DNA of 64,000 bases, from contig SMSO01000037.1 of assembly GCA_004764695.1 (NCBI GenBank), positions 1,712,747 to 1,776,746 on the forward strand, written 5' to 3'. Shown here piece after piece: positions 1 to 64,000 of the stretch. The stretch is from Schizochytrium sp. TIO01. Lineage: Eukaryota; Protista; Bigyra: Labyrinthulomycetes. A program made the translations under genes and the position numbers. The notes under the pieces are model-generated. The model saw nothing but the letters and a program-made list of their open reading frames with translations. It did not search any database and was not told the DNA's origin. How positions within the stretch are numbered: position 1 is the first letter of the stretch; every line of letters begins with the position of its first letter.

Positions 1-68
1 CTGTTAGGCAGCGAAAATTAGCTGCATTTGATGAAAGAATAGCAAAGCAAAACAAAGCAGACGAAGCA

Positions 69-737
69 TTAAAGCCCCCATCCAGCAAGTTCATACCAGA
101 GAATAAGGCATATGCAGACGGCAATGACCAATGCCAAAATGGTATTGTCCCTCGTGCGTTTGTCCTGGATGCGTCTAATGAGAGTATTTACGCCTGGAAC
201 TCTGCGTCCCATGTCGACAAGACGGTCTGTGGTTCCCATAAAGCGTCTGCGCTGGCTGAGTAGCTCTCCATGGACTGCTGATGCTTGGTCGATAATAGCG
301 GCTGCTGCGTTAGTGGCATTGTGGATAGACTCGCCCTCTCGCATCAGCAGTGACTCAGCGTCGCGATCAGCAGAGCCCCCGGGTCCTGTGCCGCGCGCCA
401 TAAACTTTTGAAGCGAAAGTGCTTCGCGTCGCTCGCGAAGTCTGCGTTGGGCGGTTCGAAAGACTGCTGTCTGGTCGCGCAAGATCTCACGAATGCGCTG
501 GATCTGCGCGGCGCTCGTTGCAGGGCGATCAGCAGCGGTGCAGGAGACAAGACTGTCCACAGAGTCCGAGAGACTGCGCAGGAGTCCTTCGGCGTCTCTC
601 TCCAGGTCGCGCTCACCGTCGCTCACGAACTCAGGATCGCCAGCATCCACGTCAAGACGAGCGTATCGTGCTAATGTAGACTCCAACGCAGACTCCTGCG
701 CCTTCGCGGAACGACGAAGGTCCGCCCATGACTGCAT
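69..737 (-). CDS. GOS1: Golgi Qb-SNARE, Gos1/GOSR1 (GS28) family, 222 aa, intronless
   Basis: Starts at first ATG 737 (MQSWADLRRSAKAQESALESTLARY, matching the Gos1 N-terminal W..LR..A...E..L...L pattern). Has a SNARE coil (ESLLMREGESIHNA...QRRRFMG), the P.VN.LI.RI..KR.RD..IL motif and a C-terminal TM anchor ILALVIAVCICLILWY. Confidence 0.9.
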   Translation of the reverse strand: MQSWADLRRSAKAQESALESTLARYARLDVDAGDPEFVSDGERDLERDAEGLLRSLSDSVDSLVSCTAADRPATSAAQIQRIREILRDQTAVFRTAQRRLRERREALSLQKFMARGTGPGGSADRDAESLLMREGESIHNATNAAAAIIDQASAVHGELLSQRRRFMGTTDRLVDMGRRVPGVNTLIRRIQDKRTRDNTILALVIAVCICLILWYELAGWGL

Positions 738-2681
738 CTTTTGAGTTCGCAAGGTGTGCGCGGCAGGGTAGAGACAGCACAAAGGCGCAGATCAGCGCGA
801 AAGATTTGATTCACTTCTGAGAGGCGTGACTCACATACGCATGATTTTACTCATAAAGAAAGAGAATCAACAAATTCGAACGATATAATCATTAAGACGC
901 ATACTTACCTACTTAGTACTAGTACCTGCTCTTGTGATTCAAGTTGATAGTTGATGCCCTTGGTCCGAGATGATCGTCATCTGCCGCGCTGTACTCTTGA
1001 AACTAGAGAAATCCACGAGATGTTAAATGAAGTTGATGTGTGGCGTAGCTCAAAACCAGTCGAAAAGGTCTTCTTGGGACGAAATTGGTTAAAGTGAGAG
1101 TGTGCGTTGAAGTATGATGATTACCTTTTGGCACACATTTACACAGAGCTCGTACATGGCCAGCAGCCTAGCTAGAGCTAGAATGAGCGCAGTCTCATAC
1201 TTTGCCAGCTTTGCTTAGGTTTCGTGTTAGTGGTCAAGATTATCTCGAAATGATTTTGCTTATGTGCTAGCACACTTGTGCTACCAACTTTATAGCCTTT
1301 TATTCATAAGGAAACTTGAGGCGGCCGGCTCCTCAATGATTTCTTGATGATCGTACTACCTATCAGATGACTATGATGATGGTGATGATGGTGGTGGAGT
1401 AGGTGAGATGCTGATGCAAGTTAAACGTTGCGGATTGGGTGAAGAGTGACTGGAGACTATACTACAACTTGGAAAACGAGATAGGTCTGTACTTGTAGTA
1501 TATGTGCGCACCTACCTAGACACCTTGCGCTCTGATCGCAATAATTTTGTCACTGAGCTGTGCTTGCGTTTGAAGACCTATATTCGACGCAACTTTCCGA
1601 TACAGAATTGATCACAATATCCATATCTCTCAAGGCCAACTTTGTGTATTCGTACCTCGCGAGCAGAATCAAGGCGAATGAACTGTACATTTTCATTGCG
1701 TCGCAGCAGCAGTCACATGGTGGTCTAGATTTTATTACCTTCAAGTTGTCCAGTAGTCTTGAGGTTTTGGTCGACCGTGTTACTTATGCTATAACAGTTT
1801 GGCCCTCGGAGCACAATAATCAGTGAGAAAAAAGCACTACCTAGTACATAGGAGTACAATCCACAAGTCAATTGCTCACCCAAGCACCCCTACAACCGCC
1901 AGACTTCGATGTGCCAGCTCATAACCAGTTACACTGCTACCTAGAATGCAGTTTCCTTGCATGATAAATGAGAGATTTCCTGACACCTGTCAGACTGCCA
2001 GAGAAGCGCAGATGGGCGTGCGACACTCATCATATGCTTCCAATCGCTTGCACCATAGCTTGTTTTTATTTATACTTCCATAAAAAGACCTCATTAACCT
2101 ACCGATTCATTAGTCCTGCGAAGTGGCCAGCGTTTCGATGAATCCCTTCTTCTTCACTTTTCATAGTAAAGCTGGGGCCCATCAATCAATTCCACCACAA
2201 CTAAGTTCAAGACAAAGGTCCCATAAACTCAAGTCTCTCTCTCCATTAACTGATTGAGACCAGCAACATTTGCCCAGAGTCTCCCAGATACTTGCAGAAA
2301 GAAGTCGACGCTGCTGACCCGTTGAAATACGAAGACGCCTTCACGCGAGATTGTGAATGCTTAATAAAAACGAGCAAAGCAGCGTACTGTTTAGCTTATG
2401 TAGTGAGTAGGAATCAGTAGGCTTGGCGAGAAGCAAAGTAAATGATCGATGAAAATACAGGTCCCTAATCTGTCTTTCGATAGACCAGCTAGACCAATAT
2501 CTCAGCTTGCCCTTGTACTCGCCTCAGTTGGCGGGTGGGCGAGCGAGCGGAGCAGAGGCGACGTGGCCAGGTCGGCGCTCGCTCCGAGCTTTACCTGGCG
2601 CGAGAGCGCTTTGGTCGTGCTCTGTAGGGTCGTGTGCACAAACGTTCGTCTTTCCTAGCATCGTCTTTATAGGCTGCCACC

Positions 2682-5600
2682 ATGGAGTCTGACGCAGTAA
2701 GGATCGAAGTCGGTGGACGTCCTTCGCAATTTTCCTCTGCCTGGGAATCCACGCCTCGTGGCAGTAGCAGCAGTGCCAACAATTCTGCAGTTCGTGCAAA
2801 TAACCAGCGAAGAAGAGGGCGTGCGAACGCCAACAATGGCACGTGGAAATTTATGAGCAGTCGCAACACGCCGATTTTTTTGGCTTTGCTAATGATGATC
2901 GTATGGACATTTGGGGGCTGGATGCTGTTTATGAGCCTGGGCTGCGAGTTTTTTGGAGGCGAAGACGCGACTTCAGGTCCTCTGGCAAGACGCACGAAGT
3001 CGCTTCAGGCAATGGAGCTAGAAAACGAGCTGGAGCACGCTAGGAGCAAGATTATTTCAGCGAATGAGGCGCTGTTGCAAAGGCTTCGTAGTGAAGCGCT
3101 GGTGGAGGCCAGGTCCCAGGTAGCAGAGGAACTCAGTGAAGCCAACGCGAAAGCCAAGAGACTTGAGAACCAAGTAAAAGCTGCCACGCAAAAAGCAGAA
3201 GCAGCATCCGTGGCTGCAGCAAAGGCCGAAGCCGCGGCAGCTGTTCAAGCTGCCACGCAAGCGGCGACAGCAAATCAGGATACCGCGTTGGTTAGCGATT
3301 TCCTGATGGCTGAGCGGTTAGATAGTGAAACAACGACACCGGCGACTCCAAAACCAACAAAGGTCCACCAACCAACCAAACAAGATACTGAAGAAAGCAC
3401 TGGAGGGATTACAGACATCCTTCTCCGAGAAGTTCGTGAACAACAAGGAGACGTTGTCCCGAAGGAGGTTGTCCCGAAGGATGATTTTAATGCAGTTCAA
3501 TGGGTCGATGTGCTACGTGGCACTGACAATAAGAATTGGAGGAGTCTCAGTCGCGGCAATGCTCTACCAATCATCTCAAGGCCGTTTGGCATGACCCATT
3601 GGGCGCTGACAAATGTAGCAGGAGGGGAGCCGTGGTTCTTTAACCCTTCGCGAAACAATTTTGCAGGTATTCGGTGTACACACCAGCCGTCCCCATGGAT
3701 TGGTGACTATGGATTCTTCGATGTACGCCCGTATTACCAAAGACAGCTTAACACAAGAGCTGCCAAATATAACACAGGCAATGCAATTTTCCATCCACAC
3801 CACATGGTTGTGAGTTTGACTTCTGAATGCAGGAGTGGATCTGACTGCATCAAAGTTGAGCTCACTCCCTCGGAGCGAAGTGCTATTTTTCGCATTGAGT
3901 ATCCACCAGGCGGCGAGAATGGTGTTCAATTTGCAGAACTCAAGTCTCTGGCAGTAGAAAACGAAGATGGGCAAACACAGGTGATTCGCTTCTCAGGACA
4001 TTCTCGTTCAAAGTCGGTCTTTGATCCCCCGGCACTGATGAAGCATTACGCTTATATCGAGGTTATGGCAGAGGATTCGCGCCCGCTGAGATTCGACGCA
4101 AACTCGGGACAAGTTACCTGGGATGCAAACCCGAGCTCGCGCACAATCATTCATATTCGCGTTGGTACATCTTTCATCAATGCAAAACAGGCAAAGCTGA
4201 GCATGCATCGTGAGCTTGGATCAACTTCTGGCTTTGATCCGTCACAATTCATTCGCGTGAGGGAAGAGGGCTTCAACCGCTGGAACAACCTCCTTGGTCG
4301 TGTGAGGGTGACTGCGGACTCCAAGGAGGAGCTTGAAAATGTTCAGGAAACACTATACTCATGCTTGTATCGCGGTCTGCTGTTTCCTCGGCCACTGGGT
4401 GAAATTGACGAGAACGGGAAATTGCGTCACTGGAGTCCATTCGACATGATTCACTTCTATGACGGTCCTATTTACACGGATTCTGGTTTCTGGGATGCAT
4501 ATCGAGCTCAGTATCCGATGTTGCACCTCATTTACCCTGATCTTGTAGTGGACATTATGGAAGGCTGGGTCAACGCAATCCGTGAAGATCCCAGCAAAAT
4601 GCTTACTCAATGGGCTTCCCCAGGCCGTGTAGGCTCTATGGAAGGCTCTATGGGCGAAGTCAGTTTGGCAGAAGCCATGATCAATGGCGCTCTGGTTGGA
4701 GAGAGTGCAGATGTCGCAATGGACTACATCAAGCGCTCGGCAACTGACACCCAAGTTAAGAATGGAAGAGCGCATCTCGCTGATTACGATCGTTACGGTT
4801 ATGTTCCTTATGTAGTTCGGCGAGATGGTACAGTTTCAGTGTCATTGAATTATTATTTGTCGGATGCAGTTGATGCCATGCTTGCGAAATCTCGTGGCGA
4901 TACTTCGTTAGCCAAAAAGTTAGAGGACCGTTCTCGACAGTGGCGTAAGCTCTTTGACCCTTCAACTAAGTTCTTTCGTCCGAAGCGAACCGATGGAACC
5001 TTTGTGCCAAACTTTAATGAACATAGTTGGATGGGACCCTACACCGAGGGAGGTCCATGGCAATACCGATTTTATGTGCCCCATGACCCGAAGGGTCTCC
5101 GCCAGGCCTATGAGGATGCCGAACCCGCCCTTCCCGGTCAACCATCACGTTTGTGCCAAGTTTTGCTAGATGCTATGACACGGACGGGTCGTGTTTCCAA
5201 TCCAGATAAAATTCACGAAATGCTCGAAATGCTTCAACACTCATTTGGTGAATACGCTCATAACAACCAGCCAGTTCACCATGTTCTCTACATGTTTGCT
5301 CATGCTGGTTGCCCATTGGATGGCCAGAGATACATCCACCACACCCTCCGTACCCAGTATGGAGATTTTGGCTATGCTGGTGATGAAGACAATGGTGAGA
5401 TGAGTTCTTGGTTTGTTCTGTCTTCTTTGGGTCTCTATTCTTTAGTGCCTGGTTCAGGAAAATATCAGGTTGGTGCCCCGCCTTTGTACCGTACTGTTAC
5501 GATTCACCGTCCGCAGTCAGACCCTCGTGGTCGTCGCCTTGGCACTCTGAAAATTCGCCGCGAGGTACCTGCTACGACTTCGCCTTTGAAAAGTTTCATT

Positions 5601-5711
5601 CCGTCCACCCGCGTGCGCTGGAATGGAAACGTAATGTCAATTGATGCTGATGCAGTAACCATTCCTTATGCCGACCTATTGGCTGGTGGCGACCTTGTGT
5701 TTCTTGCATAA
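2682..5711 (+). CDS. Glycoside hydrolase family 92 alpha-mannosidase (probably alpha-1,2) with N-terminal tail, single TM anchor and coiled-coil/Ala-rich stalk; 1009 aa, intronless
   Basis: GH92 motifs HQPSPWIGDYG, LYRGLLFP, GFWDAYR, YTEGGPWQYRFYVPHD, YAHNNQPVHH and GDEDNGEMSSWFVLSSLGLY. TM segment IFLALLMMIVWTFGGWMLFMSLG follows a basic tail. Start codon is in GCCACCATGG context. Confidence 0.93.
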   Translation: MESDAVRIEVGGRPSQFSSAWESTPRGSSSSANNSAVRANNQRRRGRANANNGTWKFMSSRNTPIFLALLMMIVWTFGGWMLFMSLGCEFFGGEDATSGPLARRTKSLQAMELENELEHARSKIISANEALLQRLRSEALVEARSQVAEELSEANAKAKRLENQVKAATQKAEAASVAAAKAEAAAAVQAATQAATANQDTALVSDFLMAERLDSETTTPATPKPTKVHQPTKQDTEESTGGITDILLREVREQQGDVVPKEVVPKDDFNAVQWVDVLRGTDNKNWRSLSRGNALPIISRPFGMTHWALTNVAGGEPWFFNPSRNNFAGIRCTHQPSPWIGDYGFFDVRPYYQRQLNTRAAKYNTGNAIFHPHHMVVSLTSECRSGSDCIKVELTPSERSAIFRIEYPPGGENGVQFAELKSLAVENEDGQTQVIRFSGHSRSKSVFDPPALMKHYAYIEVMAEDSRPLRFDANSGQVTWDANPSSRTIIHIRVGTSFINAKQAKLSMHRELGSTSGFDPSQFIRVREEGFNRWNNLLGRVRVTADSKEELENVQETLYSCLYRGLLFPRPLGEIDENGKLRHWSPFDMIHFYDGPIYTDSGFWDAYRAQYPMLHLIYPDLVVDIMEGWVNAIREDPSKMLTQWASPGRVGSMEGSMGEVSLAEAMINGALVGESADVAMDYIKRSATDTQVKNGRAHLADYDRYGYVPYVVRRDGTVSVSLNYYLSDAVDAMLAKSRGDTSLAKKLEDRSRQWRKLFDPSTKFFRPKRTDGTFVPNFNEHSWMGPYTEGGPWQYRFYVPHDPKGLRQAYEDAEPALPGQPSRLCQVLLDAMTRTGRVSNPDKIHEMLEMLQHSFGEYAHNNQPVHHVLYMFAHAGCPLDGQRYIHHTLRTQYGDFGYAGDEDNGEMSSWFVLSSLGLYSLVPGSGKYQVGAPPLYRTVTIHRPQSDPRGRRLGTLKIRREVPATTSPLKSFIPSTRVRWNGNVMSIDADAVTIPYADLLAGGDLVFLA

Positions 5712-6193
5712 TTATGTACGTGTTTTGCCAATTTCGTGATTTTACACTTATTTTCTAATAAATAAAGACAGCTGATCTCTGAAACTCTGATACTTTTTTA
5801 TAAAAATTCAAACATAGTTTTCATCCCTTCGATTGTCTTCTCTATGACTATCTTCTTTTGGGTTGATGAGTTGCTAGATATGAATGAACAAGAGCTTACA
5901 AAGATTTTTTTTAATAAAACGAGGAAAGCCGGCACCGTATATGTAGGAGGGTAGGATAAAATCGAATTGTATCCTACTGCCCGTCAAAGGTGATCTTCAT
6001 CTTGTTTTGTTTTATTTTAGGAAAGAAAAGGGCAGGATAGATGACGTCTTGTGTAACAAGATGTCTTTCACAAGATGTCTCTTTTTAGGTTCGTTTCTTG
6101 ACATAGCATTCATAGCCCAGAATTTCAGATTGCATCAGATTAACAAAACGAGTCCGAAGAGTTTCATTTACGGTTGACACTAGGGATTTAAGG

Positions 6194-9100
6194 TTACAGG
6201 TTGAACTCGGGTCCAACTACATCAGGAGATAAAAGACTTGCAAGGCGCTCATGTAGAATTTCCTTCAAATCATCACGAATATCATTTTGCCAATACGCTT
6301 GTAAGCGCTCCGCGCGAAGTGCCAACCATGCGCTCTGGACAGCTGAAAAGCTTTCAGGGAAGAAAGGGTCATGGTCTCGGCTCCCATTCTTCTCGCAATT
6401 TGCTACGTGTCGATGACAAGCGTCACTGGTGTTTCCAGTATCGCAGAGACACCATGCACAAAAGTAGCAATCACACGATCTGCACTTGAGGGCGCAGCAA
6501 CCGTCAAAGTCTGTGAATACTGTTTTACATCGAGGGCAACATGTGCACAATAAGTGATCTTGAATGTGTTTCATATGTACCACTGCCTCTCGATTGAGAC
6601 CATCCAGCTTGATGAATTCTTGAACTCGATGTTGAATCTCTCGCTCAGCCCGAATATCGGCATCATTTTCTATATGACCCTTGACTACTCTGATTAGTCG
6701 AGCAAATATCTCTTCTGGGATATGCCGAGCAATCGTTGACCCGGGGAAAATGCTATTGCAATTGTTTGCCATACAAGGCATAGCACCGTCCCTGGTCACG
6801 CGAACAAACCCCTCAGGATCTGACGCAGCCGAAACTGACGCAGCGAGGCAATCTTGACAGACAAAGTGCCCGCTGCCACAGACAGCACCATGCAAAGCAG
6901 GGTAGTTGTCCAGGCATATCATGCACGAAGCCAGCGAGACTGTTTGAATATCAAAAGCACGATGGCTCAAAGCATCTAATGCACTAATCCGTTGATCTGG
7001 ATCTTGAGCTTTCAAGCTTTGCTGGAGGTCTGCCATGAAAGCATCTGGTGTAGGGAAAAGCTCTTCAAGCAAGACCCCAAATGAGTACATATCCAACGAA
7101 GGCAACGCTCTGCTGATATCTCCTGCACGTAACTCAGGCGCCATGTAGGCTGTAGTAAGCTGTAACCCAATAGTAATTGTCCTGCTTGTATCTTGCGTCC
7201 CGTCGAAGTCTCCAATAATTGGCGACAAACTGTTCGTAAGGAAGATATTGGACGGTTTGATATCACAATGCACCTGTCCAGTCTTGTGAATGTCGTGGAG
7301 GCCTGTCAGAATTCCAATAGCAATACGCTTGCGAATTGTGTCAGTCACATGTACATTTTCATCTAGCAATTGTTTCAAAGTACCACGCGGATAGAATGGC
7401 ATCAAAATACAACCAAAGCTAAATCCTTGTGATGCAGTCGTAAAAATGCCGAAAGGTTGCACCACATGAGCGGACGAGATTCTGGCAATTGCAGTAGCTT
7501 GGCGTCCGAACTTTCCTGACATGGCAAAACTTGCCAGGGAAAACTTCTTCAGGACCTTTTTCGAGCCATCATTGTCTTGTACAAGTAGTACATGCCGGCC
7601 TACATTCTCGGAGAGTGTCTTCACGGTCGTCATGCTGCCCATTACAGATTCAGAGAGCCATATACCTAATGCACTTGCTTCAAGGAATGCCAAGTCTGAG
7701 ACCCCCACACTTTTACACCACTCTCGACTTTGCAAGAGTTCCGGGAAATGGTCTTGTGCAAGTCGAATTAGACGAGCTCGTTCTTTGCGAATAGAGCGAT
7801 CAAGCGCATAAGGTTCGATAGAACTAATTTTGGATTCTAGATCCTTCAACCTCTTATGGGTTTCTTTGGTCTTTTCCTCTTCATAGTCTTCTCTGGCCAG
7901 TTGAAGCTCTAGCTGAAGCCTCTTCAGCATCCGCCGATTCGACTTTTGTTCAGTCAAGAGAGCGTCTAACATGGAAATATCAGGTGCGTATTCGCCTTCT
8001 GATAGAACTCCAAGTAAGTCTGCAAACGCCTTTCTCACCTCGAGGAGTTTACTAATCGCATTAGGTATATAAATTTGTCTACATTCTACAACTGCGGCTG
8101 TAGCTAGGCGTAATCGAGCATTTGCTACATTGAAGCTGTGAAAATCGCTCTTGAGGAAGTTCAATTCCTCAGACAGCTTATCAAAAACATTAGCAATCTC
8201 GTACTGAAGCTTGTCGAATTGTCTTGGTCGTAGTAAAAAAGCTCCTACTCGATTCTCCACTCCCAGATCTTCCCCGCTTGTCTCCAGGGCAGCAATTGCA
8301 TCTTCCGTCTTCTTATATAGCGCTTTGGCTCGTTTCATTTCAGAAATATCCGTGATTGTCGTATAAGCCAGCTTGACCTTTGCAGTCACACGCTCAACCT
8401 GAATGGTAAATTGAGTCATAGAGCATGGTTGATAGATTTTGCCTGTTGGATGAGATTGATTATTCAAGGCGCCAGCAAATGACTGCACACCATTGACACA
8501 TTCGTCTAAGTTTTTAGCTAGAAACGTGCGAAGTAAGCCAAGAAGTTCATGCCGCTGCTGATTACGGAGCAATACAGCTTCATCGTGGTTATGAATAGAG
8601 TTATCTGTCCGCAAAACGCTTGCAGATTCGTTGAAATGATTAATAAGCTGCTCAATTTGAAGGTACTCTTTCTCGAGCTCGAGAAAGCGCTTCAATGAAT
8701 CAGTGTTGACAAACCCGATCCACTGAGCAAGAACCTCTACGGTGAGACTTTGTGCTCTTTTCTCGTATTTTTCACGTTCGTTTGCTGTTCCTTCAGCTAG
8801 TCGCATCACACCTGTAAGACTAGTCCGTTCATGTTCTTGTCTAGAAAATCAACACAATGTTAGGTCACATATAGATGAGCTATCATGAATCTAAAGCAAA
8901 CATACTCAAACTTACTTCTCCTTCAACAAAGCGCGATTTCGCGTGCTTGGCGCACTTAAAAAAGGCATTCTTATGTCGGTGCTGTCTGAGTATTCACGCA
9001 TGTGAAGGTAAGCGGTCATGATCCTGTTAGCTTAACCTATTGTCGTTACTATTCGTATATAGGCAGCAGATGCAACTTACCGTAGTTCTATCAGTGTTTT

Positions 9101-11286
9101 GTTATGCTTAAGGATATGATCAAAGGCTTCTGCATTGTAAATCGGATTCGTTTTTAGACTGAAGCGTGGAATAAGTAAATTTTGAAGTGAGAGTTGAACA
9201 CAATCATTAGTTCTCTGGCCAGGATATCAATAAACAAGTTCAAAAGCCCTCACACTTGCAATCGATCATATGAAACTCACTTTAAGTTTTTGAGCGTATC
9301 ATTTCGTTCCAAGGCCTTGCTTAGTGCGGCCGCACCATCAACGCCAATGTAATTATCTTCAAGGCTGCAATGATAATTTCCCCAAGGATTTTCCGTTAGT
9401 TCCGATTCAGAGCACCATGTAGCTAGCTAGCTATGCAGTTGTTGCTAATCACTTACTTAAGATATTCAAGAGTATAGTTTTCATGTAGGGCCTCTCCGAG
9501 GGCCAATGCTCCACTTTCACTTATGGAATTGTTCTCAAGACTTTAGAATAAAATTTCGTACTGAGATGATCGTCAGTTTCCTGAGACTTCCCCTTCATTC
9601 CGAATTAAATTCAACTTGAATTTCGCGTTCCATTTCAAGTTTGCTTTGCGAGATACTTACTTGAGCAATTCTAGCTTATGGTTTTGTTTCAAGGCTGTAC
9701 ATAAACCCAAAACACCACCGTCACCAATACAGTTGCTTTTGAGGCTGCAGTACTTGTCAGTTTTCCCATTGATATATCATTGTTCGAACAGCTTTATCTG
9801 TGAAGCTTACCAAAGTGTTGTTAGAGTATGGTTGTGTTTTAGAGCCTCTCCGAAAACCAAGGCACCATCTATACCAATCTTATTCCAATTCAGACTATGG
9901 ATGTGAAGTTAGTAATCACTCATTTGGCGAAAAGGGTTGTAGTCTATTGCAGTGGATTTCAATAGGTGTACAGCCACAAATACACTTACTTAAGAGATAA
10001 CAAGGCAGAGTTCTCCTTGAGAGCCTTAGCAAGGGCTGATGCACCGTTTTTCCCAATGTAATTATCTTCAAGACTTTCGAAAGTTCAACACAAACGTAAG
10101 TCAGCTAGCTAGCTTCTCAACATCAACAACACCCCGCTCTCTACCTAACTTACTTGAGGGTTAAGAGGGATGAATTTCGTTCAAGACCTTTACTGAGTGC
10201 CTCCGTGCCATTTTCGCCTATGGATGCGCACTTCAGACTGTAGTTCAAAATTTTGGGCGCACTTATAATTAGAATTCTGCTTATCTGCTAATCCCACAGT
10301 GTATAGGAAACTTACTTCAGGGAAACCAAAGTGCAATTTTGCTGTAGCATCTTACCGAAAGCTAAAGCACCATTGTCGCAAACTGGGTTGCGCTCGAGAC
10401 TGTTGTATTGCAAAGTGTTGAACTCCACCCCCCCCCGTTCTTACGTGTCAGTCATTGCCTGCACGCTAGCATTAGCCATTTCCAAACATACCTGAGTGAT
10501 GATAGAGTGCAATTCTCCTCAAGAGCCTTTGCAAGGGCTGTTGCTTCGTTCTCGCCTATAAAGTTGCGTTCAAGACTACAGCACCCGAATTTGGAATTGA
10601 AGAAAGGCGATGATGGTCAGTTCGCTCGTTAATGGCATGAAGGAGTCTGCATGTTTCCAATAGATCACAACGGGACTTACTTGAGAGACAGCAACGCAGT
10701 GTTCACCGTCAGAGCTGCTGCTAGTGCAAAAGCAGTTTCATCGCTGATGGAGCTCTTTTTCAGACTACAATTTTGAATTTTTGAAAATCGTCAGTTTTGA
10801 TTGAGGATGGGTGTATTCTAAACGACCATCGTAGAACTTACTTCAGAGATCCAAGCGTGTTATTGTGCTTGAGAATGTTAATGAGTCTGGATATCTGACT
10901 AATAGTCAGCTTGTTTCTTGAGAAGCTGCAATATCAAAGTATTCCAGGCGAAAACCAACAATTAGAATGTCCACCATTCAGCAACAAGCATGGCAGAGTG
11001 TGTTAGTTCACATCTTCGCAGCGCTTGTACGCACATGGCAGGTGCAGCCCTGTATAAACAACTTGTTTTCACAGTTGCGCTTCCCTCAGGCAACTTACTC
11101 GGCATCGGTTGCACCTGCAAGGACGTCCTCAAATCCATGTCTCGCTCCATCCTTTCACAAGTAGCCAAAAGTTAGGTGGTGTAGAAGGCTTCTTCAACAG
11201 CCTATATCTGTTGGTTTATGCAAAATCAAGGACGTTGATCGCAAGAACCGCGTCACGCAAGGCTTCTCGTTCTTGTCCACGCCCAT
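6194..11286 (-). CDS. Spliced LRR (RI-like, 11 repeats) - coiled coil - Ser/Thr kinase - RING1/RING2 (RBR-like) protein, about 1250 aa
   Basis: Hand-built exon chain: [11257-11286 and 11099-11151, tentative], 10842-10925, 10681-10764, 10492-10575, 10316-10399, 10154-10237, 9990-10073, 9811-9894, 9661-9744, 9457-9540, 9281-9364, 9081-9158, 8916-9023, 6194-8840. Total 3756 nt, open throughout. Donors are GTAAGT/GTGAGT/GTATGT/GTAAGC, with CTRAY branch points and YAG/AAG acceptors. The last exon has VLKKF, HCDIKPSN, DFD, YMAPE, DMYSFG and two Cys/His fingers. The 5' end above 10925 is uncertain. Confidence 0.88.
9081..10925 (-). repeat. Array of one-repeat-per-exon LRR modules (10 x 84 nt + 1 x 78 nt)
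   Basis: Translations in gene order: FSRNKLTISQISRLINILKHNNTLGSLN, LKKSSISDETAFALAAALTVNTALLSLN, LERNFIGENEATALAKALEENCTLSSLS, LERNPVCDNGALAFGKMLQQNCTLVSLN, LKCASIGENGTEALSKGLERNSSLLTLN, LEDNYIGKNGASALAKALKENSALLSLN, LNWNKIGIDGALVFGEALKHNHTLTTLC, LKSNCIGDGGVLGLCTALKQNHKLELLN, LENNSISESGALALGEALHENYTLEYLN, LEDNYIGVDGAAALSKALERNDTLKNLN, LKTNPIYNAEAFDHILKHNKTLIELR. Confidence 0.95.
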
Positions 11287-14200
11287 TCACAGCGCTTCAG
11301 TGTTTCTGGACTGTACGAGGGTCCGGTCCTATTTCTCTTAAAATTGAGAGCAGCGTGAGAACAAAGGGAACATATATTTAAACTTATGAAATCGCATTGG
11401 TAGCTAGAGTTATAGCTAGGCGCCCCTTTGTGAGACCTCGAGGATTTCAGACTAACATGAATTGAACAATCAGGCTTAAATGGCCGAGAAGTCATGGACC
11501 AAAATGTTGGCATGGATACTCCGCATAATTAAGAATAGAGGAATCTAAATTGATGGTTATATCACCTAAGCTCTTCAATTATAGATTAAGTGTGTCTTAG
11601 TCTCATAATTATCACATGCATCAGTATGCCTTCGAAATTAATTCCAAGGACAGCATCTCTAGCTCTTAAGGCCGTAGATCAAAGCTTCTTAGTGCTTCTT
11701 CAAGGCTCTTACCTTCATCTTTATAGTCAACCTTTATCTGCCAGATCCATCTTTGAGCAGATTTTAAGATCCAAAAGCTTCAAGTGATCTCAGGAAGGAT
11801 GAAGAATGAAACATCAACTGGCATTAGCATGTAAGATGCCGAGATTGGCATTGACTGAGTGATTAAAAAAAAATTAACTTGCAAAAAAATAATATACTGG
11901 ATAGCTAAGCAGAAGTATACATTATGAATACAAATGGAGTTTGTTGAGGTATATTTTGTGATGTTTTCGTATAGCACTCTGCATAAGAGAACACGGTAGT
12001 TTAGTTCAAGCGTTGTCTAAAGCAGGAGACAAAAATAATGACCATGGCTAGGAACTTCGCAAGACAGAGGCCATATGCCAAATCTTACCATAAACCCTAG
12101 TCAAACACTGAGAATACAATACCCAGCTTCAGTGTCACAAAAAGTCCTTCAGCATTCCAAAGCTCTTTAAGTCAACTAAATTGTGATTTTTCGCAAACCG
12201 TATGCTAAAGTGATAGATTTTTGTTAAACATTGAAGGCGGTAACAGTCCATATTTCTGTGCTCTGGGCAAACAACCATTATTCAGTAAATCAGTTCATTC
12301 CCACGACTCCAGTGCGAGACATATCTCAGTGCAGTTCCCAGAGGTTTCAAGAGAATTGGGAAGGGTAAAGTTTGAAGATTTATTCAAGATTGAATTGCTT
12401 GTTATTTAAACTTTGAGGGAAAGCAAATGATTTATAAACCTGCATGATTGAACCTGGCTCACAGACCCTTTGCAACAAATACACATGCAAACAAAATAAA
12501 TTTCAAAGAATCATTCTGCATCCAGGTACATGATAATTGGTCTTTTGAATCGCCGCGAAAGATCTCACTTGGTGTAATCCGTGTAGTTCATTCTTCTTAC
12601 TAATAGTTTAAGAGTCTATTGAAAAGTGTCATCGTAATCTGGCGCACGTCATGCTGCGACTTGGAGATATATTTAAACTACATATTGTCAAAATACGTTC
12701 AAGATATTTCCCAGTATCATAGGTTCAAGTTAAGGTGTTATTCCCAGATTCTGATTAGAGATGATAAAAACAGATCTTCCATCGAAAACAGAATTTCATA
12801 CCACTATCATCTCCACTCGAGAAATAATTTCATATGTTTTCCCTCTCCAAAGACGCAAACCCAACCCCTCGCTATGAGTGAATTGCTGCACAGTGAAAAG
12901 CACACACAGGTTCTATAAAATAATTCAAAACATTTTTCATGCATGAACGAGATAGCGCATATGGTTGGATTCTTTCTAACTGATAGGAGTTATATGACAA
13001 ACAGAAGCCATCAGCATGGCTCAGTATAGCTCAATGGCTAAATATAAGAAAGAAAAAGAATAGGCGCTAAGCTGTGGCATGTGTTAAATGTGCGCAGCGC
13101 TGAATTCTTTAGGATTTGCAAACATTAATTATCTGAAAAGGCAAGCCTTTCATGAGGAGCGGTCCAGCCTCGGTAAATTTCGCATTTTAAAGATTCGAAG
13201 GAGTGCAGTTATATCGTCTTCTCAGCAACTTGTCTTTACTTGAAGACAGTGGTCAGCACAGTTCATTTGCTTATGTGTTTACGGCGATTGCGCCATTCGA
13301 GCGTTGCTTCTAAATGTGGCGACGAAATTTTGGAGAAAATGAATTTCCAGCATAAAGGGTTAGAATATATATATATATAGATATGTGTCAAATCGTGAAC
13401 CACATTCTAGTCTAAGGAAAGAAGGTATTGAACAGGCTTTCACAATATTTGTGGATGTCCAAATACTGTATATACAAGACGAAGCTCAAATCCTCAACAA
13501 ACTTGAGCCCTACATGTTGTAGTCAATGTAAGTCGAACTTTAGTAGTTGTTGCTAAGAATCAGCGTCAGCATTTCATCAAAGGCTTGGAGAGGCGGTAAT
13601 AGACTGCAATGAGGAAACAAAATCAAGACTTTATGAAAAATTACGGAACAACCAAGTTTACTTGAAAATGTTAGATGAACTATGGTGAAGCTCTCTCATG
13701 GCCTGACGGTTTCCATTTAGTATGTTGAGCATAAAGTTGAGATCCAATGAACGACGGAGAGATCTCTTGGAAAAGAATTATTCCCAAGTTGGGTTCGTAC
13801 TGTTCTCAAGTGAATTGGTCTCAGGGGTGTGCGGAGGTCATTCGTGGATTGATGTGGACAAACTAACAAGATCGGCATATATTATTTTCCGTTGGAAGTA
13901 CAATTTCCTGACAAGGAACAAAATGCAAGAATCAACGCTAATTAGCTTTCCCTGCCGCACCCTGCTTGAAAAACAAGAAGACAAGAAACCAGACTGCGCA
14001 ACATCAGCCCTAGCATTTCAGAAATTTACTCCTTAGTGGAAGCCAGAGCTAGCTAGTTGAAGACGCTGCCGGCTTGCCAGCTTTCGTCATTATAAACCAG
14101 GACTTGACGCGAGGATAGATAGGAAGGAATATGTGGTTGGTTCCTAAAGGAGTTTTTTCCTTACTAACTAATCATTCACGCAGACTAATGGCGCAGGAAG

Positions 14201-14296
14201 ACACATGTATAGATCGCACAGACGACGACAGCGACGCCAGACCTTGACCAGGTGCATCTGTATTGCCACTACTTCGCCGCCACTGACTGCTGCACC

Positions 14297-14789
14297 GTGG
14301 CGGTAGGCAGGCAGGCAGGCAGGTTCCCTGGCAGTGCGTTGGCGCTATGAGTGGAATGGCTTGTACGCATGGAGAGTCTCCTCGCTCTGTGTGATCCCTC
14401 TGCGAGGTTTGGTCCAGTCTCGCACACCTGGGACCACGTCTCCTCCGTGCCTCCGCCTCCACGGATTGATTCCCTCGACTTCTTCCGCCGCCCCGAACGG
14501 TTTCCACGATCTGTCACGGTTGAGCAGAGCTCGGGCTTCCTCTTGTGAACACTCGTGGCTAACCAATCCTCGCCTGATGATTTTCATCATTAACCCTAAG
14601 CCCAAGAGCACCGAAGAGATTGAGGCAGCTCGTATTGCAGAACTCCGTGAAAGTCTTCGCGAGCGTCAGCTTGAGCCTGACAAGCTGGAGGAGCTCGCTA
14701 AAAAGGGCTTGCGAGATATTCTTCCCCCTGGTGATTATAACCGTCTCACTGCCCGGGACCCAACTCGCCCAATCTCAAGGCGTTCTTGA
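14297..14789 (+). pseudogene. Small two-exon gene or gene remnant (GTG GCG | intron 14303-14600 | 62-codon exon); possibly a decayed glutathione S-transferase
   Basis: 14601-14789 has coding-like codon usage (PKSTEEIEAARIAELRESLRE...). It is preceded by branch point GCTAAC at 14558-14563 and an AG-free stretch up to AAG at 14598-14600. Candidate donor GTAGGC at 14303 follows CACC-GTG-GCG. GST resemblance is by eye only. Confidence 0.45.
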
Positions 14790-15118
14790 CTTCGTGCAGC
14801 TCAAGCAATCCAGCCCATGCTTGCTCGCTCGCTTGCTGTCTCGCTGTCTTGCTGTCTGGCTGCCTTGCTGCCTTGCTGCCTTGCAGCCTTGCTGTCTGGC
14901 TGGCTGGGTAGATGAACGGCTCAGGAAGGACAGCTGCCGTTGCGGGCCCGCCTTGGCGATCGCTAGCCCGCCTGCCCGCCTGTCTCGGGCTCCCGCTTTG
15001 CGTGACTGAGCACGATCGCTTCCGGCTGGCAGCTTAGCCCTTAGCTATGCCCAGGCCTCCGAAACGGTCCCTGCAATTCCAGGGCCAATTCTTTGAGCCA
15101 GCGAATGCGAGAATGAGA

Positions 15119-15223
15119 GAATGAATGAATGAATGAATGAATGAATGAATGAACGAATGAAATGAATGAGCAAATGAATGAAATGAATAAAATGAATGAA
15201 TGAATGAATAAAATGAATGAATG
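15119..15223. repeat. (GAAT)n compound microsatellite
   Basis: Direct reading. Confidence 0.95.
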
Positions 15224-15679
15224 TGTCAGTCATTCGAACGTGCATGAGCTGCCCTAGGGCTCGTTCTCGTTCTCGTTCAGGGAGCCCGAGCGGCTCTGGA
15301 GCTATGGAATCAAGATCGCACGCAAAGATCCGCCGAATTCCTAGAGATGCTGATAGATATATAGATTGATAGATAGATGGGCAGAAGAACCCTGCGTTGA
15401 GCAGTTAATTCATTAGTAGGTCCTGGGGTAGTAGGTAGGGTGGCTGAAGAAGAATGATTTATTTGGCAAGAACTTGGACTCGCCTTCGACTTGGTTAATT
15501 TGTAGACGGTTAAGCTATGAAAAGCATAACACCACTCGCCCACTCGGCGGGGCCGAAATGAAGAGCTCCTTGTTTCATAGCGAGGAAAGCCTTTCGTTCG
15601 TTCGTTCGCTCGATCATTCGTTCCGCGATTTCTTCTCCGTTGGTTTATTAGCTGCTTTTCGAAAGTTTGGTTGTTGACT

Positions 15680-15731
15680 GTTGTTTGTTTGTTTGTTTGT
15701 TGTTTGTTTGTTTGTTTGTTACCTGTTTGTT
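15680..15731. repeat. (TTTG)n microsatellite
   Basis: Direct reading. Confidence 0.9.
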
Positions 15732-16809
15732 GAATAGAATGATGTTTTTAAGATTAGCTTATCTAAATAAATACATAAATATATAAATGAATACAAAAAG
15801 TGAATCAAAAAGGTTTAAATCAATACACCAACAATCATTTCAAAAGTAAAAAGCCCTTCCACTTTTTCATCATTTTTAGTAGAAGTTACTTTGCTTCACT
15901 TTTAGTCTTAAAGAAGAAGAAGAAAGGAATGCAAGCAAAAGAATGGTATCTCATCTGCATACCACATTTTGAGAGAGAGAGAGAGAGCCTGAGAGCCTTC
16001 TTCATCGAAGGCAAAGAAGCACTTATCCCGGGGAAACAAGGAGGTGTACAGAAGGCTTCGCACCCATCTACACATTTCGAACAAGCCTGAAAAAACCCAC
16101 GCAGCAGCAGCAGCAACAACAACAACAACAACTACTACTACTACATAACCTAATCATCTGCTTCGAACTCCAGCAAAACAAACCCTATTGAAGCCGATTA
16201 ACCGCCCAGCTACAAACCAAACTATCCCTCGAGATCAATGAGTATTTGGCGATGGGACCGTTTACACCTCCGCCCTTTCAAGTCCTTTAGTAGGTAGAAG
16301 GTCGCGTTCTTAGCTTTATCCCGTTGCTATGGACCTTCGTTATCCCATTACGATCGACTTAATCCCATCACTTTGGAGTCCGTGGCGAGATCCCGATCCG
16401 CTCGAGAACTCCAAGATCATACACGACGTGAGCAAGCAAGAGAGCCATGAAAAGCAAAACAGAAATATATATAGAGAGAGAAAGCAAAGTAAAATAAAAC
16501 CAAATAAAACCAAATAAAACCAAATAAAATAAAATAAAATAAAAAAGCTAAGCTACACAGAGCCATTCTCTCTCGTGGTCGAGAAGGCTCGTTTGTTTGA
16601 TTAGTTTGTGTAAATAAACACGATCTCTGGTCTCTCTTCTCTCCCTGTCTCCCTCTTTGAATAGATCAATCAATAATACTAAACAAATTCCACTTTCTGT
16701 GCCTACCACAAAGGTGGTGACATCGCATGTCGAAGGATTCCGCGATCGACCTGACTTTGGGCTCTTCCTTCCTCCAGAAAGCGCCACTATCTCACTTCGT
16801 TTGGCACGA

Positions 16810-16866
16810 ACTGACTGACTGACAGAAGGACTGACTGACTGACTAACTGACTAAAAAACTAAAAAA
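16810..16866. repeat. (CTGA/CTAA)n microsatellite
   Basis: Direct reading. Confidence 0.85.
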
Positions 16867-17181
16867 CTGTCTAAGTAAACAGCTGCTAACTCGCCAACGA
16901 AGACTTTTTGTTTCCTTTTTGTTTCTCTTACAACAAATTAGAGAAACAATCAACACAAACTTTCACTAACCGACCATTGATATATTTCTTTCTCTCTTTC
17001 TTTCCAAGGTTTCCAGCCATGCCGTCCTGCCCCTCTCCTTCAGAGCGAAGAAAGAGTTCTGTTGATGTTGTTCTTGCTCGCGTGTATATGCTACTTTTGT
17101 AAAACCAAAAGAAAGGGAGACAGAAGCGGCCAAAAAAAGATCAACTTTGATCGATCAACTTTGATCAAACGATGGTCTCCA

Positions 17182-17245
17182 CAAACAAACAAACAGACAG
17201 ACAAACAAACAGACAGACAAACAAACAAACAAACAAACAAACAAA
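17182..17245. repeat. (AAAC/AGAC)n microsatellite
   Basis: Direct reading. Confidence 0.9.
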
Positions 17246-17654
17246 AGATACGCCTAATTAGAGTGTAGGAGGTGCTACGCTGCCTCCATCTCCAAACCAA
17301 TTAAATTAATTACATACATACACGCAGCAATAAGTCAGAGAGAGAGAGGGAGAGAGAGTCAGAGAGAAGAAATGCCGGGGAAGTTCTTTACTGCTTTCGG
17401 CGGCGCGGTCGAAACGGCCCACGCAGAGGCTTCGTTTCTCTCCGCAAGACAGAAGAAGCCGCCTCCCTCCGCCGCGACCTCGAGAAGACAGGCTCTTGGC
17501 GGCGCTCCTTCTGTTCTGCTGTTCAAAGACACACACACACACACGCACACGCACGCATGCGAGGGCCCTCGCCAGAAGAAGGCTTTGCGCCACCAAGAAC
17601 TGATGAGTCCACCTTCTCAGCGGACTCTGTTAAACTGAGTAGCGCAGAGTTAGT

Positions 17655-17792
17655 TATGTATGTATGAATGTATGTATTATGTATGAATGTATGAATGTAT
17701 GTATGAATGTATGTATGAATGTATGTATGTATGAATGAATGAATGTATGAATGAATGTATGTATGTATGTATGAATGTATGTATGTATGTAT
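17655..17792. repeat. (GTAT/GAAT)n compound microsatellite
   Basis: Direct reading. Confidence 0.95.
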
Positions 17793-19296
17793 GGTATGGC
17801 CTCAACAACGGCGGTCGAGAAACTAAACGAAGCGGAGAGCAGCGTCGAGCTTGGAGAAACCAGGGAACGGAGCGGAGCGGCAGTCTGTCAGTCAGTCAGT
17901 CAGTCAGTCAGTCAGTTTGATCTGAGGCGGCGCCGATCGTCGGTTTGTCTGTAGCAACTGCGGCCAAAGCCTTCTTTCTCACGATGGGATGAAAGCGCAT
18001 CGTCGGAAAATCAATCCTAGTTTTATTATTTTTATTATTTTTATTATTTTTATTATTTTTAACTTGGAGGTGGAGAATGAGGGGTGAAAAGCATCATCAA
18101 ATTCCTTAGTCGCTTCAAAACGCTCTGTGCCGCTCATAAGTTTGAGGGCGATCGAGGCCTGTAGCATATATATGATATTACGATGATCGCGACTCGCTTT
18201 GGGGAGAGAAGCTTGACCCCGAATGCAAAGGGATCCACAACAATCACTCGCGAAGTGCAAAGGAAACAGTCTTTTTGATTATTTTATTAGAAAACAATAA
18301 AAAAAAATATATATATCTAAAAATATACCTTGATGGTGTATGATAACTATGAAGATGGAAATGAGATTGATTTCAGGAATAACAAGCTCCAAAAACCAAA
18401 CAAATTGGCGCCCTATTGGAAAGTCAGGCAATTGCGAGGGAAGATATCAGGGCGAGGAAGCTCTGCTCTGCGCGCAGAAGATCTTTTGGTTAAGATCGAG
18501 GTCATTCAGTAGTGATCTATCTGTTCATTAATCTATCTCTCAATCCATCCATCATACAAAACAAAAAGAAGAAAAAAAGAAAAAAGAAAAAAAGGAAAAA
18601 GAAAAAGAAAAAGAAGCTGGGGCTGGACATTGTTCGAAGCAAAAGCAGTATCCCTGTATTCTAAAAATGTTTAAACTAAACCAACAATATTTATGAAACT
18701 AAGGGACTCGAGAAATGCATTTGTGCAGCTTACACTTTTCTAATTAGATTATAATGCCTTCTGCATAGGTAGGTTACCTACTGCTAGCGCACTTTTAGAT
18801 GGTGAGACTAGGGACACCGAGAGTGAATCGTTACACAATTAATTCTACTTAATTCATTCATTAATTAATTAGGTAATTAATTATCCTACTACGTGCGACG
18901 CCAGTTTGCGCTCGTATTTGCAGCGGTGTTTACATATCCCTGTTTCCTGAAAGGAGGATGGATAATAAATAGTAGGAAGCTTTGTTGGCCTTGCCAGAGC
19001 GGCTCTGAAACGTGCGAAAGCTGCAGGATTCCAACCCGCCTCGTTCTGAAGACCCTTCTGAGATGAAGTCTCAAAGATTCAACACCGCTCTGTATCTATT
19101 TATCTCTCTGTATGTATACATATATATATAATCCTCATGTTTGTTTTGGGATTAAAAAAAAGAAAAGGGTATAAAAAAAAGTTTAAGGCAGATGAATAAC
19201 AAGAGAGAGAAACCTAATTCGCTACTCTCAAGTTTGAGAGAGGGAGGAAGGGAGTATACATATAATAAATTAGATTAAAATAACATTAGAATTAAA

Positions 19297-19351
19297 AGAA
19301 AAGGAAAAGGAAAAGGAAAAGGAAAAGGAAAAGGAAAAGGAAAAGGAAAAG
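19297..19351. repeat. (GGAAAA)n hexamer repeat
   Basis: Direct reading. Confidence 0.95.
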
Positions 19352-19969
19352 AGTAAAGAAGAGAAAAGAAGACGTCTGGCAAAAAGCTTTGGAAAATGCA
19401 AGAACAACAAACAAACAAACAAACAAGCAGGGAAAGGTTTGGGGCCGCTGGTCGGTCTCAGACTGATCTCGCGGCGGCCCTCGCCACACTAGACGCCTCA
19501 CAGAAGGATGGGAAGTCCTCCTTTGGGGCCGCCGTCGCTCGGTTAGCGCGGCCTTTTCTGCATCTGAGACCCACGCTCTTTGGCCCCTCCATCACAAGAG
19601 TCGATCGAGGCGATGAAAACTCTATTCTTATGCATCATTACGCAGTTTGTTCGAGACAAGCAACGTTTATTTCTTGCTTGCTTTCTTTCTTATTCATTTT
19701 AATAAGTTTAAATGCACATAACAGGAAGGGAAAGAATCGATCGATGTTCGTTTGTTTTGACCCGCGTAAGTAAATAGAGAGGAATTGCAGGTCTCGTTTT
19801 TAATCCTTCAAGTTGCCTTTTCTCTGCCTTCGGCTGCTGGAGTCCTTAGAGCTCCCGCGGAGACTGCCGAAATGAGTGCGTCAAGTTGGGATAGGCGCGG
19901 AACACGAGGCTCATTCTCGCTCTTCTTTTTTTCTGCTGCTGTCGCGGAGACTGGAAGCACTGAGTTAGT

Positions 19970-20094
19970 TATTTCTTTATTTCTTTATTTCTTTATTTCT
20001 TTATTTCTTTATTTCTTTATTTCTTTATTTCTTTATTTCTTTATTTCTTTATTTCTTTATTTCTTTATTTCTTTATTTCTTTATTTCTTTATTT
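19970..20094. repeat. (TTTCTTTA)n octamer repeat, about 15 perfect copies
   Basis: Direct reading; alternating TTTC/TTTA tetramers. Confidence 0.97.
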
Positions 20095-20375
20095 AGATAG
20101 TTAGTTGGTTGGTTGGTTGGTTAGATAGGTGATCAGTTAGTTGGTTATATACTAAGTATATAGGCAGCTAAGTAGAGTAGTCAGTTCCTAGCTAGTAAGT
20201 AGGAGGTAAGCAGGGAAGTCAGTTGGTAAGTAAGGAGGTAAGTAAGTAAATTAGTTCTCTACTAGGCGTGTTAGTAGGTAAGTATGTTAGTGAGGAAGTA
20301 AGTAAAAAAACAAAAACAAGTAAGTTAGTAAGTAAGTTAAGTAGAAAAAGTAAGTTAGTAATTTTCTAGATAGTT
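20095..20375. repeat. Degenerate GTAA/GTAG/GTTA/GTTG period-4 tract
   Basis: Direct reading, e.g. ggtaagtaaggaggtaagtaagtaa and gtaagttagtaagtaagtt. Confidence 0.8.
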
Positions 20376-21673
20376 GGTTCCCAAAGAGTAAATAAAACAT
20401 GAACCAATTTTATTCCACTGGAGCGGGACCTTCCTGGGCATGTAGGCAGCTAGCTACCACTGGTAGAGATCTATTTATTTATTTAACAAAGGGAAGAATT
20501 AATAAAAGCTAGTAGTTTTAATTAATTAAGTTTAATTTAATTTAAAATAACAATAAAAGTAACAATTTTTTAACGTGAGTTTTAAAAGTGTCCGTGGGAA
20601 AAAGGCAAAAAGAGCTGAGAACACGAGAAACTGCGAATGCCGATCGAGAAAGGCACAATTATCAGTGTTGGCACGGATAATACAGGTCGAGGCGCGTTTG
20701 ACTGGAGGCGCAGAATAATGAATAAAAGAAGAAAGGACCTTCTCAGAAACGCGGTGCTCATGTTGTAGCGCAATCAAACGAGCTAAACCTTGGCGAAACA
20801 GACAGCACCGAAGAAAGAAAAGAAAAAGTGCTGCTCTGTCTGATTAATTAATTGATTGATTGATTGATTGATTGATATATTTTTTGTTCTTTTTCTCCTT
20901 CTTCAATACCTGTCGCATGAAAGCACTCGGAGGAAGGTAGGTAGGTAGGTAGATGGGTATGTGTCTGTCTGCCTTTACCGTCTCATAGGTGACTTCCTCA
21001 AGAGCTTTGTAGGTACCTTCTGCATATCTGCTCTTTCTAATTTGAAGAAGATGTCAGACCTTGGATCTTAAGATCTCAGCCACTGTCCTTCCGCGAATCT
21101 GCGTTGCAAAAACAACGTTGGGCGCATGCAAATAACTAGTATGGAAAGCTTCTTTTACAAATAAACGGAAATAAACAAACAAATTAAAAGAAAGAAAGAA
21201 AGAAAGAAAACTAAACATGTATTAAAAAGCGGTTTTGATCGATAGAAATTCGAAAGAAGAAGAGGGAATAAGAAAATGTTGGGAGGTAGAAAACAAACAC
21301 CTAAAGAATACTTAAAGCGTGAATAAGGTAGTACGAGAAACGTCGTAAGGGCTCGGAAAGCGGTGGATGGTTAAAAGAAACTATCGCGCCTTCTCCTAGC
21401 AATCTAGATAGCTGAGATGTAGCGGGAACAACAACAGCAACAACAACAATAACAACAGCGGCGTTTAAAGAACGCTGACAGGGAGAATGAAAACAGAAAT
21501 AAATAATAAACGAGGTATCACCCACCCACCCACCCAATTATCCACGATTATGATGGCTCATTTGCCACAGAAAGAACGCTACACAGGAAGATATGCCCTT
21601 CCGCGTGACTCTGTCTGGAGAAGCAAGGCACCTTGCTTGCTTTTTGGTCTTTTAGGATTAAAATGGATAACGC

Positions 21674-21708
<35 letters not shown>

Positions 21709-21709
21709 A
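21674..21709. repeat. (GTT)n trinucleotide repeat
   Basis: Direct reading. Confidence 0.95.
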
Positions 21710-24700
21710 TTCGGCTCGGGAGGCTCACTAAGTTGGCAAGTTATGCGAAGGTACCTTCAAAACATAGGTCAAATGAGTAGGCCTCGATGGATCTTGGATC
21801 TCCGGAGCGACTTCGAAACCTTCGGAATTACTACTACGAGGCCGGAGGTCAAGGCTCTAAAGCAAAGCAAAGCAAACCAAGGGAAACCAAGGAAGCGGAA
21901 GCTCCCAAGGTCGCAGAAGAATAATAATAAGAAGACGACGAAGACGAAGGATGATTTGAGAACTTGAACAAGTTACTCTGAGTCGAGGCGTGGCGTTTTC
22001 AGAAATCATGAAGAATCAATCAGCTTTCCAACGATGAACGCGAGCTCATCTTCTGAACAGAAAAAAGGGCCGCTAATATGACGATGGTGCAGATACATCG
22101 AAACAGAAAATGATTGCGCATTTGCAAAGGTAGACAAACATAGATGGCAATAACTTGAGGCCTGAGGCCAGAAAGCAATAGCGTGTCCTTTTTTTCCTCT
22201 ATCTGGACAGGCCAAGAGCATCTTGTCTGCAGTTTGGACTTGTTCGAATGCCGACTTTGCCAATTCAGAGCGCTGGACAGCACAGAGAGAGGACACGAGT
22301 GTGCATAAGATTTGCCGATTCTCGTCGATGTGCACAATAAAAGCTTGGATCTCTAGAGGTTAAACGGCACGTTGCATTTTATGAAGGCACTAACTAAGAT
22401 GTATATGGTGGAATAGAAAACAACCTCCTCTCTAAAATAGAACCTGGATAGAACCTGGATTTACATAAATAAGTGAAGAGAAAATGAAATACTACTGATG
22501 GTTTGGGCCAGAAAAGCAAAACACTGAAAGGGCGAATGACAGCCTAGCTATTCGTGAAAAAAGATGAAGAAACGCACGGATGCGAAGGGGGTGAGTAAGT
22601 TGAGCGAAACTCAAGCTTTGCCCAGGCATTTTTTACTTCATTGGGCATTGAGCGATTCGCCGCCGTTTTTTATAAAGTTTATTTTCTTAATTTTTAATTT
22701 TTAATTATATACATAATTGTACTGCTTGATTAGTCGTTCTATTCGTTCTTTCATCATAGGCGAGATTTCCCTTTTGTGGAATCCTCTTGTCGACCGACCT
22801 TCCTATACATTTTAATTGGACAGGCACTGAGGCCCCTAGCTAGGTAGGTGCATATCCACCGGCTATGAAATTATTGACACTCAAAAAAAAAGAAACTACT
22901 CAAACGTAGGGAATTTATTATTATTTTGTTTTCAGAATTGTCAACAAAAAATCCCTTCGGCACGTTCGTTTCGAAATCAACTCCTCAACTCCTCCTAGCC
23001 TTGAGTGAATAGGGAAAAGGAAGCAATTCATGCTTTTGCGAGCATGAAAAGCGCTTTATCGAAGGTAAGTAAACCTGAAAGTGAAAAAGGGGGTAGTATT
23101 TAGACTTCTCTTCTAACTATCCTACAATGTTTAAATGCGCGTTTCCTGTATATTGACACACCCGGGTTGTTGCTGCATTCGTTGGAGGGGAAGAAATTCA
23201 TGCTTCACTGTTGATTTAAAAAAATGAATCAAACGCTTTTATATTCAAACTAAAGTTTGAATGTTTATAAAAAAAATAAAATAAAACAATATTAAAAGAA
23301 TATCAATTTTTGAAAGGACAAAAAGAAAGAAGAAAGAAAGAAAACAGGGAGGGGTTTGTTTGTTTGTCTAATTTGTACTATTTAAAAAACAATCTATTGA
23401 GAGAAAGAAATGTGATGATTCACGAAAGAACACAGTTGTATTGTAGCATCGTTATCTTTTACTCCGCGAATCACAACTGGCTCTGATGAGAGGAAAGAGG
23501 AGGTGTGCGACTTCTTTCACTTATATTTATTATTTGTTTAACATCTAAACTTATTTCTAAAAATGAAAAAAGAAAGCACCATGAGCCGAAAGGAGACAGC
23601 TTCGAAGGTGACTGCGAGCTCTAGCTAGAACGAAACATTTAGTGCTGTGAGTTCTCTACGTAAGCTTAAGCAAAAAGTATGCTCGAGCTCCAAAGAAGAA
23701 ACAGGACACAGCACATTCATTCATTCACTCATTCATTCATTCATTCATTCACTTAAGAAATCAGTTAATTGTGGCGGGCTCCTCTTCTTCTAAGAGACTC
23801 GATCTCTTCTGCTTTGTTCAAAACCAGACACGCAAACAAGGAATCTTTGAGGTTGTTGTCGGATATGTGTATTTTATTCTCGTTTGCTGTTTGCCTTGAA
23901 AAAAATTCGTTGTTTGTTGTAGGTGGGCGGAGAGGAGCTGAAGATGGCGAGGATTGAATCGTCGGATGAGTGCATCGAATCGAGTTGTTGAAGTGTTGTC
24001 GGAAATCGCAAATCGACTCACTCACTTCGAATGCAGTTCGACTCAGGTCGGACGGCACAAAATACTCATTGCCTTGCGCGACATCGATCCGCGTTTTGCT
24101 CTGCGACGTCGCTCCAGTTCGATTTGGGCTTCTTCTCCTCGTAGGAGTTAACACTAGCTACATCTACGAGCTCCTGGCTATTGTTGACAAGATCATTTCA
24201 GATTTGATAAATATTGTATTTAAAACATTGAATACTTTGATATTCACTTTTTAATAATAGTAATAATAGTGATAATGAAGATAAGTAATTATTTTTTTAA
24301 AAGGGAATGTATTGTATATTTTCAGCTTTGTAATCTTATTGTTGTTGTTGTTTTGTTATTAAAGTTTGAAATTGTTTATTGTTGTGTACTATTGTTACTC
24401 TGAAATACTTACTTTCAATGATTGCAGTTTTTTTTTTTTCATTAAATTAAATTAAATTAAATAGATGTAATTGATTTTATTTCATTTTATATTTTAATGA
24501 GTAAAATCTGAATAGAAGAATAAACAAGGTGGACAAGGTGAATGGTTTTGTTTTGTTTCAAAAAAGCTGAGAACTTCTATTTTTCTCAGCCCTAATGACT
24601 GACAATTGGCTGTCTCTATTGTAGATTATAGTAAATATTAATACGTCTAGAAGTGCGTTTCGAAAGGGTAAAAAAAAAGAGGAAAAGAGTCTGTTCTTGC

Positions 24701-27700
24701 GAAGTAGACATTGTTGGCTCGCAGTAGGTAAGGTAGTGGTAAGTTTGTTTCCATCCATTTTCCCCTTCTCCTCAAAGTCAGTCAACGAAAAGAGAGAGAG
24801 ACCTTGTAAAAGCTTGAGGTTTTGCGCCTGATCATTGCATAGTCTCCTTCTTTTCCACCTCTCACGAGGGTGAGATGCCATTATCTTATCAGGACTCAAA
24901 TTGGAGGTTTCTCTAAAGTCCTGAATTCCCCAGCGATGAGTTGTTCTTTTTGAGGGAGGAGAGGAATACATCCATCCAGGAAAGGTACCAATGTGATGCA
25001 AAAGAGAAAATGAAAATAAGATCAAAGTTAAAAGAAGATAATAAGATCCCACCTACAATGCTTCGTGCGTGAGAGTTTCTTCCTTCAAGTTGACTTTGCT
25101 GGTGTTCCAACTAAGGTTTCTACGCTTCACATGAAAAAGATTATGGCGCTTTAAAAACAAATAAAACAAATAAAACAATTTAAGAAGGTAATTAACGAAA
25201 ATGAGTAGTTGTGAGTAAAATAAACGAAACCACACCGCAGAAGCCTCCAGAGACCCAACAGAAACTAAAACTAAAATTAAAGCCCAACCTCCCAAACCTT
25301 ATGTTCAGACGTCTGCACATCTGCTTCCCTCTCTCCGTCCTGCATTTTATTTTACTTTCTTTCCTTATTGCTTTAATGATTGAATACAGACACAATTGAA
25401 TACGAACGTGATGGGTTCCCAGTTTTAATCAAAACACTCACGCCAGCCAGCCAGCTGGCTAAGAGAGAGACAGAGAGGGATCATCTGCACTTTTCTTTTT
25501 CTTTGAATAAAATGAATATTGTAATAAAAACCTTTGATGAAAAAGTACAAAAGCGGGGTGAGTTGACTATGAATTTCAACAAGTGAGATAAAAATGAAGT
25601 AAGTGACGTTCTGCTCTTCTCTGCGAAACGCCACTTCCCCCACTGGCAAACAATAGCCTCAAAACAACATTATCGATATCAAACAAGACCGCCCGCCTCC
25701 CACTGGCGTTATCCATGGACTCAGTTTTAAAGTAAAAAACAGCACTGAAAACCTCTACTTTGAACGGAAGAACTGCACGAACCAAGAACAGGAAGAACTC
25801 ACTCACTCGAAGAAGATGAAGAAGGTGTTTAGTTTAGGGGAAGGAAGATGAGTTTTGGGAAGAAGGCGGAGTACGTGGCGGTCTAGCTAGAACCCAGCCC
25901 AGTCTCCGTCATTTCGAAGCTTCAAGCCACCGAAACGACCATCAAACAGCTACAGCCAATCAGTTAATCAGTTAATCAGGTAATCAGGTAATCAATGGAC
26001 CGATCGATCGATTGAGTAATCGATGAATCGCAATCGATGGATGAATCGCAATCAATTCATCAAATTCAATGAATCTTGAAAAACGCCGACCAATTAATGA
26101 AGAAGCAAAGAAGCAAAGAAACAGAGCGAAAAATCGGCTTGAGACGCACAGAGATCCGAAGCAAGGCTGTAAAGTAGTTGGTCGGTTATTCAGTTAGTTG
26201 TTTGGTTAGTTAGTTATCTATCTATTTATTTAGCTGGGCGTATGTACTTCTCCAAGATCCATCGAGCCATCTTGCGCTTCTGAAGGCCTGTCTGGGCGTG
26301 GAGAGATGGATGGATCGCCAACGAGGTAACTGACTCACGTTCCAAGGTTATGAATGCAAACGAACGAACGAACGAACGAACGAACGAAGTCGAACTCAGT
26401 GTATCACCGTGCTCTTCTGCTGTCCTCCTCCAATTGTACGCGCGCCCTATTCGCATGCATCTGCTTCTTCTCACGCAAAGCAGCAGAAGAATAATAGATC
26501 CACCGAATGAATGAATGAATGAATGAATGAATGAATGAATAATTGATTGAATGAATGACTCGAATAGAACCCACTTCGAGCGGGAGTGAGCTAGTTGGTT
26601 ACTTACGCGAAACGATAGAGCCCACAGGGAGCCAGGGCGTCTCAGTGTCTAGCCCTAGCTAGTAGAAGCACTTAAGCACGGCTAGGGACCCAGAGGAGGA
26701 GGCAGCCACAGCAGATTAAGAGTCTCCGGTCGATGCACGGAGAGAGGGAGGGAAAGAAAGGTTAGTATGTATGTATGTGTGTATGTATGTATATTTTTTA
26801 GTTTCTATGTCATGTCACACTCTGTAATGAATGAGTGGAGTGTCTGTCACAGCTGTGAACAGCGCTGTTGAAGTTGGATTGGAGCAGAGGAGCGCAAAGG
26901 GAGATTCAGATTGATGGAGAGAGGATGAATAATTGAAAGAGATGCATGCATATTCGAGTACATGGCAGAGGTTAGAGGGTAAAAGCTGGTAGTACGTAGT
27001 AAGAGGAAAAGATGAGATGGAGGGAGGGAGCATCTGTCCCGTGGGCTCTGATTGCAGGGTTTGGGGCGACGGAGGTGGACTTAGCTGCTGGAAATGGGCC
27101 TGAGAGCAAGAGGGAAAACCAGGACAGACAATTAGTTAGATAGTTGGTTAGCTCGTGAGGCGGTGATTCCGTTTCTTTGGTTCTTTGTTTATATGTTTGT
27201 ATCTTTGTTTATTTATATATATTTATATATTTGTATATTTATTTATATAGTATTAATGAATTAATGAATGAATGAATTAATTAATTTGTTTGTTTGTTTG
27301 TTTGTTCGTAAGATCGAAGCAAATGAATCGAAGCTGCAGATGGGATTGAAGCGGAGAAGAGCCCTCTGTGTTGAGGAGGCCTGGAAAAGGTGTTCTGTTC
27401 TTGCGGCAGCGGGTAGCGAGTGTTCAGAGCAGCTGCTCTGTAACCTCCTCTGTCGACGAGAGGGGTCTTTCTGCAGAGTATGCACTGGTAGTACGTTGGT
27501 ACCCACTATTAGGAGCCTGCCTACCCAGTCGCATATTTAGTTCTGCAGGTGTTTGGAAGTAGCTATTTACTTCTATTTATTTTATTGTAGTAGTACTTGG
27601 TTTTAAAATAGTATTATATGATAAGCTTGTTTTTATTGTAAAAATTAAAGAAAAGATAAAGAAAAGATATATGAAACTAACTTCAAAGTAAATATAGCAA

Positions 27701-30700
27701 AAAGAAGCGCTCGCGAAAGCGAAGAAGCAACGGTCTTTGGGGGTATTAGTCGAACGATGGATAGCTCGACTTGAGCTTATTTGATTCACTAAGAGCTTGA
27801 GTTTTTATTTTATCACAGAATAATAGCCAGAAACTAAGTTGTATGCTGGTGTGCGTGCGTGCGAAAGAGTCATATGGCGAAAAGGGTCCGCAAAGAAAGA
27901 AAAAAAGTTAGTAAGAGCAACAACAACATCGATAAAAGAAAAAGAGAGAAAGGGAGAAAATAAATAAATAAATAAATAAATAAAATAAATAATCAAGGAA
28001 AAGGAAACACCGAAGTCGGTTGTTTGCTGATAAAAGAAATCTGGCTTTTTGAAGGGCCGTTTGTTTGTTAGATTTTTTACTAGAACGGGTGAGCTCAGAA
28101 AATGGTATGCCTCTTAGGGGTTTGGAGGCTGAAGAATAAAATGGCCCCGACATAATTCGATTTTTTTTTTTTTTTAAATCATTCATTCACCTGCAGAACT
28201 TGAAGAAAAATCAACCTGATCTTTTTTTATGAAACGTTTTATTATATTAAGGAAATTAAAATTAACAAAGACATCTTTGAACGAATAAATATTCTTTAAC
28301 ATTTATTCATCTATTTTATAATATTTTATTTCTAACATTGAAAACCCGAGTCTTTTTATTTTATTTGAAATTAAATTTTAAATAACTGATCCAGATGAAA
28401 TAGGTTCGTCTGTTAATAAATAAATAAATAAAAATTAAACAACAAAAAGTCAGAATATTTATTTAATTACAATAATATAAACTTTCTATGTTTCTGCTTT
28501 ACTTTCTTTTTCATTAAGATAAAGGTGTCTTTTCTTTTTGGGAGTGTGCGCGATCTCGGGCTCCTTTTGAACACGAGCCCTCCTTGTTCTGGAAATGCGC
28601 TTTCGTTGCTGCAAATTTACCATTCTTCGTTCCTGCACTCCTCCATCCTTGTCTTCTTTTCAGAGAACGAACTGCAACACTCACTCGCAACAGAGGTACG
28701 AACCTGCGAATCCATGCAGACACAGAGACGCGCATATTATATCTGTGCAATTAAAATTTGCGATGTATTTATCTATGCATGTATCTATATATATACACAC
28801 ACGCAGCTCCAAGCTCTGACGAGAGCAGCGCAGATGCTGATTCGTCTGCTTTGGCTCTCGAAGCGCTTGCTTGGCTCCATTCGATCGGGGCTATTGGTGG
28901 ATTCACGGATGGATCTTGGCGATTCTCCATCCTTGGCAGTAGGCAGTGAGTGTGCTTCTTGAAGAGGGCGTGGTACCTCTGGGATAGGATCTGAGAGCAT
29001 TCTCGCTCGCACGCGACTGATCGGACCTCTCGTACAGCAGAAGAAAGTTAGTTAGTTATCTCTAGTTCGTTTCCTTCGTTCGTTCGTTCGTTCGTTCTGG
29101 CCGGTTTCTCCAACCTTGGCGATCTTCCGCGCTGCCTGCTAACTCGACTGCCGCACACGCTCGCTGGTGCGTGGAATGTGGTCGGCCTTTGGACGGCTTC
29201 ACATCGACGGCTCGCTCAATTCGAGGGCTGCTTCAAGAAGCTCGCTCATCCATCGTCCGTGTGTCCAGGTCGCCCTGCTCTGGGTTTTGCATTGCATTCT
29301 CGCTTCTTCATGCACCCGCGATCTCCACGAGAGAATCACTCTGTCTCATCGAAGCCACGAGATCTCCTTCGCAGCGCAGACAAGGACCTCGACGCAGACG
29401 CCGCAGGTTTCCGGCCTCACCGGGATGGATTTATGTATGTCTGTCTTTGACAGAGGCTTGCTCATAAGAGGCACGTGGCTGCTGCACATTTACATTCTTA
29501 TCAGTTCGAGATCAGGCGAGCCTTGGTGGACGCCATGGTCACCATGAGGACCTCCTCTTCACGGCTGGGCTGCACCTGCACCCGCAATGTCATCTCCGCC
29601 AATTCCCAATTTCTTGCATCGCCTGCAATATCTTGCCTCTCCAAAGCGACACGCAGCTCTAGAGAGATAAAGCGCTCTCAGTCCTCTCCTTCGAAGCTCT
29701 CGTTGGCACGTGAACGAACACCAATGTGTCTGTTGTGGCGCGCGTGCTGGCTCAATCCCAGACCCCTCGCTCCCTCGCTCGATATATCAGTTAATCAGAC
29801 AATCAATCAATGAGACAATGGGACAGTGGCTCGCTTGACTCTGCTCGACTGCGTCGAGGATGGATGTCTGTCTCGAGGGCGGAGCGCTGCGCTGCGGCTT
29901 TGGGCGTGGCCTTCGAAGATCTCGGTTGCCTCCTTGGCGGGCGCCACCCTATGGAGGTCGGCGGCAATTCAAGGCTTAGCCCAGGTCCAGATTGCCAACA
30001 ACAACTTGAAGCACGGACCCACGCGGACTTGCTCTCTTCTTGCTTGGGCTGGTTGGGTCCACACCCCTGGCAGTCCCTGCTCGCGAGCCTCGAGAGCTCG
30101 AAGGAGCCGTCCACCCGTGCGGCGAAGGTGCCTTCAGCAGGCATTGGCGGGCGCTCCCGCACAGACTGACTAATAAGGCGCCGCTCCAGAGCCAAAAGTT
30201 TATTATTATTTATTATTATTTATTATTATTTATTATTATTTATTATTATTTATTCTTTTTTTTCTTTCGTACGAGTGCACTCAGTGAGTGAGTGAGTGAG
30301 TGAGTGAGTGCCGCGACATGAGGGAGAGAAGAAAAAGACTTCCTTCCTGCTCGGTACTTACTTACTTACCTACTAACTAACTTACTTGTTACGCTCTCCT
30401 AGGACCGCCTGTGCTTTGTTTATTTGTTTGTTTGTTTGTTTGTTTGGATAGAAGCAGGTAGCCCAGACAGAAAGATTTAAGAAAGCCTTTCGTAGAAAAA
30501 GTCATTGGAAAACTTGAATTGTGGAACTTGTTGCTGGTACTATATAACTTTTATTATAAAGTTTCCATATAAGTTTTATTAGAATACAATGATGTATTCT
30601 AAAACTTTCATTATATTCTGACACTTTTAGAATAAAAGTGAAGAAAGAAGAAAGAAAGATTCACAGCAGAGAGGAACCCGCACTCCGAAGTCTCACTCTT

Positions 30701-31168
30701 TCCCTCATTCATGTGAAGGAGGGACCTAACCTATCTATCCCTCCTATGTCTAATTAGTTATTTATATGCGCACACACCGTTTGCTCAGCAAGAACAACAA
30801 CAAGAACAGCAAGAACAGAATCAGAAGGAGAGGTCACTATCTGTCTATGCTGTCTATCCCTGATGGCGCCTCATCACTGCCTGCCTGCCCAAACACCGGC
30901 AGCCCATCCCGTCTTCCCGGCTGTCTTTGGCTGCCTTTGGCTGGCTGGCTGGCTGGCCCGCCCGAGAACAGCAGCGGTTTGCAGTGCAAGCAAACAGTTC
31001 GACTCCATGACCCGGCGGTCTCTCGAGTGGGCCCTGTTGTAGCGATGTCGACGATGTTTGCGGTCTCAGCTGAGTGAGAGAGTGAACGATGAGTTACATA
31101 CAATGAGCTGTTTTTATCTCTCTATCTCTTTATCTATTCTAAAGAAAGAAACAGGCACACAAAGAGAG

Positions 31169-31171
<3 letters not shown>

Positions 31172-31209
<38 letters not shown>
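31172..31209. repeat. (GA)n dinucleotide repeat
   Basis: Direct reading. Confidence 0.95.
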
Positions 31210-31211
<2 letters not shown>

Positions 31212-31442
31212 AATCAAAGAGCTGAAAAGCGAATAATAAGGGAGGAGGGCGCAGGAATTGAGGAGTTCTTGGGCGCGAAGTGGAGGGAGAAGCACAGGAC
31301 GAATGAGATGGCAGCGGGCTTTGGAGAGGAGTGGGAGAACCGCGAGGGCGAAGACAATGGCAGATGAATTGGGCTCAGATTTAACTGAAACGAGAGCTAC
31401 AGCTAGCTTGAGGAGGTGTATTGATAATATAAAAAATGATGA

Positions 31443-31458
31443 TCTGTCTGTCTGTTTG

Positions 31459-31503
<45 letters not shown>
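31443..31503. repeat. (CTGT)n(CTAT)n compound microsatellite
   Basis: Direct reading. Confidence 0.92.
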
Positions 31504-31755
31504 TAGAGAAAAGGAAACTACTCAGACTCACATAACTAATAGTGAAGATAAACTATAGCTTTCAAAACAGAGCTTGGGTGTACACAGATCAGAGCGGCTT
31601 CTTTTTATAAAGAAAGTGGGAATCGTCATAATCCATGGTGCACGGAGTTGAAAGAAGATGGAAAGGCACTAGATGTTTTACATTCCGCAAAATGATTGCA
31701 AATGGGAATGGTTTTTGTACTTTGCTTGGCCAGATAGCAGCATGAGAGCTTCTAA

Positions 31756-31827
31756 GGGCGTGTGGTGTAGTGGCAGCATCCCTCTTTTGGGTAGAGGGGG
31801 TCTTGGGTTCAATCCCCAACTCGCCCC
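31756..31827 (+). tRNA. trnP(UGG): tRNA-Pro (anticodon TGG), intronless
   Basis: Folds as a cloverleaf: acceptor GGGCGTG/CTCGCCC (one T-T mismatch), D stem GTGT/GCAT, anticodon stem CCTCT/AGAGG with loop TT-TGG-GT (31788-31790), T stem TTGGG/CCCAA with loop TTCAATC, discriminator C. A box TGGTGTAGTGG and B box GGTTCAATCCC are present. Confidence 0.92.
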
Positions 31828-31834
31828 ACCTCTG

Positions 31835-31840
31835 TTTTTT
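31835..31840 (+). terminator. Pol III terminator (T6) of tRNA-Pro
   Basis: TTTTTT begins 8 nt after the discriminator base. Confidence 0.8.
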
Positions 31841-32358
31841 ATGTTTCTTTTTTAGTCTCTCTTTCCTTTCCTTTCCGCCTTGCACTGTTAGAAGAACAGA
31901 GCGAAGGAAGTGAGAGGTGATCGAGATCCCACTTTCCCTGTCAGCCAACTTCTTCTGAGGTAGTGGATGTGCTATGTACCAAGCCATTCCACAAACTAAC
32001 TAACTCGAGCAAACGCAACCGCGAGCAATTGAAGAAGACCCCCACCCACCACCTATGCAAGGCATTGTTCCATTCACCCATGCATTCAATCAAGAGTTAT
32101 TTATTAGTTAGGCGAAGAAACATCTGACTTGATAGTAACATTTATAGCCTATTACAATTACATCAGTCCTTGTTGAGTGAATGAATGAATGATTGATTGA
32201 TTGATTCCTCCATTCAGTCAGTTAGCCAAAGGGTCCTCTGGTGGCGTCTCCCTTCCGCGAAGTGCAAAGAGAATCACAAATATTGAGCAAGCAAGCAACA
32301 GCAGCACTTATGGAGAGAACAGGATCGATGGCTCAATGTATCAGCAAATGTCAAATGA

Positions 32359-32460
32359 TGTAGGTAGGTAGGTAGGTAGGTAGGTACTACGTAGGTAACT
32401 ATCATGAAATACCTCGCATTCGCAATGTTAGGTAGGTAGGTAAGTAGGTACGTAGGTACC
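32359..32460. repeat. (GTAG)n microsatellite cluster
   Basis: Direct reading. Confidence 0.88.
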
Positions 32461-35400
32461 CAGTCAGGTAGTACCTGTCTACGTATGTTGTAGCGGGTTC
32501 TTTCTTTCTTTGGAAATTACCTTTTGCAATTTTTAATAAACATTCCTTTTCGTTTAAAACTCTTTATTAACAAATAAATGATGGATACTAGTCATAAAAT
32601 AGTAATAAAACAAACAGAGAAAAGAGAAAAGAAGATGATATGGGTTGAAAAGCAGAGAAAGGGCTCCAGAAAGGGTTTTCTGCGGAAAGGGTTTTCTGCA
32701 GAAAGGGCTCCGTGAGTTAACAGAATGGCCAGAGTGATGGAACGACGGCCGCGTAGGCGCTGACAATTGCCACCGCTTCCACGGCCGCAGAAGATCGGAC
32801 GACTCTACTCCCTAAAGCCCAACTTACACACAGCACGCAAGGCAGGAAGGAAGGTACCCTCCTTGTGGTTTTCTTGGGTTCTTCCCGTGTTCTGTCATTC
32901 AAGAAGCATTTGAGGTGAAAAGAAGACCTTTAAAACTATGCAGGCGGAGGGAGACGTCGAAACAAAGGTACTCACTCCTACTATGTATCTTCGAGGATGG
33001 AAGCGTGAAGCTCTGTGCTCCTGTCCAAAACTTAGTTGTTTCTGCTTTCTAAACTTATTCAGGAAAGGCGGAGCGCTGGAACTTTGGAAACTATGAGGCG
33101 GAGCGCCTTCCAGCTAACTCAAGAATGACTCAATTCCTTCGTCTGACTAATCGACCAGCACCACTTTGGGCAGTTTTTGCGAAAGTTGCGCTCTTTCGTT
33201 TTAGCTGGACATTTAATTACTGTTTAAAACAAACAAAACAAACAAAACAAACAAAAAAACAAAACAAACAAAACAAACAAAACAAACAGAACAAAACAAA
33301 AAACGCTTACACTCTTCACCGGCTACTACGGTAGGTAGGTAGGTAGGTGCTGACCTAGGGAAGAAAAGAAGGAGGGATTTATTTTTTAATTATGTGTAAA
33401 TATATATGCGAACAAACCCCATTTTTTAAAAATAATAAATATCTCAAGCTCTTTTGAAATACCTCTATAGCTAGCTAGGTATGTATAATTTGAAGAACCC
33501 ATGGAAATCTGTTATTTTACATTTTACTACCCGGCAGAGCAGCAAGATAGGAAGAGAATGGAACGAATGTAAGCTAAGTCTTCTGTGGTCGACTGACTTT
33601 TCTCGCTCCTTACAAGAGCTAATACAGGGCTCTCTAAACTACCATGAGCCGAGCAGAGCTTGGGGGGAGAGCTATCTGCTATCTACCTGGCATGACAATT
33701 CGGTCGTTGTGCGCAGACACAGCACCTCTTTCCAGGCTCATTCATTTTGTAAGTACCACCTAGGTAGTAGATAGATAGAACTGGAAACAACAAAAAGATA
33801 AATCCTTCGAGCTCGACTTTTTGTCTCTCTTGTTTATTCTTGGTTATTCAAAGATTATTATAGTACAGAGCGAGCAACTGGAGAAAAATACTGTTGATCA
33901 GGATGGATACATACATGCATGTCGATCAAAGCGGGAAAAAAAAAACAGATTAAGGAAGGGAAACTGTTGACGTTGAGCTCGACTTCCATTCAGGCACATG
34001 ATGTGACGGGTGGGGACCATCAACAATCAAATGCTACGCTCCATGCACGGACCGCATCTGCAGCGCAGAATGGCGTTTAATCCATGTTTCATTCTTGTTC
34101 GAAACTCAATAAATGCGAAGTATCAGCCCACGCATAAGATCTCTAAAGGTTTCGAGATGTTTTCTTCTGGCTTATAGATTCATAATGAGTTAAAGACTAA
34201 TGATGTTCAATTTTGATTTCAATCCTCTTACTTATGAAGGTCTCATTGGTAGAGCTGTGAAATTAATTGACTGTTATTGTACCTCAAAGTTATGAAGCTA
34301 ACAAATGCTCTCTTAAGTAAGACAGGGCAACCGCACCACTACAGGGGACCGATCTTTGCTTGAGTCGCGTTGCCCGAGCTTTTGAAGGAATAATCAGTGC
34401 GCAAAGAATTGGAGCAAACATTCATTCAATGAATATTCGATAACTGGACACTTGTGCACTTGTGCTGGTGGTAAACAAACAATTTCTGCCCCTTTAAGTT
34501 GTAGGACTCAGTGCTTCTTTTTTGTTTTGCTTTGTTTTGCTTTTTTTAAATAAAAATAAAAATAATTACCAAGGGCGCTCTTTTTCTTTTTTTTTTTTTT
34601 TTTTGGGAGAACAATGTCTCTATGGATTAAATACAATGGCTAACGAACGAAGGTGGATAGATATGTCATATCTCCTTTTGTCCCGCGAGCAATTGTGGCT
34701 TTGTGTAATTTTAGCACGTAAGCAGGACTTACTTTGAGGTTCTTAGCAGCATTTCTAGGAAGCCTCGTCCGTGGAGATCTTTGGAATGAAACCAACTTAC
34801 TCAGCCAATCCTCCAAAACGTTTTCTTTATAAACAGTATGTAGAAGTAAAATAATTCCAATACTGTTAACATAAAAACTACCAATAAAGTTATTTTAAAT
34901 GTAAAATAATATTAAACATTTCGAATGATTTCCTTTATGTTAAAAAAGTATATTTAACTAAGAGAACTAGAATATTTTAATTAAAAACATATTTTGTTTA
35001 AAAAGAATATGTTATATCGTTGAAAAGAAATAATTATTAGTCAAGTGGGCAACCAAACGAAAGATTCATTTATCTTTTAAACAATAATAATGAAATAATA
35101 ATATAATAAATATAAATATGTATTGTATAGATAGAGGAGGGACTTAATTAAAATTACATTGAAAAAAAATTGCTTTATGAAAAGGTACCATGGTACAGTG
35201 AAGCTTGGCAAGCTAAGTCACACTTCCAAGTCGAGAAAAATCAGGAGCTCTTGTTGTCGTGATTCATACCGCAATGCCAGTCTAAAGTTTAATGCCTGGA
35301 AAGTATCAGCCGTTTTCAAGCTGGTTGATTACGCAGTTTTATTTCAATTTCGTGGAATTCCTGCAACCAATAAACGACAATTCGAATCCACCAGACCCAA

Positions 35401-38400
35401 TCGTCAACCTACATTGCAACACAAATCAAAGCATTGCTTTCCACCTCTATAACATATTAGTCAAGAGATGTGTTTACTTACAGAGGTGAAGACGGCACGG
35501 TTCGTTTGATAAATCTAAAATTTGGAAAGCTTAAACCTTCAACTAAATTCGAAACATGTTATCTTCCTATGCTTTTTGCCCAAGGCCAGGTGCGCTGTGA
35601 TCGTCGCCAATTGTAACTTAGACTATTAAAAAGAGAAGGAGCATGCCAACGTTTTTTTTAATTTAATTAAAGCGGGAACACATTCATATATTTTGTATTT
35701 GCACGAGTATAAGAATTTGCAAGAATTGAATCAACACAAAAAAGCCAGAACAAGACACTCAGGAGCTCTTTCAACTCTTCCCGAAATCTCAACTCATAAC
35801 TGTACTTCACCTGGGGCCATTCTTCTGGGGCCATTTATAGATGAGTTTGCACCTCTTACAGGGCTGAGTAAGTATAACCATTGGAAAACACTATCATGTA
35901 TTTTGTTTAGTAAGTTAACCCCCCTCATGTTGAAAAGTGCTTTCCTAACTAAGAAATAACAATTGTTGTGTTCTATCTGTTGCAAAATTTTGATGGCAAT
36001 AGAAGGGATTGATCGGTCTCTGATGGTTAATTTATCGCAGCACCAAACAAATCCATTCTCCGAGACAGTATACTTGTTTGGTTGATTCTGGTACTCTTAA
36101 GGTTGGGTGCAGGTTAAGGAGTTTCGAATTTAGTCCGCGTCAAGGTTCTAAGCTTTTTATCTACGCCTATAATATGCCAGATTGCGACTCACTGCTGTTC
36201 TGTGTTCTTATGTTCTGGCAAATTTATTTCTTTGTCTTAAAGAAGAAAGTAAACCCTATTTCTCAATTACATGGACAGCTTTGCTTCACGCTATTGATGT
36301 AAATACACATACATTCTTAACCTGGCGAATACGCGGGGGGCACACGCGAATGCTAGGACTGACAACGAAAATAAGCATCTGTCAGCAACAAGCTTAATGA
36401 ATATAAACTTTACTTTTTATCTTTAAAGCATCTAGGCACTGTCTCTAGGATCGTTCCAGGAAGATGGTTCGTGAGACGGCCGGTTCAACGTCAATAGAAG
36501 TCATTTTACCCTTTGAAATTAAGTGACTTTTAACACTTTATAAAAAGAAAAGTTAGAACTGAAATTAAATGAAAAAGCACTTTCCATAATTTTATTTTCT
36601 ACTCAGGTAGTTAAGGGGCAAGGATACCTAAAAACCGATGTGTATGAAGTATCTTCCATTAGTCTAAGTATTAGCATGAGTGCAATGTTGCCTTTTTAAA
36701 GTAAGTAAAAGATCAGATAAATTTTAATTGCAAGCTAAGAAGGCTTTTTATTTACTTTTCTTCCTAAAAGAGGAAGAAAGGAAATCATATCATTGTAAGG
36801 CAGTGCATAGGTTAGTAGGAACTACGTAGAACAGTAGTAATACGAAGTACAGGAATATAAAATTTGAAACTGCAGAGTGCGACTGGCTTAGTTCAGTCTT
36901 GGCATTATAGATATTTATGACTTGCAGCTGCAGAGATACTCCATAGGTGCTGATGGTTGGATTTAATACAGGATATTTCAATTCTTTACACGCGCGAGCA
37001 GTTTGTTTTGCAACTCAGATCAGGGAGTGTTGAAAGTTCGCAAAAGACATTCCAGAGTTGAGTGAGTTGCAAAGCATCGTGCCATGATGCGAATGTCGTT
37101 GTCCTGTCGAATTCATAGATGATGTCAACATCGAGTCGTTTTTATTATGCTTGGCACCTACATTTTCTCTCTGAAATAAACAAGTATTTAAAAGTTGAAG
37201 TAGAAGAAAAAAGAGGTGGTATTTCAACTTGCTCTATTTTACTTATTTATGTATTTGATTAGTCGGTCCCCGGCATTGATACATATTTTCTTCATTAAGA
37301 ATGGGCGCACGCCCCAGTTCAAAATTAGGTTTCATTTTTTGAAATAAATGATACGAACCGATGGCTTTAGGCACACTGCATTGCACTTTTTACACTTGTA
37401 AATAATGAAGAACAATTTCTCTATGTGAAAAGAATCGGGCAATCAAAAATAGTATTCTCCAATGTGCTTGATGAACATGCTGCTGTTATAAAATTTAAGA
37501 GATGTGTATTTATTGAGATAATTACTTCCGAAGTAGTTGGTGATACTTATCGTGAATTATGCTGAGGCACCAAATTCACATTATCATAATATACCTTTCA
37601 TTTAAAGGAGTCTCTTATTTTTAGGATATATCGTTGCACTAATTGAATGCTTTAAAAACAAAAAAGGTTATTCAAAAGTGCCTTTGTTATTGTGAAAGTT
37701 GTATCCAAAGGTCTATATCCTGGATCTATTTAAAACTTACAAAACGGACACCTTCTGTAGTAATCTTTTAGAGTTATTACAGGAAGGCTCTTTAGGAAAC
37801 AACAGAAGAGGGATTTTTAACAGTAATAGAATCTATCAGATACCTAGCACCGCTACAGCTGTCAATGAAAAGCATCGTGCCAATTGACTTATAAGTGGTA
37901 AGTAATTTCGAGCTACGTGAAGACTAAATGCAAAATTTATAAATGCTAATGGTTTTGTTTGTATGATATACGAAGAGATTTTCCTGGATTCACTTTACTT
38001 CGAAGATGGAAGTTTGATTTCCGTGTATGATATCTCCATCAGCATTCTCTGTGTTCCTTAAACAGAAAAGGAGACTGTATAAAGAGGCGTAGACTTTTGG
38101 GAGAATAATCAAAGCAACTCTTCTGACCGACCTAGCAGGCTATAAGAAGAAGTTCTTTTTCTTTTTAATGGCATGCCTCAACTCCAAAGGAATCTGTAGA
38201 AGTAAAGACTATCGTATCTTATGCTGGCACTTATTAGCATAGTCAGTCCTTAACGCACGACGGTACAAAGGGACGTTCATAAGTTTATTCTTTCAACGCC
38301 TCCGCAACGGTTGGAGGCCCGGTCCGCCGTCCTTCATTATTTCTTGATTTGTGATACTAAATTGGAAAAAGAATAAACAAAAAGCAGTTTCCAATGGAGC

Positions 38401-38746
38401 CAGCCACTTATAAAGTCCAGGTAGCATTCCTTTTTGTGGAGTCTGCATGCTCGAGAATTCAACCTATCTAATCAAACGTCATTTGCCATCTCTGCAAACC
38501 TTTATCGTCTTCACTCGCTGTGCATGCAAACTTATCTTCCACTGCTTCACAAAAAACCAAAATAAAATAAAAGTTGGTGCAAGCTCATAACCATCAACAA
38601 TCCTTAAAATTCAGCTCTGCATTATCTCGGCAGATTTGCCTTTGCAAAAGCATCGTGGAAGACGCTCTTCCCCAATCTCAACGATTTCCAACCCAGCGGT
38701 GGTCTTTTCTGCTCTGCCGCGTTACTTCCGGATGGATTCTATTCGT

Positions 38747-39618
38747 TCACTCATTCACTCACTCACTCACTCACTCACTCATTCACTCACTCATTCACTC
38801 ATTCATTCATCCATTCATCAAAATTTGTCCTCCATCCACCCATCCATCCATCCGTCCATCCATCCTCCATCCATCGCAAATTATGAAAAGTCTTCGTTGG
38901 CAAACCTTATTCCAGCATAGCACAAGCACGAGGTTGTATGATCGCTGCTTGGTACGTAGCTGCAGACCCCTGCAGACCGGAGATTTAGACGCGCTTCCAC
39001 GCTCGAAGAAAGCACATCACATCACACCACTAGCCAGCCAGCCAGCCAGCCAGCCAGCCACTGGCAACCAGCAAGCCAGCCAGCGCGTGCCCAGAAACGC
39101 AGCTTCATGAAGGCCACGAGGTATGTTCCCATAGGTTGCAGAAGACCGCGCTCAACAGAGCACTCAGCTTAGCTTAGCTTTGCTTTGCTTTGCTTTACTA
39201 AGCTTTGCTTTGCTTAGCTTAGCTTTACCTTAGCTTAGCTTTGCTTAGCTTAGCTTTGCTCTCCTTTGTTTTGCTTTGAGTTGCATTGTTTTGCATTGCT
39301 TGGCCGGAGGATGGGGCTCCTATGCTAAACCTTAGTAGTGTATGCGATTCGGTTCCAATGACGGGAAAGCACAAAAGAAGACAAGTTGGAGTCTCGTTGG
39401 AATTGGATGGCGGCGCGCCGACCTACCTTCCTTTCGACCGCAGAGGAGTCCTGCCATTCATCTGGTTGCGGGCAAATCTCAAGCAAGCGTCCACGCGAAG
39501 AGGGTCCGCAACAGGTCCCACGCTTTGCTTCATGGCAATTGGCAGCTTCATGAGAACAGAGGTGTTGCTTTGCTTTGCTTTGCTTTGCTTTGCTTTGCTT
39601 TGCTTTGCTTTGCTTTGC
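38747..39618. repeat. Cluster of simple repeats: (CACT/CATT/CCAT)n 38747-38875, (AGCC)n 39032-39083, (GCTTA/GCTTT)n 39166-39280, (TTTGC)n 39566-39618
   Basis: Direct reading. Confidence 0.9.
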
Positions 39619-42600
39619 AACTCAAATACTGCAGTTAGTACTTATGACATAGATTATTATTTCCTGTGAGCTGTGCTAGTAAGGAATGGATGGTGCTTGT
39701 TGAATGGGCAAAAGAGACTGCGTATGTTGAGGGTAAGTAAGGATAATTCAATGTATTCCCGACTCGGAGTACCTATGTAGATGTAGGGTTAGAAAAGCCT
39801 TGAGATTGGTGTTTCTTTACATTCATATTTTCTTCTTTTTTTCTTTTTTCGTTCTTAATAGGCTTCTTTACTTCACGGTGTTTGTCAGAAATACCAGGTA
39901 ACTAAGTATGCTAAACATGTTATTTTATTTAATTCATTTATACATATTAATTTTAATTTTTTAATAAAAAATATTTAGGAAAGTGCAGGCCCGGAATAAG
40001 ACAAGACGGCCGATGGGAGAATGAAAGCAAGAACTGCCCAAGCATCGCCTTTAGTTTCCCACATTTGTCAAGCTCTACCTCTGAGATCCCGAAATAGCAA
40101 AAGCCTTGAGACGGCAAGTTTAGGTCATTTTTTAATATTAAAAAATAGACTCTGCTTGTCTTTAGATTCTACAGCCGACATTAATGGAACCTTAAAGTGT
40201 GCTAGTTCCAAGTACATAAGTTGAAAAATCGCGATTGACCAGGGATCATCCACGGCTGCAGAGGAACGAAGTTAAAAATAAAATTTAAAAAATGTTTTAA
40301 ATGTTCCCCCCCCCCCCTCCACCTAAATTAGTACCATCAGTAAAAATATTTATTGACGAAAATTATTATCATAAGAATAAACAGAGAAAAGGTTCACTTC
40401 AGTTAGTTTTTAGTGTTTCAACAGTCTTCACTATTATTATTTTAAATCTATTTTTAAATTAGAAGTCTCTGAAGTCGTTGCTGTGGGAATATGTATATTG
40501 AGTGAGGGCTGTTAAAATGAAGATTAGCATAGCAGAGTCGATATTCTGGTAGGGCATACCCACGATGCGAGGTCACCGTTGAGATACTCGAGCAGCGACA
40601 GATTGCATGGAGATTTTGCCTCTCCTGTCGCGAATAACAAAGCTGATCGTTTCCTCCATAGCTGAGAGTGCAAACGCCGCTGGGTTTAAAGATGAAATAA
40701 GAAGCTACAAACACTTTCACTTACCATAACACGAGCTTAAAACACAATCATGCCACAATCATTTTTCTTCATAAAATGGCAACCGCGACAGATCATATAC
40801 CATTTAACAAAATATACACAAATGCTTGTAATTTGCGCGAAGCGGGATCAGGAATATGGTACTGATCAAACAAATTACAGCCTAGAACAAGTATTGTCTT
40901 GGCTTTAACTAGTGGTCGCGTCTTCAAATTATATAGCAACGACTCTTTTATTCCACTTGATTCACTATCTAACTTTCTGCGGCAAAGAGTACTATTTTTT
41001 GTTTTCTTAAAATAAAGAAGCTCCCTTAACTTGCTGTACTATTATTCTTGTTTAATTCTTTCATCTTTCAATCAAATGGCATCGAGTAAATGCTACATAT
41101 GCTGCGTTGTTCTACACATTCCTCCCGGCTGTAGTTTGGCCCTTTCAGTTACTGATTTGTCATTGTATTTATATTCGTCAGAAAATGACTTGTCTCGGGT
41201 TTCTTCGCTAATTGTGTTCAATTGGTTTGCGCACAGCCACTTGCGCTTAATCGAGAAAGCTGTAATAAAGCATTCCACAGAGACTTGAGTATGCGTTTGC
41301 AAAATCAAACGTATTCCCTATCATTCTACGCTTATATTGTATATATATATATGTTAAAAAAACCAACGAGAAAACTACTGGACGGAGGTTATTTCTTCAA
41401 AAATCGACCAGATACCCAACATAGAAACCGCTTGCCCGTCGTGGAAGAGCTGTCAAACGTGCAGGTGCAAAAGAGGTTTGAAACTTACTCATTAATATGG
41501 GACCGCGAGATTGCTGAGGACATTCATGCGCACTATAAACCAATACGCGGCCTGATCTTATTCGTACAATTTGAAGCCACTGATTGTTTTTCCCTGTGCC
41601 TACCACGTTTGAGAAATTGTTCTCCTTCTTCTTCGTCCTTTCAATCCACCTGGTATAAAGATGAATTTAAACAAGAGATTACAAAATACAACAAAATATA
41701 TTAAAAGCTAGACAAAAATATGCCTTATTTCCTTAGTAGCATTACCCTGAAGCATAGACTTTCTGCTATAGGTACATTCTTAATAAGGTATAAATATCAG
41801 TCTCAATACAAGCTCTTCCCTTTCCGTTCCTTCGGGCAGAGTCCGGTACTAGCTTTTGCACATTCTGTGCTATATACACGATTAGTATGCAGAGTTTTTG
41901 TAATACAGAACTTGTTGCTTTCATCGGGAGACCCGGAATTTACGCTGAGACTTCAGGAATAAAACCCCGGAATGTGTTTGCTCTTATTCCAATTCTCCTT
42001 AAAAACACTTTCCATCGCTCGCTCGTGGTGACCCTGATAGATTTTAATTTTGATAGAGTCTCCTGTTGAAGATAGGTACATGCACGCTTAGAGCACTGCA
42101 CCTTCTCCTCAAGGTAACGCAATACATACACGGTAACACCGCTGACTTCGAATCCATGCGCAAACGCATCGATCGACCAAAGCGTGACCCTGCTCCATCC
42201 ACCTTCACCCGAACTGACTTTATACCCATCCATCAACAACACAAACAACCCCTTGCTCGATCTCAAGCTCCACTGCCTTCTATGTGCCCACCTCCACATT
42301 GTTATTATTTAAGTGGTGAGACTAACTGTCCACCGCAGAACCGAAGAGACGGCCGCAGTGCCTTTCAACTGAGTCGCCAAATGAAAGCCATAAACCTCTA
42401 GAGTGAACAGCACAGAAGCGCGACGGAAGCTGCTCCTCAATCCTTCGAAGAACCACAACATGGCACGAGTGACGCATCAACTCTGATGCCTGGTTGCTGA
42501 TTTTGCACTAGCGAGAGCACCATTATTTATGCAAGCAAGCACTTCCGCCTAAGCGCCGCTAGTGCGCCCCTTAGCGGAGCACGGATAGCCTGAACACTAG

Positions 42601-45600
42601 GCCTCAGAGAACTCTCACTTTAAGTGATGGCAGAGGCTCTCAGGTCCGTTAGGCTTTTCCTAAGCCCACAATTCTAAGGCTAAGTGGTTACGAGAAGTCG
42701 AACTCCAAAACACTTGTTTCCCTTTTAGTTTCATCACTTTTCAATTAAACATTCTTATGCATCTTACTCACAACACGCCTACTCCTACCCACTAGGTTAG
42801 CGCAGAACAAAAGTTCTTCGCGGCAGTCAGTCTGAAGTGTGTGACTACTGTGGGGCCGGGGCGAAAGCTGTGGGTTCAAATGGAAAAGCTTTTTTTTTTT
42901 CTTTCTCTTTTTTTTTTTTTTCAGTCAGTCGGGGCGAGTTAGGTTTTTGCTCTTTTTCTGGAAGCAGATAGCTTTTGGCTCACAGCACCATAGCGACACT
43001 TATGAGAGCTACGTCATATTCGCACGAGAAACCCGAGTCATTAGTAACAAGCTTTAATTTAAATTTAATTTCATTTCTCCTTCAGATAAAATGTTTTCGA
43101 TAGGGATGGACCTCCTACGAACTCACTAAAGTATATGGATAGTTTGTTTTTAACATTTCCTAAAAGGAAGACTTAAATCAAGACTGGGCCTTGTTACGGG
43201 TGTAGTGGTTACGCTAGAAAATTCGATTTTTCTTTCCTCTAGAATAGTTTTTGATAGACAGTTTAAAGAGGACATGGTAAGAAAAGTAATAATAAAGATT
43301 GATGCATTCAGGAATCAATTAAATGCTTTTATTTTTTATTTTCTATTTTAATAGCGAAAGAGTCTTCTAGATGAGTGGCATAGGCGGATTCTTTTTTAGT
43401 GCAGAAATTGATTTGGCATGGCTTGCCGCGCTCATTTGTCGAAGCACGCGCGCGAGATCGCAGGCACACGCTCTGATATCGCCCAAGGCCTCAAACAGCC
43501 ACTTTCTTTTTAACTCACCAGGGAGAAAGGCAGTGTGGAGCAAAGGTGACTCCAGTTTCGGATTAATATTTCTCACGATCGCGAGCCTTGTTTGGTGTAA
43601 ATTGAAGTCTTTTATGGTGATTCGGAAGGGGCGCTTTTTATTGTTGTTGTTGTTGTTTTATTTTGATCTAAGATAGCCTATATTAAGCAGTTATTAGTTG
43701 TATTGTTATAAGTTTAAAAAGAGCTTATTATTGCTATCATCATTATTATACAAGGCAAAAGATAGTAGTGGTATAATATCGCGTGACAATGCGTGGATCA
43801 TCGCTGTCAAGGTACTGTCTTTAAAATAAAGAAAGCGGTTCATGATCATTACTTTGAGAACTTTCATACCTTAATATGCATGATTTTGTGTCATGCTTAC
43901 AGAGAGTTTTATTTGGTTTTGTTCATTGAACATAACGTATCGTAGAATGACTTAAGCATGTGTTGATTGATACAGATATAGATTTGTATCGATTGCTCCC
44001 ATTTTTAAAGGGAAATTAACTATTGTTTTTTACTGAAAACTCGCATGCTAGAAGTATAATCTTACAAGGATGGTCATTTGCATAGTCAGTGTTTTTGAAT
44101 GAAATGACGGGTTGGGCATTTTCTGATACTTGAGTGATGTTCTGTGAGTCCTCTTTCGCTGCTTCTCTCTTGTTCTGCACACCTTTCTTTCCTGTCAACT
44201 CGTTCGATACAGTTACTGCCTAAACGGGATTTAATATTCCTCCCAATTCAAGGATACCAAGCCATGTGCTTGTTCAGACCATCAGAAACCCCCCGACAAC
44301 TGCGATTGGAATTTTCGCCAAGTCCAATTGCGTCTGTGCCTCCCTAATTAGATGGTCTTAAGTTTTTACGCGCGCAAGTCAAATGATTGATGAATGAAGC
44401 GGCCTTTCACTGAGTGGAGTCTTGTGTAGCAAGCAAGCGCTACGTCATGCTTGTGTAGGTGGGCGCCCTATTGTCTGAGATGGATGAAGTAAGTCTGAAC
44501 AGCTCGGGGTGCTTGTCTACCTGGGCATAGCCCGTTTTATTCCAACATTTCGTTGAAACACAGATTGAATCACTGATTTCTGTTACATACCTGCAATCAA
44601 CCGAAAAGTAGTCAAACAATCAACCGAACAACCAAAGATCCAAACAACTAATTTAACATTTCTACAAAAGCAAACAAAAACCGGAACCCCAAGCAAAAAC
44701 CCTGAAGCTGGACAATCAGTGTGATTAAATGAACGTGTGTCTGTATATATGTATATAGCAATAACTAAAGGGAGACTAAAGGGAACACAAGGATCGCCCC
44801 TTCGGAAGAAGGAGAGAAGGCTAGCCAGCTTTTGGAAATGTTTAAAAACATAATTAATTACTTAGTTTTTAAAAATTAATTGTGAATGTGATTATTACTG
44901 TTATTGTTGTTGTTACTATTATTAATTATAAAAGTGAGCGCTTGCTAATGTGCGTGCTCTAGTTGAGATCATGTGTCACTGGGTTTCCAGCACAGACCAG
45001 CTCGTTTTTATTCGCGGCTCAATACGCGCAATTAATTCTTCAACATGTGCTCGCAAAAGGGAAACCAATGGAGAAGTTTGAGGAACCTGAGGACAGCTCT
45101 TGTTTTTTAGGTAGGCACCGAAGTGAAACTTGAAATTGAGCTTGTGCGTGGGTAGGTAGGTAGGGGTAGGTAGGTAGGTACCTACCTCATTTCTACACAC
45201 AATCATAGAAATTCGTTGTGGCTAAAGTGTTGATGAGTTGATGAAGGCAATTTAGATAAGCAAGTTGACGATAATGAGGTGATGCGTACAAAACACACGG
45301 TTCTCATTGGGTCCGGGTGGCGATTTACTAACAAGTCCGACCTCGCTCGATTGTTTGCTTGATTGATCGATCATTGACTGATTATGCAAGCAAAGTAGCG
45401 CTTGAAAACGACATACGCCAACTTCTCCCGAGCCTTTTCTATTCAGCTCCAGCAACTCTTTCTCTCCAATGTGTTGAATGCTTTGATTGTTTAGACTACT
45501 ACTCCTCTTCTCTTTAAGAAGTAATAAGAGCAAAAATAACAATAATAATAATAATGGTATTTTAAAGTAAAATGGAATACCATATTTTGATCAGTAATAT

Positions 45601-48179
45601 AATCAATGACAACTGGCACCGAGACATGTTAATTTCTATATATAGGTTCCCTATCGAGCCAAAGCCGGTGTAGCTTTCATGAAACTTTGTTGTCAAACGA
45701 GCGTTTCTGTTCTTCTACACTCTGATGACCTTGCTTCTTTTACATGAAATTGAAAGAAACTGAATGATCAGAGCGCCTACTTCCAAGCCAGTTGTTTTCG
45801 CGATTAAAGTTTTATTCTTATAGTCTCGTAAAAACAGGCATATAAAATCAAAAAAGATAATTTTAAGATTTCCAATCACCTCCAAACTGGTAAAGAATGT
45901 GAGTTCCAGCGTGCATGAATGAAACGCGGCCAAGTCGCGAAGAAGATTAGCCAAGAAACTGGGAAAGGTGGAGCTCGCTCTAGCTAGGCGTTTCCGGTCG
46001 AAGCCGGCCATGCTGTGGCCATACACCGAATTGCTGCTTTATTTGCAAGGTTACGCTCGCTCGCTAGCAGGCATGCGTGCGTGCGTGCGTGCGTGCGTGT
46101 AAATCTGCAGAAAGATTGAATAAAAAATAACTTCTTCTTGAAGTAAGTTTGCAGTGAATGTTTCGCGCCATAAATGAATGCCATTAGCGACGTTGTTGCT
46201 AAATAAGTTATGCAAGTTATGTAAATTAGTCAGCCGCTGGCGAGCAAGTCGACAGAGTCCTCCTCGCTGGCCAGACGGACCACTCCTGCGGGCCTGTGAT
46301 ACATCAACCCATAAATAAACAAACAAACAAATACCAGGGCGGGCCCACTGGCACCCTCGAGCTCACCAAACCAAACTGGCAAGGTCTCGAGCTTGAGACT
46401 ATGCATGCGGGGTCATTCGAGAGAGATAGCATCTTCGTCGTAGAACGAACTTGCGAAGTATTTTTGCGTGCACAGCAGAGTCCTTCTAGCCGGTTATGCC
46501 GTTGCTCGAGATGGCAAGCAAACAATCAATCAAGCAAGCAAGCAAGCAAGCAAAGTCAGTAGATAGATGGTCAGTTAGTTAGTTATCGATTGCGCCAGAG
46601 AGAGCCCTCGCGTTGGCCACCGTTGGAAGGAGAACAGGCTTTGGCGCATGCCTGTACTTGCTGAGAACCTGTGTCGAATCATAAAAGGACAGTCTGGACC
46701 TTGTGATGAACCAAACAAATGAACTCACTCACTCACTCACTCACTCACGCACGCACGCACGCACGCACGCACATGAAAGAAACACTTGGATTAAGAGCAG
46801 TCGTCTCTGCATTTGATAGAGACAATGAGCGGCAAATGGATGAATTGGATAGAATTAAAAAAGAGGGGAAATGTGGCCTCCGAGGGAAGGCGACTCTTGG
46901 AAATGATTTATTCATCGTCAGAAGATGATGTGGCAACGTCACGTGAGAGGACGCGAGTTGTTCACAGAGTAGTTCAACTTTTGGAGGCACTCAACACTCT
47001 GTTTCGCAATATACCAAAATGCACTTCTCCGTCGGAATAGCCAATCGAACTAACAAACCTCTCGCTTGCAAATGGGGAGCAGCGAAAGAACGCGATGCCT
47101 GTTTTGACTTATGCATTATTCTTGTTTCATGCAAAATGACTGATTTTCTGAGTGATTACTGTGAAATGACTTCAAGTTGAAAACAGGCCCTGCAGAAATC
47201 ACTCTGAGCCGGAGAAGACCACCAACCAAAGCCAGCGAAATGCATCCTAGTTGAGCAGAAGGGACCTACACGCGAAGTTGACAGCGTCCAGGAATGCCCA
47301 GATTGCTGGAAACACTTCTGTAAAGCAAAGCAAAGCTTGTCTAAGAAAGAACAAAGCCAATCCTTTGATACCGACAACAGTAGCAGTTGAAATTAACAAA
47401 ACGATCCACTTAGTTCTTCCTCTCCTTTTAATGAAAAACAAAATGTTATTATTTCTTCTTAATCTACTATTTTTTGTATGCACTAATGATAGGATCATAC
47501 ACAGTTATATTTTCTAAAAGAAAGCAAACCGATCATGATGAAGAATAAGAATGAATAAATGAAAAGAAAAAAGGAGCATGTACTACCATGGTAGGTACCT
47601 ACTTAGGAGTGGAGGGTCCTGAAGAAATTCTGATTTTGGGAACTTGCGTTGTAGTAGTACTTCGGTTGCTAGTGATTAGTCGGACCGTGTTACCTACCTG
47701 GACAAACCCCCGCTCACCACTTTGTCAGCGGCGTTCTTCGGAAGATCAGTCAGTCCGGGAAGCAGACAATGCACCATTTGTTCAGATTGTTGGGTTTGGA
47801 GTTTGTCCCTACCTACGGTTCCCTGGATCTACTTTGCTTGTTTGCTTTACTTCGTAAAAACTATAGGTGAACTACAATCTCGCTAGCTAGTTTTATTAGT
47901 AGGGGCAAAGTTGTTGATGTTTTCTTTCTTTTCTATTTCTTTCTATTCTTTTCTTTAATTCTATTTTATTTCATTTCGTTATTGTTTATTGGTTAAATTT
48001 TTAAATAAATACTTTTAAAATTATTGGTTTTTGAAAAAACGAATCAATAGGCAGGCTACTGCTTACTCGTAATAGGGAAAGAGGAGCAGGACGGATCGAT
48101 GGTGCTTCCTAGTCGCTCACTCTTTATGACTCCACGACGATGGAGGATGAATTGATTTTAGTGGTATGTCAGTGGTGCC

Positions 48180-48241
48180 CAGCCAGGTATAACACAGCCA
48201 GGTATAACACAGCCAGGTATAACACAGCCAGGTATAACACA
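48180..48241. repeat. Perfect 15-bp minisatellite (CAGCCAGGTATAACA) x4
   Basis: Four identical head-to-tail copies with no spacers. Confidence 0.98.
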
Positions 48242-51200
48242 TGTGTTTAGGGCATGTAATGCTCATCAATGCGATGGTTTTCTTAATTTCCTGCCGGCTA
48301 GAGCTATACTATGCACGCATTAGTCATTCATTTTCTGTTCTTTGATTGATTCGTTCCTTCGTTCGTTCGTTCTTTCTTCTTCCTTTGCCTTTTCCTTTTC
48401 CCTTTTCTTTGGAAAAATTCCAAGTTCTGAGGCCAGCAATTCTTCCGATTGCTGAATCACTGGTTTATGCCTACTTTTGAGTACTATATATTGTATGAAA
48501 ATATGGTTCACAGAACCATTTCGAAATTCCTTCTTCGTGAAGAGGGGATTAGAATCGCGGGTTACTTCACAAGAAGAGTTCCATACAATGTGTTCATAAG
48601 AAATGGTATGACAAGATGATTCCGAAAGAACGATTGGAGAAATGGATCGAATTAGTACCTACTACATGTCTCCACCAGGTGTGTATGATCCTTAGATTTC
48701 CTCTTTTTCCTTATAACACTTGGAAATGCTGATTAATTTGCAACAATGGGTAGTAGTAGCTTAACCTTTAACTAATAATACCTTGTGTTCTATGATACGG
48801 AAGGAGCGCTAAACTAGTCCAGATGCATTTCAAGGCCAAAACATTTCCTTCACAGCATAGCAAATCACCGCTAACGTCTGCTGATCTATACGTTTCGACA
48901 AGGAAATCTGAAGCCTCACCTTCCTCAGGACTTGAAAAACTAACGCATGCATCCCCTGATAGGTAGCAACTTATATTTTCAACAATGTTAGAAAATAGTA
49001 TCAGAAAACACACGTTTAGAAATACTATTCCTGACTAAAAGAACTCAATTAAAGAACCACAATTTCAAACAACTCATATCGTTCAATTGATTATTCCTAT
49101 ATAAAGGACGTTGAAAAAAAAGCAAAAGAAACAAAACATGATTCTAAAGTCTTCGTCAGTGTGTAACAACAGCGACTCATGCACATTACTTCACGTGTTC
49201 TTTATGCAACTCACCCATCAGAATGAAGCCTTAAACGTACGTAAACAACATTTACGATTAATTGTTGGCCTCGACTAAAGACATCAAGCGGGTGTACCTT
49301 GCAGCATCCACTCCAGATGACCAGGCGACAAGCCCGTATGATGCACGCAATTAGGGATGATTGAAGTTCCAGTTTCAAGGTCACATTACTCCAGAGCAAT
49401 ATCTCACAGTCGGCCAAATGCTCACGGTATTAATCTAATCAGTCCAACATATGTAGATTGTATATCATAGCTACATAACATCAAAACAACCACTTGCAAC
49501 AAAGTATTGTCTCCTATGTATATTCGTCTTTCGCTTTTGGTTACTTTTTTTTCTTCTTTTTTTAAAAACGCGAGCCAGCATGCTCGCCATAGAATGTTGC
49601 GCCACAATATCCGTCCTTCCCGTCCATATTCCTGACAAAGACTTTTTACGGCGCCACACTTTCAAAATGTACAAAGTATGTATGAGGGATAAATCTACTT
49701 TAGAGGAAGGAATAGTTTGGCGAAGTTCTTCAATAGTTAGTGAAGTAGCGTTCACCACATTTTGATAGCTTCAGAAACAGATGACGGCTCGCACTATACT
49801 TGGTTATTATCCACTTTTAACAGGAGCTCTCTCAAAGGTTAATTTGATTTGGTATGTGTTTTATTTTCCCTACACATTAGAAGGACCAACGTTCTTTCAT
49901 TCTTGTACTTGCTCTAGTAGGTTTTACAATCGATTTGGACTAGGCTCATACAGTGCGCACGCCCTTATAGTCTTGTTTGTGAAACGAGTCGAAGGTTCCC
50001 TCCGTAAAAACTAATGTTCATTCTTCTGTCTGACAGATAGAAATTAGTTGCTTGCTTTCTTTGGTTTTTTAAATAAATTTGAAGAATAGTTCGAGGAAAT
50101 TCTAAACAATCATGTTCAATGTTGGTACTCACTTCAATGTAGATGATTTATCTGCCAAACGTTATTTATACTGCTACATTCGAGCCGAGGTCTGCTCTCG
50201 ATTATGCAATTGATATGCTGATTTGCATGAATGGAAACTATCACTCAGCTGGAAATCCGCAAAAGTGCAATATTGCCGACACATGGCTTTCCTGCATGAT
50301 TCTGAGATGGGCCCGTACATGTCAAATTTGTAAGCCTGAGTATATTTGACTGACTTACTCACACTAGCTAGAACAATTATCTTTTTTTTTTACTTTTGTT
50401 TTCTTAGTAGTCTTCTAGCTAGTAACTTGTATCCCCGAATAGCTTACCGCTAGAACCTTATAAAGGTCATCCCTTGTGCATCAGCTGTAGAGTTTCAAGA
50501 AGAAGCTCAAATAAAGCCTGTCGACGGTGATGCAGAGACTCCCCCAATATATATCAAACTAGAGTCGTTTCCGCGTTCTAATTGTTGCCATCAAAATCTC
50601 CCCGTTATAAGTTCTGCGCAGTTCAGCAATGTTTACTTCTATATGCAGTTCGACTATGTTTCTTGCACACGTGTGCTGGGTTGGTGAGTTATATGTCAAA
50701 CAGTTTAATTAATATGACGGAGTTCTCAGTTCTTGCAATGAGTTAAGAGGGTGATTTCTGAAATTTTCAGATCAAATTACCACGGAAGCTGAAGGTACTA
50801 GCATTTTGAGCGCTCTTTTGCTCAAAGAATTTCTTGCCATGGGACAAAGTCCTCAGGTGCTACGTAGCACATAGAATTAAGAATAGCCCTAGCAGCGTTC
50901 TAGTTTTCTTTAATAGCGGAGAGAAAGGTGCTACTATCCAATGATTTCAATTTGTGCTACTCAATATTCTATGCTACTTCTAATTGAGATGCTACCACCA
51001 CCTCAATCCACAAACAAGAATAAAAGACTTCTTTTCTGCAAAAGTTTTTATTTATCATAAGCATTTAAAACAGTTAAGCTCAAAGGAACAATTTTTCGAA
51101 TTGAAAAAAAAATATAAAATGTGCTGGCCCGTTGCTTCTCACATGTCTCCCTCTTGAAAGTTTTATTTTCTTAGATTCCGTCAAAGTTTAATAAAAGAAT

Positions 51201-52540
51201 GCTTTTAAAATATACATGTAAGTTTCCCTAGCATCAGGAACAGTATGTACAGATGATAACATTATCATAGCATTCCAATTTAATTATTTTAATTTCCATT
51301 GTTACATATCAAACATAAAATTAATAGTCAATTAATTTTTTATTTATTTATTTAAGTTTAATTTAATCAAAATAAACACCTATATAACTAAAGAGGTAAC
51401 AGGAGGGCCAGCTAGGTAGCCACTACCTGGTTACTAGGATCTTGGCCAGGGCGATAAAAAGAAATCAGCGCAGACAATTAAATTGAATTGCGTGGTCTTG
51501 GTCTCGCTTCTGCGGGATAGTCGCCATGGGCCCGTTTGCAGACCATTTCGAACATGAGAGTGGCTAACTTAGAAAGCCACGCTTGGCCAGATATGAGCTG
51601 CTCATGGACTCATTCATGCTGCTGACGCCTCTGCTGCTGATGCCTCTTCTGCTGCTTCTGCTTCTGCTGATGCTGATGCTGCTGCTGCTGATGCTGATGC
51701 TTAAGGGGATCCTGAGAAGACTGTTTGTTCCGCAGAATGGCGTCTGGAGAAGTGTTTGAGAATCACAGCATCGCATGAGCGAGCAAAGCAAGCAAGCAAG
51801 CAAGCATTAGAAGCAAGAGGAAGTCTGTCTGCATCAAGGAGGGAATTGAACACTACGGGTGTTGGCAATTTGTTTGTTGTGCGTGCAGATCGATCGTAAA
51901 GCGAGAGATCACGAAGGCAAGAAAGCGGAGCCGCGGACGAGACTAGGCGTCGGTTTGGAATTCGCGCACACCTGTGGATCGCTAGCTGGCGGTCCTCTGA
52001 GGAGGGTGAAGGAGGCGGCGCCTACGCACGCAAGCACGAGCGTGGCTCCCGAAGGAGAAGAATATTGCAATTAATGAAGACTCGCATCCGGAACGCGCAT
52101 GTTTCACCCACAGAACAGAACAAGATCAACCCAACAGAAGTGCTCAGTCAGGCTCGTCCACCCCTTTTATTACGCAGACGGAGGGCGAGCGATGGAGGTA
52201 TTGCCAGTTATTGTTGCTGCACGAGGAAGCAGAAGCAAGAAAGCTGCGCTAGAAAGTGTTTTGCTTGCTTGTTCGCCTCTCGAGTTAATTGGTTGCCTGC
52301 TTAGATCTTACGAAAGGAGCCCAAGAAAGTCTACCTAGGTCCTTGCTTGCTGCTTGCTTGTTTGCTTGCTTGCTTGCAGTGCTTGCAGTGCTTGCTCAGG
52401 AAGTGCCTTGCCTCGGCCGGACGCTGCGGATTGTTGGTGCCATCCCGTGCACTTGTGCACAAGCGAGCAGGAAGCAGGATGTGATTTTGATTGATGGGTT
52501 GATGGATTGCTTCGTCATAAGGGAAACTGCACGTGGCTAG

Positions 52541-52591
52541 AATCTCAATCTCAATCTCAATCTCAATCTCAATCTCAATCTCAATCTCAAT
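52541..52591. repeat. (AATCTC) x8 hexamer repeat
   Basis: Direct reading. Confidence 0.97.
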
Positions 52592-53061
52592 TCAACTAGA
52601 CTTGGCTGGCTGGCTGGCTGGTTGGCTTATTTATATACACGCATGTTTACGTGCCGGCAAGCTCACATGCATGTTTACATGTTTGCGTGGTTACAGGTTC
52701 ACTTGGATTTTACGACAGCCATGAACGAAGTTTATTCGTGCTAATTGATGTCCGAAGGCAGACATGCGTGGGAGCGATGGAGCGAGCGAGTGAGTGAGTG
52801 AGTGAGTGAGGGAGCGAGCGCGAGGATACACAAAGCTTTCGCTCATTCGCATCGGCCTTGGATGGAACTAAGTGCTTGAGCCAGAAGATCGAGAGATGAT
52901 CACTATCGATTGGAAGAGCCGATAAATGGATGCGAGGGAGGCAGGTTCTGCACGCAGGAAGTTGTAAAACCAGAGGAGATCTGACCTCGAGTGACTGTGA
53001 AGAAAGATTGGCTCCTTCAATCTAGATCTCTCGCATTTCTTATTTCTTGTTCTGCATCTCT

Positions 53062-53092
53062 GGGTTGGGAGGGAGGGAGGGAGGGAGGGAGG
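53062..53092 (+). other. (GGGA)n tract, canonical G-quadruplex-forming motif
   Basis: GGGTTGGGAGGGAGGGAGGGAGGGAGGG: seven G3 runs with 1-2 nt loops. Confidence 0.7.
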
Positions 53093-56000
53093 AGGTGTTT
53101 TTGTTGTGCATGGTCGGGTTTTGAGGACTTTACATTTTGGAATGAAGCCAGGCCACCCAGAAACTAAGCGTGAAAGGGGGCATACACTAGGATAACTAAC
53201 TGCGCTCGCTACTCAGTTGCAAAGGCGTCGAGCCTTTTCGGCGGCGGCCTCAGTGCTCTTGGCAGCCTTAAGCTGTGCAGGGGTTTCGATTTGGCAGAGG
53301 TGCTGAAAGCCCAACGATCAAAGCTGATGGAAAGGATAAAAAGCTGTGAAATAAACCAAAAAATGAATAGTCTGAGTAGTTTTTAGTTACCTATCACACC
53401 TTTTTTCTCTTTTATAGTTTGTTGACATGTTTGATTGTAACTTCTTCCTTGTAAGCGTATTCCAACTTTCATCAACACATTTAAAACTTTAAAACAATTA
53501 AAAATAAAAACGTTTTAAACTGTAGCTATACTATACATATTATATTCTTCTTTATGATTGTAAAAACATTCTTAAAATTACTTTTTCGATTTGAAAGTAT
53601 GAAGCGACTCTTTAAATGAAGGGAAATAAGATCGTTTCGCTTCCGTTTAAAAACACAGTCTTCTCCTACAACTTTGTCGAAGGTGAAAGTAAAGGTAGGT
53701 TTCTGCATCAGCCTATCTTTAAAGATAAGTTTTTTTCTTGTTATTGTTGTTGTTGTTGTTGTTTAATCGCATTTGAAAAATGGACCCAAAAGCCAAAGAA
53801 GAAATGCCGCGAATCAAAACTCGTTCGTCTAAAACATTTTCAAGAATGCCATTGCAATTAAGACTTTCCAGAAACAAACCTTGAGGGATGAGCCAGGAAG
53901 CTTGCCAATCCTGAATTTGATTTTACGATGCAAACAACAGAAATGCTCCATATATAATAAAACATCCTTTTTAGACATTGAGCTGCACCCCTTTGGTAAA
54001 TTATATGCATCACGAACGCATGTTTCCTTCTTTACAAAGAAATTCAATTTTAATTATGCCCCCTTCTTCTTTGTAAACTCTCAGATATTGCTTCGTTTGT
54101 AAAAGTCTGCTCTCTCAGACTAACTTCCGATTCTGCCCCTATTCATTCACGTACAATCAATTTCTGGAGCAGCAAAAGGTACATTATTACTAACGCTGTT
54201 AGGAGCTTTTTTCCATTAAAAAAACGAAATTTGGTTACTTACTAGAGCATTCCTTTTTTGAAAAAAGAGCGCCCCCAATAGAAGAAGAAGAACCAGTCTT
54301 CACCAAAAATAAATGAGTTCAATGGCCGCACGCGAAAAATAGGCCCAGAGACTCTTGAGTAACAAAACATATAGACTATATTAAAAATAGTACTCTAAGT
54401 ACGTAGGAGGTTTGGACATCAACTCAGTCTACTTCCTGTTGAACTTGCACATTTCGCTACTTTGTTTCAACGTGGGTGCAACAACTTGGAATTCCGTTCA
54501 ACTTTTCCTTCAGGCTCTAAATTTCTTCTTTTCTCTGAATATAGAGTATTCGTATGGTATACGTAACACGAAAATAAATATATTGTCCACTTTGAAAGAA
54601 GAACCAACGTATCAGTGCTGATGTGTACCTGGCATATGTAGGATAGGAAAGTTGGGAGGTATGTATGTAGCGACAGGCATATGTTGAGCATGGCGACAGG
54701 TGTTCGGACGATACCACTCCTGCAGAATGAATACACGTAACTTTAAGAACAAAAATTGAACATAAATATAAATATTTTTGGGAATCATGTCATTATTCTT
54801 TTATTGCAAACGTAATAAAACTTTTTTATTTATTATATTTGGCCCTGTTGAATCTATGTGCTCGGTCCCCTCTAACCAAACCTTGCAGAGAAATCTTTAT
54901 AAGATGAAATGGTTTTTGTTCGTGAACTGGTGCTCTCGTAAGGTACAAATCAGCGCACTGTCCCTCCATTCAGACTGGTGCTTTTAGCTGCACACGCGAA
55001 CACTCGCATTTCTAATTTTATGATTTTATTTTTCTCCTAGAATCTGTATTCTTAATTAGTCTAGAAATATCATTTTCTTTTTCTTTTTATTCCTTGAACA
55101 ATAAAAAAGTGAGCAATCAACTCTAAAAGAGATAATCAAATGAATGAATTCTCCATATGGTAGCAAACCCCAGTGACCATACACGCTACAGTATCCTATA
55201 GGCATCCTCTACCATACATCTAATCGAGAACCATTTAAAAGAAATACGTAAACTTTTGTGAGGAATTGCACTGGGCCTATGTGAGACAGTGGAGAGTAAA
55301 CCTATAGTGGGCCATGACTGAGCAGATTAGTCAAAACGTGTGTCGGTCAGTCGTTCCTGCGGAAAGGAAGGCGGGGTGCCAATATTTAAGACGCGTGTAT
55401 GTGTGCGTTGATGAGCGCAAATGAGATATATTTAAAGATAAACTACAAATAAACAGACAAATATGTAAACAAACACACAGTCAATCAATCATCCAATGAA
55501 AAACAATCAACAATCAAATAAACAGATAAACAGATAAACATTCAAACTGACATGCAAACAAAAAAGGAAGCTGAATAAAGTAAAGCGCCGAGTAGGTTTA
55601 TTGAATGGTATATGCGATCTTACCTATTCGAAGCATAGAGCATGCGTAGGTGGGCATATAATTATTTAAGTTTGCTGCTCCGTTGATCTGGGGTGTGTTT
55701 AATGTTTGAAGTAAAAATGTTTTGTGCGATTGAAGAAGCAACGCTGCTACTCTCTTAGTAATGTGTCTGTTGTTTGTACGAAGGAATGAAGACTGGATGA
55801 GTACTTTTCGGATAATGATTCGGGCACTAAAAATAATAGTGAATTCCACGCCACCATCAGTGAACCTAAGACGCCTTCGTTGTTGGTCTTCCCGCACGTT
55901 GTCCAATCAGTCTAATTCTCGTCTTCGCATGAACACCGTGTTTTACTTTACGCTTTTACTCAACGAACGCGAAGATGAGACCTGTCTCCTCAATAAATTG

Positions 56001-59000
56001 TACCTACACGTGAATGAATGAATGAATATGATTTATCGAATGAAAGAATGAAAGAATGAATAGACTATTTACTCCCATGAAACAATTCAACTGAAAGACA
56101 AATAATAGTTTTTCATTTTCGTCCTGCACATGACCAAGTACTCTTTCGCTGCCTTTTTTTTAAATAAAGAAATTAATAATAAATACAATAAATAGCCCAT
56201 ATAGTAATAGTAGTAATAATAGAATTTGTGCTATAGTATCCAAAAATAATATTTCTTAATTATCTTGTGAAAAGAAAAGATTGAATGACACATGAAAATA
56301 TGAAATCCGATTGACTGCGATTGCGGTCTCTCAGCAAAAGCGAAATCAGAGCAAACTTCTACAGTGAAATGCACTGCCGGTTCCGAAGCACGCACCCAGC
56401 GCGATAAAAGATATCATCCATGGATTCGCACATGGGTTTATTACTATTACTATTACATCTGCATGAATGCAGGTCTGATTGAAGACGAAGAGGCAGCTTT
56501 CGCACAAGCTTGAGAGTCAGAAGACCTAAAATAGATTATTGAGAAAGTATATATGATGGGAAAATGGGCAAGCTTCTGCTGGGCTTCATCCTTTTTCATT
56601 ACTTGCCTCTATCGTATAGCCTTTATTCAAAGAATCAACTTTCGTTTATTTAAATAAATGATTTCCTTGTTTTGCTTTATTTTTGGTGGTTGTTGTTGTT
56701 GTTGTTTTATTCTAACTTTCCTCTGGGTGAGCAGTTTTTTTAATACTTCCAACAGTGCACTTCCGAGTGTGAACTACTAATTTGTTAGCGCGTTGATAAG
56801 GAATGAGAAAGAGGAAACCGAGTAAACTTCGGATTCCAAATCCAATGTCAAGATTTCTTACTTTTTGATTTGTTACTTTATGAGGAGTGTACTATACCTC
56901 CTAACGGTGCGTACGTTTTGCAAATGTTATTCTGGGAGTTATTTTTTGCACTATTTTTTAAGAAATAATTTTTTATAATTTCTAAACAAACTACTTTTAT
57001 ACTATAAATAAGAGTCTCCGAAATAAAAGGGAGGAAAAAAGCGCAGAGAGAGCAACAAACAGACGCCGCTTACAGCCAGACAGACAGAGAGCGTTTGAGT
57101 CGATTCTTAATCGGAGGCGCTTCGTCGTTCTTCTCACTCATCGTCTTTGTGAAAAAAAGAAACGAAACCTTTTTGCTTGCAGATGTCTCCTCCTCTGCCC
57201 TAAACTCTGAGCTCATCATAATTCTCAACCAAGTTCTGTTGTGGACCTTCATTCGCTCACTGCGGCCTTTAAAGCAGCAAGCTGGTACCATCAACTACTG
57301 AAGCATAGTATACTTTTTTCCACAAAGTTGAAGTTTCAATGAATGTACTCACAAAAGAAATGCTTTTGCACAGCATCCATCCTGAACCTCCGACCAAATT
57401 ATGTTATATATATACGCGCGCGCTTCTCATTCTCCACGTCCTTCCCATTTTTAGCCTTGAGCCATGGAAAGGTGTTAATAATAAGCCAATGAATTCAACA
57501 TTAATCCCACTAATGCTAACAAAACAGAAACAAAACAAACGATACGATAGCTCTCTCTACTATTATGCCTACCACTACTGCCGCCATTTCTGCTTCTAAT
57601 TTGCCCTCTCGCCGCCAAAATCACTCACTCGCTCCGCAGAACGAATGCCTTTGAGTCTTCTGATCGACTGGCTAATAAGCCACCCATTCGCAATTTGCAA
57701 TTTGCAATTCGTGATGATTCGCTCGCTTAATCGACCAATCGTTCCCGCATTCGCTTGCTCGCTTGCTTGCCTGCAGAAAGAGGCGCTCCGATGGTCGTTC
57801 TTGGCAACTAAAAATTGCCTTCAAACCCGGAATCGCCCATCTCGCGGCCCCGAAACAGCCGCTCCAGCGCAGCCAAGGGAACGGCAAAGGGCCGAAAGAG
57901 GAACGGGGAAATCGATGATGATGATGATGATGATGGTGCTGGAATATTCGCCTCGAGGCATCGCGACGAGGCAACTAACTGCAAATGCAGGAGGCCAGCA
58001 ATATTGCCCTCCTTTGGGTGATCGCTAGAACATGGCCTTTCGCTGGATTTGATTAACTAGTTCTGATTGGCGCATTTGCGCAGAATGTGATCGACTTCGG
58101 CCTTGGTCGTTTTATTTATTTATGTATTGTATATATCTCATTTTTCATAGCATCATCACCTGAGGAGAAGACTGCTTTGTTTTGTGGGTTGCTGGAAAGG
58201 GGAGCGAGAGAATCAATGAATAAAGAAAAACAAAAGAAAAAAGAGGCATCCAACAGCAAGAAGTCGACAGCGATGGGCCCAAAGCTGTGGTTGCCATCTC
58301 ATTTCCTTCTTCACTGGGATCTTTCGATTCTCTAGCGCACGCACGGAGACTGCGCTGGGTCAGAGGGCTTTGGGACTGGGCGGAGTTGGCTTTTGAAAAC
58401 AAGCGAACGCAGGAAGGAATGGATGCATGAATGAATGAATGAATGAATTACTGCTAATGGGCGATGCAAAATACACACTCGGACACAAAAGGTCTTTTGG
58501 CCTTCTTTTTTACAAACCTACTTATTTTAAAATCTGTATTGAGATGCTTATGGTTAACTGTACCAGTGCTGGTCACTTTTAGCTGATCGTTATGAATATT
58601 TGAGAATTGACAGATACCATTTTGGAACTTTTCGGAATTGCGTGCAATAAAAAATATGAACGCAGGACTTTCTTCTATGTTTTGCTTTTTAAGTATGTTT
58701 TCAGACAGACTCCTTTTTAAAGATTTAAAATAAGATTTCATAAGTATTAAAAAAATAGAGATTACATAAGAGAGCAAGAAAGTGCAAAACACTTTCCGCA
58801 TGGCTGAAAAATAAGAAGAAACGAAAGCGTTTTTTAGGTCCTCCTGGCCAGTTAAACGGGATATTTTTCTTCGTGCCCCAACAGTGTTCGCAACAGTTCG
58901 TGTTTTTCGCACTGCAAATGTACGAAAAATCACCTTTGAGAGAGGGTTTATATTCGAATTGACAAACCTTTCTATGGTTCTAGCGCCTCCCTTTAATTTA

Positions 59001-59729
59001 TTTCATCGTTTCCTATCATATTCTAACAACGATACAACATTCATATTTTGTCGTAAGTGTATGTTATATTTTTTTGTTCGAGAGCACCAAAGTATAATTC
59101 TGTATCGCTGTCAATTTTGAGCTTTTTTTTAATATACTTAATTTTTTTTAATTTTAAAAAAAAAATTGGAAGCAGTAATATGTGAACTTTTCTCTTTCTT
59201 TTCTCTTTTTCATTTAAACAAAGAAATGTTTGTTACTTTTAACGTAAATTATACTTTTGCCTTTTAATTTTAATAAATTGACTTTTTATAGTTGTAGAAT
59301 GTTTTGCTTTCCTTTTTTCCTCCAAGAAAAGCGGATATTCTTTTTTAAGTACATGGGTACTTTAAACCGTGAATAAAAGAAAAACAGAGATCAAGAACGA
59401 ACTTGATTTAATTCGGGCTCTAGTCGCAGGAAGGTAAGCTCAAAAAACTATTGAAGGACCATTGTCCCTCGATTGCTCAGATAAATTGATTGATTGTTTA
59501 GATTTTAAAACATTATTTATTTAATTATTTTAATTTTTCATTCAATCGCTCGGAAGGGCCCGGCGGAGACTGCTTGGAGACAGATTCGAAACGCATCAAA
59601 GAGAAAACAAAGAAAGAGCTGCGCCCGGGAACTTTCAATGCCTTTATAGACTTCGTGTGGAGAAGGTTTTGATCGATTCATGTATATAGATCCGCATGAG
59701 AAACATTGGAAACATTGGTCCACTCCCTA

Positions 59730-60325
59730 GTCTTTCTCTCTCTCTCTCTCTCTCTCTCCCTCTCTCTCTTTTTTAACGTTTTAGAAAGTTAAAAACAAAA
59801 ATTTTAAGCAATGAATGAGCCATACTCCTTTCTCCTTCTTTTTTCTTTCCTTCTCAGCTTCTTCTCCCTCTCTCTCCCTTTCTCTCCGTCCCTCTCTCTC
59901 ACTCTATCATGTTTCCTTCCCCCTTCTTTCTCCTTCTGTGCGCTCCTTCGCATTCTTCTCTCCTCTTTGTTGTTGTTTTGTTGTTTTCGTTGTTTGTTGT
60001 TGTTGCATTTAATTTTGTTTGCTTTTTGTTTGTTTTTTCCCTGCTATTGTTTCTTTCTTCTGAGGCGATTGTCTCTCAATTTTTAAACAAAGCGGAAACG
60101 GCGGGCACAGACAAACCTGATATACCTGCGCGAGCGAGGAGGAGAAGGCGGATCAGCCGGAGCTCGAGATTGGCGAGCAGCAGAGACCTAACAGCTAGCT
60201 CGTGCCACCCAGGCGAACAGGACCGCAAGCTGGCGTTCGTCTCGCGACAAGGCTTCACCCGACAGCACTCGCGCTCCCGGCAGCACTCGCGCACTCGTTG
60301 ACCTGCGCACTTCATTCACTCATTG
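59730..60325 (+). promoter_or_regulatory. Putative promoter of the AP2 gene: (CT)n/pyrimidine tract, GC-rich island, Inr-like TTCATTCACTCATT at 60311-60324
   Basis: Composition switches at the point where plus-strand ATG depletion begins, and tandem YCAYT initiator-like motifs are present. Inference only. Confidence 0.45.
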
Positions 60326-62218
60326 AGAGTACGAGTCAATAGTTTGTTTGTTTGTTTGTTTGTTTGTCTCTTTTCTGAGGACAAGAGAAGAAAAGGGAAA
60401 CTAACACAGGAGACCCACCTCATTCTTAGCAGTAGTTATCAAGCACCCGCGACGAGAACAACAAAAACACGAAGCGCGACAGCTTGAGAAGAACCGAGAC
60501 GAGAGCAAACGAAGGCAAAGGCAGGCGCCACGGAGGCTTGAGAAGAACTGGCAGACGGGCTGCGGCTTATCAGGAGTTCGTGAGCTGCTGGGCTCTGTAC
60601 CTATCTGTTGTCTACTACGAGTAAAGGACCATTCGAACAGGCTCGGTAAGGTTGACTTTGCTGGCGCTGGTACTGGCGAGAGAACAGAAGTCCACTTTGC
60701 TGTGAGCAGTATCTGAGGCTTGCTGCTGACCTACTGCTGCTGCTGCTGCTGCTGCATTGGAGCGCACTGGGAATTCCCGTCAGGTGGGGTCTCTGCAGCC
60801 TTGCACGTTGCAGTGAACCGCACCAGGAACGGTGTCGCGCAGTGGGTTTAGAGATTTTGATTCGTTCATTAATTTTGCTGTGGCAGGTGACTAAATTTGC
60901 CCAGAAACTCTTGCAAAAGCTGACGTTAGGCAAGTCCAAGTGGACTCGAAGTGCGGACCCATAAACCTTGACGTTTCTGGCTTGCTTTACTGCTGGTCAG
61001 GCCGCCTGACTTCCTCTCGTCTGCTTTGGCCCTTTCAGAAAGAACTTGCTCAATCGCTCTAGCTAAGAGCTCATTTCATTATACATCTACGGCACGTGCC
61101 GAGATTTAAGGACAACAGCTGAGCAAAGCTAAAGAGATTCACTACAATTAAGGCGGCGGGAACTGCTTACGATATAGAAGAAAACTCGATCAATTTGATT
61201 GTTCTTCATCTACAACCGGAGGACCAGCGAGTACACGCGTACACACCAGCATATTATTTGAGAGCTTTAGGTGTATTGAGACAGAGAGAGAGAAGGCACC
61301 ACACTCAAGTAGAAGCTGGTCTAGTAAACAGCTTCTGTCGTGGGACCTCAAAACACTAGGGAATACCCAGGAGTAAATTCTCGTGCGTTGTTTCTCTAAT
61401 CGTTGTCTTCTGCTACAGCGGACTAGCGAGGACACCGCAACGCTTTCAAATAGCTAATCTACAGGTATCGCGCCAGAGTTCGATTTGGCCCTGGCGGACA
61501 CAACAGTTAAGAGCTTCATCGCTAGCAGTAGGTAACAGAGGCCGAGCCTTCCGTTGGTGGCGCATACTTAACACCTTTCCATACTATCCCCTATATATTC
61601 AGGCACAGGCTCATTGCGCTCGCTGCTGCTACACTTTTGACAAACACTTCGCTAGGTCAATTATCGCAGCTGTGCTAATCATCAGAAAGCTCAAATAGCG
61701 TTGTTCAGGCTTAATTTTCAAGCTAGACCACTACTGTCTAGAAGTAAAAGCGTTCAGTCTTCCCTGAACACCACCAAGAAGCCCAAGCTCAATCGCCTGT
61801 ACAGATTGTGCCTAGTTTTGTACCGCGCACCTACCAGGTCGCCTTCGAACTCTGCTTGAGTTCTTCCGAAGTAGTGGACGGCGTGGCCATAGCTCTAGAG
61901 CAGAGATCCGAGGAAACAGCAAGAACCTCGAACAGACCTTGCTGTAGCGGAACCGACACAAGTTATCTTGTGTGCGAAGAGCTCCTAGCACCACCACAGG
62001 AAGTGCACTCTAGCGAGCTAGATTGCTGGTGCAAGCCTGGAGTGGCACCACCAAGAGTAATCGAACACCTTGTCAGCCCTCCGAAAGTCCCACAAGAGGA
62101 CCGGAAAATCAGTTTTTGCGTTTTCCGAGGACTGCATACTTTTCACTTTGGCGGTGGACCCCGTTGCCAGCAAGCAGGCAGGCGTGAAGCAGCCCTAGCA
62201 GCAGCTTCACGAGCTTGA

Positions 62219-62347
62219 ATGAGATCTCCCGGTCACGGCGAACTGAACCCTATCAGCATCCAGGCATCGCCCCCGCGAGACTTCCGGGCCCAGGCGAGCG
62301 CAACGACGATCAACAGCAAAAGAAAAGAGAATTACAAGTGCTATTAG
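62219..62347 (+). promoter_or_regulatory. Upstream ORF, 42 aa (MRSPGHGELNPISIQASPPRDFRAQASATTINSKRKENYKCY)
   Basis: The only plus-strand ATG found between 59912 and 63087; ends at TAG 62345-62347. Confidence 0.55.
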
Positions 62348-63087
62348 TACAACTCAGGAGGAAAGCGAGACCCGGAACCTCTCGTCTCTCCTCTGCAGAC
62401 ATTGCTTCAAGAACAGATAGCTCCTCGTGCCGTAGCTCGCAACTGGAGTATTATTCAACCAACTAACACCGTTCTCGACCCACACTCTGTAATCCCGGTA
62501 CTGTTCTAGGTGATTACTAGTTAACTTGCATCACATCACCAACTACTGTGGTCATTTGCTGCAGTGTTTCTGCTGGTGCTTTTTGTACTTATCTCGTTGT
62601 TATTCTAATTAGGTTCGAAAGCAGCCAAAGAAGACTTAGGCATTCTGTGTGTTTGTCTCTGTATAAAGTAAGAAAAAGAAACGGATCGAACTCCGCACAA
62701 ACCGAGTCGTTGGCTCACCTGTGGTGCTCTTTGGTTATTGTTTTGTACTCAATTAACTTGTTGACCTGGTTGACTCATATCATTCCTACAGCAGTACATT
62801 GTTCAAGCAAAATAGGCTTTTAGTCTAAAATCTGATATAGCCTGTGCTTTAGGGATAAGCATAGCCATTTAGTTTACCTAATCGTCATCTCACTAAGGCA
62901 CTCACTCTACCAACGTGGCTATCAAGAGCACATACACATCAGCAAGAAAGGCATAAATATTGAAGCTTTTCTCTGGAAATTCTAAAGTACTAGCCCCATA
63001 GGGATTCACTTTTACCCAAATTTGCCGTCAACTGATCTCAGATCTGGTTTAAGAATCTCCCAACCGCGCAAGTCTACGAGCACTTGG

Positions 63088-64000
63088 ATGAGCGATCGAT
63101 ACGGAAGAAAGCAGAACCCGCATCATTCGCAGAGCACTCCAGATAGTGCCACAAGTCGAGGAGATAGCGACTCAGACAGAGACTCCTCCGGAACCTCTCG
63201 GGGTGCGCCACCCGCACCCCAGCCATCAAACAGGTTTTCTCCATCAGACGGCCAGGGAACAGGTGCAACAGCGAGAGGATTTTCGCGTGGCAACTCCCAT
63301 CTGCCTGACCGCAGCCCAACCTTTCCTGGTGGCACAGAAATGGCATCTTCGCTCGGCGTGCTCTCTGCCAATCAGAACAGCGCAATGTTAACAAACGTTA
63401 ATCCTGCAAACTTCAAATCAAGTATGCTAGGCGCTGGACCTACAGCGGGAGCTGGTCCCGGGCAGCTTGGCAGGGGTCATTTCTCTTCTAAATCCATGAT
63501 GCCGTCATCATCTGCTGGCGTTGGTAGACCTGGCGGCGCAAGTGAAATGCCAAGGCCCAATATCAAACGTGAGCACAAGAACATAGAAGATAGCCCTGAT
63601 GTGGAACCAGTTGCTACACACACTCGCTCCAGTAATAAGCGTTCCCGTGTCACAAGTTGCAGTCGCAAGTTCTCTGCAGAAGACGATGCTAGTGACCACA
63701 GCTCTGAGCCGCCTTCGGATGCTCCCATCGACAGGAACTCTCCAAGTCGAGCTGGTGGTACACAACGTAGAGCATCCAGCCGATACCGCGGTGTTTGTTG
63801 GCTGAAAAAACGTAAAGCATGGCGGGCGCGTATTGAAATTGATGGTGTGCGGAAGCATTTGGGCTACTTCAATGACGAGGTTGCTGCCGCTCGAGCATAT
63901 GATGCTCGCGCAAGAGAAACCCTTGGTCTTTCTGCTCGCCTTAACTTTCCCGATGAGGAAGAACGCGAAGCTGCCGCTGCGGCCTCCAGAGCATCAGCAA
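63088..64000 (+). CDS. AP2/ERF (ApiAP2-like) domain transcription factor, 3'-truncated by the window edge
   Basis: Open frame from ATG 63088 to the window end (304 codons; absent from the ORF track because it has no stop). A Ser/Gly/Pro-rich N-terminus is followed by SSRYRGVCWLKKRKAWRARIEIDGVRKHLGYFNDEVAAARAYDARARETLGLSARLNFP at 63775-63951, a textbook AP2 domain. Confidence 0.95.
   Translation, partial: MSDRYGRKQNPHHSQSTPDSATSRGDSDSDRDSSGTSRGAPPAPQPSNRFSPSDGQGTGATARGFSRGNSHLPDRSPTFPGGTEMASSLGVLSANQNSAMLTNVNPANFKSSMLGAGPTAGAGPGQLGRGHFSSKSMMPSSSAGVGRPGGASEMPRPNIKREHKNIEDSPDVEPVATHTRSSNKRSRVTSCSRKFSAEDDASDHSSEPPSDAPIDRNSPSRAGGTQRRASSRYRGVCWLKKRKAWRARIEIDGVRKHLGYFNDEVAAARAYDARARETLGLSARLNFPDEEEREAAAAASRASA

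What the first reader, a model, noticed from the sequence alone, without database searches (positions are those of the whole stretch)
59912..63087. 3.2 kb with a single plus-strand ATG before the AP2 gene: an exceptionally long AUG-purged 5' leader
Reading 59912-63087 by eye I find one ATG on the plus strand (62219) against roughly 38 CAT (minus-strand ATG). About 50 would be expected at 1/64. The depletion is strand-specific, ends at the AP2 start codon, and spans sequence with stops in all frames and few microsatellites. Introns would not be under this constraint, so the simplest reading is a mostly unspliced, scanned 5'UTR of about 2.8-3.2 kb under selection against upstream AUGs. That implies strong translational control of this transcription factor.
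Basis: partly seen in the sequence, partly recalled or inferred. Interest (0 to 1): 0.82.

Follow-up and report, generated by a model that had tools for sequence, protein, structure and literature searches.

The report
Three-kilobase ATG-free leader before AP2 gene
About 3 kb of unique DNA in front of a thraustochytrid protist's AP2 transcription-factor gene holds a single ATG on the gene's strand where about 30 are expected, most likely because it is a very long mRNA leader that ribosomes scan to reach the start codon.

Summary
Window 59912-63087 has 1 plus-strand ATG (62219) and 38 CAT. Dinucleotide-preserving shuffles give 29.7 ATG (minimum 17 in 2000), so P is about 4e-12. No other trinucleotide on either strand shows a comparable gap.

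The desert starts where GC steps from 0.41 to 0.49, after a pyrimidine tract. It is single copy, has no consensus splice donor, no Rfam match and no unusual RNA folding. It runs into a single-exon, 694-codon AP2-domain gene.

The best reading is a scanned 5' leader of at least 2.7 to 3.2 kb, kept free of AUG by purifying selection.

New here: the surviving uAUG and the first ORF AUG (63088) both have weak context. The next six ATGs are all in frame, the first of them (63340) in strong context. No out-of-frame ATG occurs for 511 nt. This suggests leaky scanning.

No RNA data or orthologous loci could be reached, so the transcript structure is inferred. "Strong translational control" is not shown.

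The scan has already noted the same signature before many unrelated genes of this genome (2-8 kb deserts). This is therefore one member of a genome-wide class and is not specific to transcription factors.

The parts
59701..60069 (+). Pyrimidine-rich tract ((TC)n, TCTCCCTCTC repeats, then (GTT)n/T-rich) just upstream of and overlapping the onset of the ATG desert. Putative promoter or TSS-proximal region (inferred).
   Evidence: Sequence; TRF arrays at 59731-59769 and 59863-59905; GC 0.39; last upstream ATGs at 59811, 59815 and 59909.
59912..63087 (+). Strand-specific ATG desert, the proposed 5' leader of the AP2 mRNA. The informative part is 60070-63087, with 1 ATG against 29 expected.
   Evidence: GC 0.491 against 0.407 in the 50 kb upstream. 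Single copy in the genome. No Rfam family. Folding z-scores average -0.16. 0 GT[AG]AGT donors.
62219..62347 (+). The only upstream AUG. It opens a 42-codon uORF (MRSPGHGELNPISIQ...) in weak context (T at -3, A at +4) and ends 740 nt before the first ORF AUG.
   Evidence: translation, context. Local fold not unusual (z +0.94).
63088..64000 (+). 5' part of the AP2-domain ORF. The whole ORF is 694 codons in a single open frame, ending 1172 nt beyond the window at L002:5919. The first AUG at 63088 is in weak context (T -3, A +4).
   Evidence: Pfam AP2 42.1 bits against a cut-off of 33.3, two stretches. 84% identity over the AP2 domain to a Hondaea fermentalgiana protein.
63088..63598 (+). Zone inside the ORF with seven in-frame ATGs (63088, 63340, 63385, 63424, 63496, 63499, 63547) and no out-of-frame ATG. 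63340 has strong context (G -3, G +4). Candidate leaky-scanning 'safe zone' and alternative starts.
   Evidence: 7.1 out-of-frame ATGs expected from the rest of the same CDS (P about 8e-4). Codon shuffle gives mean 3.4 and P(0) = 0.014. Found post hoc.
63778..63957 (+). First AP2 DNA-binding domain (residues about 231-290: SRYRGVCWLKKRKAWRARIEIDGVRKHLGYF...AAARAYDARA). The second AP2 stretch (residues 551-585) lies beyond the window at about L002:5485-5589.

Best explanation
The stretch is the 5' leader of the AP2-gene mRNA. Transcription starts just after, or within the end of, the pyrimidine tract. The TSS most likely lies near 60,070-60,100 and, at 95%, no further downstream than about 60,380. 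The transcript runs unspliced into the single-exon ORF, giving a leader of about 2.7-3.2 kb. Small ribosomal subunits load at the cap and scan linearly. Any AUG in the leader would capture them, so purifying selection has removed ATG in all three frames on the sense strand only, while every other word, including near-cognate start codons, is left alone. One uAUG survives, in weak context and far (869 nt) from the ORF start. It is probably bypassed by leaky scanning, or followed by re-initiation, or is a young and slightly deleterious mutation. The first ORF AUG is itself weak. It is followed by an in-frame AUG ladder with a strong-context AUG 252 nt downstream and no out-of-frame AUG for 511 nt. 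Initiation is therefore probably shared between 63088 and 63340 (or later AUGs), giving N-terminal variants of the factor. Shown: the statistics, the boundaries, the composition step, uniqueness, the lack of a donor motif, the lack of structure, and the identity of the gene. Inferred: transcription of the region, the TSS, the absence of splicing, scanning, and use of alternative starts.
For: ATG 1 against 29.7 expected, minimum 17 in 2000 shuffles; CAT 38, as expected. Only ATG is affected: CTG 72 against CAG 72, ACG 26 against 34, TTG 82 against 61. 473 sites in the stretch are one substitution away from ATG, so the state needs continuing selection. The desert abuts the first ATG of a 694-codon ORF that passes the Pfam AP2 threshold. 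Its onset coincides with a GC step from 0.407 to 0.491, close to the CDS value of 0.512, while the 4 kb downstream of the stop is back to 0.421 with 22 ATG/kb. No GT[AG]AGT occurs on the sense strand, whereas the neighbouring LRR-kinase gene shows 11 such donors in 2.3 kb. The stretch is single copy and not a repeat or transposon, with no Rfam family. Weak contexts of 62219 and 63088 and the in-frame ladder are; this architecture is described for human mRNAs with weak starts (PMC7397870). An AUG-free track that enables 900 nt of leaky scanning is known in RTBV (PMC5902531). uAUG depletion by purifying selection that scales with Ne is general (PMC7889888).
Against: No RNA evidence of any kind was available: no TSS, no coverage, no splice information. 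No orthologous locus could be fetched, so conservation of the desert is untested (look-up of encoding contigs closed; metagenome scans empty). The zero count of donor motifs is not significant on its own (1.55 expected). The Kozak rules for this organism are assumed from other eukaryotes. The in-frame ladder was found post hoc with P of 0.001-0.014. My only control outside the window (89 kb of contig C1) turned out to be a virus-like element.
Confidence: 0.65

Rival explanations
1. Dispersed or alternative transcription starts. The gene uses several TSSs spread over about 3 kb, so most mRNAs carry much shorter leaders and the desert is the union of all of them, not one routinely scanned 3-kb leader.
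For: The sequence signature is identical under this model. Nothing separates one distal TSS from many. The GC-rich, gene-like composition holds throughout.
Against: The distal part (60.07-61 kb) is purged as cleanly as the proximal part (0 ATG in 60070-62218 against 18.1 expected), so distal starts must still yield translated mRNAs that matter for fitness. There is only one sharp composition and pyrimidine-tract boundary, at about 60.07 kb.
Confidence: 0.17
2. Partly spliced leader. One or a few introns lie inside the stretch and lack ATG by chance or because they are often retained. The mature leader is then shorter.
For: Introns exist in this genome (LRR-kinase gene, about 70-330 nt spacing). 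Loose donor-like GTAAG/GTGAG sites exist at 60580, 60646, 60702 and 62668, with possible branch and acceptor partners. Another scan note (s1-853274, untested here) proposes a spliced leader for a Myb-like gene.
Against: No GT[AG]AGT consensus donor occurs in 3.2 kb. Unconstrained intron sequence should carry about 1 ATG per 55-100 nt, so only short introns could hide. The AP2 ORF and the GH92 ORF in the window are uninterrupted.
Confidence: 0.1
3. The depletion is unrelated to start-codon selection on the AP2 mRNA. Examples would be a separate sense non-coding RNA kept free of AUG, a DNA-level constraint, or a mutational bias.
For: None positive. It remains only because transcription was not observed.
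Against: The effect is confined to one trinucleotide on one strand and ends at an ORF start. Other reverse-complement pairs differ by less than two-fold. TGA (35 against 52.9 expected) is mostly a by-product of the missing ATGA. There is no Rfam match and no structure signal.
Confidence: 0.04
4. Chance or base composition.
For: The first 158 nt (59912-60069) are A-poor and would lack ATG anyway.
Against: P is about 4e-12 for the whole stretch. 0 of 2000 shuffles fell below 17 ATG. The longest ATG or CAT gap elsewhere is 542 nt in the rest of the window and 605 nt in 89 kb of another contig.
Confidence: 0.001

Closest known systems
General depletion of upstream AUGs in eukaryotic 5' UTRs (purifying selection, stronger at large Ne; PMC7889888; summary in PMC12338608)
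   Same: Same principle: sense-strand AUGs upstream of the main start are deleterious under cap-dependent scanning and are removed.
   Different: Different in scale and completeness. Typical leaders are 100-250 nt and observed/expected ratios are moderately below 1. Here the ratio is about 0.03 over about 3 kb.
Long 5' UTRs of apicomplexan mRNAs, including developmental regulators (Toxoplasma median 713-800 nt; PMC12338608)
   Same: Kilobase-range leaders in a protist, here on an AP2-domain factor.
   Different: Opposite AUG content: 90% of Toxoplasma leaders carry uAUGs (median 5) and selection against them is weak. The thraustochytrid leader is purged. The AP2 domain here is closest to plant ERF-type and thraustochytrid sequences in my search; I did not test any relation to the ApiAP2 family.
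AUG-free tracks for leaky scanning in viral polycistronic RNAs (RTBV ORFs I-II, about 900 nt; PMC5902531)
   Same: A long stretch without AUG in any frame lets 40S subunits pass to a downstream start. Weak or moderate context at the first starts.
   Different: The viral track is coding and about 900 nt. This one is a non-coding cellular leader about three times longer, plus 511 nt of ORF free of out-of-frame AUG.
Weak annotated start followed by an in-frame, strong-context downstream AUG (human mRNAs; PMC7397870)
   Same: 63088 (T -3, A +4) is followed by in-frame 63340 (G -3, G +4) with out-of-frame AUGs avoided between and beyond.
   Different: Single-gene observation, post hoc, with no ribosome profiling. 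Six consecutive in-frame AUGs over 511 nt is a longer ladder than usual.
uORF-regulated leaders of the GCN4/ATF4 type and AUG-burdened leaders of vertebrate regulatory genes (Kozak 1991, PMC2289952)
   Same: A long leader on a regulatory gene. One uORF is present, far enough upstream to allow re-initiation.
   Different: Those leaders work through several uAUGs/uORFs. This one has almost none, so uORF-based control is at most minor.

Membership tests
Scanned, uAUG-depleted 5' leader | Sense-strand ATG depletion relative to composition-matched expectation, not mirrored on the antisense strand | tested here: met
   1 against 29.7 (shuffles), CAT 38 against about 36.
Scanned, uAUG-depleted 5' leader | Depleted stretch is contiguous with the start codon of a real protein-coding ORF on the same strand | tested here: met
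   Ends at 63088, the first ATG of a 694-codon ORF with Pfam AP2 at 42.1 bits.
Scanned, uAUG-depleted 5' leader | The stretch is transcribed as part of the capped mRNA (TSS upstream of it) | not testable with these tools
   No RNA data. Indirect support only: the GC step and pyrimidine tract at the desert's onset.
Scanned, uAUG-depleted 5' leader | Exonic throughout (not removed by splicing) | tested here: inconclusive
   0 GT[AG]AGT donors against 1.55 expected. The neighbouring gene has 11 in 2.3 kb. Four loose GTRAG sites remain.
AP2/ERF-domain transcription factor (Pfam PF00847) | Match to the AP2 profile above the curated threshold | tested here: met
   Full protein 42.1 bits against 33.3, two stretches. 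The N-terminal 304 aa alone score 20.1 bits. 36 AP2 matches in the genome.
AP2/ERF-domain transcription factor (Pfam PF00847) | Sequence-specific DNA binding | not testable with these tools
   Not assayed.
uORF-mediated translational switch (GCN4/ATF4-like) | Several uORFs whose spacing sets re-initiation at the main ORF | tested here: not met
   Only one AUG-initiated uORF (62219-62347), in weak context.
Structured leader or IRES-type element | RNA folding clearly more stable than shuffled controls, or a match to a known RNA family | tested here: not met
   57 windows of 150 nt: mean z -0.16, none below -2.3. Rfam: only a chance-level hit, E 0.77.
Leaky-scanning multi-start mRNA | First AUG in weak context, downstream in-frame AUG in strong context, no intervening out-of-frame AUG | tested here: met
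   Statistical support is modest (P 8e-4 or 0.014, depending on the null model) and post hoc.
Leaky-scanning multi-start mRNA | Two or more N-terminal protein isoforms actually produced | not testable with these tools
   Needs initiation-site profiling or N-terminal proteomics.

The most novel reading that the evidence does not exclude
Thraustochytrid 43S complexes routinely scan multi-kilobase leaders under a near-absolute first-AUG rule. Kilobase AUG-free leaders would then be a genome-wide layer of gene architecture. On this AP2 mRNA the 3-kb leader, a weak first AUG and an in-frame AUG ladder together would set the ratio of N-terminal isoforms according to initiation stringency. This would make the locus a natural test-bed for in vivo scanning processivity, about three times beyond the roughly 900-nt AUG-free track (RTBV) that was the longest I found described.
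Probability: 0.3. Interest if true: 0.75.

Novelty: new variant of a known kind. Interest (0 to 1): 0.6.

Why it matters
Scanning is the accepted way eukaryotic ribosomes find start codons, but how far a 40S subunit can scan in vivo is known mostly from artificial leaders and from viral tracks of about 1 kb.

A natural 3-kb leader kept almost free of AUG shows that selection sees AUGs 3 kb upstream of the start codon. That implies mRNAs with the full leader are translated by linear scanning.

If RNA data confirm it, this locus and its relatives in the same genome give a tractable system, in a culturable and transformable protist, to measure three things: scanning processivity, the cost of a single uAUG as a function of distance, and the reason some genes carry such leaders at all.

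For annotation, it is a warning that gene models in thraustochytrids may miss kilobases of 5' UTR. It also shows that ATG deserts can be used to predict transcription units and strand.

Tried and rejected
1. Genome-wide census of ATG deserts. No census and no look at the 36 AP2 paralogue loci was possible. C1 also proved to be a virus-like element, so it is a weak control. It does show no ATG or CAT gap above 605 nt.

Two metagenome scans gave no orthologue; L012 is an unrelated HNH-AP2 ORF. Protein relatives share only the AP2 domain, so the N-terminus and start codon cannot be settled by conservation.

3. Known RNA families: none.

4. RNA structure in the leader: not different from shuffles. 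An apparent structured window just after the start codon (z -4.4 with 40 shuffles) fell to z -2.3 with 200 shuffles, so I dropped it.

5. Repeat or transposon origin: rejected, since only simple-repeat matches occur elsewhere.

6. Hidden coding sequence in the leader: ORFs 59909-60301 and 61808-62218 have no Pfam match. The longest stop-free run, 156 codons, is within chance.

7. Near-cognate start depletion: none.

8. An intron around the lone ATG at 62219: the only nearby donor-like site, GTGAAG (read by eye), departs from the GTAAGT consensus seen in this genome, so the idea is unsupported.

9. Literature on thraustochytrid leaders or uAUGs: nothing found.

10. Chance or composition: rejected.
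Full report
OBSERVATION

The recount is exact. Window 59912-63087 (3176 nt) holds one plus-strand ATG, at 62219, and 38 CAT.
- The two ATG-free runs are 2310 nt (59909->62219) and 869 nt (62219->63088).
- These are the longest and second-longest ATG gaps in the window. The next is 432 nt, and the longest CAT gap is 542 nt.
- No other trinucleotide has a gap above 1501 nt.
- A dinucleotide Markov model expects 29.8 ATG. 2000 dinucleotide-preserving shuffles give 29.7 +/- 4.4 with a minimum of 17. Poisson P(<=1) is about 4e-12.
- CAT is at expectation.
- Near-cognate starts are not depleted: CTG 72 against CAG 72, TTG 82 against CAA 61, ACG 26 against CGT 34. The mild TGA deficit is largely the arithmetic consequence of missing ATGA.
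- The first 158 nt (59912-60069) hold only 7 A, so they would lack ATG anyway. The informative stretch is 60070-63087, with 1 ATG observed against 29.0 expected.
- 473 positions in the stretch are one substitution away from ATG. Near-absence therefore requires continuing purifying selection and is not a historical accident.

ORGANISM AND SETTING

The window is G000:C36:1712747-1776746 of a 64.07-Mb, 37-contig genome.
- The best relative of the downstream protein is a Hondaea fermentalgiana protein, and another scan note calls the genome a thraustochytrid.
- The genome size, and a 289-kb contig of about 38% GC (on the 89 kb sampled) that carries ribonucleotide reductase, split Rpb1-like genes, many ORFans and a 5298-codon ORF, resemble Aurantiochytrium limacinum with its roughly 300-kb mirusvirus-like element (10.1101/2023.06.15.545109; PMC12606086). 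I did not prove the species.

Gene map of the window:
- a V-SNARE gene (minus strand, 69-782);
- a GH92 glycosidase (plus strand, 2682-5711, start context GCCACCATGG);
- an LRR-kinase gene (minus strand) whose large exon is 6194-8806 and whose upstream LRR exons are separated by introns, with 11 GT[AG]AGT donor-motif sites on that strand between 8915 and 11098;
- about 48 kb (11.3-59.7 kb) with no recognisable gene. It has GC 0.407, many micro- and minisatellites, no Pfam hit above threshold in its ORFs, and only repeat pieces of 210 bp or less shared with the rest of the genome;
- the ATG desert and the AP2 gene.

ANATOMY OF THE LOCUS

- 59701-60069 is pyrimidine-rich: (TC)n, TCTCCCTCTC repeats, then (GTT)n. 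The last upstream ATGs are at 59811, 59815 and 59909.
- At about 60070 the sequence turns complex. GC steps to 0.491, close to the CDS value of 0.512. Downstream of the stop codon GC falls back to 0.421 and ATG returns to 22 per kb.
- The desert is single copy in the genome; only the simple repeats match elsewhere.
- It has no Rfam match beyond a chance-level hit.
- It folds no better or worse than shuffled sequence: 57 windows of 150 nt give mean z -0.16, none below -2.3.
- It has stops in all frames and no ORF with a Pfam match.
- It has no GT[AG]AGT donor on the sense strand. Zero against 1.55 expected is not significant alone. An unconstrained intron would also carry about one ATG per 55-100 nt, so only short introns could be hidden.
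- If untranscribed DNA carries ATG at the expected rate (about 1 per 104 nt), the most distal TSS lies no further downstream than about 60,380 at 95%. The upper bound is 59,912. The leader is therefore about 2.7-3.2 kb, with a best guess for the TSS of 60,070-60,100.

THE GENE

From the ATG at 63088 a single open frame of 694 codons runs to L002:5919.
- The whole protein passes the Pfam AP2 threshold (42.1 bits against 33.3), with two AP2 stretches at residues about 231-290 and 551-585.
- Only the first AP2 domain is conserved with the nearest relatives: 84% with the Hondaea protein and 72% with a protein from a public sequencing-run assembly.
- The genome has at least 36 AP2 matches.

NEW OBSERVATION AT THE START CODON

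- The surviving uAUG (62219, cttgaATGa) and the first ORF AUG (63088, cttggATGa) both lack a purine at -3 and G at +4. This is the 'weak' class, which only a small fraction of scanning subunits recognise (rule as summarised in PMC5902531).
- The uORF has 42 codons and ends 740 nt before 63088.
- After 63088 the next six ATGs (63340, 63385, 63424, 63496, 63499, 63547) are all in frame. 63340 has G at -3 and G at +4. The first out-of-frame ATG is at 63599.
- The rest of the same CDS has 22 out-of-frame ATGs, which predicts 7.1 in those 511 nt (P about 8e-4). Shuffling the codons of the region predicts 3.4 (P(0) = 0.014).
- This matches the architecture described for human mRNAs with weak annotated starts (PMC7397870). 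It suggests that a good share of initiation happens at 63340 or later.
- It is a post hoc observation with moderate support, and it assumes that Kozak rules hold in this organism. The in-frame stop at 62983 and the 84 open codons between 63088 and 63340 argue that 63088 is used at least sometimes.

MECHANISM

The only explanation I can find that fits a depletion specific to one word and one strand, and anchored on a start codon, is selection against upstream AUGs on an mRNA translated by cap-dependent linear scanning.

The data do not show 'strong translational control'. An AUG-free leader without special structure is a permissive leader. What is unusual is its length and the efficiency of the purge.

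Why the leader is so long is open. Three possibilities, all conjecture:
- the TSS is dictated by the pyrimidine tract at the edge of the gene-poor region;
- the leader carries binding sites for RNA-binding proteins or makes translation helicase-dependent;
- the 3 kb holds DNA-level regulatory elements that happen to be transcribed.

RIVALS

- Dispersed TSSs over the 3 kb would leave the same signature. The distal 2.1 kb is as clean as the proximal part (0 against 18.1 expected), so distal starts must still give translated mRNA.
- A partly spliced leader is possible only with short introns.
- A cause unrelated to translation has no positive support.
- Chance is excluded.

RELATION TO KNOWN BIOLOGY

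- uAUG depletion is universal in kind (PMC7889888), but here the observed/expected ratio is about 0.03 over about 3 kb.
- The longest well-studied protist leaders (Toxoplasma, median 713-800 nt) are the opposite: rich in uAUGs (PMC12338608).
- The closest mechanistic analogue is the 900-nt AUG-free track of RTBV (PMC5902531).
- I found no paper describing kilobase AUG-free leaders in thraustochytrids. That is an absence within the searchable library only.

EARLIER NOTES OF THIS SCAN

The same signature has been noted elsewhere in this genome:
- ATCase, 2.2 kb;
- two Myb genes, 7.5 and 4.8 kb;
- Zn2Cys6, 1.5 kb;
- CBP/p300, 3.65 kb;
- 14-3-3, 2.4 kb;
- AdoMetDC, 1.05 kb;
- nine ALMT-like paralogues, 0.4-1.7 kb;
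- the first 8.7 kb of a giant ORF.

I could not re-test any of them, so they are leads and not support. If they hold, this locus is one mid-sized member of a genome-wide class that is not restricted to transcription factors or gene deserts. Within my own data, the other complete genes (GH92 in this window, and the C1 ORFs) have ATG-free upstream runs of 10-246 nt.

LIMITS

- There were no RNA data.
- No orthologous DNA was found.
- No spliced model had to be joined, because the ORF is a single exon.
- Nothing in the window looks human.

VERDICT

I rate it a new variant of a known kind, at interest 0.6.

Noticed in passing
window 6194-11300 (minus strand): The 870-codon kinase ORF (6194-8806) is only the last exon of a larger LRR-kinase gene. 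Upstream lie short LRR exons separated by introns, with 11 GT[AG]AGT donor-motif sites between 8915 and 11098 and CTAAC-like branch sites where I read the sequence. This gives a splice-donor consensus for the genome.
   Followed up: partly
window 11300-59700: About 48 kb without any recognisable gene. GC is 0.407, micro- and minisatellites are dense (for example (TATG)36 at 17655-17798 and (TTATTTCT)16 at 19969-20094), ORFs have no Pfam hit above threshold, and only repeat pieces of 210 bp or less are shared with the rest of the genome. It is not transposon-rich and its function is unknown.
   Followed up: partly
L003-L011 (G000:C1:200001-289439): Contig C1 (289,439 bp) is gene-dense on the 89 kb sampled and about 38% GC there. 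It carries a class I ribonucleotide reductase large subunit, Rpb1-like RNA polymerase genes in pieces, many ORFans and a 5298-codon ORF. It looks like a mirusvirus-like or giant-virus-like element of the kind reported as a roughly 300-kb circular element in Aurantiochytrium limacinum.
   Followed up: partly
L003:7690-9564, and C1 sample coordinates 10316-12334 and 13173-15062: Three tandem paralogous ORFs (624-672 aa) with the identical start context TTAGACAAG|ATG|GAG on the virus-like contig. No Pfam match for the one tested.
   Followed up: no
window 63200-63222: A perfect 8-bp GC hairpin (GGGGTGCG/CGCACCCC) lies about 110 nt after the first ORF AUG. The surrounding 150-nt window gave z -4.4 with 40 shuffles but only -2.3 for 181 nt with 200 shuffles. 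It is probably not meaningful and is too far from the AUG for the classical pausing effect.
   Followed up: yes
window 2673-2685: The GH92 glycosidase gene starts in a textbook Kozak context (GCCACCATGG) behind a 230-nt ATG-free run. This hints that purine at -3 and G at +4 matter in this organism.
   Followed up: no
L012:9671-10228: A metagenome contig found with the AP2 alignment encodes an HNH-endonuclease-like motif fused to an AP2 domain (the bacterial or phage type). It is unrelated to the thraustochytrid gene.
   Followed up: partly
window 61808-62218: A 136-codon non-AUG (GTG) open frame ends with the TGA immediately before the lone uAUG at 62219. There is no Pfam match and its length is within chance. 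Probably coincidence.
   Followed up: partly
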